Notes under the pieces: model-generated
Told to the model about the DNA's origin: nothing
The model's input: only the letters and a program-made list of their open reading frames with translations
Databases searched by the model: none
NCBI RefSeq assembly: GCF_045037415.1
Contig: NZ_CP173440.1
DNA from: Escherichia coli
GTDB lineage: Bacteria > Pseudomonadota > Gammaproteobacteria > Enterobacterales > Enterobacteriaceae
Reading direction: 5' to 3' (one strand)
DNA: 64,000 bases
Part shown: positions 1-64,000 of the stretch, in pieces
Layout of the letters: each line of letters opens with the position of its first letter
Position numbering within the stretch: the stretch's first letter is position 1
Made by a program: the position numbers and the translations under genes

Positions 1-1
1 A

Positions 2-1873
2 GGCGATGAAGCACCTCCGGAGAAGTTTTCACCCGAACGTGGAGAGGGGCTGAAATACCATCTGAATTTACTGCGACCGCCACGGAAAGTCAGAGAGCCT
101 GCACTGACCTGGACTGAGGCTGTCACACGTTTTGAACAGGCACAGGCGGTGGAGGAAGCCGAGCGTCAGCAACTGGTCGCCAGTTCAGGGCTAACGCATA
201 AAATTGAGTGGCTCGAAGAACAACGAAGAGTGTGGGAAGAAAGGAAGCAAACCGCAACGCTTCAGATTGAGGAATGCCGGAACGCGCTACAGGCGCTCTC
301 TGACAGACTCGCCGCGATGGAAATGACCCTGACCCTGTCCAGTGGAGATCGGGACGAACTCGATCAGCGCATCCACCAGCATGAAAAAAATAAACCCGGC
401 CTTCTGGCTAATCTCTTTTCGCTGGGGAGGATATCGAAGGCATGGTGGGATCGTTATCAACGGCTGACAGACGAATCAGATTCTTTGCGGGCGACGTTGA
501 CTCAGCAACGGCAGGAACTGCAGCTGGCGCAATCAGAAAAACATAATGCAGACAATGAACTCAGGAGCCTTGAGCGTGAGCTCACTCAGGTGATCAGCAA
601 CGGTCAGGCGGTCTGTAAAGAGCAGGAACAGAATAATACCTTGCTGAAGCAGGCTATATCCGATCTGGGAGCCTCCTGGCCGGAGCGGACTGCAACAGAT
701 GAACGAAGGGAGTTGTCAGCACCATGGCTTCATGAGCGCTGGAGAAAGGCGAGGGAAGATGTGTTTATCGCAGCATTAGACGTTCACCGGGCGTTTATTG
801 AAAATAATCCTGTAAAAATGGCCGCTAATATAGGGCTTGCAATGGACTGGTTAAAAGGGCGAAAACTGACCGAAAAACAGGCGGGTCTGGCTCTCGACTC
901 CTTATCTCTGGTCGTCCCGGTTATATCAAGCACCTTTGCGTCCATGCCCCGGATGTTCAGGGATACAGGTCAGGAAGCGATAGGCTGGTTGCTGATTGAT
1001 GAAGCCGGACAGGCACAACCTCAGCATGCGATTGGGGCTATCTGGAGAGCAAAACGCACGGTTCTGGTAGGTGACCCAAAACAACTGGAGCCGGTCAGCG
1101 GTATTCCGTCCACTGTAGAGGGGGCGCTGGGAAAACATTATAAGATCCCGTCCTGCTGGTGGCCCGGAAAAGTCTCAGCACAGATACTGGCAGACCAGAC
1201 GATGAACGTTGGCCCCTATCTGCCCGACCCGGAGTCAGAACAGATTTGGGTGGGCTGTCCGTTACGGGTTCACCGGCGCTGTGATGACCCAATGTTCAGT
1301 ATCAGTAACCATATTGCCTATGACGGGCTCATGGTCCACGGGAAAAAGCCGGGCCTGGTGGATTTCCCTGAAAGCGGATGGCTGGATGTGAAAGGGAGGA
1401 CATGCGAGGGAAACTGGGTAGTGGAGGAAGGGGCGGCAGTGGAAAAGTTACTTTTGGCGTTGCGTCACCAGTATTCACTCACACCTGACGACGTGTTTCT
1501 GATCTCGCCATTCAAGGACTGCGCTAAGCAGCTTAACCGGATCGCAAAGAGGCTGGGATTCAGGATGGACAGAACGGGGACCGTACATAAAACACAGGGC
1601 AAGGAAGCTACTGTGGTTATCCTCGTGCTGGGAGGCAACATAAAAAGTCAGGGGGCGAAAGCCTGGGCGGCGGAAAAACCCAATCTTCTGAACGTCGCGG
1701 TAAGCAGGGCGAAACAACGCATTTATGTCATCGGCGAGCGTGCATTATGGGAGAAGCAACCTTACTTTTCCACGCTGTCCCGGGCACTGGGAAGGCTGGA
1801 TGTGCCGGTGAGCAACAGCAACCCGCGTGCGATGTCATATATGGAAGAGTACTTAACCACTGAATGGCGCTGA
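2..1873 (+). CDS. SF1 (UvrD/Upf1-like) helicase-family protein, C-terminal part; 5' end lies outside the window
   Basis: Reading frame is open from nt 2 to the stop at 1873 (listed ORF 149..1873 is only the first in-window ATG). Motifs LIDEAGQ, VLVGDPKQL, TVHKTQGKE, NVAVSRAKQ match the SF1 helicase C-terminal core; coiled-coil-like region precedes it. Confidence 0.6.
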   Translation, partial: GDEAPPEKFSPERGEGLKYHLNLLRPPRKVREPALTWTEAVTRFEQAQAVEEAERQQLVASSGLTHKIEWLEEQRRVWEERKQTATLQIEECRNALQALSDRLAAMEMTLTLSSGDRDELDQRIHQHEKNKPGLLANLFSLGRISKAWWDRYQRLTDESDSLRATLTQQRQELQLAQSEKHNADNELRSLERELTQVISNGQAVCKEQEQNNTLLKQAISDLGASWPERTATDERRELSAPWLHERWRKAREDVFIAALDVHRAFIENNPVKMAANIGLAMDWLKGRKLTEKQAGLALDSLSLVVPVISSTFASMPRMFRDTGQEAIGWLLIDEAGQAQPQHAIGAIWRAKRTVLVGDPKQLEPVSGIPSTVEGALGKHYKIPSCWWPGKVSAQILADQTMNVGPYLPDPESEQIWVGCPLRVHRRCDDPMFSISNHIAYDGLMVHGKKPGLVDFPESGWLDVKGRTCEGNWVVEEGAAVEKLLLALRHQYSLTPDDVFLISPFKDCAKQLNRIAKRLGFRMDRTGTVHKTQGKEATVVILVLGGNIKSQGAKAWAAEKPNLLNVAVSRAKQRIYVIGERALWEKQPYFSTLSRALGRLDVPVSNSNPRAMSYMEEYLTTEWR

Positions 1874-2140
1874 TAAGCGCCAGGTCTGCCAGCTGTCTAA
1901 TGCGGTATCGACCGCAATACCGGGTGACTATGACATGCCTGAGGGATGATAATCAGTCGGATATCTGCCTCTAATCTTTTCCTGATATTCCCTGCCGGAC
2001 CATCAGCGTATGCAGGTGAGGCAGGGAGGTCTTCCCTCTGGTTTAGCAAGTTACTCATAAACGCTCGCCGACTTGTGAACTGGACACCAAAAGTTGGACC
2101 CTCACCAGGGCAACCAGCGAAGGTGCAGTAAAAGTTACTT

Positions 2141-2755
2141 TTATCTATAGGATTGCCAGGATTGCTGATGAGAGTTGTTAGCGAGCTTACCTGTTACCTC
2201 GGGAGGATTCTGCTTTACACGATCAAGACCGGTCCATGCATTGAGCTGCATCATTTTGCCGTTACGCTGCAGACGCCGGTTATAACGTTCCATAAATTTG
2301 AAAATATAGTTGGCTCTTACGCGAGGCGTTTTACTGTTGTAGTCAGCAATACCTTCAAACACGTTCCCTTTACGGTCAATAATTTTCCGGTGCAGCCACC
2401 ATGTCCCAACCCAAAAAGAAGCACAGGCGTCATAAGCGAGCTCACGCCAGGTAATTGCGGGGAAGTGGGATTTCACCTCAGCCAGATTTGATGAGTTAAT
2501 CTGCATTGGGCCAATATCCCATGTGCCATTGGTGTTAAGGACGAAAGAGCCAATCTTTCCACCTTCGTTATCAAAAAGAGTAAAGACAAGGTCACGGTCA
2601 ATCCCGAAGAAACGCGCGGCGTCAGTTAAACATTCGTTTTTAACCGTTTCGGGTACATTTTGGGGCTTCGGTCGATCCGGTGGGGGATTGAATGCTGCAT
2701 TTGCATTGACGGTTAAAGTGGCGAACAGCACCGCTCCAAAAAATAATCTAGTCAT
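2141..2755 (-). CDS. secreted lytic transglycosylase-like protein (SLT domain)
   Basis: Signal peptide MTRLFFGAVLFATLTVNANA and GPMQIN motif. Start is probably the ATG at 2753-2755, not the upstream TTG used by the ORF track. Confidence 0.55.
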   Translation of the reverse strand: MTRLFFGAVLFATLTVNANAAFNPPPDRPKPQNVPETVKNECLTDAARFFGIDRDLVFTLFDNEGGKIGSFVLNTNGTWDIGPMQINSSNLAEVKSHFPAITWRELAYDACASFWVGTWWLHRKIIDRKGNVFEGIADYNSKTPRVRANYIFKFMERYNRRLQRNGKMMQLNAWTGLDRVKQNPPEVTGKLANNSHQQSWQSYR

Positions 2756-2888
2756 TAACCAGCTCCTCAAAAGTAACTTTTACAGGTTACACGACAACAA
2801 AAAATTTTTTTTCCTATACCGGGGGGAAATGCCTCCTGGTCGGAAAAATATTTTTTTTTGTTTGATACAGTATTTAAGGAGGTAGGAC

Positions 2889-3617
2889 ATGATTAAACCC
2901 ATTGCAGTTGCTCTGATATTGTTAACTCCATCGGCCTATGCTGATGTTGATTTACCTGCAGAATTAAAGGACAAAATTGAAGCCGTTGGTATCAACCCCG
3001 TCTCTGCAGAGAAATCTCCGGTAAGTGGTATTTACTCAGTCTTTTCAAAAGAAGGGACGAGTTACGTCACGTCTGACGGTGAATACATCTTCACCGGAAA
3101 TTTATTCAAAGTGAAAGGGACAGAAGTGGAAAACACCACGGACGAGTTTATCAGTAAAGGGATGCGATCCTATATTGAGAAGCTCGATACTATCACCTAC
3201 AAAGCACCAGATGAGAAATATGTCATCGGTGTTTTTACTGATATCACCTGTGGCTTTTGCCAGAAACTACATAGCGACCTGCAATCCTATCTGGATAAAG
3301 GCATCACTATTAAATTCATCGCATACCCACGTGCCGGGATGAACTCCATGATAGCCCGAAACATGGCATCTGTCTGGTGTGCAGATGACAAACCTGCAGC
3401 TTTAACCAGAGCAATGAAAGGGGATGGTTTGCCTGAAAAGCAACCGACAAAGACCTGCATGGACTCCATTCAGAGCCAATTTAATGCAGGGAACATGTTC
3501 AAACTCTCAGGCACGCCTAGCGGTTTAAGCCTGAAAGGTGAGCCGATGGTATTTGCGGGGTTACGTGACCCTGACCAGATGCTGAACAGCCTGAAAACGG
3601 CCAATCAGAAAAAATAA
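2889..3617 (+). CDS. DsbC-like periplasmic thiol:disulfide isomerase
   Basis: Signal peptide, CGFC thioredoxin-type active site, AAGGAGG ribosome-binding site 7 nt upstream of the ATG. Confidence 0.6.
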   Translation: MIKPIAVALILLTPSAYADVDLPAELKDKIEAVGINPVSAEKSPVSGIYSVFSKEGTSYVTSDGEYIFTGNLFKVKGTEVENTTDEFISKGMRSYIEKLDTITYKAPDEKYVIGVFTDITCGFCQKLHSDLQSYLDKGITIKFIAYPRAGMNSMIARNMASVWCADDKPAALTRAMKGDGLPEKQPTKTCMDSIQSQFNAGNMFKLSGTPSGLSLKGEPMVFAGLRDPDQMLNSLKTANQKK

Positions 3618-3633
3618 CTCTCCGGGAGCAACA

Positions 3634-3945
3634 ATGAAGAAATTAATTGCAGTGGCAGCGGTAGTGGTTGTTTCATTTGCCGCCCAATCCAGCGTTTGCG
3701 GGCCAGTTGCGTGCAAAGTTACTTTCGTCGATGTCGACGGCTCGCAAAAGCCGATCATGCTTCTCGATGACAAAGTTTCAACGCGGAAGAGCTCAATGAA
3801 CCGTGTATTTGATGATGTGTACTCGCACGGCCGTAAGGTCCAGACTGACCTGAAATCAACCACTCCAGCTGCCGGGCATCCTGATAAATCATCACCCGTG
3901 CAAATGAGCAGGGAATTAAGTCCTGTGGTCATCTACAGCGCATAA
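3634..3945 (+). CDS. small secreted protein, unknown function
   Basis: N-terminal signal peptide MKKLIAVAAVVVVSFAAQS; 17-bp gap after the upstream gene. Confidence 0.4.
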   Translation: MKKLIAVAAVVVVSFAAQSSVCGPVACKVTFVDVDGSQKPIMLLDDKVSTRKSSMNRVFDDVYSHGRKVQTDLKSTTPAAGHPDKSSPVQMSRELSPVVIYSA

Positions 3946-3958
3946 AACGGAGTCTCTC

Positions 3959-4300
3959 ATGGGATTAATCAGAACAGTGGTATACGTGGGTATCATTGGA
4001 GGCATCTTTGCCTATACACAAACAAAAGATAGCCTTGAAAATATTTCGGTTCCGGATGCGGAGTTTCCATCGTCAATCTCCAGGAATAACTTTATACAAT
4101 CGACATGGGTGAACGAGCATTACACTTCACTGAAGAATGGCCCGATTGCTGACGGTATATCCAGTATTCTGGATGATGCTCAGGATATCAGGGGGTCTGT
4201 CAATAATGTTGTCATGACGGCCGGTAATGTCGATATCCAGAAGGCTATTCAGGATGCAGTGGATGAACTAGACAGCAATAGCCGTAAATCCAGTAAGTAA
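3959..4300 (+). CDS. hypothetical protein with N-terminal transmembrane helix
   Basis: ORF in an operon-like array with the Dsb genes; hydrophobic N-terminus. Confidence 0.35.
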   Translation: MGLIRTVVYVGIIGGIFAYTQTKDSLENISVPDAEFPSSISRNNFIQSTWVNEHYTSLKNGPIADGISSILDDAQDIRGSVNNVVMTAGNVDIQKAIQDAVDELDSNSRKSSK

Positions 4301-4359
4301 AATGGCTCTCAGAACCATCAGATACGCCTGTTTAAAATAAAATAACTCAGAGATAAATC

Positions 4360-5316
4360 ATGGAAAATAAACAAAGCACTAAAAAACAAACTCTGATTCA
4401 CATCGCCTTGGTAGTAGGTGGTTTTGTTGCTGGTTCGGTAATTTGGGGGAATGGCAGTAATATTATGAACTCAAATGACTCGGCTAATGAGTCTGTCAAA
4501 AAACAGCAAATCGAACTGGCAAATAGATTCAATGCATTAGCTCAAACAGCGAACCAGGTAAATAAGCCAGCCGGTTTAGTCCTGACTGAGCAGGACAAGG
4601 AACTTATTGGAAAAACTGCGGCACAGTATTTGATCGAACATCCAGAGAACCTGGTGGAAGCTGGTAAGCGCCTTGAAGCCAACCGAGATGGTGAAAAAAC
4701 CTCAGACGTTGTGAATACAAAAGACGTATTGCTTGAAACAAAATTCACGCCAAACTACGGCCCAGATAACGCAGATGTAGCTGTTATTGAATTTTTCGAT
4801 TACATGTGTCATTTCTGTCAGCAGTCCAGTCCCGTGCTTGAAAAGGCGATTGCAGAAAATAAAAATGTTCGGACTTTCTTTAAAGACTTCACCATTTTTG
4901 CTGACCGCACACCTATCTCCGGGATGGGGGCAAAAATTGGTCTCTACATCTTTAATAAGTACGGGCAGGAAAAATACTACGAGTTCCATAATAAGCTCAT
5001 GAGTGAAGCGGGTAGGGCAATGAAGGACAGGAAGGACTATACACCTTCTAATCTGGCGGCCCTGGTCAATGGTTTAGGATATAAAGAAATACTGGATCAG
5101 CAAGGTAACTTCTTGCTTACTGTCGAAATGCGCGATCAGCTTCAGAATGTTCTTGATGCAAATATGATGCTGGCGGATAAACTCAATTATAGCGGCACGC
5201 CAGTGTTTATTGTTATGAACATGAAGAACCCGCAAAACAAAACCACAACCATTATGCCCGGTGCGCCTGATTTTTATCGCTTGCAACAGGCAATTGATAA
5301 GGCAAAAGGGAACTAA
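4360..5316 (+). CDS. membrane-anchored thioredoxin-fold thiol-disulfide oxidoreductase (DsbA/DsbG-like)
   Basis: N-terminal TM helix; CHFC (CxxC) motif in the sequence FFDYMCHFCQ. Confidence 0.5.
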   Translation: MENKQSTKKQTLIHIALVVGGFVAGSVIWGNGSNIMNSNDSANESVKKQQIELANRFNALAQTANQVNKPAGLVLTEQDKELIGKTAAQYLIEHPENLVEAGKRLEANRDGEKTSDVVNTKDVLLETKFTPNYGPDNADVAVIEFFDYMCHFCQQSSPVLEKAIAENKNVRTFFKDFTIFADRTPISGMGAKIGLYIFNKYGQEKYYEFHNKLMSEAGRAMKDRKDYTPSNLAALVNGLGYKEILDQQGNFLLTVEMRDQLQNVLDANMMLADKLNYSGTPVFIVMNMKNPQNKTTTIMPGAPDFYRLQQAIDKAKGN

Positions 5317-5413
5317 ACATAGCCCTCCCTTACATAGAAATATAAGCGGAGTGTTTAATTCATTGGCAAAATTCTAGGAGTATGTATGTCGGAGGCTTTC
5401 TTGACAGTTTTCG

Positions 5414-6502
5414 TTGGTGGCGTCGTTTTTGCTGACGTTGTTAGTGTTTAGCGTCATACGAGTACGTAAATGGAAATGCGTCAAAGAAACACTAGCTATA
5501 GTATCTTTTGTATACTTACTTAACTTTATAAAAGGTTACCTGAAAATGAACACCAATGTACATCATGTCCAAGAAAATTTTTATATATCATTGCAGGATT
5601 GTATAAATAAAGAAGAGAAAACAAAAAAAACATGCATTGAGTACTGGCGACGTGAAGCTGAGAGGGCGAAGGAAGAAAGCGCAAGACGTAGAGCACTGTC
5701 TATAAAGATAATTACCGAAAAAAGCATGATTCTTGAAACGTTATTTCTAAATATACAAAAAACAAATGCGCTCAAAGAACAGTATGAAAGAAACCTGATA
5801 GCTAAATGGGGTGGCGTTATTGATGACGATAAGACAAAGGATTATGGTATATTCCTCCCTAGTTTGGAACATTTATCTGCTTATGTATCATGTGCAAAGA
5901 ACGATGAATATAGCAGGGAAGTGCTTTATAACAGACCCGAATTATCAAGGGGTATCAAGTATGACAATAGTTATTACTGCCCGCAGGAAAAAAAATTCAT
6001 CTATATGAGGAATGACAAATTTCGTCCAGATCTTGAACTTCTGACAAATCCTCCTTATCCTGATTTTTGTAAGAATTTACTTTACTTTTATGTCAGGTCA
6101 TTTTCGCTGCATCTCAAAAAAGGAGAGCCTGGGAAACCATTGGAGATAGGTATTCGCAATTCAGTGAGCAAAAACACTTATGAAGACTTGTGTATAGGTC
6201 TGGAAATACTTATGCCATACATGTGCAAAACTGAAAGCGGCAAAGTGATTATTAATGATGAAGGATACTTATCATGTGATAGCTATTATAGAAGCATACT
6301 GGTTAACCCGAAAACAGGGGGGGCTGAGTTAGTTATATACAGAAAGGGGCGCTTTGACCATCGACAGAAACCGAATACACGAGAACCTCGTAAGTGGTTG
6401 AATGAAGATATAATAATTAAAGAATTTCCTAACATACGAATTGTTTTTCTATATATCATATCGTGTCGGTATCAGCAGCACTTCAAAAACAGGGATATAT
6501 AG
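5414..6502 (+). CDS. hypothetical protein
   Basis: Long ORF in low-GC DNA; start uncertain (in-frame ATGs at 5414 and 5546). No recognisable motif. Confidence 0.3.
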   Translation: MVASFLLTLLVFSVIRVRKWKCVKETLAIVSFVYLLNFIKGYLKMNTNVHHVQENFYISLQDCINKEEKTKKTCIEYWRREAERAKEESARRRALSIKIITEKSMILETLFLNIQKTNALKEQYERNLIAKWGGVIDDDKTKDYGIFLPSLEHLSAYVSCAKNDEYSREVLYNRPELSRGIKYDNSYYCPQEKKFIYMRNDKFRPDLELLTNPPYPDFCKNLLYFYVRSFSLHLKKGEPGKPLEIGIRNSVSKNTYEDLCIGLEILMPYMCKTESGKVIINDEGYLSCDSYYRSILVNPKTGGAELVIYRKGRFDHRQKPNTREPRKWLNEDIIIKEFPNIRIVFLYIISCRYQQHFKNRDI

Positions 6503-6607
6503 TAAATGCCTCGTAAAACGTGACCCAGTGGGCATGGAGATAATGAGGTTAATAATAAATGAATTTTACATTTGAACGATGTAAATTTCACTAAACATTA
6601 AATATTT

Positions 6608-7135
6608 ATGGCGGTTTCTATGTTCGAACATAACATTGCTTTTAACGGCATGATGATTGTGATTGTTATCTTATCTTATCTGCTATTTAAAAGTCTTAAG
6701 TCAAAGAAAAGGCTTCAGCATAAGTATGATGAGGTGTTTAAGGCTTTTCATATTGCGAATTCAGAGTACACCGGCGGCCTAAAAGAAGTTTACAAAAACT
6801 TATCTTTAAGCAATGCTCAGTTGCAGTTCCTTGCTGTTTACTTAAATCAAGACACTGTCCAGTTTGATGGCAGAAATATTGTGTGCGAAAAAGAGGATGA
6901 TGTTCAGTATATTCTTTCACTTATATCAGACAGCCATTTTTGGTTGGACAAATCCATGAAAGGAATAAATGAAGTGGTAAATAATACGGACGTAATAAAA
7001 GATATTAAATTATCTCTATCACCGTTCGCTTCGTTGGGTGAGCTGAATGTTATAGATGATGAGTTTAAACTGAAAAATAAAGAGTTTGATGGGTTTGCTA
7101 AACTTAAAGTTAAGTATGATGTAAAAAGGGGGTGA
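6608..7135 (+). CDS. hypothetical membrane-anchored protein
   Basis: ORF with N-terminal hydrophobic segment; stop overlaps the start of the next ORF. Confidence 0.35.
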   Translation: MAVSMFEHNIAFNGMMIVIVILSYLLFKSLKSKKRLQHKYDEVFKAFHIANSEYTGGLKEVYKNLSLSNAQLQFLAVYLNQDTVQFDGRNIVCEKEDDVQYILSLISDSHFWLDKSMKGINEVVNNTDVIKDIKLSLSPFASLGELNVIDDEFKLKNKEFDGFAKLKVKYDVKRG

Positions 7136-7740
7136 AAATGGCAGGGGCATTGTTTTCACTTTCTGCTGGTGGGGTGATGTTTGCAACAGCTGTTGTTATT
7201 ATCATCTTTAGTGCTATGCTATATGACAGTATAGTTAAAAGACGTTCTAAAAATATTAACCCACCAGAGTTTACAGGATCACCTCAACTAGCATCTTGCA
7301 ATTGTTCAGGTGGTACTGTCCTGCTTTATCTTGATTTTGATGGAGTCCTCCATCGAAGGATGAATGAGACATTTGAAAGAATGCCTCTACTGGAAAAAAT
7401 TTTAAAACAATGTCCAGAATTACATATAGTCGTGTCCAGCAGTTGGAGGGAAACAATGACTTTAGAAGGGCTTAAATACCTTTTTCCAGTAGCATTCAGA
7501 CACAGAATAATAGGTGTTACACCTTCACTTCAGGAAGTAAAGGATACCGAATATGTTCGGTACAGAGAGTGCCTTTTACATGCCAGACATATGGGGGTCA
7601 ACAAGTTTATTATCATTGATGATGAATCACACCGTTTTCCACCTGGGTGCGAAAATCTGGTGTCAACGAATTACAGTGAGGGGATGACTGACCAAACAGT
7701 AGCATCTGTCATTATGAAATATTGTCAGTACTTAACATGA
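7132..7740 (+). CDS. membrane-anchored HAD-like hydrolase-family protein
   Basis: ATGA start/stop overlap with the upstream ORF; LYLDFDGVLH resembles HAD motif I (DxDG). Confidence 0.4.
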   Translation: MKMAGALFSLSAGGVMFATAVVIIIFSAMLYDSIVKRRSKNINPPEFTGSPQLASCNCSGGTVLLYLDFDGVLHRRMNETFERMPLLEKILKQCPELHIVVSSSWRETMTLEGLKYLFPVAFRHRIIGVTPSLQEVKDTEYVRYRECLLHARHMGVNKFIIIDDESHRFPPGCENLVSTNYSEGMTDQTVASVIMKYCQYLT

Positions 7741-8013
7741 AGGGATGAATTAAAATGTTAAATATAAGTTTTTTTTGTGGGCGATGAACAGAGAATTAAA
7801 GCCGGTTATTCAGGCAGGGCAGGAACAACCACCATGGATAATCGGCTCCCGGACATGTCCGGGCAAAGAAATCGTAGAACTAGCGCATGACAGTAAGGCG
7901 GGGTAATCGAGGCAATATCTCAACAGTACAAATGAAATAATGCGTTGCTGGGTGGGCACCGGCAGTCAGAGCCAGCGTTCTGCAGCTGCATCAAAGGCTA
8001 AGTGTACCTGCCA

Positions 8014-8670
8014 TTACTCCAGCTCATGAATCAGCATGCCAGCATGTTTAATGTTTAGAGTCGTCATGTTTGCATTAAGGTCTTTCATCATTCTGGTTCC
8101 GCCGCATCGCACATATTCTCTTAATCTTCCATTGTAGGCAGCGCTGGAAGCGATTTTAAGCTGCTTTATCGGACAGGGAAGATAAGCCACTCCTTTAACG
8201 AGATCGTCCTCAACAGCGTTCAGGTAAACGGGAGAGGCCGCAATGATAAAGATATCATGCCGGTACATACTAAACAGTTCCGCAAGGGAAGGGACTTTTC
8301 CAGGCAGTATGGGGTCAGAAGTCAGCATACCCCATATGCTGGCGCTCTTTCTTCCTATCTTTGTAAACGTAGCATCATAAGGGATCGCGGGGTCAGAACT
8401 GTGTCGTAGGCCCAGACCTGCAGAAATAACCCATAAACAGATATGAGAATTAGAGTTTGCAATAGACTTAGCTGTACTCCAGTGAGCACTACAGTATATG
8501 TTTTCCGTTTCCTTAATATCATCATTACATGTAGTGAATCGGGACTGCACAAGACTTTTCCATTGCTGATAGGCAATCTCAGTATCTGTCGTATGGTAGG
8601 GAAACACAGTGTCATGTACAGGTCCTGCTTTCTTTTTCGCGCATGTTGTAATGAGATGAATAGTCGACAT
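8014..8670 (-). CDS. hypothetical protein (gene 4 of a 4-gene minus-strand operon)
   Basis: Co-directional, tightly spaced ORF; no recognisable motif. Confidence 0.35.
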   Translation of the reverse strand: MSTIHLITTCAKKKAGPVHDTVFPYHTTDTEIAYQQWKSLVQSRFTTCNDDIKETENIYCSAHWSTAKSIANSNSHICLWVISAGLGLRHSSDPAIPYDATFTKIGRKSASIWGMLTSDPILPGKVPSLAELFSMYRHDIFIIAASPVYLNAVEDDLVKGVAYLPCPIKQLKIASSAAYNGRLREYVRCGGTRMMKDLNANMTTLNIKHAGMLIHELE

Positions 8671-8699
8671 TATTCAGAGCCTATAAAGAGTATTTATTA

Positions 8700-9140
8700 T
8701 CAATAAGGTAGTGTATTTAAAGATGGGTATACTGGATCATCTTCAGGCACCCAATAACCAGACCCGCACTCCCATTCTTCTCCAATGAATACGAACATTT
8801 GCCTGGCAAGATATCTCCTGAGTTCCTGAGAGATTACGCTCTCAATTTTTAACAGGTAACTCTTGTTCTTACAATGGGCTTTTAAGTGAGAAAGAAGTGT
8901 ACTGAAGCAGCCTTGATTAGTGATAAATACAGAAACTGATGAAACAACCAGAACAGGTTTACCCAGCAAAGATGCATGTTTGCTACGTGCACGTATATAC
9001 ATGTTTTCGAACAAGGCCAAGCCATCAACATGTCTGGATTTTACTGGTATAATACTTTTATTACTTTCATCCATTAGCCTTTCAAATGTATTGATTATAT
9101 TTGTAATATCAGCCTCTAATATTTTTTGATTAATTATCAT
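8700..9140 (-). CDS. hypothetical protein (gene 3 of operon)
   Basis: ORF 8700..9182; start moved to the internal ATG (MIINQK...) to limit overlap with the upstream gene. Confidence 0.3.
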   Translation of the reverse strand: MIINQKILEADITNIINTFERLMDESNKSIIPVKSRHVDGLALFENMYIRARSKHASLLGKPVLVVSSVSVFITNQGCFSTLLSHLKAHCKNKSYLLKIESVISQELRRYLARQMFVFIGEEWECGSGYWVPEDDPVYPSLNTLPY

Positions 9141-9639
9141 TGTACTCTGCAACCCCGGTGTTTGTAACATTCTTAACATCACTGATTAAACTAATATCTA
9201 CAGAATGTGCCAGTGTTGTTAGCTCGGTAAAGTTAATTTTTTCGTAATAACCATCACTGATTAAGTTTAATAAATTAAAGTCCAGGGCAGGTGGTGGGCA
9301 AATGCTTCCAGAAGTGTAAAGATACTCAAGCCCACGCGCATCAAATATGCCGTGAGGGGCACCCTCTGATAGTTTTCCACCTGAATATAACTCAACCCAT
9401 ATCCTGAGTCGGTAATCCAGAGTGAATTCACCTATCTCAATCCAGAAATGTGGATATAACTCAAAATACGTTTTGGGGTTTTTAACTACCCCGCACATTC
9501 GTTGATGAGAAATGCCTGCATGATTTAGAGCACTGCTTATCATTAATGTATGACCATCGCACTCAACGGGTGCATTCTCAATAGCCTGTAAGAGATTGTT
9601 TAACTTCACAAGACAATCGGGCATAAGGATATTGGCCAT
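9130..9639 (-). CDS. hypothetical protein (gene 2 of operon)
   Basis: ORF, 8-bp gap to the upstream gene. Confidence 0.35.
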   Translation of the reverse strand: MANILMPDCLVKLNNLLQAIENAPVECDGHTLMISSALNHAGISHQRMCGVVKNPKTYFELYPHFWIEIGEFTLDYRLRIWVELYSGGKLSEGAPHGIFDARGLEYLYTSGSICPPPALDFNLLNLISDGYYEKINFTELTTLAHSVDISLISDVKNVTNTGVAEYNDN

Positions 9640-9647
9640 ATAAATAC

Positions 9648-10061
9648 CTATTCCGGAATTTCTGAGAGGAATTCATTAAAGAGATTATCATCGTACAGTG
9701 GGTATAATTGCTTCATCATACCAAAACCGGACATAGCTGCACTTCGCAAGTCGGGATAAAAAGTAGGCTTAGTGATAAGATCGCATTCATTCTTCAGCAC
9801 ACCTTCGAAGCAGCCGTAATCTTCCCCAAACTCCTGAACTATCATCCAACGGCCATCCTTGCATTCAACTACCATAATAGCAGACTTGGGGTAGTCGCCA
9901 GCTGGGGTCAACCAATCAAAATGGTAGTGGGTGATAGTTTGATAACTCTTATGGACATTCATAGCATTAACCCTAATGCAAGACTTACAACGTGAGAGGT
10001 TAGTGTCTGATAAAGCACTGTATATATATGGGTCTTCCCTTGTTGTGGTGGCTGAAGGCAT
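9648..10061 (-). CDS. hypothetical protein (gene 1 of operon); 5' end runs into the ISL3 inverted repeat
   Basis: The first ~14 codons (…EDPYIYSAL…) are encoded by the 23-bp terminal inverted repeat of the adjacent ISL3 element, so the native 5' end is probably disrupted or replaced. Confidence 0.3.
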   Translation of the reverse strand: MPSATTTREDPYIYSALSDTNLSRCKSCIRVNAMNVHKSYQTITHYHFDWLTPAGDYPKSAIMVVECKDGRWMIVQEFGEDYGCFEGVLKNECDLITKPTFYPDLRSAAMSGFGMMKQLYPLYDDNLFNEFLSEIPE

Positions 10062-21333: not shown

Positions 21334-22263
21334 TCAGGCAATAGCGCCTTTACCCACTCCCTCAAAGGCATGGACTTCTATTTTCGCTGCGGGTAAACCG
21401 TGCTCAATTGATTGCCTGATAAATAAAGCCAGTGACTCAACCGTGGTATCACACGGCAGAATATCTACTACCTCAGAACAAAGCATGATTTCAAAGTATC
21501 CCTGAGAACTTCGCCAGGAAGAACATGTCAGCCCCTTATGCCAGTATGTAACGGCACGCGGTGAAAGTGTTGTCACTGTAACGACATCTTCCCGGCTTAA
21601 CAGATAAGCGTTATTCCATCGCGTTGCCCACTCCTGTTCCCACATATGGCTTCGCTCACCATCCACAAAAATTCTGATCGCAGAGCGATGCCCATGCGCT
21701 ATTCTCTGGCAATTTCCGCGGTGTTTTTTCAGTCCATGCGAGTAATGATAACTGTCACCACTAATACTTTCCGGCCGTAACGTTATCGTTATGTCTTTTA
21801 CTCCCTGCGGCAAACACGCCAGTAAATGTTTTTCTATTTGGGATTCAAGGCAACGGGAAGTAATATTATCTGCCTGGACCAGCCAGAAACTCTCCTGCGG
21901 CCCGGAAATAAAACACTGGGTCTCCCCATTCTTACGCAGCATGGCGACTTCCGTCGTAGTCCCCGCATGACTAACAATAATATGACTATTTTGTTCCGGC
22001 ACAATCAGGACATGATCGGCCAGTTTATCAATTTCATGTTTGATACTTTTTTTTGCATGTGAGAAATCCATTACCATTGATTCAGCATTCAGATCCCCTT
22101 CAAGAATAATATCAACGATAAGGCTATCGCCAATCAGTCCGGCCTCCGCATCAAGGAAACTAAAATCCATGACCGTCAGATCATTAATAAAAAGTTTCAC
22201 CGCTACCTCTTTAGTAAAACAGAAAAGCCTCCTCCGCAAAAGGATTGATGAGGCAAGTATCAT
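21334..22263 (-). CDS. T-fold protein with PTPS/QueD-like C-x4-HGH motif
   Basis: NCQRIAHGH resembles the 6-pyruvoyl-tetrahydropterin synthase / QueD metal motif. Start uncertain. Confidence 0.35.
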   Translation of the reverse strand: MILASSILLRRRLFCFTKEVAVKLFINDLTVMDFSFLDAEAGLIGDSLIVDIILEGDLNAESMVMDFSHAKKSIKHEIDKLADHVLIVPEQNSHIIVSHAGTTTEVAMLRKNGETQCFISGPQESFWLVQADNITSRCLESQIEKHLLACLPQGVKDITITLRPESISGDSYHYSHGLKKHRGNCQRIAHGHRSAIRIFVDGERSHMWEQEWATRWNNAYLLSREDVVTVTTLSPRAVTYWHKGLTCSSWRSSQGYFEIMLCSEVVDILPCDTTVESLALFIRQSIEHGLPAAKIEVHAFEGVGKGAIA

Positions 22264-22329
22264 TTTGCTACATTAATAACAAATCGTTAATAATACGGTG
22301 TTATGTTAACGACACCAGCCGAGCCATAC

Positions 22330-22890
22330 TCAGAATTCATTTCGCAACAGCTGATAACCTTCCACCAGTTTGACATTAGTGCTGGCGACTTCTTCTGAAA
22401 ATTGTAAAGAAGCGGGATCCACTTTCGAATAACTTTTAAGATCGGAATCTGGCCCCACGCGTTCCGTTGATGGAATATAGGTGTTCTCAGGCAAGGTAAC
22501 GCCATCCACAACTGCATTATAGCGAATAACACAACCCGTCTGAATATGACAGTTAAACAACACACTGTTGAATCCAATAAATACCCGCTCGTCAACCTGA
22601 CAGGGGCCATGCACTATTGCACGGTGGGCAATAGATGTTCCGCTTCCTATCGTCACTGGCGCGCCGCTTTTTGAGTGAATAACCACTCCGTCCTGAATAT
22701 TAGAGTGGGAATGGATAATGATAGGATCCATATCCCCGTCTGCATTTAGCTCGTCAGCACGGATAACCGCATAGGGTCCGACGTAAACATAATCATGAAT
22801 AATGACACGTCCACAAATTACCGCGGTGGGATCGATATAGGCCTTTGTTGACACCACTGGGGTATGACCTGATGGGTTTTTACGTAACAT
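22330..22890 (-). CDS. gamma-carbonic-anhydrase-like hexapeptide-repeat protein
   Basis: Left-handed beta-helix repeat pattern (…AVICGRVIIHDYVYVGPYAVIRAD…). Start set at the internal ATG (MLRKNPSG) to avoid a large overlap with the upstream gene. Confidence 0.6.
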   Translation of the reverse strand: MLRKNPSGHTPVVSTKAYIDPTAVICGRVIIHDYVYVGPYAVIRADELNADGDMDPIIIHSHSNIQDGVVIHSKSGAPVTIGSGTSIAHRAIVHGPCQVDERVFIGFNSVLFNCHIQTGCVIRYNAVVDGVTLPENTYIPSTERVGPDSDLKSYSKVDPASLQFSEEVASTNVKLVEGYQLLRNEF

Positions 22891-23815
22891 TTTTACTTCC
22901 TTTCCAGTGAATACGGGCAACGGCATTATGGGGATGCAGGCTTTCCTGATGTTCAACCCTGATATCAAATGCTTCACAAAAGGGTGCACAACGAAAAACG
23001 TTATTGAGCCGACGGGCAGCATCTTCGCAAAACATCAGATTCTGACCGTTAGCCACCGCAAAAGCCTGTTCGTCGCTCCGCTTGACAACCGTTTGCACGG
23101 CTGTCCCGAGAGCAACTTCAGCATAATCAATCAGTTCAATCACAGGCAGTGATTTTGCTTCAGGATTAAGACGGATACTCACCCATGCCCAGCTTCGCTG
23201 GCTGTGCGGGGTTGCCGGCATTCCTTTCTCAACAAGCCAGTCGGCTATTTCTGCTGCCGGGAGCCTGTCGATCCTGTTACCAAAGTCTTTGCTAAACTGC
23301 AAACCCGCGACGTGGCGGCTAAGTGCAGCGGAAGCCGGGCAGGTGGACGAATAAGGGATACCCACTTTGAGGGTAACCGTAAAAGATTGCCTGAGTTCGG
23401 CGCTCAGAGTCAGAGGATAAGCTTTCCAGCCGGAGTGATTAGAATTTAACGACTTACGCGACAGTAACAAATCCCCTGAAATCTCAATACTGGCTTCATC
23501 ACTACGTCCCTGATGAGATACCAGAAATGCTTTCAACACATGTTGCAATAATGCCGGTGTGATTTCCCCTTGTGTCAGTTCGTCCAGAAGAAGATAAAGA
23601 CGAGACATATGGATCCCCTTTTCAGCTTCAGGTGAACTGAGAAGGTTTATGCCAGCATTGACCTTTGCTGATACCGGCCTGCCTGCGATGTCTATCGGCA
23701 GGTCAATTTGTTCCATGCCAACCCAGGATAATGACTCGCCCTCACCGTCACCCTTAGTGGACTGAATATCCGGTAGCATTCCGGGGCATAAGGTTTGTTT
23801 GGCTGCAATACTCAT
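22880..23815 (-). CDS. folE2: GTP cyclohydrolase FolE2-like (type IB)
   Basis: LPDIQ… and GIHMSRLY motifs resemble the FolE2/MptA family. Confidence 0.5.
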   Translation of the reverse strand: MSIAAKQTLCPGMLPDIQSTKGDGEGESLSWVGMEQIDLPIDIAGRPVSAKVNAGINLLSSPEAEKGIHMSRLYLLLDELTQGEITPALLQHVLKAFLVSHQGRSDEASIEISGDLLLSRKSLNSNHSGWKAYPLTLSAELRQSFTVTLKVGIPYSSTCPASAALSRHVAGLQFSKDFGNRIDRLPAAEIADWLVEKGMPATPHSQRSWAWVSIRLNPEAKSLPVIELIDYAEVALGTAVQTVVKRSDEQAFAVANGQNLMFCEDAARRLNNVFRCAPFCEAFDIRVEHQESLHPHNAVARIHWKGSKNVT

Positions 23816-23878
23816 ATATACCTGCCTGATCTGATATTTACTCTCATCCCTACCCTGCCCCCTGCCTGAGCCACCGCT

Positions 23879-24301
23879 TTATTTCTTTCGGTACTGAATC
23901 TCAACTTTTTCCTCCTTTGTTTTGGCTTCAATACTTAATTCTGCGGTGGGCCTGAGTAGCAGGCGTTGCAGACCGATAGGTTCGCCTGTATCCCGGCAGA
24001 AGCCATATTCTCCTTTTTCAAGCCGCATAAGCGCTGCATCATATTTCGGCAACAGGCGGCTTTCTCTGTCTATCTGTCTGAACAGCAGACGTAACTGCTC
24101 TTCACGAATGGCGATGTCACCTTCGTCACCCGTTTCTGGATTATCCTGCAGTTGTTGCTTCATCTGGTCTATATGATCAAGCACCTCCTGCCTTTCGTGG
24201 CGGATAAGCCGCCGGAAGTAGTCCTGTTGCACAGGATTCATGTAATCTTCTGGCAGCATCGCCAGGATTTTTTCTCGTTCAGCGCGGGTAGGTTTAGTCA
24301 T
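23879..24301 (-). CDS. dksA2: DksA-like protein lacking the Cys4 zinc finger (DksA2-like)
   Basis: DksA/TraR C-terminal region is present, but only one of the four zinc-finger cysteines remains (GFCRDTG…ELSIEAK). Confidence 0.7.
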   Translation of the reverse strand: MTKPTRAEREKILAMLPEDYMNPVQQDYFRRLIRHERQEVLDHIDQMKQQLQDNPETGDEGDIAIREEQLRLLFRQIDRESRLLPKYDAALMRLEKGEYGFCRDTGEPIGLQRLLLRPTAELSIEAKTKEEKVEIQYRKK

Positions 24302-24329
24302 GTCCTGTACCGATAAAATTGCGTAATGA

Positions 24330-24348
24330 AACGTTATAACATAACATT
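24330..24348. promoter_or_regulatory. Zur-box-like operator upstream of the dksA2-like operon
   Basis: AACGTTATAACATAACATT (reverse complement AATGTTATGTTATAACGTT), about 29 bp upstream of the start codon. Confidence 0.55.
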
Positions 24349-24371
24349 AACTGCCGCTGCAAAATAACCTG

Positions 24372-25571
24372 TTAAGCCAGCCGGGCCACTTTCGTGGGCC
24401 AGGGATCGTGGAAAATCCCCCCCTGCTGCCACCAGAGAATTTCCTCTTCAGTGAGTAAACACTGGCGCAATGCGAGGGCAAAATCGTCAATTTCGCCGCT
24501 CTCGCCAATAACAGTCAGGCGGCAGCGCCGGTCACCAAATCTGCCAGGCATTTTTGCCAGTTGCTGACGGATAGCTGCGCGTTCTTCCTTTGTCAATGAA
24601 TTATCAGTGTGAGTCAGGACCCCGGCTTTCCAGTAGCTTATGAATTCGAGATTGATGCTCCCTGCTGCCTGGTTCCACAATAATGCCAGGTCATCCCTTC
24701 CCGGTAGCCAGAAAAACCCCTTGCTGCGGTAAACGCCTGCGCCCATGAAGCGATGGCAGGTATCCCACAGCCGCTGCGGATGAAATGGACGGTCATCCTC
24801 AATGACCCTCCACGAAATATCGTATTTTTTATCGGTTTCATCCGGCAAAACTGCGTCAATGGCATCCTGAAGCTCATCGATAAGTAACGCCACCCGATGA
24901 AAATCGTAATCCGGCATGGAAAGCAATTCATCCAGCTGTAAATTTCCCCAGGGCACGGCCATAATTGCAACCTGGGGATTAAGGGGATGTATGGCTCTGG
25001 CTACCTCAGTAACCACATAGAAGGGTAACCGGTCGTTTTTGGTTAATAAGAGCTTATTACAGAACATAATCTGTTCTGCCAGCAGGCTTTCCACTCCCCG
25101 GGTTCCTTTATTGAGGTGCTCCTGGAAAACCGGAATAAGCTTCTTTCCACCGTCGTAGTCATCATTAAGCATGACCGTATCAACAAGAGACAAAAATGCT
25201 TTGAGACTTACCTGGGTATGTTCTCGCAGATAGCGGACCAGGGGAAGAGGATGGCTGCTACCTGAGGTTTCCAGTAAAATAAAATCCGCAGACCGTTTTT
25301 CGAGCAGGTTTTTCAGCGCGGAATCCAGCTTCTGGATCCCGCTTCTGCTGCTGATACTGTCTGCTGAAATACTCACAAAATTGTTACTGGCTGCATCAAC
25401 GATTTCTGTGTTGGCTATCAGGACGCCATCCACATCAAGTTCACTCATGTCATTAACGATGACGGATACAGTCATTCGCCGTTTGTGTGCCTGTGTAAGA
25501 AGGTTTTTTAGCAGAGTAGTTTTCCCTGCCCCCAGAAAACCATTAAGGATAATGAGCGGTGTTCTTTTCAT
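24372..25571 (-). CDS. COG0523 (CobW/ZigA/YeiR-like) GTPase paralog with SxSA in place of the CxCC motif
   Basis: P-loop [11 protein letters not shown]. Where family members have GCICC this protein has VSISADS. Start set at MKRTPL. Confidence 0.8.
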   Translation of the reverse strand: MKRTPLIILNGFLGAGKTTLLKNLLTQAHKRRMTVSVIVNDMSELDVDGVLIANTEIVDAASNNFVSISADSISSRSGIQKLDSALKNLLEKRSADFILLETSGSSHPLPLVRYLREHTQVSLKAFLSLVDTVMLNDDYDGGKKLIPVFQEHLNKGTRGVESLLAEQIMFCNKLLLTKNDRLPFYVVTEVARAIHPLNPQVAIMAVPWGNLQLDELLSMPDYDFHRVALLIDELQDAIDAVLPDETDKKYDISWRVIEDDRPFHPQRLWDTCHRFMGAGVYRSKGFFWLPGRDDLALLWNQAAGSINLEFISYWKAGVLTHTDNSLTKEERAAIRQQLAKMPGRFGDRRCRLTVIGESGEIDDFALALRQCLLTEEEILWWQQGGIFHDPWPTKVARLA

Positions 25572-25668
25572 AGCATCCAGCCTTATGCCGCTAAACGTTA
25601 ATGCAATCAAGTTGCAATAATACCGGCTTCCTGCCAAAATTCAAATGACATGACTCGGAGGGGGAAAT

Positions 25669-26121
25669 ATGACAACACCAGTAGCCAAAACGTATGACTG
25701 GAAGCAAACGTTGCGCACACATGGTTTGCGGGCAACGCCATCCACCCTTGCTACACTGCAGTGCCTTGAACATGCCAGCCAGGCCATGAGCCATGACGAT
25801 TTAACTCAGCAACTGGGCGAGCAGGCTCCCGATCGTGTGACCCTTTACCGAATACTGGAACGGCTAATGCAGGTCAGTATTGTCCAGCGTTATACCGACT
25901 CGGCAAGAACTCAGCGTTTCGCTCTGACCCAACGGGCTGCCGTAGGACTTTTTGAATGCGATAACTGCCATCATGTTATTCCTATTGAGCAGGATCCAGC
26001 CCTGGAAGCGGCCATTGAATTGGTAAAATCACATCTCACTGGACATGGTATGACCGAACGGGAAATTACCCTTTCCAGTCATGGTATCTGTCCGGACTGT
26101 AATCGTACTATCACCAAATAA
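25669..26121 (+). CDS. zur: Fur-family metalloregulator, probable Zur
   Basis: CDNCHH…CPDC motifs of the Fur family; divergent from a COG0523 gene and co-directional with the CysRS paralog. Confidence 0.7.
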   Translation: MTTPVAKTYDWKQTLRTHGLRATPSTLATLQCLEHASQAMSHDDLTQQLGEQAPDRVTLYRILERLMQVSIVQRYTDSARTQRFALTQRAAVGLFECDNCHHVIPIEQDPALEAAIELVKSHLTGHGMTEREITLSSHGICPDCNRTITK

Positions 26122-26202
26122 TTTTTTTCTTATTCCGGACGACTGTTAATTAGCGCCAGGCGTGTTCGTGTGCTGCTATCTAAAAATAATGAGGTAAACG
26201 TA

Positions 26203-27585
26203 ATGATTAAACTAACAAACACGCTTGGTATGCAAAAGGAGCTATTAGTTCCGGTTAAAGAGAGCAAAATCGGCATGTATGTATGCGGCGTGACGGTTTA
26301 TGACCTTTGCCATCTTGGGCACGCCAGAACCTTTGTAGCTTTTGATATGATTGTCCGCTATCTGCGTTTTCGCGGATACGATGTGACTTTCGTGCGTAAC
26401 ATTACTGATATAGATGATAAAATTATTCAGCGCGCCCGTGATACGGGAGAGGACTGGCGCAGCCTGACAGAGCGGATGGTGCATGAAATGCACATTGATT
26501 TTGCAAAGTTAGGCATCCTGCCGCCAAACATCGAACCTCGTCCCACAGAGCACATCCCACAAATCATCAGTATGATCGAACGACTTCTGCATCGACAATT
26601 TGCTTACATTGCAGAGAATGGTGACGTCATGTTCTCCACTGCATCGGCAAAAGGCTATGGAAAGCTTTCGGGACAGGATATTACCATGCTTCGTGCCGGG
26701 ACCCGCATCGAAGTGAATGAGTATAAACGCGATCCGCTGGATTTTGTTCTCTGGAAGCGGGCAAAACCCGGCGAGCCCGTCTGGCCATCACCCTGGGGTG
26801 AAGGGAGACCTGGCTGGCATATTGAATGTTCCGCAATGAACTGCCATTACCTTGGTACCCATTTCGACATTCATGGCGGTGGTTCTGACCTGATATTTCC
26901 CCATCATGAAAATGAGATTGCCCAATCCACCTCCGCCAATGATGGCCCTTACGTAAATTACTGGCTTCACACCGGCATGGTGACGGTGAATAAAGAGAAG
27001 ATGTCGAAATCGCTGAATAACTTTTTTACCCTGCGCGATATTCTGAATCGGTTCGATGCCCAGAGTGTGCGCTTCTTCCTGCTAAGCGCACATTATCGTA
27101 AGCCGCTGAATTATAGCGAGGAGAATATTCACCTCGCGCGCGCCTCGCTGACACGGCTCTACACCGCATGCCAGTTCGCTGACGGGTCTCGATCTGAACA
27201 GCACGATGCATGGCGGGCCAGATTCTGTGAGGCAATGGATGATGATTTCAATACACCCCAGGCGCTTGCCATTTTATTTGAACTGACAAGAGAGATTAAC
27301 AGGCTTTGCGGAACGAATGATGATGAAGCCGCAGCACTTGCCACCACGCTGAAAGACCTGGGGAATGTGCTGGGTTTGCTTGAACAATCAGCGGATGCCT
27401 TTTTGAAAAACCGCAGTGATCTTCATCCTGCAGAACTGCAACTTATTGAAAAGTTAATTCACCAACGCAGTGAGGCACGACGTATGGGCAAGTGGGACAA
27501 GGCCGATCGTTTAAGAAATGAATTAGCGGAGCAAGGCATTGATCTTGAAGATGTCGGCGAAAATACCTCATGGCGTATCCGATAA
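26203..27585 (+). CDS. cysS: cysteinyl-tRNA synthetase paralog
   Basis: Full-length class I CysRS similarity (GMYVCG…HLGH, KMSKS). Zinc-ligand positions are conserved ([25 protein letters not shown]). Confidence 0.85.
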
Positions 27586-27620
27586 GTTGTCCCTCTGGAT
27601 GTAAAAAATTTCAATATCAA

Positions 27621-27639
27621 TTGTTATGTTATAACGTAA
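27621..27639. promoter_or_regulatory. Zur-box-like operator
   Basis: TTGTTATGTTATAACGTAA, 17 bp upstream of the flavoprotein start codon. Confidence 0.55.
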
Positions 27640-27655
27640 TGCAAAGGGTAATTTT

Positions 27656-28786
27656 ATGAACCAACCACGCGAAGTCGTTATTGTCGGTGCGGGTCCGGCC
27701 GGGGTGGGTATGGCGGCGCTTCTTCGTCGTAGTGCCATACAGGATATCCTGGTCGTTGACAGTCACGAAGTAGGTGCCTCCTTTATGCGCTGGCCGGAAG
27801 AAACCCGTTTTATTACTCCTTCTTTTTTTTCCAATCCGTTTGGACAACCAGACCTGAACTCTGTGACCCCTGACAGTTCATTGGCGCTTTTCTGCGGTGA
27901 AGAACATCCTGGGGGGAAAACTTATGCCAGTTACCTTAAGGCCGTACTGGATGAGTATCAGATACCCGTCATGGCTCCCGCCAGGATTGCAAAGGTTGCG
28001 TTGCTCAGTTCCGGTAATTTTATACTGATAACAGAAGCAGGAGAGAAGCTGGAAACACGCTCTTTAATATGGGCTACAGGCGAATTCCAGTTCCCAGACC
28101 GGCAGATTTTTCCTGGAGCAGATATTTGTTGCCATTACGGTGATGTGACCAGCTGGAAGGATTTCAGGAAAGGTGAATACATTGTTATAGGCGGCTATGA
28201 AAGCGCGGTGGATGCCGCTGTAAACCTGCTGGAAAATGGCTCATCGGTAAAAATGTTAACCCGCTCAGCCCCTTGGTCAACTAACCACATCAGCGATCCC
28301 AGTCTATCGCTTTCCCCTTATACCCGTGAGCGTTTGAACAGAGTGATGAATCACCGTCTTTTCGAAATTTATGAAGATGCGGATGTCTGTGAAGTAATCA
28401 GAATGCCCGGCCCGGGAAGTTCGTACAAAGTCCATACCACAAACGGACGCGCCTGGGCTACTGACGAGGTGCCTGTGCTTGCTACCGGCTTCCAGTGTGG
28501 CGGAGGAGCAAGGCAACTGGCTGCTTTTTTTGAATGGAATGATGATGGCTATCCGGTCTTAACGGACGAAGACTGCTCAACCCTTTTTCCTGGTTTGTAC
28601 CTTGTCGGCCCTCATGTGCGGCATGCCGGTAATATTTATTGCTTTATCTATAAGTTCCGTCAGCGCTTTCCCGTCGTGGCAGAAAGTATCACGCGTCATC
28701 TGGGCCTGTCCTCTGAAGGAGTACGGGACTGGTGGGTTCTGCCTTCAGAGCCTGACTGCTGTGCCGATGAGGACTGTGCGTGCTGA
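27656..28786 (+). CDS. FAD/NAD(P)-binding flavoprotein (flavin-monooxygenase or thioredoxin-reductase-like) with Cys-rich C-terminus
   Basis: VVIVGAGPAGVG FAD-binding fold, second GG…AVDAA dinucleotide motif, LATGFQ motif, C-terminal CCADEDCAC. Confidence 0.6.
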   Translation: MNQPREVVIVGAGPAGVGMAALLRRSAIQDILVVDSHEVGASFMRWPEETRFITPSFFSNPFGQPDLNSVTPDSSLALFCGEEHPGGKTYASYLKAVLDEYQIPVMAPARIAKVALLSSGNFILITEAGEKLETRSLIWATGEFQFPDRQIFPGADICCHYGDVTSWKDFRKGEYIVIGGYESAVDAAVNLLENGSSVKMLTRSAPWSTNHISDPSLSLSPYTRERLNRVMNHRLFEIYEDADVCEVIRMPGPGSSYKVHTTNGRAWATDEVPVLATGFQCGGGARQLAAFFEWNDDGYPVLTDEDCSTLFPGLYLVGPHVRHAGNIYCFIYKFRQRFPVVAESITRHLGLSSEGVRDWWVLPSEPDCCADEDCAC

Positions 28787-30447
28787 GGTCCGTGTTTATG
28801 CAATCATTCGTTTTAATGGGATTAGAAAGTGCAGGAAAATCTACCCTGTTTAATATCCTGACGGAAAGTGCTGCCAGTGATGAGCGTAATTTCAGGGGAT
28901 CGACCGTTGTATGTCGGGAAGGTCTCATTAATGATGCAGGGATCTGCCTGGTTGATACGCCAGGCATACGTTTTCAGAGCGACAGTGAAACCACAAAACT
29001 CGCCCTTGATGCGCTAAATCAGCATGATGGCATTCTGGTGGTTCTGCGGGCCACGCACGCTCAGCAGGAGTGGCAAACGCTCTGTCACCTCATACCGCCA
29101 CAGGCAAAACACGTTGTTATACTCCTGACCTTTGCTGATAAGATCAGAAAGGGCCTTCTGGAAGTGACTGAATACCTGAGTGAAACATCAGGTGCGCCGG
29201 TACTGGCAGTCAATGCCCGGGAAGCTGGCAGCAATGTTCGCCAGGGAATAGTGCAGTTGCTGTTGCAGGATAAACCTGCACCCTCCGCTGTCTCTTTACC
29301 CCGTCAAAAGATACCGGTAATTAATCTGCTGGCTGAATTTCCTCAACAAACGATATTTGAACATCGTTGGTGTGGAAAAGTTGCTGCAATAGTATGCCTT
29401 TTCCTGCTGTTTGCCGTTCCGGTATGGGGGGCATGGCTGCTGTCAGATTTTATTCAGCCTGTCATTGACAGTGCGGTTATTCAGCCGCTTAAGAATATAA
29501 CGACGAGCTGGCCCGACGTTCTGAAGACACTATTTGTCGGCAATTACGGTCTTTTTAGTCTGGGACTTTATTCGTTTGTATGGGCATTTCCTGTGGTGGT
29601 ACTGATAGGGTTGTCTCTTTCGCTGACTGACGACAGTGGACTTAAGGAAAGAATTACAGCGACGCTGGATCCCTGGTTGAGAAAACTCGGCCTCAGCGGT
29701 CAGGACCTTATTCCTGTATTAAGCGGTTTCGGCTGTAATGTCGTGGCGGTTTTTCAGAGCCGTTCGTGTTCGCGATGCACCCGGCATGCTTGTATAAGTA
29801 TGATTAGCTTTGGGTCCGCTTGCAGCTATCAGACGGGGGCGACGCTTTCTCTTTTTAATGCCGCCCATCAACCATGGCTCTTTATCCCCTATCTCAGTCT
29901 GCTGTTTTTCACAGGCGCAATACATACGCGCCTCTGGAACGGGTCGTTGAAGCCTGGCCAAAACCAGCGTCTGACAGAGATCACCTGGCTACAATGGCCA
30001 CGCTGGCGAAATGTGACATGGATGCTGAAAAATATCCTCCGTCAGTTCATTACGCAAGCCATGCCGTTATTCCTGATTATCTGCATTGTTGCGGGGATGC
30101 TTGATTACGCAGGGATCACTCGCTGGCTGAGTGAAACGACGGCACCTTTACTTCATCTTTTTAAACTGCCAGCAGAACTGATGCCCGGGATCATTTTTTC
30201 ACTGCTAAGGAAAGATGGTTTGATGGTGCTCAATCAGGATGGCGGCAGCTTAATACAGTCTCTCAGCACATCTCAGTTACTGCTACTTGTCTGGCTCGCC
30301 TCTACGTTGATGGCCTGCCTTGTCACGGTATTTACCATCGCCCGGGAAATAAACTGGCGGTTTGCAGCAGCAGTGGCGGGAAAACAGGTATTAAGTTCTC
30401 TGGTGGTGGCTCTGGTGATATCCCAGTTATTTATTCATGAGGCATAA
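28780..30447 (+). CDS. FeoB-family transporter with a divergent G-domain
   Basis: G1 GLESAGKSTLFN and G3 DTPG; membrane domain with LSGFGCNVVAV gate-like motif; shorter than canonical FeoB. Confidence 0.6.
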   Translation: MLRSVFMQSFVLMGLESAGKSTLFNILTESAASDERNFRGSTVVCREGLINDAGICLVDTPGIRFQSDSETTKLALDALNQHDGILVVLRATHAQQEWQTLCHLIPPQAKHVVILLTFADKIRKGLLEVTEYLSETSGAPVLAVNAREAGSNVRQGIVQLLLQDKPAPSAVSLPRQKIPVINLLAEFPQQTIFEHRWCGKVAAIVCLFLLFAVPVWGAWLLSDFIQPVIDSAVIQPLKNITTSWPDVLKTLFVGNYGLFSLGLYSFVWAFPVVVLIGLSLSLTDDSGLKERITATLDPWLRKLGLSGQDLIPVLSGFGCNVVAVFQSRSCSRCTRHACISMISFGSACSYQTGATLSLFNAAHQPWLFIPYLSLLFFTGAIHTRLWNGSLKPGQNQRLTEITWLQWPRWRNVTWMLKNILRQFITQAMPLFLIICIVAGMLDYAGITRWLSETTAPLLHLFKLPAELMPGIIFSLLRKDGLMVLNQDGGSLIQSLSTSQLLLLVWLASTLMACLVTVFTIAREINWRFAAAVAGKQVLSSLVVALVISQLFIHEA

Positions 30448-30449
30448 GT

Positions 30450-30656
30450 ATGATCCCCAAGACTTACCAGCAATGGTACCGGTGCATCACAGAAGAATGT
30501 GGAATTCCCTTGACGCAGGCATTTATTGCATCCCGTCTGGCAGTCCTTGAGTCCCAAGATCATCAGGAAACCAGACGTTTTGTCTCGCTATATGGGCAAC
30601 AACATCTGAATAGTGTTGTACAGTGGTTCAAAAAAGCTGGGGAAGAATTGTTGTAA
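30450..30656 (+). CDS. small hypothetical protein, translationally coupled to the FeoB-like gene
   Basis: 68-aa ORF starting 3 nt after the FeoB-like stop. Confidence 0.35.
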   Translation: MIPKTYQQWYRCITEECGIPLTQAFIASRLAVLESQDHQETRRFVSLYGQQHLNSVVQWFKKAGEELL

Positions 30657-30681
30657 ATCTGCCCCCTTTTCGCTTTCATAC

Positions 30682-30710
30682 GAAGGCACCCGACAAATGC
30701 GGGTGCCTTC
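30682..30710. terminator. perfect 11-bp stem hairpin between convergent genes
   Basis: GAAGGCACCCG-acaaatg-CGGGTGCCTTC. A near-identical hairpin recurs at 61555-61585. Confidence 0.4.
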
Positions 30711-30713
30711 GAT

Positions 30714-31937
30714 TCATTCTTCGAACCAGGGCTCAACAGGATCGGAATAATGCCGCCACTTTTGAGGCCCTTCTGCCATTTCTGCATCCGTTAACAGGGC
30801 GGAATCCAGTCTGTTGCGCAGTTCTGATTCATTCATATCCATTCCAATAAAAACGAGTTCCTGACGGGCATCACCAATGCCATCTATCCAGTTAGACATG
30901 ATGAACTTCAGTGACTCAGCATCCTCTGGCCAACGTCCTTTCGGCACACTAGCCCACCACATGCCCCCCAGCCCCTGGCGCGCAATGCCACCTGCCTGCG
31001 ACCATGAACCTGCGAATTCCGGACGGCTGGCCAGCCAGAAGTAACCTTTTGATCTGACGACTCCATCCAGCTCATTTTCCATCACCTGCCAGAAACGGGT
31101 CGGATGAAAAGGCCGGCGGGCGCGAAAGACAAAGCTGGTGATCCCATATTCTTCTGTCTCCGGCGTATGTTCGCCCCGGAGTTCTTTAAGCCAGCCGGGT
31201 GCCTGAGCGGCCTGCTCGAAATCAAACAGCCCGGTATTAAGTATGTTGCCCAGCGGAACCTGTCCAAACTGTGAAACAACGATTCTGGCCCGTGGATTAA
31301 GCGAACGTAAAATCGCCATCAGTTTTTCTTTTTGCGCTTCACTGATAAGGTCAACTTTATTAAGGACCAGCACATCACAGAATTCAATCTGATCGATCAG
31401 CAAGTCAACAACGCTCCTTTCATCACCTTCACCTAACGATTCTCCGCGTGACTGAATGCTGTCTTCCGAACCGTAGTCTTTCAGAAAATTGTACGCATCC
31501 ACCACAGTGACCATGGTGTCAAGGCGGGCCACCGTCGAAAGGCTTTCACCGTCATCGCCCGCAAAGGTAAATGTTTCAGCAACAGGCAGAGGCTCAGATA
31601 TACCGGTGGACTCAATGACAAGCTGATCAAAACGCCCTTCTTTTGCCAGACGATTAACTTCGAGAAGAAGATCTTCGCGCAATGTGCAGCAAATGCAACC
31701 GTTGCTCATTTCTACCAGTTTTTCATCAGTCCGGGAGAGTTCTGCACCACCTTCCCTCACAAGGGCAGCATCAATATTCACCTCAGACATATCATTAACA
31801 ATGACAGCAACACGACGGCCTTCCCGGTTGTTCAGAATATGGTTAAGCAGTGTCGTTTTCCCTGCTCCCAAAAATCCCGAAAGTACGGTAACCGGCAGGC
31901 GTTTATCGCCATGAAAATTTGCACTGACTTCGGACAT
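30714..31937 (-). CDS. COG0523 GTPase with canonical CxCC motif
   Basis: P-loop [11 protein letters not shown] and GCICCTL metal motif, followed by a CobW_C-like C-terminal domain. Confidence 0.8.
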
Positions 31938-31973
31938 TACCTTACATCTCCTCAGATATTCGTTGTGTTCGGA

Positions 31974-32381
31974 TTAACCAGGATCGTTGAGCACGGTTAG
32001 CTCATCGCCTTTAATGGCGTTGTAAAAACAACTCCGCCGACCTGTGTGGCAGGCTCCACCTTTTTGATCCACTAGCAGTAGCACCGCATCTCCGTCACAA
32101 TCCAGACGGATATCATGTACTTGCTGAACGCAGCCGGAGGTCTCACCTTTTCGCCAAAGGCATGATCGGGATCGCGACCAGTAACAGGCTCTGCCAGTCA
32201 ATAAGGTTTCATCAAGAGCCTGTTGATTCATCCAGGCAAGCATCAACACCTCTCCAGTGTCATATTGCTGTGCAATCGCAGCGATCAAACCATGAGAATC
32301 CCAGGGTATTGACGGCAGGATATCCTCAAGCTGAAACACTGCTCCTGCATGGGCTTTTTCCAGTAACAGAAACATTGGCAC
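31974..32381 (-). CDS. hisI: phosphoribosyl-AMP cyclohydrolase paralog (HisI-like)
   Basis: 135 aa with HisI-like core (…WSRSRS…[28 protein letters not shown]); Cys/His ligand positions appear retained. Confidence 0.65.
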
Positions 32382-32393
32382 CCCACCTTTTTG

Positions 32394-32411
32394 ATGTTAC
32401 GTTATAACATA
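32394..32411. promoter_or_regulatory. Zur-box-like operator
   Basis: ATGTTACGTTATAACATA, 13 bp upstream of the hisI-like start, in the divergent region with a Fur-family regulator gene. Confidence 0.55.
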
Positions 32412-32519
32412 TCAAACATAATTGCCAGTTATCACGATTTCACAGGCACTGTACTTCTTGGGTAACATCTGACCGGAAAAAGAAACAAAGCAAATGTGAT
32501 AGAGGCAGCAGGAGGCAAG

Positions 32520-33020
32520 ATGAATAACAAACTACATTCTGAATTGATTAAGAAAGCTATGTTCCCGGATCTAGGCTGTTCAGAATTTAGGGAACTGACT
32601 GCCCGTAAGGCGATGCGAATTACTCCGATGCGGATGATGGTGTATCACTTCATCAGGTGTGCTGAAGACAAAGGTATCAGTGCATACCAAATCCTTGACC
32701 AGTTAAAATCATATAACCCAAATGCAAAACCAACTACTGTTTATCGTACTCTGGATTATCTACAACAGGCTGGAGTCATTGTAAAAATAGAAAGCTGTAG
32801 CAAGTTTGTAAAAAAGAATAGCTTTCCCCATGAAGGATTAACACTTTTTATGATTTGTTCAAACTGCGGTACAATCATTCAGCATACAGACAGCAAAATA
32901 CAATATTACGTTGAGGATAAATCACATGAATATGGGTATATTATGCAAAGAAAGGACATAGAAATCAGTATAATTTGTCCCGGTTGTCAGGCTAATGAAA
33001 AAATGGCGCAATCTGGGTGA
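32520..33020 (+). CDS. second Fur-family regulator (low-GC, divergent from the hisI-COG0523 operon)
   Basis: Winged-helix region and CSNCG…CPGC structural-zinc-type motifs. Start set at MNNKLH. Confidence 0.6.
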   Translation: MNNKLHSELIKKAMFPDLGCSEFRELTARKAMRITPMRMMVYHFIRCAEDKGISAYQILDQLKSYNPNAKPTTVYRTLDYLQQAGVIVKIESCSKFVKKNSFPHEGLTLFMICSNCGTIIQHTDSKIQYYVEDKSHEYGYIMQRKDIEISIICPGCQANEKMAQSG

Positions 33021-33395
33021 ATTGTGCTCAATAAGCATACGATTAGTAACTTCCCATATTATATGTGAAACAGAAAAAATATTATTACGGTCGATAAAAT
33101 TAAGAATAATATAAATTAGCACTCCCACAAATATTGATTGAAATAATGCTGAATTATTTTCAATAAATAATACAAATAATGCAATTTGAAAAATACCTAC
33201 CTATCATGTTTAGCAAAGCATGACTATTTAGGATCATAAAAACAAAAAAGGAAATTTATAATTTATTTATTTTAACCGTTTTATTTGCACTCCATGTAAA
33301 TGCATGCTTAAATTCCCATGCATTTCCTAAACAATATTACTAATGACCTTTATATACAATAATACAGAAATCCTAAATAACTGATCCTAATACCG

Positions 33396-34390
33396 CTACA
33401 GTTTAGCCAACCCATGTTTTCCACCGGGGAATGGGCTGACGGTATTCATAAAGTGACGAACCTTTTTCAACAGTTTCCACATTGAGTGGCACTGATGATT
33501 TCGGGTTATTGTCTCGTGAAGCGCCTGCCACAACCGTTCGACATGATTGACCCGCGGCGAGTAAACCGGCTGATAAATTACCCTGAACTTCGGGTTTGCT
33601 TTCAGCCAACGCAACGTTTCACGGCTTTTGTGGATGATGTGGTTATCGACAATGAGCGTAATCGTTTTTGCCCGCCGGTATGTCGCCTTCAGATGTTTTA
33701 AGTCTGATAAATAAGGAAGAACCTTTACTGTTTCCACTAACGTAGCTGGCTTTTCCTGTATCGCTGTGCAGCGCACCGGCAAGATAGTACTTTTCATTCT
33801 GGCCCAGCGTGACTACGCGCTTTTGCTGCCCGCGCAGATGCCAGTCAGCACCAATTTTGGGATTGAGGTGAATATCCACTTCATCTTCGTAAAATACGGG
33901 GTTTTCCGCACTGCATTCGCCAGTGCTTCATGGATAGCGACCATTTTTTCTTCTTTGTGTGGGGCACGGATACGCAGTGTCGGCGCTGCTCTCCGCCATA
34001 CCAGTCCGGCAGCAGGTAACCATCGCCGGATGGTTGAAGCATGTAGCGGACAACCGATAACATCACGGACTTTTATCGCCAGCAGTTCGGTGCTCCAGCG
34101 GGAACGCTGATAACTGAAATCGCCGGGAGAATGCTTAACAAGCTCAAGCAGCAATGCGCAAATATGTTCGAACGGCCAGCGCCTCCCACGTCCTGACGGC
34201 AATGATTTCAGGCCTTCAGTACCAGACAGCGTGAACCAGTTAATCTAGCGACCAATCGATGAGCGGGCACAGCAGAGCGTTCTGGCAACATGACTGACGG
34301 TGTCACCATGATGCAGCATCAGCATGGCGGTGAGCCGCCGGGCGAGGTTTTTGTCCTTTGTTTTATTGATATTTTTATCCATCAGGCGTC
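33396..34390 (-). pseudogene. IS630-family transposase, broken into three or more frames
   Basis: ORFs 33396..33797 (DDE C-terminus, …YQPVYSPRVNHVERLW…) and 33813..34202 (N-terminal part), plus an HTH piece near 34250-34390. Confidence 0.55.
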
Positions 34391-34478
34391 ACTGGCTCTT
34401 GCCCGCATATCAGCTGCATTATAGTACGGCATCAGGTAATTCCTTGATGGTTGTTATCCGCGATATCAGACCTGACGT

Positions 34479-35460
34479 CTATTTATTGGGCTGAATTTCC
34501 CGGATGCTGCTTAAATCACGGTGACGTGAACTCCAGACGCCGCTTCCGACCGCGGCACCGGTGGATTTTCTGAAGCGCAGGCCGCACTCACTGACCCACT
34601 GGGAACTGGTTTCCCGCAGCCTGACTAAACGGGGTTGGTAGCATTCAGTAACGGTCCCGGTGTGAGTCATCTTCTTCTGCTTTTTCGTTTCATGGACATG
34701 GGTGACCTTATCTGACGAACCATTCACCGCCCGGTCACGGTATTCAGTAGGGATCTCCATAGACAGGCGCAGAGGCAGGGCCCTGCCCTGCCCCGGGACG
34801 GGTAACAGACTGTCCGCCGTGGCTTTCAGCCAGCCATACAGCTTATGACCATTACCCGGAATGCCATCAAGCGTCAGTTTACGCGCGGTGAAGCTCCCGT
34901 CCTGCCTTCGGACCTTCCGCAGGAAGGTACCCAGAGGCTTACCAGACTCAACCGGCTCCGCCACAATCTAGTCATACCCTGGAAACTGATCGAGCATCAG
35001 GTCGATATACTCCCAGTCGAGGACGACAATGACGTGGCCATGAATGTCAGGGCCGTCATTCCACTGTATGGCAATGACATAAGGGAACAGCATGTCGTCG
35101 TGAACTCAGAGATACTGAACTAGGCTCTAGCTGGCCAGTTCACAACTGCCGGCCGGAAATGGCTTCAGCCAGTCACGCCAGAGGGAAGGTACCGGCTCAC
35201 CGGACCGTTCTCCGGCGGCCAGCTCCAGCGCCCGACGGAAGGCCTTCACACGGGCCCAGGTTTCCGCATTCATTTCTTTGCCTTCCCATCAGCACGCGCT
35301 AGGATCAGCAGGCTGAACGCGTCACGAATAACAACTCACTAGATACCATAGCCACCTGACTGCACAGGTAAATCAATGAATTCTGGCGGCCCGGCCAGTA
35401 CCTTTGTCAGATCCAGCGGTAGATGTATGACATTGGTCATTCACCGGCTAGGTTCACAAA
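34479..35460 (-). pseudogene. degraded gene of unknown family with several in-frame TAG stops
   Basis: Consecutive minus-strand coding-like segments are interrupted by stops, several in CTAG context. Confidence 0.3.
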
Positions 35461-35611
35461 GGTGATCTGGTGTGGGAAAGCGGAGCGTTTTACCAGAAAA
35501 TCAAATATAGTTGACAGGCAGGATATTACATATGGTCAACTCATGTGATCTGTATCTTATTATACGAAAAATGGAACTCATCTTAATATGTTGATATAAA
35601 ATCACTTTATA

Positions 35612-36175
35612 TTGAAAACCTCATATTATGGCACACTGCCTGCGGTAGATAGTGCTAACGAAAAGCAGCCACTGATGATTGGCTCCCATATTGACACCGT
35701 TGTAAACGCCGGCGCTTTCGATGGTTGTTACGGTGTCCTGTCCGGCCTGGCTGTCGTCAGGGCTTTCAGAAAAGCCGGGATCAAACCTTCCCGCCCGATT
35801 ACTGTCGGCGCATTCACAAACGAAGAGGGTATCCGTTATCAACCCGATATGATGGGATCGCTCGTCTATGCAGGGGGGATCTCGCTGAAGAAAATCCTGG
35901 ACACTGTCGGCACTGATGGCACACGTCTGGGTGATGAGCTGCAGCGTATTGGCTATGCGGGAAACCTGGAGCCCGGCTCGATCGTCCCTCATGAATACAT
36001 TGAACTGCACATCGAACAGGGACCTGTTCTTGAAGCCGAAGGGATCCAGATCGGTGCTGTCGAAAATCTTCAGGGAATTTCCTGGCAGGAAATCACCATC
36101 AAAGGCACGGCAAACCATGCAGGCACCACGCCGACACGGCTACCCGTTCTTACGATCCGGCAGTCTAGGAAATGC
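35612..36175 (+). pseudogene. fragment of an M20-family amidohydrolase (allantoate/N-carbamoyl-amino-acid amidohydrolase-like)
   Basis: Internal region only (…GSHIDTVVNAGAFDGCYGV…GTANHAGTTP…); N- and C-termini are missing. Confidence 0.5.
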
Positions 36176-36533
36176 TTGAAAAACGGATGCGTGTTATCTG
36201 TAATTCTGTTTGCGCAATGCACGAAGCAGAATGTGAATTCATTTACACACATGAGTTTTCACCTACAGTCGATCATCCGCGGGAAACTGCATATGCAATT
36301 GACGCAGCGGTTCGCGTATTCGGCGAAAAAAATGTGGATTCCACGGTGACGTGTTCATACTCAAATCTCCTGCAATATGGGAGATTTGAGTATGGTTGTA
36401 CCTTGTGAGCGAACAGCGGGAATTCGCAAATGTTTCACATCTGATCAAGGCATTACTTAAAGGATGCTGTGGTAGCCAACGGGGAGCAGGTCAAAGCAAT
36501 TACAAATTGGTTTGAATTGCAACATCATGCAAA

Positions 36534-36553
36534 TAAATGTTATGTTATCACAT
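36534..36553. promoter_or_regulatory. Zur-box-like operator (one mismatch to the window consensus)
   Basis: AAATGTTATGTTATCACATT, about 25 bp upstream of the probable ATPase start. Confidence 0.45.
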
Positions 36554-36577
36554 TACTTAAGTGGCATATACAGTGAC

Positions 36578-37387
36578 ATGAACAACAATCTTCCTTATCC
36601 AATACCTGTGCTTGATGTTAAAAGCGTCAGCATTTCTACGGGCCATTCTGCTCTGGTTAGCGATGTCAGCTTTCGGCTCCAACAAGGCGAGCGGGTCTGT
36701 ATTATCGGCTCATCAGGGTCAGGTAAGTCTCTGACGGCAAAAGCCATTATAGGTACATTGTCTGCCGGGCTGTTATTACAAGGAAGCATTCGTATAAACG
36801 GTGCGGATGTCGTTGGCCTTCATCCCACCCGGCGCCCTCAGCATGCGCTGGTATCCGCCATCTTTCAGGACTCTTCCACCGCGCTGAACCCGCTGATGCC
36901 GGTGGGGCGACAGCTTGCTCTGGCGTTGAAAACAGGTGATAACGCGATGCTGGGCTCTTTGCTGGATGCGCTACAGCTCAGCGATATCCCTCAATTGCTC
37001 TCCCGCTACCCGGCAGAGCTTTCCGGTGGGCAGCGTCAGCGGATTTGCATCGCGCTGGCGTTGCTGGGGAATAATCGCCTGCTGGTTGCTGATGAACCGA
37101 CGACGGCACTGGATGTGATTAGCCAGCAGCAGGTTTTGCAGATATTAGTTCAGGGTTCCACGATGAGAGCTCCGCCTGCGTTGCTCTTCATCACACATGA
37201 TATTGCCGTTGCCACACAGTTGTGCCAGCGAGGTATCGTGGTGGAAAAAGGCAGGATTGTGGAGTCAGGCACAATGGACCAGCTCCTGAACGAGCCGGAG
37301 CATCCTTACACCCGCAAATTGGTACGGGCCGCGCGAGCCGCTGAACAGACGTTGTTAACACACACCCGTGAGGTGCTCGCCGGATGA
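36578..37387 (+). CDS. ABC transporter ATP-binding protein (Nik/Dpp/Opp-type, D-like)
   Basis: Walker A GSSGSGKS, signature LSGGQRQR, Walker B LLVADEPT. Confidence 0.8.
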   Translation: MNNNLPYPIPVLDVKSVSISTGHSALVSDVSFRLQQGERVCIIGSSGSGKSLTAKAIIGTLSAGLLLQGSIRINGADVVGLHPTRRPQHALVSAIFQDSSTALNPLMPVGRQLALALKTGDNAMLGSLLDALQLSDIPQLLSRYPAELSGGQRQRICIALALLGNNRLLVADEPTTALDVISQQQVLQILVQGSTMRAPPALLFITHDIAVATQLCQRGIVVEKGRIVESGTMDQLLNEPEHPYTRKLVRAARAAEQTLLTHTREVLAG

Positions 37388-38217
37388 GTATTCCCCTGCA
37401 GATGGCATCCGACTCCTTCATTCAGGTCGACAGGATTTCCCGCTACCGGAGTCACCCCGGACTCCCTTGGCAGAAGACCCTGCCAGTGAATGCCATTCTT
37501 AAAGATTTTTCGCTCACACTGCGTCAGCATGAGCGTGTTGGCCTGTTAGGATGTTCGGGCTGTGGAAAATCGACGTTACTGAAAGCTATCTTGGCCCTCG
37601 ACCCGGTAGATGACGGTGAGGTGTATTGTGATGGAAAGGTGGTCAGGCCCGGCTCTGCCCGAATATTGCGCTGGTATCGCCGCAGGGTTCAGTACCTTCC
37701 TCAGGAACCCGCCAGTACGTTGCCGCCGTCAATGCGTGTCAGAGAGATTCTCAACGAGCCGCTAAGACATTTAGGCTGCAACCGTGATGCGTCACCTAAT
37801 CTTGCCGCCGCGCTTGAACAGGTCGAACTCAGCGCAAAAGTTCTCGATCAGCGTGCAGGCTCGCTTTCAGGGGGGCAGGCTCAGCGCGTTGCGCTGGCAA
37901 GAGCGCTGATCATACAGCCCGATTTTTTGCTGGCCGATGAGCCGGTCAGCGGGCTGGATCTTCCCCTGCGTGAGCAAATCAAATTGCTACTTTTGCGTAT
38001 AGCAGAAGAAAACCGCATGGGGCTGCTGATTGTCTCTCATGACATTTCTATGCTGGCAGGGTTGTGCGACAGAACGCTGGTCATGGTGGCTGGAAAAATC
38101 ATTGAAGATCGCCCGACGTTTGAAATGTTGCATTTACCTCATCATCCGCATACGCGTCAGCTTCTGGACGCGGTACCGGCTCTTGTAACTCATGCCCCGT
38201 CGCTGGCACGTGGCTGA
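37384..38217 (+). CDS. ABC transporter ATP-binding protein (F-like)
   Basis: GCSGCGKST, LSGGQAQR, LLADEP; ATGA overlap with the upstream gene. Confidence 0.8.
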   Translation: MSIPLQMASDSFIQVDRISRYRSHPGLPWQKTLPVNAILKDFSLTLRQHERVGLLGCSGCGKSTLLKAILALDPVDDGEVYCDGKVVRPGSARILRWYRRRVQYLPQEPASTLPPSMRVREILNEPLRHLGCNRDASPNLAAALEQVELSAKVLDQRAGSLSGGQAQRVALARALIIQPDFLLADEPVSGLDLPLREQIKLLLLRIAEENRMGLLIVSHDISMLAGLCDRTLVMVAGKIIEDRPTFEMLHLPHHPHTRQLLDAVPALVTHAPSLARG

Positions 38218-38243
38218 ATACACTTTTAACGAATAATCTCATT

Positions 38244-39488
38244 ATGACTGAATTGATTTCAGGGAAGAAAGCGAACACCTCCCCTTCATTGCTGCTTGTC
38301 AGCCAGTTTATTTTTAATACCGGTTTTTATGCGGTAGTGCCTTTTCTCGCTATTTTTCTGCGCGATGACATGCTGTTGTCCGGTGCCGCGATTGGCCTGG
38401 TGCTCGGTCTCAGGACCTTCTCGCAGCAGGGTATGTTTCTGGTTGGAGGGGCACTGACTGACAGGTTTGGCGGACGTGCCATCATTCTGTGCGGCTGCGT
38501 GGTCCGAATCAGTGGCTACCTGCTGCTCGCCATCAGCGCCTCGTTATGGGGCGTTATTCTGGGAGCCTGCCTGACAGGGATTGGCGGTGCGCTCTTCTCG
38601 CCTGCAATCGAGTCGCTGATGGCTCAGGCGGGGACGCAAAGTGAAAGGGAAGGCAAGCGCAGCCGTTCAGAATGGTTCGCGTTGTTCTCTGTTTGTGGTG
38701 AGCTGGGTTCAGTCATCGGTCCTTTGCTGGGAGCATTGCTGACAGGGTACAGCTTTCAGAGTGTGGCCCTTGGCGGGGCAGGCGTCTTCTTGTTTGCGCT
38801 GATTATGCTCTATTTCATGCTACCGACAGGCACCAGCCATCATGGCACGCTTAAAATTTCCCCTTGGTGGACGGCATTTCACCAGCGCCGCTTTGTTGCC
38901 TTTATCGTTGCTTACAGCGCGTATTTATTCAGCTATAACCAGCTCTATCTGGCGTTACCCGTTGAACTACGCCGCTCCGGGGGAAGTGAGGCCGAGCTCG
39001 GCCCGCTGTTTATGCTGGCCTCAGTCATGATCATTTTCCTGCAATTGCCTCTGGCACGGTTTGCCCGAAAACGCGGCGCATCACAGATTTTGCCTGTGGG
39101 ATTTTTGCTGCTGGCACTGTCATTCTTTAGCGTCGCTCTGTTCGCCGGTACCACAGCGCCAGACACTCTGTGGCGGCTGCTTCCCGCGGTTTCACTAGTC
39201 ACGCTGCTGACGCTTGGCCAGATGCTTATTGTGCCTGTGGGCATGGACATGATCCCTGTTTTTGCCCGGGATAAAAATCTTGGGGCGCACTACGGAGCAC
39301 TCTCCTCCATGGGCGGCGCCACCGTGCTGGCCGGCAATTTTGCCCTCGGCGGGCTGCTGGATCGCGCACTCATCCCTTCTTCGCAGGCTTTTGTGCCATG
39401 GCTACTTATGGGCTGCATTCCGTTATGCAGCGCGGTTGCCATGCTGTTTATTTTACGATCGTTTAAAACGACCTCTGGAAATCAATAA
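38244..39488 (+). CDS. MFS transporter embedded in the ABC operon
   Basis: About 12 predicted TM helices; MFS-like signature GGALTDRFGGR. Confidence 0.65.
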   Translation: MTELISGKKANTSPSLLLVSQFIFNTGFYAVVPFLAIFLRDDMLLSGAAIGLVLGLRTFSQQGMFLVGGALTDRFGGRAIILCGCVVRISGYLLLAISASLWGVILGACLTGIGGALFSPAIESLMAQAGTQSEREGKRSRSEWFALFSVCGELGSVIGPLLGALLTGYSFQSVALGGAGVFLFALIMLYFMLPTGTSHHGTLKISPWWTAFHQRRFVAFIVAYSAYLFSYNQLYLALPVELRRSGGSEAELGPLFMLASVMIIFLQLPLARFARKRGASQILPVGFLLLALSFFSVALFAGTTAPDTLWRLLPAVSLVTLLTLGQMLIVPVGMDMIPVFARDKNLGAHYGALSSMGGATVLAGNFALGGLLDRALIPSSQAFVPWLLMGCIPLCSAVAMLFILRSFKTTSGNQ

Positions 39489-39498
39489 GGACAGATAA

Positions 39499-41025
39499 AT
39501 GAATACGGGTAAATCATTATGGCCTGTTTATGGGCTCTTGTCAGCCACCTTATTACTGACTGGCTGCTTTAATGAACCGCAGGACGAATCGGTCAGCGCC
39601 AGCGAGGGCAGAATTAAAGTGGCGCACCTTCTTCCACCGCGTTCCGGCCTGACGCCGCTCAGTGATGATGCATTTAAATTATCGCGCTGGAGCACGGCTG
39701 AAACCCTGGTCGTACTCAACAGCGCCAGTGATGCACAGCCTGCGCTGGCAACCAGCTGGGAGCAAATCAATGACACAACCTGGCGTTTTGAATTGCGCCC
39801 GAACGTCAAGTTTCATGACAATACCGATCTAACCGCGCAGTCGGTGGTTAACGCGCTGAGCGTTGCCGCTAGCGCCAAACCAAAGCCCCGTATTCTGGAT
39901 GGCATAACGCTCACAGCCAAAGTAGACGGCGATAATGCCGTACTGATCACGACTGAAAAACGCGATCCTCTTCTGCCTCAGCGTCTTTCCAGCCCTCAGC
40001 TGGCCATTTTGTCGCTGAATGCTTACAAAGAAAATGGCGTGGTGAACCCAGTTAATGCAGGAACCGGGCCATTCATTCTGCGCAGCGTGAATGGCACCAG
40101 CAGTGCCGCGCTCGATCGCTTTGATGGCTACTGGGGCGAGAAGGCGAAAGCTAGCGGTATTGACGCAAGCTTTGTTCCGGACGGGGCCGCGCGCGCAGCC
40201 GCATTACGTACTGGCACGGCGGATATCATTGAGGCAATTCCTGTGTCTCAGGCCCCGCTTCTGGATCAATCACTGGTTCATGAAGTCCCGATGCCGAGAA
40301 CCAATACGCTTTATCTCAATACGGCGCAGGGCGTGATGAAAGATCCAGCTATGCGAGCCGCAGTCCGTGACGTGATTAATCGTCAGCAGATTGTTGATAA
40401 TGTCTATGAGAAACGTGCCGACGTCGCGCAGGGGCTTCTGGGGCCAGCCTTGCCATGGGCCGCACCACTGCGCAAACCGGTGACCAACCCCGTTGCAGCG
40501 GGAAAACCAGACGGGGCCACAATCACTCTGGCAACGTTCAGCGATCGTGCGGAATTGCCTGAAGTCGCGGTCTATCTTGCACAGCAGCTCATTGCCGCCG
40601 GGTTTACCGTGAAACAAGTGGTCCGCGAGTATTCGCAGATTGAAGCTGATGCGCTGGCCGGAAAGTTTGATGCCTTTATTCTGTCGCGTGCAACCGTGCT
40701 GGATTCCGGTGACCCGGTTGCCTACATGTACAGCGATTTCGCCTGCGAAGGGTCGTTCAATATATCCCAGCTGTGCCGCCCGGAAATTGATGCAGCGCTG
40801 AAAAAAGCCCGTGAAACGCCAGCGGGTGAAACCCGACGTCAGGCCATTATGGACGCTGAAAACATGATCCTTGCCAGTGATGCTGCGATCCCAATACTAC
40901 ATGAGCGCGTCATTCAGGGAGAAAGTGCGGTAGTGAAAAATGCGCTCCGTGACCCTCGCGAGCGCACGCTCATCGACAGCCAGACCCAATTAGTCGCTGG
41001 CGAACATACTACTGCTGCGCAGTAA
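39499..41025 (+). CDS. family-5 (NikA/OppA/CntA-like) substrate-binding lipoprotein
   Basis: Lipoprotein signal (LLLTGC); size and composition of family-5 solute-binding proteins. Confidence 0.7.
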   Translation: MNTGKSLWPVYGLLSATLLLTGCFNEPQDESVSASEGRIKVAHLLPPRSGLTPLSDDAFKLSRWSTAETLVVLNSASDAQPALATSWEQINDTTWRFELRPNVKFHDNTDLTAQSVVNALSVAASAKPKPRILDGITLTAKVDGDNAVLITTEKRDPLLPQRLSSPQLAILSLNAYKENGVVNPVNAGTGPFILRSVNGTSSAALDRFDGYWGEKAKASGIDASFVPDGAARAAALRTGTADIIEAIPVSQAPLLDQSLVHEVPMPRTNTLYLNTAQGVMKDPAMRAAVRDVINRQQIVDNVYEKRADVAQGLLGPALPWAAPLRKPVTNPVAAGKPDGATITLATFSDRAELPEVAVYLAQQLIAAGFTVKQVVREYSQIEADALAGKFDAFILSRATVLDSGDPVAYMYSDFACEGSFNISQLCRPEIDAALKKARETPAGETRRQAIMDAENMILASDAAIPILHERVIQGESAVVKNALRDPRERTLIDSQTQLVAGEHTTAAQ

Positions 41026-41043
41026 AACAGGGGTTATTGATCA

Positions 41044-42819
41044 ATGAGCGAATCGCTGTACTGCCGGACCTGCGCCAGGATCCATCGGGCAGGTAACCTG
41101 CCAAAAGGCTTAGTGGCAACGTTGCTGTCGCGGATAATTACGCTGACCGGTATTGTCGTGCTGATCGGGATGCTGCCTTGGGTATCGGGCCAGGATCCCG
41201 CCATGGCGCTGCTGAGAGCGCGTTCTGCCGAACAGGAAGCAACCCCGGAAGCATTAGCAGCGATTCGCCAGTCGCTGGGGTTCGATCAGGGCCCTGTGCA
41301 ACTCCTGCTGCACTGGCTCAGCGGCCTCTTGCAGGGGGATGCAGGTAACTCTTGGATATCAGGGCGCCCGGTGCTGCCTGACATGATCCAGGCAGCCCAG
41401 GTGTCACTGACGCTGATGCTGATGTCCGCCGTGGTGGCACTGCTGCTGGCGGCGATGATTTGCCTGCCGACATTCCGACGAGGCCTGCAGGGGCGGTCGT
41501 TTCGTTCGACGGGCTTTTTCGCGTCAGTATTCACCGCATTACCTGAATTTCTTCTGGCGTCATTCTTACTGGTCGTTGGGGCCGTCTGGCTGGAGTGGTT
41601 TCCTCCTTACGGCTGGAACGGCCTGCACTATGCGGTGCTGCCCGCGCTGGCAATGGGGATCCCGGCAGGTGGCTATCTGGGGCGGATATTCTCGGATGCT
41701 TTAGCGGCAACCTTTAGTGAAAACTGGATAATCACCTGGACCGTCTCCGGGATATCGCGTTGGCACATTACCTGCGCGGTACTTAAGCGAACGCTCTCCA
41801 CCGTTATGCCGTTAATTGGCCTGGTTTTGGTGTCATTGACGGGCAGTGCAGTGGCCGTGGAAAAGGTCTTCGCCATTCCGGGGCTCGGCAGGGCAACGCT
41901 CGGTGCCGTAGTTGCACAGGATCTTCCGGCGCTGCAAATGGGCGTGCTCTTCCTGCTCATCATTGCATTTATGTTCGGAATGCTGTGTGCGGGGATCAGA
42001 TACCTCATTCTGGGGCGGGCGTTACGCACGTCCTCTCTGCCGGTCACCAATGAACCTGACGGAAAAAGCGGGAAATTGTCGCTGTTGCTTCCGTTCGCCT
42101 GTGGCGTTGCGTTGGTCGTGCTTCTGCTTATTGGTCTGCCCCGTGATCCTTACTCGTCTGAGTTTATGCGACTGGCTCATCCTTCCTTTTCGCTGCCCTT
42201 TGGGGCCGATGCCATGGGGCGTGATTTGCTGGCCAGAGTGGCCTACGGCACAGTGCATACCTGCATGCTGGCGCTGATGGTGTCGCTTATTTGTCTGCTA
42301 CTGGGGCTGGTTATTGGTCTTTTCCCCAGGGTATTTGTGGGACCGACAGAGATGGCAAATGCGCTGCCTCCGGTGATTGCGGGCTTACTGGTGGTTTCCA
42401 TCAGTGGCCCCGGCAGTTTAGGTGCGGCCATTGCGATTGCAGCAGTAGGCTGGGCGCCTCTTGCCACACATACCGCGGCGCTGGCGACAGAAATTCGCGC
42501 CAGACCTTATATCAACATGCTTCCTGTTCTGGGGGTTGGCTGGCTACGTCAGAATCTGTTTTACATTTTTCCGGCACTAATTGGCCCTCTCTTTCGTCAT
42601 GCTATGCTGCGCTTACCGGGGATCGCCCTAGCTTTGGCTTCACTGGGTTTTCTCGGGCTGGGCGCATCACCGCCGGAGCCGGAATGGGGAAGGGTACTTG
42701 CGGAAGGAATGCCTTATCTGGAGCGCGCCTATTGGGTCGTTCTGGCACCTGCAGTCGCCCTTGCCGTTTTGTCGGTGATGGGCGTGAGTCTGGCCGGTCT
42801 GACGGGTCAAAAAAAGTAA
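41044..42819 (+). CDS. fused ABC permease (NikB/NikC-like double transmembrane domain)
   Basis: 591 aa with two permease-like halves. Confidence 0.65.
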   Translation: MSESLYCRTCARIHRAGNLPKGLVATLLSRIITLTGIVVLIGMLPWVSGQDPAMALLRARSAEQEATPEALAAIRQSLGFDQGPVQLLLHWLSGLLQGDAGNSWISGRPVLPDMIQAAQVSLTLMLMSAVVALLLAAMICLPTFRRGLQGRSFRSTGFFASVFTALPEFLLASFLLVVGAVWLEWFPPYGWNGLHYAVLPALAMGIPAGGYLGRIFSDALAATFSENWIITWTVSGISRWHITCAVLKRTLSTVMPLIGLVLVSLTGSAVAVEKVFAIPGLGRATLGAVVAQDLPALQMGVLFLLIIAFMFGMLCAGIRYLILGRALRTSSLPVTNEPDGKSGKLSLLLPFACGVALVVLLLIGLPRDPYSSEFMRLAHPSFSLPFGADAMGRDLLARVAYGTVHTCMLALMVSLICLLLGLVIGLFPRVFVGPTEMANALPPVIAGLLVVSISGPGSLGAAIAIAAVGWAPLATHTAALATEIRARPYINMLPVLGVGWLRQNLFYIFPALIGPLFRHAMLRLPGIALALASLGFLGLGASPPEPEWGRVLAEGMPYLERAYWVVLAPAVALAVLSVMGVSLAGLTGQKK

Positions 42820-43004
42820 AAGCGTTCCATACGTTGCTATCACTATGACTGCAATGTCGAACACCTTTAAACACGTGATTCTGTTACCAGGATTAAGTCG
42901 AGATTATTTTGAAATAACTCTGCACACTTTTTCACCGAAATTATGCTGGTGCCCATCGTCGGGCGAAGTTAGACTGAAATGTTGAGTTAAACAAGGGGGC
43001 AAAA

Positions 43005-43235
43005 ATGAAAGTGTTAAGTATTGTCGGGGCAACGCTGTTGGTCACGTCATTCCATGCTGCCGCATTTGTTTCTGTATCGCCGGTGCCTGCGGGGCAAAAT
43101 GCGAACGTCAGTCCTGCTGCAAACAACGGACACGCTATTCCTTCTGAAGCGGTCAATGCTGACATAACAAAGATCATTCCGATCGCTGGCTGTCACTGCG
43201 CTTTCTGCAACTCGTTGCGCGCCGCTAACCTTTGA
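43005..43235 (+). CDS. small secreted protein with C-terminal CHCAFC motif
   Basis: AAGGGGG ribosome-binding site; signal peptide MKVLSIVGATLLVTSFHAAAF; His/Cys cluster near the C-terminus. Confidence 0.4.
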   Translation: MKVLSIVGATLLVTSFHAAAFVSVSPVPAGQNANVSPAANNGHAIPSEAVNADITKIIPIAGCHCAFCNSLRAANL

Positions 43236-43819
43236 CCCCTTCTTCAGGCCTGGGTTTATCAACATTCAGGCCCTGAGTCCGCTCCTGACGTGCCGTAGGC
43301 CATGAGTATGATGGCCTGCTCCTGCCTTTCACCTGTACCCCACCTTACCGCCCAGTCGTTTATTTCACCCTTTACGGGCTGACTTGCCGCGAAAAAGCTT
43401 CCCGTACATTCCATTAACACATCCCACGCAGCGTAGATTCAAAGAGAACTCTGTAGGAGATGTTAACAATGCCATATAAGAAAGCCTCTGTATTTGAAGA
43501 TCCCCGTTTACCTGTCCCCGCTCTCTGATTTCACCCAGTCGGCGGATAAAGACTGCACGCGCAAGGGCATTGCGGGCCTCACCTTTATTCAACCCTGCCT
43601 GTACGCGTCGACGCAGGGAAGGCTCCCGGAACCAGTAATGGCCGTGAAGCGACTGTGCAATGCGCTGTTTGGCAGAACGGGCAGCCAGTGGCTGATTGTG
43701 GAAGTTTTTGGGGAGAAAGGGCGACAGCACCGCAGTACGGACAGTAACCCGGAGGCCGTTGAAAAGATGGTCAGGCATGTGATAAACCCAGTAACACCTG
43801 ATAATCTGGAGGATACAGG

Positions 43820-44299
43820 ATGAAAAAATATAAAGTTGTCACTGCAGGACTTCTCCTGGCAGGCCTTATTGCTACCGGTATCACCTGGGCAGCAGGCCAG
43901 TCCAACGGAGAGAAGAATGCGCAATGGCGAAAACCCCTGAACGAGAGCATCACGCTTCGGTTCGGTGAAAAAGCCTATAGCGTGGATTTGTATGATAATC
44001 CCACGACTCACGACCTGCTAAAAAAGCTGCCCCTTAACGTTCAGGCCACGGATTACCCGGGGTATGACGAGAAAGTGTTGCGCTTAGCAACACCATTATC
44101 GATGGAAAATGCGCCGCGGGGTGATGAACCAGAAATTCCTGAAGTGGGCTACTATGCTCCCGGGCAGTGGATTGCTGTTTACTTCGGTCCTATTGGTTAC
44201 TGGTCTGGTAAGGTGCCGCTTGGCCGTATTCATGCTTCAGTCGATGAAATCAGTGCCATTCCGGAGAATACGCCAGTCACCATTGAGAAAGCGAAATGA
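43820..44299 (+). CDS. secreted hypothetical protein (possibly cyclophilin-like fold)
   Basis: Signal peptide; stop overlaps the start of the downstream reductase gene. Fold assignment is tentative. Confidence 0.35.
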
Positions 44300-45135
44300 C
44301 CACTGACAGCATACTGCTTAACGACGGCTATTATATGCCCCGGCCAGGTTGTGGCCTCTGGCTGATTGACAACAGGGACGTTGACTCTCTGATCCGACAG
44401 GCATTGAAAGCAGGCTTCCGGCACTTTGACACGGCCCAGGCATATTTTAATGAAGATGGGGTAGGCCGTGCGTTACGGTATACCGAAGTACCGCGTGAGC
44501 AGTTGTTTATTACTTCTAAAATTCGCGGCAGGGATATGGGCTATGCACGTACGCTTGTCTCCTTTAACGAAACACTGGAGCGTCTGGGCGTCGAATACCT
44601 TGAGCTTTTTCTCATTCACTGGCCGATACCCGCAAAAAATTTGTATGTGGAAACCTGGGAAGCATCAATCGAGCTGGAGGCCAGCGGTCTGATTCGTTCC
44701 ATTGGTGTGTCCAATTTCACCTGCCAGCATATAGAGCGGCTTATAGAGGATACTGGTGTGGTGCCGGCTGTGAATCAGCTTGAACTGCATCCGCATTTTC
44801 AACAGTGTGATGTCCGTGATTATCATCATGAAGCCGGAATAGCCATTCAGAGTTACAGCCCTTTTGGTAGTAATGGTGCAGCAGTTTTACGCAATGCGGT
44901 GGTAATGGTTTTGGCAAGACGACATGACCATTCACCGGCTCAGATTGTACTTCGCTGGCATCTTCAACAAGGACTCACGCCTCTGCCCAGAACAACCAAT
45001 GGTGCACGATTTAGTGAAAACGTTGATGTCTGGGATTTTGAACTTTCAGAGGAAGAAATGAAACTTCTGGCGAGCCTCAACACACGAACCGGTAATACTC
45101 AACCCCTGCCCGATGCTATGAATATGTCGTTCTGA
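44296..45135 (+). CDS. aldo/keto reductase
   Basis: AKR hallmarks (…FDTAQAY…, LIHWP). Confidence 0.8.
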   Translation: MTTDSILLNDGYYMPRPGCGLWLIDNRDVDSLIRQALKAGFRHFDTAQAYFNEDGVGRALRYTEVPREQLFITSKIRGRDMGYARTLVSFNETLERLGVEYLELFLIHWPIPAKNLYVETWEASIELEASGLIRSIGVSNFTCQHIERLIEDTGVVPAVNQLELHPHFQQCDVRDYHHEAGIAIQSYSPFGSNGAAVLRNAVVMVLARRHDHSPAQIVLRWHLQQGLTPLPRTTNGARFSENVDVWDFELSEEEMKLLASLNTRTGNTQPLPDAMNMSF

Positions 45136-45328
45136 TGCTGAATGTATTACCACCGCTGAAGTAGTTTGTAGAGGGGCGCTAATGTCATTGGCATTACGTC
45201 CGCTCTTCGTTCACAGCGGACCGTCATGCCAGCTCAAAAAACAGGCTTAACGTAGGATATTTAATGAGATGGTCACTCCCTCCTTCCCGGTACTATGCTG
45301 AGGACAGGCTTTCATTCGGAGAACTATC

Positions 45329-46333
45329 ATGGAAAACATTGCGCTCATTGGTATCGATCTGGGTAAAAACTCTTTCCATATTCATTGCCAGGATCGTCGC
45401 GGGAAGGCTGTTTACCGTAAAAAATTTACCCGGCCAAAGTTGATCGAATTTTTGGCGACATGCCCCGCTACAACCATCGCAATGGAAGCCTGTGGCGGTT
45501 CTCACTTTATGGCACGCAAGTTGGAAGAGTTGGGGCATTCCCCAAAGCTGATATCACCACAATTTGTCCGCCCGTTCGTTAAAAGCAATAAAAACGACTT
45601 TGTCGACGCCGAAGCTATTTGTGAAGCTGCATCGCGTCCGTCTATGCGTTTTGTGCAGCCCAGAACGGAATCTCAGCAGGCAATGCGGGCTCTGCATCGT
45701 GTCCGTGAATCCCTGGTTCAGGATAAGGTAAAAACAACCAATCAAATGCATGCTTTTCTGCTGGAATTTGGCATTAGCGTTCCCCGAGGAGCTGCCGTTA
45801 TTAGCCGACTGAGTACCATTCTTGAGGATAATAGTTTGCCTCTTTACCTCAGCCAGTTATTGCTGAAATTACAACAGCATTATCACTATCTTGTTGAGCA
45901 GATTAAAGATTTGGAATCCCAGTTGAAACGAAAGTTGGACGAAGATGAGGTTGGACAGCGCTTGCTGAGCATTCCCTGCGTCGGAACACTGACAGCGAGT
46001 ACTATTTCAACTGAGATTGGCGACGGGAAGCAGTACGCCAGCAGCCGTGACTTTGCGGCGGCAACAGGGCTTGTACCTCGGCAGTACAGCACGGGAGGTA
46101 GGACGACATTGCTGGGAATTAGTAAGCGAGGTAATAAAAAGATCCGAACTTTGTTGGTTCAATGTGCCAGGGTATTCATACAAAAACTGGAACACCAGTC
46201 TGGCAAATTGGCCGATTGGGTCAGGGATTTACTGTGCCGGAAAAGCAACTTTGTCGTCACTTGTGCTCTGGCAAACAAGCTGGCCAGAATAGCCTGGGCC
46301 CTAACGGCACGACAGCAAACTTATGTAGCATAA
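45329..46333 (+). CDS. IS110-family transposase
   Basis: N-terminal IGIDLGKNSFH (DEDD-type) and C-terminal region typical of IS110 family. Confidence 0.75.
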   Translation: MENIALIGIDLGKNSFHIHCQDRRGKAVYRKKFTRPKLIEFLATCPATTIAMEACGGSHFMARKLEELGHSPKLISPQFVRPFVKSNKNDFVDAEAICEAASRPSMRFVQPRTESQQAMRALHRVRESLVQDKVKTTNQMHAFLLEFGISVPRGAAVISRLSTILEDNSLPLYLSQLLLKLQQHYHYLVEQIKDLESQLKRKLDEDEVGQRLLSIPCVGTLTASTISTEIGDGKQYASSRDFAAATGLVPRQYSTGGRTTLLGISKRGNKKIRTLLVQCARVFIQKLEHQSGKLADWVRDLLCRKSNFVVTCALANKLARIAWALTARQQTYVA

Positions 46334-46728
46334 CGGCAGAAATACACCGGTTTAAAGAATTACTGATCTGGTTTTGCGAATACTGATATTGATGATACTA
46401 ACGGCCCACCGGCCTGTTGAGGAACCTGTAAAACGGAAAGGCTCATTGAAGCCGTATATTTTCTGGAGGTTCATCAGGCGCGGAACTCATCAAGGCGCGG
46501 GAATAAAATCCCATTCAGACGCCGGATAGATTCAAGCAAGCCAACTTGTCGTCAAAATCGGTGTTGCAAAAACGGGAGTGACCATAGATTCCGTTTTCCA
46601 AGCGGACCCCTTACTATAAATTTTAAGCGATCACCTGACCTTCCCTGCTGCGGACTAAGTTCTAAGTGAAGAAATCCTTGTGATCTTTTTATCTACTGTC
46701 AGACGAACCACGATAATGCGTGTCGATG

Positions 46729-46755
46729 AGAAAAAAAAACACCTTATAAAGGTGG
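46729..46755 (-). terminator. rho-independent terminator of the H-NS-like gene
   Basis: Hairpin CACCTT-TATA-AAGGTG followed by T9 on the minus strand. Confidence 0.5.
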
Positions 46756-46779
46756 TTTTATATAGCTACGGAAAATTGT

Positions 46780-47178
46780 TTAGATCAGGAAATCTTCGAG
46801 AGTTTTTCCTGAATCCAACTGAGCTTTAATTGGTGCCGGGGTACGACCCTGACCTGTCCAAGTTTTTTGCTCACCAGCTTCGTCTATATAAGCATATTTC
46901 GCCGGACGAGGTTCACGCTTTTTTCGTACTTTAATGTTAACGGCCGCGTCCATCAGTTCATTCGGATCTATACCATCAGCGATTATCATTTCCCGGTACT
47001 GAGAGAGTTTTTCTAAACGCTCTCGATTAGCTGCTTCGGCCGCCTTTTCTTCTTCACTGCGTTCAGTGACTACAACAGTGAACTTTTCTAATACTTCTTC
47101 GAGCACTTCTAATGGCAGCTCTCGTGCCTGAGCGCGAAGTGTACGGATGTTATTGAGAACCTGTAATGTCTCGCTCAT
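46780..47178 (-). CDS. H-NS-family nucleoid-associated protein
   Basis: [20 protein letters not shown]…[16 protein letters not shown]…TWTGQGRTP matches H-NS/StpA along its length. Confidence 0.85.
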
Positions 47179-47514
47179 AGTTACCTCTTTAAGCACATTG
47201 TTATGCAGTTACATAACAACATTAAATTAATTAAAAATTTTCAGCAAGTGGCTTCGCAAGTTAAATTATTTCAATCGAAAAACATCTTAAAAAGGAATAG
47301 CTCTCATGCTGATTCTATCTTCCTTAGACAGGATACTTCCCAGTTTGTAAATTCACAATCTTGAAAAAAACACCTCAAAAAATCTGTCTCTTTGGTTATG
47401 AATTAATCGTTGAATTCAATGTAAAGAGGTGTTGTAATTGTAAAAGTCACCAGGCAAATAATCAATACAATTTAGTTCGATATAGTGAAGATCTAAATGT
47501 CATTCCTTATGTAT

Positions 47515-47994
47515 TTATTTATTCGCTTTGCGCCATTGACGTGGTTCAATCGAGTTCGGGTCCGACCACAGACCTTTACCTGCATTGCGAGCGTTCTGCT
47601 CAAGAGTCCCATATTCAGGTACAGTTAATCGACCCTGATAGCGATATGCCCAGGCCATGCCTTCTGCAACCATGATGGAATTAATATCCTGGCTTTTAAG
47701 ATAGATTGTACCAAGCATACGTCCATAGGCGTCCTGCCCATGGTCCTGAATATTTACAATCTGGTTTGCGACCAACTGGATCATTGTCTGCTTAGCCTTC
47801 TGCCCGAAGGCTTGCTTACTTTCAGGGGCATCAATTCCATAGAGCCGTATTCTTGTATTTATTGCACCGTCATAAGCCTGTACAGTATCACCATCAATTA
47901 CTCTGACAACTTTTGCCGAGAAAGTTTTGGCAATTGAAGTCAGCGGTGTTGTTAAAAGAAAAACAGCCAGCGGGAAAATGGCTAACTTGGTCAT
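47515..47994 (-). CDS. secreted thermonuclease (staphylococcal-nuclease-like) family protein
   Basis: Signal peptide and SNase-like motifs (VIDGDT…RLYGIDAPE…). Confidence 0.7.
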   Translation of the reverse strand: MTKLAIFPLAVFLLTTPLTSIAKTFSAKVVRVIDGDTVQAYDGAINTRIRLYGIDAPESKQAFGQKAKQTMIQLVANQIVNIQDHGQDAYGRMLGTIYLKSQDINSIMVAEGMAWAYRYQGRLTVPEYGTLEQNARNAGKGLWSDPNSIEPRQWRKANK

Positions 47995-48177
47995 CCGGAT
48001 GTTTATCATTGGTTGTCTCTGGGTGATAATCATAAAATGTGAGTTGAGGGTGAAATCACAACGATTTTGAAAATTTACTTTCAAAGTATTTGTTACTTTA
48101 TTAACTACATGCTATTGTGTCAATGTATATGAAAATTATTGCCAGAGGTGAATGACAACGCATCTCAGCTCAGTAAA

Positions 48178-48186
48178 GGGGGGGGG
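48178..48186. repeat. G9 homopolymer immediately 5' of an ATG
   Basis: GGGGGGGGG directly precedes the ATG at 48187. Confidence 0.9.
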
Positions 48187-49136
48187 ATGTCGACTGTTAA
48201 TGATGTGATTATATCTTTTGGGGATGACAGTAAAAGGTACTCAAGAGACTTCCAGACAAAAGACGAATTTAAAAAGAGCTGGTACGCAGTTTTGTCCCGG
48301 GCGCATGCTTCTGTAGAAGCTAAGGTTAGCTGCTCGTGTAAAGGCAAAGGACAGAAATCACTTTCCGTAAAATATAACTCTGGCGGTGATACTTATTTCT
48401 TGGCACGGTACCCAAATACGGGTAGTCAACATTCTCCCGACTCATGTATTTAATTGTAGGTGCATACCCTTCAACACCTCAGGTGATGAAAAATATAAAA
48501 ATGACATCAGATGCTCTGAAGAAAAAGGAGAGTTTGATTTGTCTCAATGTTCTATCGAAATACAACCCTGAAAAACATTCGAATACATCAAAACGACTTC
48601 CTGTCAAGTTCTTTTCTGGTGTTCTGATCGTGCTGATGAATACTGATAACTGGGCATCACTGGAGAAGAGATTCAGCTCTGAAATAGCAAATTGGCGTTC
48701 AGGAGGCAACGTCATCTGTATTGCTATAGGCGAGCTAGGTAAATTTAAGGGGAATGATATATACTATCTTAAAACACTTCAGATTGCTTTGATGAATGTT
48801 GATGATAACTAGATCCCGGCAGACTCGAGCTATGAACTGACCATGCTAAATTATCTTCATAAGCATGAGCGATCATTTATAAAACCTCTGAGATATGATG
48901 CTTCTAATAATGATGTATTCCCGGATTTCTGCCTGACGGATATAGGGAGTACTGAACTTTTTCCTATTGAGGTATTTGGTATGGATACTGCTTCATATTT
49001 GGCACGTAAGGTGATCAAAGAAAGTTACTATAATGAACGATATGGAAAGGATGGTTGGGCTTCATGGGAAGCACCGGCTGGCCCCCTCCCCATCTGCCCG
49101 ATAAGGCCAGCAGTTAACTACCAAATGCTTCTGTAA
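48187..49136 (+). pseudogene. possible single gene broken by one frameshift and one in-frame stop
   Basis: ORF 48139..48453 is in frame 1; ORFs 48444..48812 and 48843..49136 are both in frame 3, separated by a TAG at 48813. Confidence 0.25.
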
Positions 49137-49673
49137 GGGCTTCGGCCCTATTAAAAATATCAGCCATTTTTTAACACATAGTAATAGAATCCGATTCAAA
49201 GTGATTCTCACATGGTCTCAGAAAGTAACTTTTTTAGGTTAATCTTTGTTATAGAGCTATTAAACCATAACTTCTGAAAATATCTTTTATTCTTATCTTT
49301 CAGTTATCATAATGACTTTTTAGATTAAGCCCCTAGTTTGAATGTGTTTGTTTGAAAAAATATTTTATAAAACATATTATGGTTAATTATTTGGTTGATG
49401 TTTTATTTCAAACATATCTACTTTACTCCTGCATGGATAGGTCTGCACATCTTGCCGCAAGATCATAAAATAAAAGTACAATTATGCGTTCTATTGAAAA
49501 CAGGACCTGATATCATGGACGATTCCACTCCCCTGCTCGTTCCCCCAACCAAAAGATAAAAGTAACTTTTGAGGCTTAAAGGGTTTCATCCCTGATGTTC
49601 TTCATCCAGCGATTTTAATACTGCCCCATTAACCGGACAGAAATCATCCGAATATTTTCTTTTACATTGCCGC

Positions 49674-49732
49674 GCGCTACGTGAAATCTGACGTACTCAC
49701 CCCTCCGATTTTCTTCAGATTTCGCGTAGCGC
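49674..49732. repeat. 18-bp inverted repeat (one mismatch) with 23-nt spacer in an AT-rich non-coding region
   Basis: GCGCTACGTGAAATCTGA … TCAGATTTCGCGTAGCGC. Confidence 0.8.
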
Positions 49733-50521
49733 AACCTGGGCGGAAACCACTCGAAAAGTAACTTTTGGACAGATTTAGAAGCCGGTTACCCCCACTATTG
49801 TTATTAACATAATATTAACACAAGGAATAATCGTTATTATTCGAACTGTAACTAGGATGTTGCATACCTCTTGAAGCGATGAAAATATGAGCATATTTCT
49901 CATTATTCCTGAATCCATACATTTTTATTGTTTTTATAGCGACATATTGAAACTCTGTTTTATTTAATAAGTATCAATTTTATAATCAATTTCTGTTATT
50001 TTATCGCTATTGACATTTACTATTGTGACTATATCCAATGATATTAGATCACTTACATCTGAAAGTGACAGTGTCACGGATTGTGCACCCAGAGAGACCC
50101 TTTTCGTGAAAAAAGTAGTTCACTCCCATAACGAAACGTGGGCTTCTTTTTTGCAGATCGTATGTGGATGTCTTCAGGTAGCAGGAAGGAAAGTGATGCA
50201 GGCATGAAAGGATGACAAACCGGCAAAGGGGCTGCTACTGCTCCATATTCAACAAACCACCCCTGGTTAGTTGAATCCTTTGCCGGTTTTCCTGACAATA
50301 CCAGACAGGTAAACTTTTTCCATCAGATTTTCTCGTCAACATGTTGCATTCATAGTTTTTCCATAATTGGATGCTTTTGCAGGACAACTACGGTTTTTAT
50401 CCTTTCGTGCCCGGTAAAAAAAATAGTTAAATAGCGATTTCACCCTTTTAAAGGAAAAATTGTCCTCAGGCTCACAGTACTATAAAAGTATCAATAATCA
50501 GGAGCCGGTAATGACTCCAAC

Positions 50522-51025
50522 TTATTGATAGTGTTTTATGTTCAGATAATGCCCGATGACTTTGTCATGCAGCTCCACCGATTTTGAGAACGACAGCGAC
50601 TTCCGTCCCAGCCGTGCCAGGTGCTGCCTCAGATTCAGGTTAAGCCGCTCAATTCGCTGCGTATATCGCTTGCTGATTACGTGCAGCTTTCCCTTCAGGC
50701 GGGATTCATACAGCGGCCAGCCATCCGTCATCCATATCACCACGTCAAAGGGTGACAGCAGGCTCATAAGACGCCCCAGCGTCGCCATAGTGCGTTCACC
50801 GAATACGTGCGCAACAACCGTCTTCCGGAGCCTGTCATACGCGTAAAACAGCCAGCGCTGGCGCGATTTAGCCCCGACATAGCCCCACTGTTCGTCCATT
50901 TCCGCGCAGACGATGACGTCACTGCCCGGCTGTATGCGCGAGGTTACCGACTGCGGCCTGAGTTTTTTAAGTGACGTAAAATCGTGTTGAGGCCAACGCC
51001 CATAATGCGGGCGGTTGCCCGACAT
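50522..51025 (-). CDS. insB: IS1 InsB
   Basis: 167-aa product matches IS1 InsB. Confidence 0.9.
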
Positions 51026-51219
51026 CCAACGCCATTCATGGCCATATCAATGATTTTCTGGTGCGTACCGGGCTGAGAAGCGGTGTAAGTGAACTGCAGT
51101 TGCCATGTTTTACGGCAGTGAGAGCAGAGATAGCGCTGATGTCCGGCAGTGCTTTTGCCGTTACGCACCACCCCGTCAGTAGCTGAACAGGAGGGACAGC
51201 TGATAGAAACAGAAGCCAC
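50944..51219 (-). CDS. insA: IS1 InsA
   Basis: 91-aa product matches IS1 InsA (…[32 protein letters not shown]…). Confidence 0.9.
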
Positions 51220-51252
51220 TGGAGCACCTCAAAAACACCATCATACACTAAA

Positions 51253-51843
51253 TCAGTAAGTTGGCAGCATCACCAACCTTATGTACCTTTTGCAGCCAAA
51301 TTTTCTTGTTATTTTGCTTTGGTAGCATGATAGCATTTTTTCTTCAATTTTTAGTTGACTTTTTATTTCATTAATGCCCCCATTTTTCAGTAGGCATTGC
51401 AGCACTGCTTGTTCCTTTTTTGTTAGCCGTGGATAATGGTTTACAATTCGGCTAACATTTTTCTTTAAGAATGCAAAATATAGTTTTTCAATATTATTTT
51501 TTACATTTCCTTGCATGTTAACATAGATGTCATAATCACACCCTTTAGGATAAAACCGCCCCCCCCCCGAAACGTCAAGCCACATCCATTGGCTTATCAT
51601 ATTTAATGATCCCCTTAACATTTTGTACCCTCCCCATTTCCCTGAATAAAAAATCCTGCTGTCAACCAATACTCTTATGTTTCTTTTGTGCTTAATTGCT
51701 ATTGATTTATTAACTACTCCTTCATATGTAATATGAAACAGAGGTAGTCCAGTTAACTGCTTTAGGCCATAATAAAAAAAATAATCATCAGTCAACACTA
51801 TGTTTACATCCTTGTTACATATAAAGTAAATATATTTTTCCAT
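51253..51843 (-). CDS. LuxR-type HTH regulator, 3' end fused to the IS1 terminus, with internal G10 tract
   Basis: C-terminal LuxR-like HTH (LTKKEQAVLQCLLKNG…KITRKFG). The last ~7 codons come from IS1. The C10 run at 51559-51568 encodes GGG within the ORF. Confidence 0.45.
   Translation of the reverse strand: MEKYIYFICNKDVNIVLTDDYFFYYGLKQLTGLPLFHITYEGVVNKSIAIKHKRNIRVLVDSRIFYSGKWGGYKMLRGSLNMISQWMWLDVSGGGRFYPKGCDYDIYVNMQGNVKNNIEKLYFAFLKKNVSRIVNHYPRLTKKEQAVLQCLLKNGGINEIKSQLKIEEKMLSCYQSKITRKFGCKRYIRLVMLPTY
51559..51568. repeat. C10 homopolymer (G10 on the coding strand) inside the LuxR-type ORF
   Basis: Ten consecutive C at 51559-51568. Confidence 0.9.
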
Positions 51844-52376
51844 AGAAACAGTAACTTTGATCCATCAATATTCATCCAAAAATATTTTATAAGCATTAAA
51901 AAAAAAAACAACAGAGAATCATTTCTCTTGAAAGTCGTTGGTTACAATTTTTAATGAATAAAAATTCAATCAATCACGGTAAATAGTCATTTTTTTTGTC
52001 TTTGCGTGTTTGCAATTAATTGATCTTTTTTTTTAACCCGCCCCCCTTTATTTTGTCAGTTTGCTTAATAATTCACGATTAAAGATGTGTGGGGAGGGGC
52101 GAGTTTAGGACTTATTTTAAAATCCTTATCAAATAAATACTTTCGCAAAAAACAATTCGCTTAGTAATACTGTCTGTTTCTATAATAACCATGGTAATTA
52201 GATTTCTGAAAAATATGTTCAGATTACCACTAGTGTAACAGTTGGTGCTTGGGAGTTATTTGGCGATTGATCCGACCACATGATCCAGGCTAAATACCCT
52301 CAAAGTAAATTAATATATTGTTCTCCTTGATATCCGGCCCATTTTTTGATTTAATTTCAAATGATAACTGTATAAG

Positions 52377-53039
52377 GTGCAATCAATGAGTAATACTGAT
52401 AACGGGACGAAGATCTACACTCCATTAACTCTGAAACTATATGACTGGTGGGTGCTTTGCATTTCGAATAGTTACGCATGGAATTGTTCAACAAAGGATA
52501 TTTTAATTCCTTATTTTTTACAAAACTTAAGTCCTAACCACCTAGATATTGGCGTTGGTACTGGTTATTATCTCACTAAAATCCCTGCTCACTATAATAT
52601 ATCCCTCATGGATCTTAACCCTGCCAGCTTGAAAGCTGCATCGGCAAGAGTAGGGGAAGATAGAATACACTATAAAGTTAGGCATGATGTATTTGAATCT
52701 TACCCAGAGGAACTTCATGGAAAATTTGATTCCATATCAATGTATTACCTCATCCATTGTCTACCAGGAACAATGGAAGATAAAAGAATTGTCATAAAAA
52801 ACGCGAAGGCCGCCTTAACTAAAGGTGGAATACTTTACGGAGCAACCATACTTGGTGATAAGGTAAGGCATAATAGTTTTGCGTTAAAACTGTTGCAAAT
52901 TTATAACAAAAAAGGTATTTTTTCTAATTTTAGTGATTCAGAAGAAGAACTAAAAAAAATGCTTTCTCATTATTTTAAAAATATTGATGTCATTGTGAAA
53001 GGTGCTGTCGCAATGTTCTCTGCGCATGGAAAAAAATAG
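52377..53039 (+). CDS. class I SAM-dependent methyltransferase
   Basis: DIGVGTGYY (motif I). Paralog of the ORF at 61472..62179. Confidence 0.55.
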   Translation: MQSMSNTDNGTKIYTPLTLKLYDWWVLCISNSYAWNCSTKDILIPYFLQNLSPNHLDIGVGTGYYLTKIPAHYNISLMDLNPASLKAASARVGEDRIHYKVRHDVFESYPEELHGKFDSISMYYLIHCLPGTMEDKRIVIKNAKAALTKGGILYGATILGDKVRHNSFALKLLQIYNKKGIFSNFSDSEEELKKMLSHYFKNIDVIVKGAVAMFSAHGKK

Positions 53040-53399
53040 CTATTTATCATTTTTTCCTGGATTTATCTTTTTTAAAAACACCTTGTGAACTGATCCCATA
53101 GTTTATATTAAGCGACTAACAGGGCTTGGGTTCGGTCCTCTACCGGACTCAGGCCTTTTTGTTTTATTCTTTCATGGTTGTAATAGTGGATGTACTCATC
53201 TATAGCCATGCGCAACTAGCTGATATTCTTATGTTCCTTCAGGTAAAAACATTCAATCTTTAGCGTACCGAAGAAGCTTTCCATTACTGCATTGTCGTGA
53301 CATTTTCTCTTTCTTGACATGCTCTGTTTCAGGCCGCTGCCCTTAAGTCGCTTCTGATAATACGCCATCTGGTAGTGCATCTAATTAGTAGAACATGTA

Positions 53400-54110
53400 T
53401 TTTTCAATGAAGGCCCCGATGACTTTTTCATGCAGCTCAACAGAGCGTGAGAAACAGACGGTCGGCGAGCCAGGCGTTTGATTCGGGTTCTCAGCGTCAG
53501 ATTGTTTCGCTCAATGCGCTGAGTAGAGATTTTGCCGGTCAGATGCTTATCCTTCGGCACCTCTCTGGCGTAACTTCCCAGTCATCGCTGGTTATTATGC
53601 TGATATTAAACGGTGTGAGCAGAGCCAGCAGCGCACTGCAGGTTGCATCGGTCCGTGGCCCAAAAGTATAGGCCAGCACACCACCTGTTTTCGTGTTGTA
53701 CGCGTACCAGAGCCAGTGCTACCGGGCTTTGCTGCCGACCTCCATTGCTCGTGGAGTTCGCAGATGAGCGCCACATCGGCATGAGCAACCGGAGATGTGG
53801 TTACTCGTCGTGGCGCGAGTTTTTTAAAGTGCGAATAACGGTGTTAATGCCGATTTTGAGTGTCCTTGCGGTATCACAGACGCCGGCTCCGTTGAATGCC
53901 ATTTCGGTAATTTTCTCTTTGACGCCGTGCTTGCGTGCTTCATAAGTATAAGTGAGCAGAAACACGCGGTAGCAATCGCGGCAGCGAAACCGGTCACGGC
54001 CTTTAGGGCTCTGCCTGTGGCGGAAAACTTGGTCAGACTGACAACGGGGGCAATGAACGGTAACGCTGGTCATGAACAAACCTCAAAAGCACGCATCATA
54101 CATCAATTCA
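53400..54110 (-). mobile_element. degraded IS1-family element (divergent isoform) next to an IS3-family fragment
   Basis: InsA-like ORF 53801..54079 (…CPRCQSDQVFRHRQSPKGRDRFRCRDC…); InsB-like region 53430-53800 is frameshifted; IS3-type OrfB piece at 53200-53400. Confidence 0.55.
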
Positions 54111-54221
54111 ATTAATTAGAGGCATTGATCTCCTCCCTGAAAACAGTGCCGTCTCCTCGCCTCGTGAGCTCACACCAACAGAAGCACCGGCAGAAATAAG
54201 AATCCCTGGTTTCTCCTGATA

Positions 54222-55651
54222 CTATTTAATAATTTCTGACAGGGCCTGACCTGCTTTCTGAATATAAACTGGTTGCGAGACCTCACCCAGCTGATTGGCA
54301 ACCATCCGGGTTTCATAATGACTGGCAGTTAATACCAGAGCTGGCCCGTGAATACAGGACAGTTGTTCAACTACTGCCTTTAACCATTGACCTGAAAATA
54401 TCTGTTCTTTCGGGTCATCGAACACCTTTGGAAAATCAGCACCGGCGATGGTCAGCTTCATTGAGCCATAGACGTCTGGGGAGAATATTTTCCTGATTGA
54501 AATCGTATCGCTGGTTAACCCCAGAGCTTTACATAACCACTCCATTCCGGTCTCTGGGGTACTGGTAATAGAGAGGGTAGCCGACGTCAGTAACGCACTA
54601 CGCCACTGAGTGCAGTATCTGCCCACATTCATCCCGATAAACGGGTTTACAGCGATCAGGGCTGGTTCACGACGTTTATTGGAAACGCCTACGCCCTTTT
54701 GCCCCCGGACAATCCGAGCATATCCCTGCTGTAGATACAGTCAAAGAAAGCTTTCCGGGCCGCTTCATTTTTTATTTTCCGCCCTACCTTTGATAAGGCG
54801 TTAAAGCTATTGTCAAACAAGGCAACCGCTGCAGGCGTACTACAAAAATGCAGATCGCCCGCTATCGAAGTCACGTCGTTCATTAACTGGTCGATGACAT
54901 GCACGCCATTACGTGGAATATGTTCATTGAACGCACTAGTCAACTCTCTGAGGTTGAAGCGCCGCTGTTTCCAGACCTCAAGCATATCTACAAAAATGTC
55001 TGCCTCATCAATAATGAGGTACATATTTTCTTTGTCACCGAGGATGCGGTGATTACACATACAGTCGACCATTACCATCGCATGGGTCGTAACAATAAAG
55101 TTAGCACTGAGAGCATTCAGGCGAATATCATCAATGTCCTGTATATCATCCCAGATGGAGTAGGTGACCATCTCTGGCGTGATCTGCGCTGGCAGTTCAC
55201 CATACTCTTCTTCAAACTCAACCAGAGGTTTTGACCAGTTAGCGAGTTTTTCAAGGACCTTAACCGTATCCAGATCGGTAAATTCGTCCATGAGTAACAG
55301 TCCACGTACTTTCTCCAGGGATACGTAATTTACTTTCCCCATAAGCCGGGAAAAAGTAACTTTTATGCCGCATTGTTCAGCTATCTGTTCAAGGAGAGGA
55401 CGATCGCTTCTGAATATCTGGTGCATCAGTGCATGAGAATTCGTGGCAATCACAAATTTTGCCTCAGGGTTTTTCAGCAGAATCAGAAGCGCCGGTACCA
55501 GATAGCCCAGCGTTTTTCCTACACCTGTTTCAGCACTAATCAGTGCAACTTTATGATCCTGAGTCAGTGCACCAGCTGCAGCCTCGATATAATCCTGTTG
55601 GACCTTACGTAACGACAATCCGGCAGACTCAAATACCGCTGATGTATTCAT
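54222..55651 (-). pseudogene. DinG/Rad3-like SF2 helicase, frameshifted and C-terminally truncated
   Basis: Walker A ETGVGKT and LIIDEAD in ORF 54689..55684; LLTSATLS in ORF 54222..54632 in a different frame. The gene ends against IS-derived DNA. Confidence 0.5.
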
Positions 55652-55653
55652 GA

Positions 55654-56220
55654 CTACTGCCCCGCCAGATGCATGAAACCGCAACCAAATACGCGTTTAG
55701 GGCCTACGCCATAAACGATTCCCACTTCAGCTTCCTGTTGATTGCTGATTATGGCGGTACCCTGTACCGTGAATACGGGTAGCGTAAAACCACGTCCAGC
55801 ATTTCCTTTGTCGATATGGACGAATTTCGGGCCACTGACGACGATTTGACCGGGTTTAAACCCAGCCTTCGCTAATTTGGTGAGGGCCAACTGATAACTA
55901 GCCTCTTCAGATGGAGCAAACTGGCGTCGGCCACGGCCTTCTGACTTTGTTCCTTTATGAAAGATGGCCATTAACGTAATGAACTTGATTTCATGGCCCT
56001 CAGAGAGAATAAGCTCTCTTTTTTTCTCCCCAGGCAACTCCAGAGCTGTAGCTGTGCGGACCAGGAGTAACGAATCATCCCCGGTACCGGGAAAAATTTT
56101 AAAAGAGTACGGCAGCTTCTCTCCCTTACGTTCCTGCATGAAAAAATCCAGGTGCTGGTGGATCTGGTAAACACTTGTGTGACGGATACGCAACCGAAAC
56201 GCATTATCGTAGTAAATCAT
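55654..56220 (-). CDS. hypothetical protein, translationally coupled upstream of the helicase gene
   Basis: 188-aa ORF; stop overlaps the probable helicase start (ATGA). Confidence 0.35.
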   Translation of the reverse strand: MIYYDNAFRLRIRHTSVYQIHQHLDFFMQERKGEKLPYSFKIFPGTGDDSLLLVRTATALELPGEKKRELILSEGHEIKFITLMAIFHKGTKSEGRGRRQFAPSEEASYQLALTKLAKAGFKPGQIVVSGPKFVHIDKGNAGRGFTLPVFTVQGTAIISNQQEAEVGIVYGVGPKRVFGCGFMHLAGQ

Positions 56221-56276
56221 GGTTATACCTTTTTCAAGAGGTGCAAAATGCTCAGGCGTTGATGGGGATCAGTCGG

Positions 56277-57332
56277 GGCTTTGTTGAATAAATAAGATTT
56301 CGTGCGAACGACCCTGTAGCTGGCTGGATTTTCAGGCAATACGCACGCTTTCTGGCATCCCAGCCTTTGTCATCCTGTTCAACGCACGCACCATGGCCAT
56401 AGCTTCCGCTACCTGACCATCGTAGTCACGCAGCGTCAGTGAATCTCCCAACAACTGCTTCATTCTGTACATTGCCGTTTCCGCTATCGAGCGACGGTTA
56501 TATTCCGTTGTCCATTTCCACCGTGCATTGCTTCCGCTCAGCCGCTGATTAGCAACGGCACGGTTGCGGTCTGCGTACTCACCGGGCCAGTAACCTGCTC
56601 CTTTTCGGGGAGGAATAAGCGCGCTGATTTTTTTGCGGCGCATTTCATCGTGACAAAGCCGTGTATCGTAAGCCCCGTCTGCCGCGGCTGCCCTGATTTT
56701 TCTGTGAGTCTGCCGGATAAGGCCCGGGAAGGCTTCTGAGTCCGTGACGTTATTCAGCGACAGGTCTGCACAGACAACTTCATGTGTGTTGCTGTCAACA
56801 GCAAGATGCAACTTTCGCCAGATACGACGGCGCTCTTTGCCGTGCTTTCTGACTTTCCATTCGCCTTCACCAAAGACCTTCAGCCCGGTGGAATCAATCA
56901 CCAGGTGTGCGATTTCACCCCGGGTGGACGTTTTGAAACTGACATTAACCGACTTTGCCCGCTTACTGACACTGGTGTAATCCGGGCAGCGCAACGGAAC
57001 GTTCATCAGGGCAAAAATGGAATCAATAAAACCCTGCGCAGCCCGCAGGGTCAGCCGGAATACGCGTTTAATCACCAGAACGGTGGTGATGGCGAGATCA
57101 GAATAGCGCTGGGGCCTTCCTCGTGATGAAGGCGTTGCCGACTCATACCAGGCCTGAATCGCCTCATCATCCAGCCAGAAAGTGAGGGAGCCACGGTTGA
57201 TGAGAGCTTTGTTGTAAGTGGACCAGTTGGTGATTCTGAACTTTTGCTTTGCCACGGAATGGTCTGAGTTGTCGGGAGGATGCGTGATCTGATCCTTCAA
57301 CTCAGCAAAAGTTCGATTTATTCAACAAAGCC
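56277..57332 (-). mobile_element. IS903 (IS5 family), 1056 bp, no target-site duplication
   Basis: Terminal inverted repeats GGCTTTGTTGAATAAAT at both ends; flanking 9-mers differ. Confidence 0.95.
56332..57300 (-). CDS. IS903 transposase
   Basis: Near-identical to IS903/IS102 transposase (…KFRITNWSTYNKALINRGSLTFWLDDEAIQAWY…). Confidence 0.95.
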   Translation of the reverse strand: MKDQITHPPDNSDHSVAKQKFRITNWSTYNKALINRGSLTFWLDDEAIQAWYESATPSSRGRPQRYSDLAITTVLVIKRVFRLTLRAAQGFIDSIFALMNVPLRCPDYTSVSKRAKSVNVSFKTSTRGEIAHLVIDSTGLKVFGEGEWKVRKHGKERRRIWRKLHLAVDSNTHEVVCADLSLNNVTDSEAFPGLIRQTHRKIRAAAADGAYDTRLCHDEMRRKKISALIPPRKGAGYWPGEYADRNRAVANQRLSGSNARWKWTTEYNRRSIAETAMYRMKQLLGDSLTLRDYDGQVAEAMAMVRALNRMTKAGMPESVRIA

Positions 57333-57543
57333 CTTTGACATGCACAATTATTGTCTGCCCAATAGTCCGATAGTTAGCCTGTTTACAAAAACTGTTGCTG
57401 GTCATACTGGTGCTTTATTCCCGGTTAAGCGGGCTAGTTAACCCAGAGTGATGAACCATCCTGGAGTGGCAGATAAAGCAGAAAGAATGGATTTGTTGCC
57501 CTGATTTTTTCCGAATCTAAATAAAGATTAGCTTAATCACTCG

Positions 57544-57561
57544 TTGTTATGTTATAACATT
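57544..57561. promoter_or_regulatory. Zur-box-like operator
   Basis: TTGTTATGTTATAACATT, the best match to the window consensus. Confidence 0.55.
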
Positions 57562-57565
57562 AAAT

Positions 57566-57817
57566 TAGCAATATTCTCAGCCAGCAGCACGGCCTGTGGG
57601 GGGCGGTTATTGAGAACGAATTCGGTGAAATCTGTATAGATGATGCATTGGTTATCAATGCAGATGAAGAAGTCTTCGAGATGAATAATGGCTGCATCTG
57701 CTGCACGGTGCGAGGAGATTTGATTCATATCCTGAGTCGTCTGATGTACCGCCGCGATAAATTTGACCGTATTCTGATCGAATTCCACCGGGATGGCCAA
57801 TCTACTGAGTGAAGCAA
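57566..57817 (+). pseudogene. COG0523 GTPase fragment (CxCC region only)
   Basis: Unannotated plus-strand frame reads …VIENEFGEICIDDALV…EEVFEMNNGCICCTVRGDL… The P-loop N-terminus and the C-terminal domain are absent. Confidence 0.5.
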
Positions 57818-57999
57818 ATGAAGAGAGAGCCGCTAACGATCCTGAATGGTTTTCTTAGTCCTAGTAAAAACATGCGGTTAAAAATTTGTTAATGCAGACA
57901 CCTCAACCACAATTTCGATGTGCGTCATCGTGAACGATTTGAGCGGACAGGATGTCGGCGGCGTCCTGATTGCCAGTATAGAAATCAAGAAGGAACACC

Positions 58000-58827
58000 A
58001 TGAAGCGCAATACCGTAAGTAATCTGACAGAAAAAGATGATTTTGATACGCTGGAAAGTATTCTCAGCGTTAATATTCATTCTCTGTTGCGGCCAGACGG
58101 CGGGACGTTGCTTTCTGACGTCCATTTTGCGGTCAAAGCAGGAGAATGTCTGGCCATTATCGGGCCTAACGGCAGCGGTAAAACTTCCCTCGTGAGAGCG
58201 ATTAGTCAGGAACTGACCCATCTAAAGGGGGACATTCTTCTGCGGGGCCGTTCTATGTCTGCTTTATCCCGTCAACAGCGAGCCCGGCTGGTTGCTGTTT
58301 TGGCCCAGAATGATACACCTGATACGAGATTATCCCTTGAGGATTATGTAGCGCTGGGGCGTATCCCTCATGCCGGGGATGTACCGCGTAATGTACATGA
58401 CGCGATTGTAGCAAATGCCATTAAAGAAACCGGATTACAACGGCTACGCAGGCGGTCACTTTTATCGCTTTCCGGCGGCGAAAGACAACGAGCGGCGCTG
58501 GCACGGGTACTGGCACAGACGCCCGACCTGGTATTGCTTGATGAACCCACCAATCATCTCGATCCTCCCGGGCGCGAGGAACTGCTTTCCCTTGTAAAAA
58601 ACAAGGGGATTGCCGTCGTGGCGGTGTTGCACGATCTGACACTGACAGAATCATTTGCTGACCGTGTTCTCCTCTTGTCGCAGGGGCAATCAGTGATCTG
58701 TGACACACCGGAGAAGGTATTGGTATCAGAATACCTTTATCCCGTTTTTGGCTTGACCAGTTTTACCGTACCGCATCCCCATACAGGAAAGGCGTTGCGT
58801 ATTTTTGAAGTTCCGCATTATGTATAA
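58000..58827 (+). CDS. ABC transporter ATP-binding protein (FecE/FhuC/BtuD-like)
   Basis: GPNGSGKTS, LSGGERQR, LLDEPT. Confidence 0.8.
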   Translation: MKRNTVSNLTEKDDFDTLESILSVNIHSLLRPDGGTLLSDVHFAVKAGECLAIIGPNGSGKTSLVRAISQELTHLKGDILLRGRSMSALSRQQRARLVAVLAQNDTPDTRLSLEDYVALGRIPHAGDVPRNVHDAIVANAIKETGLQRLRRRSLLSLSGGERQRAALARVLAQTPDLVLLDEPTNHLDPPGREELLSLVKNKGIAVVAVLHDLTLTESFADRVLLLSQGQSVICDTPEKVLVSEYLYPVFGLTSFTVPHPHTGKALRIFEVPHYV

Positions 58828-58845
58828 ATTACTTTCCGAGAGTCA

Positions 58846-59805
58846 GTGATGAAAAAATTGTTTATATCCCTGCTGTCGGTACTGTCTGCTTCAGTAGCCA
58901 GTGCTGCCGATTTTCCTGTTACTATTGAAAGTTGTGGGACTCCTGTAACATTCTCCGGCCCGCCGAAAAGGGCTGTGATCAACGACCTTAATATGGCAGA
59001 GATGGCGTTTGCACTGGATTTGCAGGATCGTATTGTTGGGCTGACCGGTATTAGTGGCTGGTACAAAATGACGCCGGAATTTAAAAAGGCGATGGGCTCG
59101 ATCCCTGAACTGGCACCCAAATATCCCACCCTGGAAACATTGCTGGCAGCCGAGCCTGATTTCTTTTTCGCTGGCTGGAACTATGGAATGAAAGTAGGCG
59201 GCGAAGTGACGCCGGATACGTTAAGCAAATATGGCATCAAGACTTTCGTTCTGAGTGAAAGCTGTGTGTTCACCACTGCGCACAAAAATAAAGCCACGAT
59301 GGATCTGCTGTATAACGATATCCTCACGCTGGGTAAGATTTTTGGCAAGCGCAATGACGCACTGTCCCTAGTCAGCGGCTGGCAAAAGAGGCTGAGTGAA
59401 CTGCCGAAGCCAGCGGCAGGTACCCGTCCTTTAAAGGTGTTCGTCTACGACTCAGGTGAGGATAAACCGTTTACCAGTGGTAAATATGCGATGCCTACGG
59501 CCATGATTGAGGCGGCTGGTGGTAAAAATGCAATGGAGGCGCTGGATACCAGTTGGGGAACGACGTCTTGGGAAAGCGTGGCCGCTACTGAGCCGGACTT
59601 CATTATTTTGTTAGATTACCAGACGGGCAGCGGTGCGGATACACTGCGTCATTTTCTTGAGAATCATCCGTTAATGAAACTGACTCCGGCTGTTCAGCAT
59701 CATCGATACCTGAAATTACAATATGCTGAACTGACGCCGGGACCAGCTAATGTTGGTGCGGTGGAAAAACTCGCGTGGGCAATGTACCCGACAGAAGCGA
59801 AGTGA
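58846..59805 (+). CDS. class III periplasmic binding protein (FecB/FhuD/BtuF-like)
   Basis: Signal peptide; size and pattern of chelate/cobalamin-type binding proteins. Confidence 0.65.
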   Translation: MMKKLFISLLSVLSASVASAADFPVTIESCGTPVTFSGPPKRAVINDLNMAEMAFALDLQDRIVGLTGISGWYKMTPEFKKAMGSIPELAPKYPTLETLLAAEPDFFFAGWNYGMKVGGEVTPDTLSKYGIKTFVLSESCVFTTAHKNKATMDLLYNDILTLGKIFGKRNDALSLVSGWQKRLSELPKPAAGTRPLKVFVYDSGEDKPFTSGKYAMPTAMIEAAGGKNAMEALDTSWGTTSWESVAATEPDFIILLDYQTGSGADTLRHFLENHPLMKLTPAVQHHRYLKLQYAELTPGPANVGAVEKLAWAMYPTEAK

Positions 59806-60809
59806 TGCTCATGTCGTACCGTTATCACTGGGTGATGTGGGGATCGATGGTCGTGCTGATTGGGTTAATGTTATTCAGCATAACCAGAGGGACAGTCTCA
59901 CTGTCGCTAATGCAGGTGCTGGGTGCACTGAAGATTGTGGATGAGCCGGTATCTGCCATGGTCAGCAGAATTGTGACGGATTTACGCGTACCGAGGATGT
60001 TGCTCTCTGTGCTGACAGGGGCGGGACTGGCAATGGTAGGGGCATTGTTACAAACTACCACCCGTAACGATCTGGCTGATCCTTTTTTATTCGGGTTATC
60101 CTCCGGTGCGTCAGCAGGAGCGGTGCTGGTGATCACCCGTTTTGGTGATCGACTAGGAGTATTAACGCTCCCCGTATCGGCGTTTGTTGGTGGTGTGTGT
60201 TCCGCCATAGCAGTAATGCTGTTATTTCATTTTAAAAAGCAACGCGGAGCTGAGCATCTAATTCTCTGCGGTCTTGCCATCTCTTTTTTGTTCGGGGCGC
60301 TGACTAGTTATTTTATTTTTTCGGGCGATCAGCGAGCCGCCAGCTCAGTGCTTTTCTGGTCACTGGGTGGCCTGGGATTAGCCACCTGGAATAATTTGCC
60401 TTTTGCAGTGTTCAGCCTGGTATTGCTGTTTGCCTTTGTCCTGTTGCGGTGGCGCTCTCTGGATGGTGTGCTGGCAGGAGAACAAACAGCGTTGTCGCTG
60501 GGGATTAACGTGAGTCGTCTGCGCATCGAGATTTTTCTTTGTTGTGCACTGGCAACATCGTTGATGGTGGCATTAACCGGCGTGATTGGATTTGTTGGCT
60601 TAATGGTGCCTCATCTGTGTCGGCATTTTGCAGGAGTTAAGCATCTGTTGTTGTTACCTCTGTGTGGCGTCTGGGGTGCAATATTACTGTGTGTCGGCGA
60701 TATAGTCAGCCGGACGATACTGGCACCACAGGAACTACCAATTGGCATTATTACGGCGGGCATTGGAGGGTTGTTTATTATCATGTTACTCGCGCGAAAC
60801 TCGCCCTAG
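59805..60809 (+). CDS. FecCD-family ABC permease
   Basis: Multi-TM protein with FecCD-like motifs; TGATG stop/start overlap with the binding-protein gene. Confidence 0.7.
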   Translation: MLMSYRYHWVMWGSMVVLIGLMLFSITRGTVSLSLMQVLGALKIVDEPVSAMVSRIVTDLRVPRMLLSVLTGAGLAMVGALLQTTTRNDLADPFLFGLSSGASAGAVLVITRFGDRLGVLTLPVSAFVGGVCSAIAVMLLFHFKKQRGAEHLILCGLAISFLFGALTSYFIFSGDQRAASSVLFWSLGGLGLATWNNLPFAVFSLVLLFAFVLLRWRSLDGVLAGEQTALSLGINVSRLRIEIFLCCALATSLMVALTGVIGFVGLMVPHLCRHFAGVKHLLLLPLCGVWGAILLCVGDIVSRTILAPQELPIGIITAGIGGLFIIMLLARNSP

Positions 60810-61129
60810 AGAATATGGGCGATTACTCGCCGGGCCTCCTGTAATTTTCAAGCGATGTTATGAAACGATGGTAATCTAACTGATGGTTTGAGCGTGCCAT
60901 GTAAGTAAAGAAGAACTGGCAAACCTTAATGTTGCATTATATCATAACAAATGATAAGTGAGGCCCAATGTTTCTCTTACTGGTCGTGCTCCCAAGCATG
61001 CCTTTGGCGAAAAGGTTAGACCTCAGGCTGCGTTCAGCAACTACATGATATCTGTCTGGATTGTGACGGAGATGCGGTACTACTGCTTGTGGTTCAAAAA
61101 GGTGAAGCCTGCCACACAAGTCGGCGGAG

Positions 61130-61552
61130 TTGTTTTTACAACGCTACCGCCGGCCTTTTCATCCGACCCGTTTCTGGCAGGTGATGGAAAATGAGCTGGA
61201 TGAAGTCGTCAGATCAAAAGGTTACTTCTGGCTGGCCAGCCGTCCGGAATTCGCAGGTTCATGGTCACAGGCTGGTGGCATTGCGCGCCAGGCGCTGGGG
61301 GGCATGTGGTGGGCGAGTGTGCCGAAAGAACGTTGGCTAGAGGATGCTGAGTCACTGAAGTTCATCATGTCTAACTGGATAGATGGCATTGGTGATGCCC
61401 GTCAGGAACTCGTTTTTATTGGAATGGATATGAATGAATCAAAACTGCGCAACAGACTGGATTCCGCCCTGTTAACGGATGCAGAAATGGCTGAAGGGCC
61501 TCAAAATTGGCGGCATTATCCCGATCCTGTTGAGCCTTGGTTCGAAGAATGA
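61130..61552 (+). pseudogene. C-terminal fragment of a COG0523 gene (about 95% identical to the C-terminus of the 30714..31937 product)
   Basis: …[18 protein letters not shown]…PVEPWFEE aligns to the C-terminus of the 30714..31937 protein; no N-terminal GTPase domain. Confidence 0.6.
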
Positions 61553-62179
61553 ATCGAAGGCACCCGTATTTGTCGGGTGCCTTCGTATGAGGGCGAAAAA
61601 GGGGCCATTTTTTAGCCCTTCTTCAGAATCACTCATATTAGAAAAAATACCTTTGTGATTATAAATCCTCATTAGTTTTGATGTGAAACTATTATGCATT
61701 ACCCCATCGCCAAGTATGGTTGCCCCGTAAAGTATTCCGTCCTTAGTTAAAGCAGCTTTCACGTTTTTTATGACAACACCTTTATCCACCATCGCCCCAG
61801 GAAGACAATGTAAGAGATAATACATTGATATAGAATCGAATTTACCATGTAGTTCCTCTGGATAAGATTCAAATACATTATGCTGAACTTCATACCGTAT
61901 TCTGGCTTTCCCTATCCTTGCTGATGCCGTTTTCAAACTAGCCTTATTGAGATCCATAAGTGAGATATTGTAATTTGCAGGAGCTTTGGCAAGATAATAC
62001 CCAGTTCCAACGCCAATATCTAAATGGTTAGGTCTTAAATTTTGTAAAAAATAAGGGAGCAAAATCTCTTTTGTCGGACAATGCCAAGCGTAACTGTTGG
62101 AAATGCTCAGCACCCACCAGTCATAAAGCTTCAAAGTGAATGGTGTGTAGATCTTCGTTCCTTCATCAACATTACTCAT
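61472..62179 (-). CDS. class I SAM-dependent methyltransferase paralog; 3' end altered by a junction with the COG0523 fragment
   Basis: Matches the 52377..53039 product for about 190 aa (…DIGVGTGYY…) and then diverges into sequence antisense to the COG0523 fragment. Confidence 0.45.
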   Translation of the reverse strand: MSNVDEGTKIYTPFTLKLYDWWVLSISNSYAWHCPTKEILLPYFLQNLRPNHLDIGVGTGYYLAKAPANYNISLMDLNKASLKTASARIGKARIRYEVQHNVFESYPEELHGKFDSISMYYLLHCLPGAMVDKGVVIKNVKAALTKDGILYGATILGDGVMHNSFTSKLMRIYNHKGIFSNMSDSEEGLKNGPFFALIRRHPTNTGAFDSFFEPRLNRIGIMPPILRPFSHFCIR

Positions 62180-62404
62180 TAGTTATACCTTGCAACAGTC
62201 AATGTGGATAAGCAGAGCATATAGCAATATGCTCAATATCTCCTTTCTATTTTATCACGATTTTTTCCACTACTTACCAAGATTTACAACAAACAACATA
62301 TTATTGCAATGCATTGCCATTTTGTTCACATACTTGGCAATTTATAAGTATATTGCATAAATATAAAGTTGACTTTTAGAGTTCTTTTTTGTAGATAAAC
62401 TCTC

Positions 62405-62540
62405 ATGGAAATATGGAAATATGGAAATATGGAAATATGGAAATATGGAAATATGGAAATATGGAAATATGGAAATATGGAAATATGGAAATATGGAAAT
62501 ATGGAAATATGGAAATATGGAAATATGGAAATATGGAAAT
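62405..62540. repeat. 17 perfect tandem copies of the 8-bp unit ATGGAAAT
   Basis: 136 bp of uninterrupted ATGGAAAT repeats in the intergenic region. Confidence 0.95.
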
Positions 62541-62665
62541 GAGGTAAGAAACAGAAGACTATAAAATTTGAAGTCAAAAATGGTAACTGAGCTCCTCCTC
62601 GTTTGGGTGCTTAGGAGATATAACTAGTGGAGAATGAAATATAACTATTACTGCAAAATAACCTG

Positions 62666-63865
62666 TTAAGCCAGCCGGGCCACTTTCGTGGGCCAGGGAT
62701 CGTGGAAAATCCCCCCCTGCTGCCACCAGAGAATTTCCTCTTCAGTGAGTAAACACTGGCGCAATGCGAGGGCAAAATCGTCAATTTCGCCGCTCTCGCC
62801 AATAACAGTCAGGCGGCAGCGCCGGTCACCAAATCTGCCCGGCATTTTTGCCAGTTGCTGACGGATAGCTGCGCGTTCTTCCTTTGTCAATGAATTATCA
62901 GTGTGAGTCAGGACCCCGGCTTTCCAGTAGCTTATGAATTCGAGATTGATGCTCCCTGCTGCCTGGTTCCACAATAATGCCAGGTCATCCCTTCCCGGTA
63001 GCCAGAAAAAACCCTTGCTGCGGTAAACGCCTGCGCCCATGAAGCGATGGCAGGTATCCCACAGCCGCTGCGGATGAAATGGGCGGTCATCCTCAATGAC
63101 CCGCCACGAAATATCATATTTTTTGTCGGGTTCATCCGACAAAACTGCATCAATTGCATCCTGAAGCTCATCGATAAGTAACGCCACCCGATGAAAATCG
63201 TAATCCGGCATGGAAAGCAATTCATCCAGCTGTAAATTTCCCCAGGGCACGGCCATAATTGCAACCTGCGGATTAAGGGGATGTATGGCTCTGGCTACCT
63301 CAGTAACAACATAGAAGGGTAATCTGTCGTTTTTGGTTAACAAGAGCTTATTACAGAACATAATCTGTTCTGCCAGCAGGCTTTCCACTCCCCGGGTCCC
63401 TCTGTTGAGGTGCTCCTGGAAAACCGGAATAAGTTTCTTTCCACCGTCGTAGTCATCATTAAGCATGACCGTATCTACAAGCGACAAAAATGCTTTAAGA
63501 CTTACCTGGGGGTGTTCTCGCAGATAGCGGACCAGGGGAAGAGGATGGCTGCTGCCTGACGTTTCCAGTAAAATAAAATCCGGAGACCGTTTTTCGAGCA
63601 GGTTTTTCAGCGCGGAATCCAGCTTCTGGATCCCACTTCTGCTGCTGATACTGTCTGCTGAAATACTCACAAAATTGTTACTGGCTGCATCAACGATTTC
63701 TGTGTTGGCTATCAGGACGCCATCCACATCAAGTTCACTCATGTCATTAACGATGACGGATACAGCCATTCGCCGTTTGTGTGCCTGTGTAAGAAGGTTT
63801 TTTAGCAGAGTAGTTTTTCCTGCTCCCAGAAAACCATTAAGGATAATGAGCGGTGTTCTTTTCAT
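62666..63865 (-). CDS. second copy of the SxSA-type COG0523 GTPase paralog
   Basis: Protein differs from the 24372..25571 product at only a handful of positions; DNA identity begins right after the stop codon (24357 / 62652). Confidence 0.8.
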   Translation of the reverse strand: MKRTPLIILNGFLGAGKTTLLKNLLTQAHKRRMAVSVIVNDMSELDVDGVLIANTEIVDAASNNFVSISADSISSRSGIQKLDSALKNLLEKRSPDFILLETSGSSHPLPLVRYLREHPQVSLKAFLSLVDTVMLNDDYDGGKKLIPVFQEHLNRGTRGVESLLAEQIMFCNKLLLTKNDRLPFYVVTEVARAIHPLNPQVAIMAVPWGNLQLDELLSMPDYDFHRVALLIDELQDAIDAVLSDEPDKKYDISWRVIEDDRPFHPQRLWDTCHRFMGAGVYRSKGFFWLPGRDDLALLWNQAAGSINLEFISYWKAGVLTHTDNSLTKEERAAIRQQLAKMPGRFGDRRCRLTVIGESGEIDDFALALRQCLLTEEEILWWQQGGIFHDPWPTKVARLA

Positions 63866-63961
63866 AGCATCCAGCCTTATGCCGCTAAACGTTAATGCAA
63901 TCAAGTTGCAATAATACCGGCTTCCTGCCAGAATTCAAATGACATGACTCGGAGGGGGAAA

Positions 63962-64000
63962 TATGGCAACACCAGTAGCCAAAACGTATGACTGGAAGCA
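63962..64000 (+). CDS. zur: second copy of the Zur-like regulator gene, 5' end only (runs off the window)
   Basis: ATGGCAACACCAGTAGCCAAAACGTATGACTGGAAGCA matches the start of the 25669 gene with one substitution. Confidence 0.55.

Follow-up and report, generated by a model that had tools for sequence, protein, structure and literature searches.

A repeated GTPase-regulator module probably marks two related zinc-starvation islands on a pLVPK-like virulence plasmid

We find that a 64,000-nucleotide stretch of Escherichia coli DNA (contig NZ_CP173440.1, hereafter the window) carries twice a module consisting of a G3E GTPase gene and a divergent Fur-family regulator gene. The repeat is most probably (roughly 0.8) the conserved core common to two related, separately evolved zinc-starvation islands that now share one plasmid. 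The repeat is real but ordinary: the plasmid family has been sequenced hundreds of times and its zinc cluster has been known since 2009, the island being already in the literature (Haas et al. 2009, PMC2770081; Lam et al. 2018, PMC6202445).

Results

Comparison of the window with itself (blastn) aligned positions 24357-25706 with 62651-64000 over 1350 ungapped bp at 97.56% identity (33 mismatches, E = 0), up to the window end, which truncates the alignment. The first-pass annotation had described the repeat at 98-99% identity; its presence in two copies is borne out, the measured identity is 97.6%, and the end proposed for the first copy, 25720, lies 14 bp past what the window allows. Its abrupt start at the stop codon is also seen, 15 bp 3' of the stops (24372-24374 and 62666-62668). 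We take the extent from blastn because a separate repeat finder returned just a 300-nt family. Sequence past base 64000 comes from the near-identical record NZ_CP072809.1, not from the window's own replicon. In that record the match runs to the equivalent of position 25723, where copy 2 has lost 96 bp in frame; past this gap it goes on for another 239 bp at 95.4%, stopping within the regulator gene's 3' end at what corresponds to 26057. The module comprises the following features (strand given where one applies).

24357..26057: first copy of the module, 1701 bp by comparison with NZ_CP072809.1, covering the GTPase gene, the intergenic operator region and the larger part of the Fur-family regulator gene
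62651..64000: second copy as far as the window shows it; about 255 bp more in NZ_CP072809.1
24372..25571, minus strand: copy 1 GTPase, a CxCC-less G3E (cobW-like) protein of 399 aa (WP_000831732.1, annotated 'GTP-binding protein')
62666..63865, minus strand: copy 2 GTPase, CxCC-less and intact, 399 aa (WP_004902162.1)
25669..26121, plus strand: intact Fur-family regulator (the 'zur' of the first-pass annotation), 150 aa, two CxxC motifs
63963..64000, plus strand: regulator remnant of copy 2, first 38 nt in the window
25598..25620: palindrome TTAATGCAATCAAGTTGCAATAA, candidate operator between the GTPase and regulator genes
63892..63914: palindrome of copy 2, identical to that of copy 1

The two GTPases differ at 6 amino acids. 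Matches to the Pfam models cobW (PF02492, E = 7.5e-26) and CobW_C (PF07683, E = 2.8e-16) identify a P-loop G3E domain as well as a C-terminal one with an RxK motif; the Walker A and ExxG motifs and TKND are kept in 116 homologues, and so, among homologues, is RSKGFFW, which contains the RxK motif (for its significance in the C-terminal domain, see PMC13001444). The CxCC metal motif of switch I is absent: an alignment with YjiA places FVSI opposite CICC, the region contains no cysteine at all, and C.CC is missing from all 120 best homologues. Haas et al. ascribe CxCC to all COG0523 members, and in their study it serves as an inclusion criterion (PMC2770081). The earlier label 'COG0523' thus holds for the cobW and CobW_C domains and fails at the CxCC motif. 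Scores against the ZigA model NF038288 (203.4 bits for copy 1 and 198.6 for copy 2) do not reach its cut-off of 600, whereas the plasmid's true zigA scores 702 bits; the GTPase shares about 30% identity with this ZigA.

Compared with zinc metallochaperones of the ZigA, YeiR and YjiA type, the GTPase has the cobW and CobW_C domains and the Walker A, ExxG, TKxD and RxK motifs in common, but not their CxCC. The mycobacterial proteins Rv0106 and Mrf are likewise Zur-linked and COG0523-like and depart from the canonical CxCC, according to Haas et al. (PMC2770081). In Rv0106, however, the GTPase motifs are missing too, whereas the present protein keeps them intact, and the Mrf model matches weakly (72-74 bits), far under its cut-off of 375. 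In a literature search whose reach ended short of the published COG0523 sequence-similarity-network paper, we found no described CxCC-less COG0523 subgroup.

The copy 1 regulator has a FUR domain and two CxxC pairs (CDNC and CPDC), and PF01475 is recorded for its 150-aa orthologues at three loci. Among solved structures it matches PerR and Fur best (E about 1e-6) and E. coli Zur less well (E = 1.2e-3), and with 31.6 bits it stays below the cut-off of 167 of the Zur model NF008646; of the name 'zur', then, Fur-family membership survives and assignment to Zur does not. The regulator start codons lie at 25669 and 63963, so that just 38 nt of the second gene fall within the window. Beyond it, in NZ_CP072809.1, the copy 2 regulator carries the 96-bp in-frame deletion, has lost 32 residues of the DNA-binding domain and has a replaced C terminus without the second CxxC; the remnant gave no family match.

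Within 3 mismatches, no Zur box of the GTTATAnnATAAC type is present in the 97-bp promoter region between GTPase and regulator. A different conserved palindrome takes its place, and an alignment shows it to be kept in Kosakonia, Klebsiella and Pantoea islands. We located these sites by alignment, as a strict degenerate pattern missed the GTPase-side sites over one flank position. The palindrome (TGCAA-N5-TTGCA) presumably resembles the Streptomyces Nur box. GTPase homologues without an adjacent regulator occur in Pectobacterium, Pseudomonas graminis, Obesumbacterium and Vibrio, and are uninformative on the operator.

The window is part of a pLVPK-like / hybrid Klebsiella pneumoniae virulence plasmid, a type defined by rmpA/rmpA2, peg-344 and iucABCD-iutA on an IncHI1B/IncFIB replicon; rmpA, rmpD, peg-344, iuc and rmpA2 are annotated around the region. 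The copies lie in two islands.

22953..32072: ~9-kb patch running from folE2 to zigA in island 1, with copy 1 inside it (outer crossover limits)
24331..24347: canonical Zur-box-like site at the dksA2 promoter, just outside the repeat, matching the pLVPK LV190 site (Haas et al. 2009)
30714..31937, minus strand: intact zigA of island 1, encoding a CxCC-containing COG0523 protein; source lineage of the fragment at 61147-61605
52377..53039, plus strand: paralogous SAM methyltransferase beside rmpA
57544..57560: Zur-box-like site by the island 2 ABC transporter
58000..60809, plus strand: ABC transporter of island 2 (ATPase, binding protein, permease)
60974..61605, plus strand: hisI remnant (60974-61144) and remnant of the C-terminal third of zigA (61147-61605)
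61472..62179, minus strand: class I SAM methyltransferase of island 2, paralogue of 52377-53039
62405..62540: 8-bp tandem repeat ATGGAAAT x17, between methyltransferase and copy 2

Island 1 (about 15.8-33 kb), a pared-down form of the Zur-regulated cluster known from pLVPK, contains hemB2, pyrC2, thrS2, folE2, dksA2, the GTPase, the Fur-like regulator, cysS2, zigA and hisI2. In Haas et al. (PMC2770081), this same cluster has Zur boxes at LV196 (hisI2-yciC) and LV190 (dksA2-folE2-cam), which correspond to the sites at 32394 and 24331 in the window; its sole listed COG0523 protein is LV195 (zigA/yciC), not the duplicated CxCC-less gene, and the part of the paper covered here does not mention a second, decayed island. 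The window differs from the pLVPK cluster in carrying another allele over ~9 kb. This patch (22953-32072) is identical, with 3 mismatches, to an E. coli chromosomal island probably of the KpZM type, and diverges by 2-10% from the classical pLVPK-type allele. The chromosomal island adjoins a tyrosine recombinase and the ybt (yersiniabactin) locus. KpZM, as described by Lam et al. (2018, PMC6202445), is a ~34-kb Zn2+/Mn2+ metabolism module that has an integrase of its own and sits directly upstream of ICEKp/ybt, and the E. coli island matching ~23.0-32.0 kb fits it by published description (tyrosine recombinase, ybt, aztABCD, sit-like and zinc-paralogue genes). The plasmid islands, in contrast, are without integrase, azt and sit transporters and intact thrS2; neither an integrase nor ybt is found within the window.

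Island 2 spans about 57.5 kb to just beyond the window end. As the first-pass annotation had noticed, paralogous methyltransferases and related COG0523 C-terminal sequences lie nearby: in blastn, the SAM methyltransferases (52374-52957 and 61608-62191) match at 80% DNA identity, the C-terminal part of zigA (30661-31119 and 61147-61605) at 96.5%, and a piece of hisI (32017-32187 and 60974-61144) at 91.8%, all in inverted orientation. An intact island on the Enterobacter hormaechei plasmid pOHT403-4_1 is colinear with copy 2 and its flanks at 97-99.6% (ABC transporter 98.9%, zigA part 97.5%, methyltransferase 97.9%, 3' part of the regulator 99.6%); the module is single-copy there, with one matching place in the record. 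Relative to this plasmid the window shows deletions of about 900 bp (in the hisI/zigA remnant), 235 bp (altering the 3' end of the methyltransferase), 3 kb and 96 bp. With no island 1 on the same plasmid, the second island type also occurs in intact form on IncF plasmids from Enterobacter and Klebsiella. At the left boundary of the repeat, a 14-bp deletion and an 'ACTATTA' patch occur in copy 2 and the pOHT403-4_1 lineage and in neither island 1 allele. We considered this boundary as the end of a mobile element and rejected it, since the sharp edge is accounted for by the lineage-specific 14-bp deletion and patch and by the 3 kb missing in comparison with the intact island of the second type.

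The GTPase copies have diverged with dS 0.098 and dN 0.0065 (omega 0.07), and third codon positions account for 23 of their 31 differences; omega is 0.07-0.12 across all allele pairs. The copy 2 GTPase stands at a dS of about 0.1 from each of three other alleles, including the Enterobacter one. In the detailed comparison of five alleles, 18 sites unite copy 2 with the classical island 1 allele, 16 of them within 24809-25289, and 13 unite it with the Enterobacter allele, 11 of them within 25672-26043; no site unites it with copy 1 alone. The informative sites form 6 runs (permutation p = 9.5e-5), and the alleles are mosaic. Several segments (folE2, the 5' end of dksA2, GTPase, regulator and hisI-zigA) are 95-97% identical between the island types, which argues for one ancestral island behind both.

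Other origins of the pair have to be weighed against two related islands. The first-pass annotation had considered the repeat a likely site of assembly collapse. That the second copy is an artefact, or the pair a collapsed or mis-joined repeat, has nothing in its favor beyond the general risk that repeats pose to short-read assembly, and its probability is practically negligible. Window positions 43281-64000 are colinear with NZ_CP072809.1 at 99.7-99.99% (1 mismatch per segment and a 40-bp VNTR length difference), and the query 60800-64000 is 100% identical to NZ_CP072809.1, NZ_CP040726.1 and other records. At a coverage of at least 80%, the copy 2 context is present in 501 plasmid records and the copy 1 context in 637; most of the listed plasmid records have at least two matching places, and the two contexts occur together in hundreds of complete circular plasmid records. 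Both genes are also present in the nanopore-assembled pKpvST147B (CP040726, PMC6780558), and the copies, differing at 33 positions, share no exact run longer than 189 bp. A recent segmental duplication on the plasmid that took in everything from the stop codon of the GTPase to the start of the regulator would fit the long ungapped block and its sharp left edge near the stop codon, but is very improbable. It conflicts with 33 substitutions in 1350 bp and a dS of 0.098, with an edge already explained by the indel and the 3-kb deletion, with copy 1 lying in an imported stretch to which an E. coli chromosomal island is identical, and with copy 2 flanks of a different island type; neither near-identity at neutral sites nor flanks from a co-resident locus were found. 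Between the two origins proposed at first pass, the dS value thus speaks against recent duplication, and the colinear Enterobacter island and the private indels support two related islands.

An old duplication in an ancestral virulence plasmid deserves more weight, although we consider it unlikely. Here, part of island 1 would have been copied on the same replicon, then rearranged and decayed while staying partly similar to its source by gene conversion, and the Enterobacter plasmid would have received its island from such a virulence plasmid. The ~480-bp tract at 24809-25289 of the copy 2 GTPase, with 16 derived sites common to the classical island 1 allele, is consistent with this account, as are the co-residence of copy 2 with that allele in pLVPK-type plasmids and the other segments at 95-97% between island types. 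However, the second island type exists intact and alone on Enterobacter and Klebsiella IncF plasmids without island 1, its indels are shared with copy 2 and absent from both island 1 alleles, copy 2 differs from the classical allele by about 2% even inside the tract, and dS is about 0.1.

Discussion

Our preferred reading, two related islands on one plasmid, suggests the following history. Island 2 would be what decay has left of a second type of island, a rearranged one that other enterobacterial plasmids still carry intact; after four deletions and truncation at the 3' end, its only intact genes would be those of the ABC transporter, a methyltransferase and the GTPase. The shared core would be a divergent pair, the CxCC-less G3E GTPase and a Fur-family repressor with the conserved palindrome between them. 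With a dS of about 0.1, the copies appear to be diverged homologues from different lineages, probably made mosaic by homologous recombination, and copy 1 in this plasmid lineage appears to have been replaced by the imported ~9-kb allele, identical to the KpZM-fitting chromosomal island of E. coli. Hypervirulence plasmids would then carry two decayed generations of zinc-starvation islands, which trade sequence with each other and with the chromosomal island of probable KpZM type. Copy 2 may still be expressed and, through its retained palindrome, may be controlled in trans by the intact copy 1 regulator; the GTPase may take part in the response to low zinc with no metal bound at the canonical site.

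A comparable low-zinc paralogue island is found in Pseudomonas aeruginosa, where a Zur-regulon region contains dksA2, two COG0523 genes, folE2, cam, pyrC2 and amiA (PMC11672702), again with dksA2 adjoined by a G3E GTPase, and with folE2 and a gamma-carbonic anhydrase present as well. The Pseudomonas genes for DksA2 and the GTPase make up a single operon with a Zur box (PA5536-PA5535), whereas here a separate promoter region with another palindrome belongs to the GTPase, which is paired with a divergent Fur-family gene of its own. In a bolder reading, less likely than not, the divergent Fur-family sensor would control the GTPase and the thrS2 and cysS2 operons through TAAYGCAAY-N3-RTTGCRTTA, a motif distinct from the Zur box, and would form a second regulatory tier inside the zinc-starvation islands. 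The duplicated gene would then be no CxCC-type zinc metallochaperone at all. We offer only tentatively, and with the odds against it, the fuller proposal that the GTPase represents a conserved, undescribed CxCC-less COG0523-like branch with its own Fur/palindrome tier, copy 2 being kept for dosage; an intact GTPase and operator within a decayed island on hundreds of hypervirulence plasmids may reflect selection for dosage in infection. If GTPase and regulator do form a separate metal-response circuit, the finding would matter for understanding how K. pneumoniae withstands zinc restriction by the host.

'cobW', often listed as a virulence-plasmid marker, includes this CxCC-less GTPase paired with its own Fur-like regulator. 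The 8-bp tandem repeat between the methyltransferase and copy 2 (62405-62540) differs in unit number among plasmids.

Extent and gene content of the repeat

Comparison of the window with itself by blastn recovers the module of a minus-strand cobW-like GTPase gene and a divergent Fur-family regulator gene twice, as reported in the first-pass annotation. Positions 24357-25706 (copy 1, island 1) and 62651-64000 (copy 2, island 2) form a direct repeat of 1350 bp with 0 gaps (33 mismatches, 97.56% identity, E = 0), cut on its copy-2 side by the window end at 64000. The repeat is real and far beyond chance, with an identity of 97.6% (33/1350 mismatches) in place of the 98-99% initially given. The methyltransferase and related COG0523 C-terminal (zigA) sequences noticed nearby were recovered as well, together with a hisI piece absent from the earlier annotation.

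24372-25571, minus strand, GTPase gene copy 1, 399 aa
62666-63865, minus strand, GTPase gene copy 2, 399 aa, intact
25669 (copy 1) and 63963 (copy 2), plus strand, regulator gene starts, first 38 nt inside the repeat
52374-52957 and 61608-62191, inverted, SAM methyltransferase paralogues, 80%
30661-31119 and 61147-61605, inverted, zigA C-terminal segment, 96.5%
32017-32187 and 60974-61144, inverted, hisI piece, 91.8%

The left end of the repeat lies 15 bp past the GTPase stop codon, and the 97-bp GTPase/regulator intergenic region is wholly contained in it. In the near-identical record NZ_CP072809.1 (L001), copy 2 runs on to the equivalent of window position 25723 and then lacks 96 bp, an in-frame loss of 32 codons from the regulator DNA-binding domain. 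Homology returns for 239 bp at 95.4% and ends at the 26057-equivalent, so that the last ~20 residues of the copy-2 regulator, including the second CxxC, are exchanged for unrelated sequence. No NCBIfam family gives a match to the remnant. Because of the lost codons, the replaced C terminus and this missing match, the copy-2 regulator is a relic; the copy-2 GTPase gene is intact. Right after the remnant, L001 encodes an inhibitor of c-type lysozyme and an additional peptide deformylase, another metalloenzyme paralogue (23747-25123), with a shiF-like MFS gene and then iucA downstream of the latter.

Copy 2 and the Enterobacter island

From 58513 to beyond the end of the window, island 2 aligns colinearly with an island of the Enterobacter hormaechei plasmid pOHT403-4_1, which contains, in order, an ABC transporter, intact zigA, a methyltransferase, an alpha-hydroxy-acid oxidase, DoxX, a folE2 remnant, the dksA2 5' end, the GTPase and an intact regulator. 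The corresponding segments are 98.9%, 97.5%, 97.9%, 99.1%, 97.1% and 99.6% identical. Compared with this island, the window is altered as follows.

zigA, loss of about 900 bp
methyltransferase 3' end, loss of 235 bp
oxidase, DoxX, and folE2 and dksA2 remnants, loss of 3 kb
regulator, loss of 96 bp
regulator 3' end, truncated

The 235-bp deletion removes the native 3' end of the methyltransferase gene (61472-62179, minus strand), which now reads into antisense zigA and encodes 235 aa instead of 217; the altered protein may or may not be functional. Upstream of this gene sits a highly variable octanucleotide repeat, ATGGAAAT (62405-62540); the window has 17 copies, NZ_CP072809.1 has 12 and the E. 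hormaechei island has 1. Matched lengths in other plasmids vary here by multiples of 8 bp.

A four-allele alignment around the left edge of the repeat reveals a 14-bp deletion taking half of the dksA2 Zur box and an 'ACTATTA' patch directly before 24357, both private to copy 2 and the Enterobacter island. The box is complete in both island-1 alleles. In copy 2, the junction of the 3-kb deletion follows about 20 bp to the left of these features. As these features account for the edge, it is ruled out as a duplication end point. Because the private changes are shared only with the Enterobacter island, copy 2 is, judged by sequence, a member of this second-type island lineage. A single module copy, of the island-2 type, is found in pOHT403-4_1 and two similar K. 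pneumoniae plasmids (records H94-H96).

Island 1 and its imported allele

Annotated genes in island 1 (about 15.8-33 kb) are hemB, dihydroorotase, M14 peptidase, a shortened thrS, DUF1460, QueD-like, gamma-carbonic anhydrase, folE2, a DksA paralogue, the GTPase, the Fur-family regulator, cysS, an oxidoreductase, a FeoB-like protein, zigA, hisI and a second Fur-family gene. Canonical Zur boxes are found in the window at 24331, 27621, 32394, 36537 and 57544. Island 1 is the Zur-regulated cluster marked on pLVPK in Haas et al. 2009 (PMC2770081), whose two listed Zur boxes, for hisI2-yciC and dksA2-folE2-cam, equal the window sites 32394 and 24331.

Compared with a chromosomal island of E. coli, the thrS paralogue (19062-20099, minus strand) has an in-frame internal deletion of 951 bp (317 codons), and no sit-like ABC transporter separates thrS from DUF1460; island 1, too, is therefore a reduced form. 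Window 23000-32000 differs from the E. coli island by 3 mismatches only, versus 7-88 mismatches per 500 bp from the classical plasmid. Both flanks show the reverse pattern, being identical to plasmids of the classical pLVPK type. A ~9-kb patch from folE2 to zigA (22953-32072) is thereby defined, with crossovers inside 22952-22984 and 31932-32073. In E. coli, the island adjoins the yersiniabactin locus (ybt) and a tyrosine recombinase and also holds aztABCD, the sit-like transporter and full-length thrS; its setting and content agree with what Lam et al. 2018 (PMC6202445) describe for the KpZM module. The allele is present at at least 99% in about 92 plasmids, and the 96% allele in about 598. 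The patch is an allelic replacement specific to the hybrid-plasmid lineage of the window.

Origin of the two copies

Since copy 1 lies in a patch matching the E. coli island between classical-type flanks, the window's pair of copies arose via allelic replacement and not by duplication in place. The first-pass annotation had offered a recent segmental duplication or two related islands. The colinearity with Enterobacter and the private left-edge changes bear out the latter. The GTPase copies carry 31 differences (23/31 at third codon positions, 6 amino-acid changes), corresponding to dS 0.098, dN 0.0065 and omega 0.07, and a dS of 0.1 speaks against a recent duplication, as do the imported patch around copy 1 and the second-type lineage of copy 2. 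Omega is 0.07-0.12 across all pairs of four alleles, and the GTPase gene has therefore been under purifying selection throughout; values of 0.4-0.8 for the zigA fragment and 0.6-0.7 for the regulator indicate relaxed constraint, at few sites.

We compared four alleles over 1701 columns: A (copy 1 of the window, identical to the E. coli chromosomal allele), B (island 1 of the classical pLVPK type, from plasmid p.P20Z), C (copy 2 of the window) and D (the Enterobacter island).

A with D and B with C, 18 informative sites, 16 inside 24809-25289
A with B and C with D, 13 informative sites, 11 inside 25672-26043
A with C and B with D, 0 informative sites

The informative sites fall into only 6 runs (permutation p = 9.5e-5). 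In the central third of the GTPase gene, copy 2 groups with the classical island-1 allele, its co-resident in classical plasmids, and in the regulator part with the Enterobacter type; B and C still differ by about 2% inside the shared central tract. Such a mosaic is expected of homologous recombination or gene conversion between islands.

The repeat had also been flagged as a likely site of assembly collapse. At at least 80% coverage, we counted 501 plasmid records with the copy-2 context and 637 with the copy-1 context, most records among the matches listed report two or more places, and the longest exact run common to both copies is 189 bp, all of which speaks against collapse. Nor do long reads show one copy only in related plasmids: pKpvST147B, assembled from nanopore reads with Illumina correction (PMC6780558), has WP_004902162.1 and WP_000831732.1, the two GTPase genes, at a distance of about 40 kb from each other.

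A CxCC-less GTPase and a candidate operator

The GTPase has Pfam cobW and CobW_C domains and keeps Walker A, ETSG and TKND motifs as well as the RSK motif of the C-terminal domain; RxK is a conserved arginine finger according to a 2026 preprint (PMC13001444). The CxCC motif is missing: YjiA CICC aligns with FVSI in a cysteine-free segment, and the motif is likewise absent from 120/120 best database homologues. A conserved NF..[ST]..ADSISS segment takes its place in the ~120 closest homologues, from Enterobacterales and some Pseudomonas, Vibrio and Shewanella. The GTPase scores 203 bits against the ZigA model (cut-off 600). In Haas et al. 2009 (PMC2770081), CxCC is stated for all COG0523 members and is an inclusion criterion, and because of this criterion LV195 (zigA) is the sole pLVPK entry listed. 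We found no description of a CxCC-less COG0523-like subgroup in the literature searched.

The regulator belongs to the Fur family and has two CxxC pairs; it scores far below the cut-off of the Zur model (31.6 versus 167 bits) and has PerR and Fur as its best relatives of solved structure. No canonical Zur box was found in the shared GTPase/regulator intergenic region. This region contains the palindrome TTAATGCAATCAAGTTGCAATAA, the same in both copies, whose core TATTATTGCAAYNNNATTGCATT does not vary among the orthologous intergenic regions of Kosakonia, Pantoea and another Klebsiella, with diverged flanks. Upstream of thrS2, both the window and the E. coli island have a related palindrome, as do Kosakonia and Klebsiella. 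The consensus TAAYGCAAY-N3-RTTGCRTTA, distinct from the window's canonical Zur boxes, occurs at the following sites (L007 and L009 are relatives' loci with 150-aa regulator orthologues).

Window 25598-25620, 63892-63914 and 20123-20143
L007 5941-5966 and 10365-10385
L009 7315-7335

The palindrome is a candidate operator for the island's own regulator. Conservation across genera extends to the gene pair and the palindrome; in the window, both copies have an intact GTPase gene and identical palindromes, and only copy 1 has an intact regulator. We envisage that the Fur-family protein would act through the palindrome to repress the GTPase, the thrS2 operon and the operon that it shares with cysS2, and that copy 2 would be controlled by this protein in trans. 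The GTPase could act in the low-zinc response through GTP-dependent action on a client or partner, and not through CxCC-borne zinc.

Host plasmid

Many K. pneumoniae plasmids of 260-390 kb, including phvKpST395_NDM1_1657 (NZ_CP072809.1) and pKpvST147B (NZ_CP040726.1), match window 60800-64000 at 100% identity. Annotated around the region are rmpA, rmpD, peg-344, IS1, IS5, the aerobactin operon and rmpA2. The region is the pLVPK-derived virulence region of an IncHI1B/IncFIB hybrid plasmid. Island and plasmid are well known and heavily sequenced, and novelty is low; only the ~9-kb imported allele and the CxCC-less GTPase, regulator and palindrome observations might be worth further work. A type I-E casE gene, together with DEAD/DEAH helicase fragments, is annotated on the virulence plasmid at 54222-56220 (minus strand), adjoining IS5 (56332-57300); neither a CRISPR array nor other cas genes were noticed near casE. 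The virulence region contains several old paralogous segments, as rmpA/rmpA2 and the two methyltransferases show; rmpA (window 51253-51843, minus strand) and rmpA2 (L001 41094-41729) are diverged paralogues of about 85% DNA identity.
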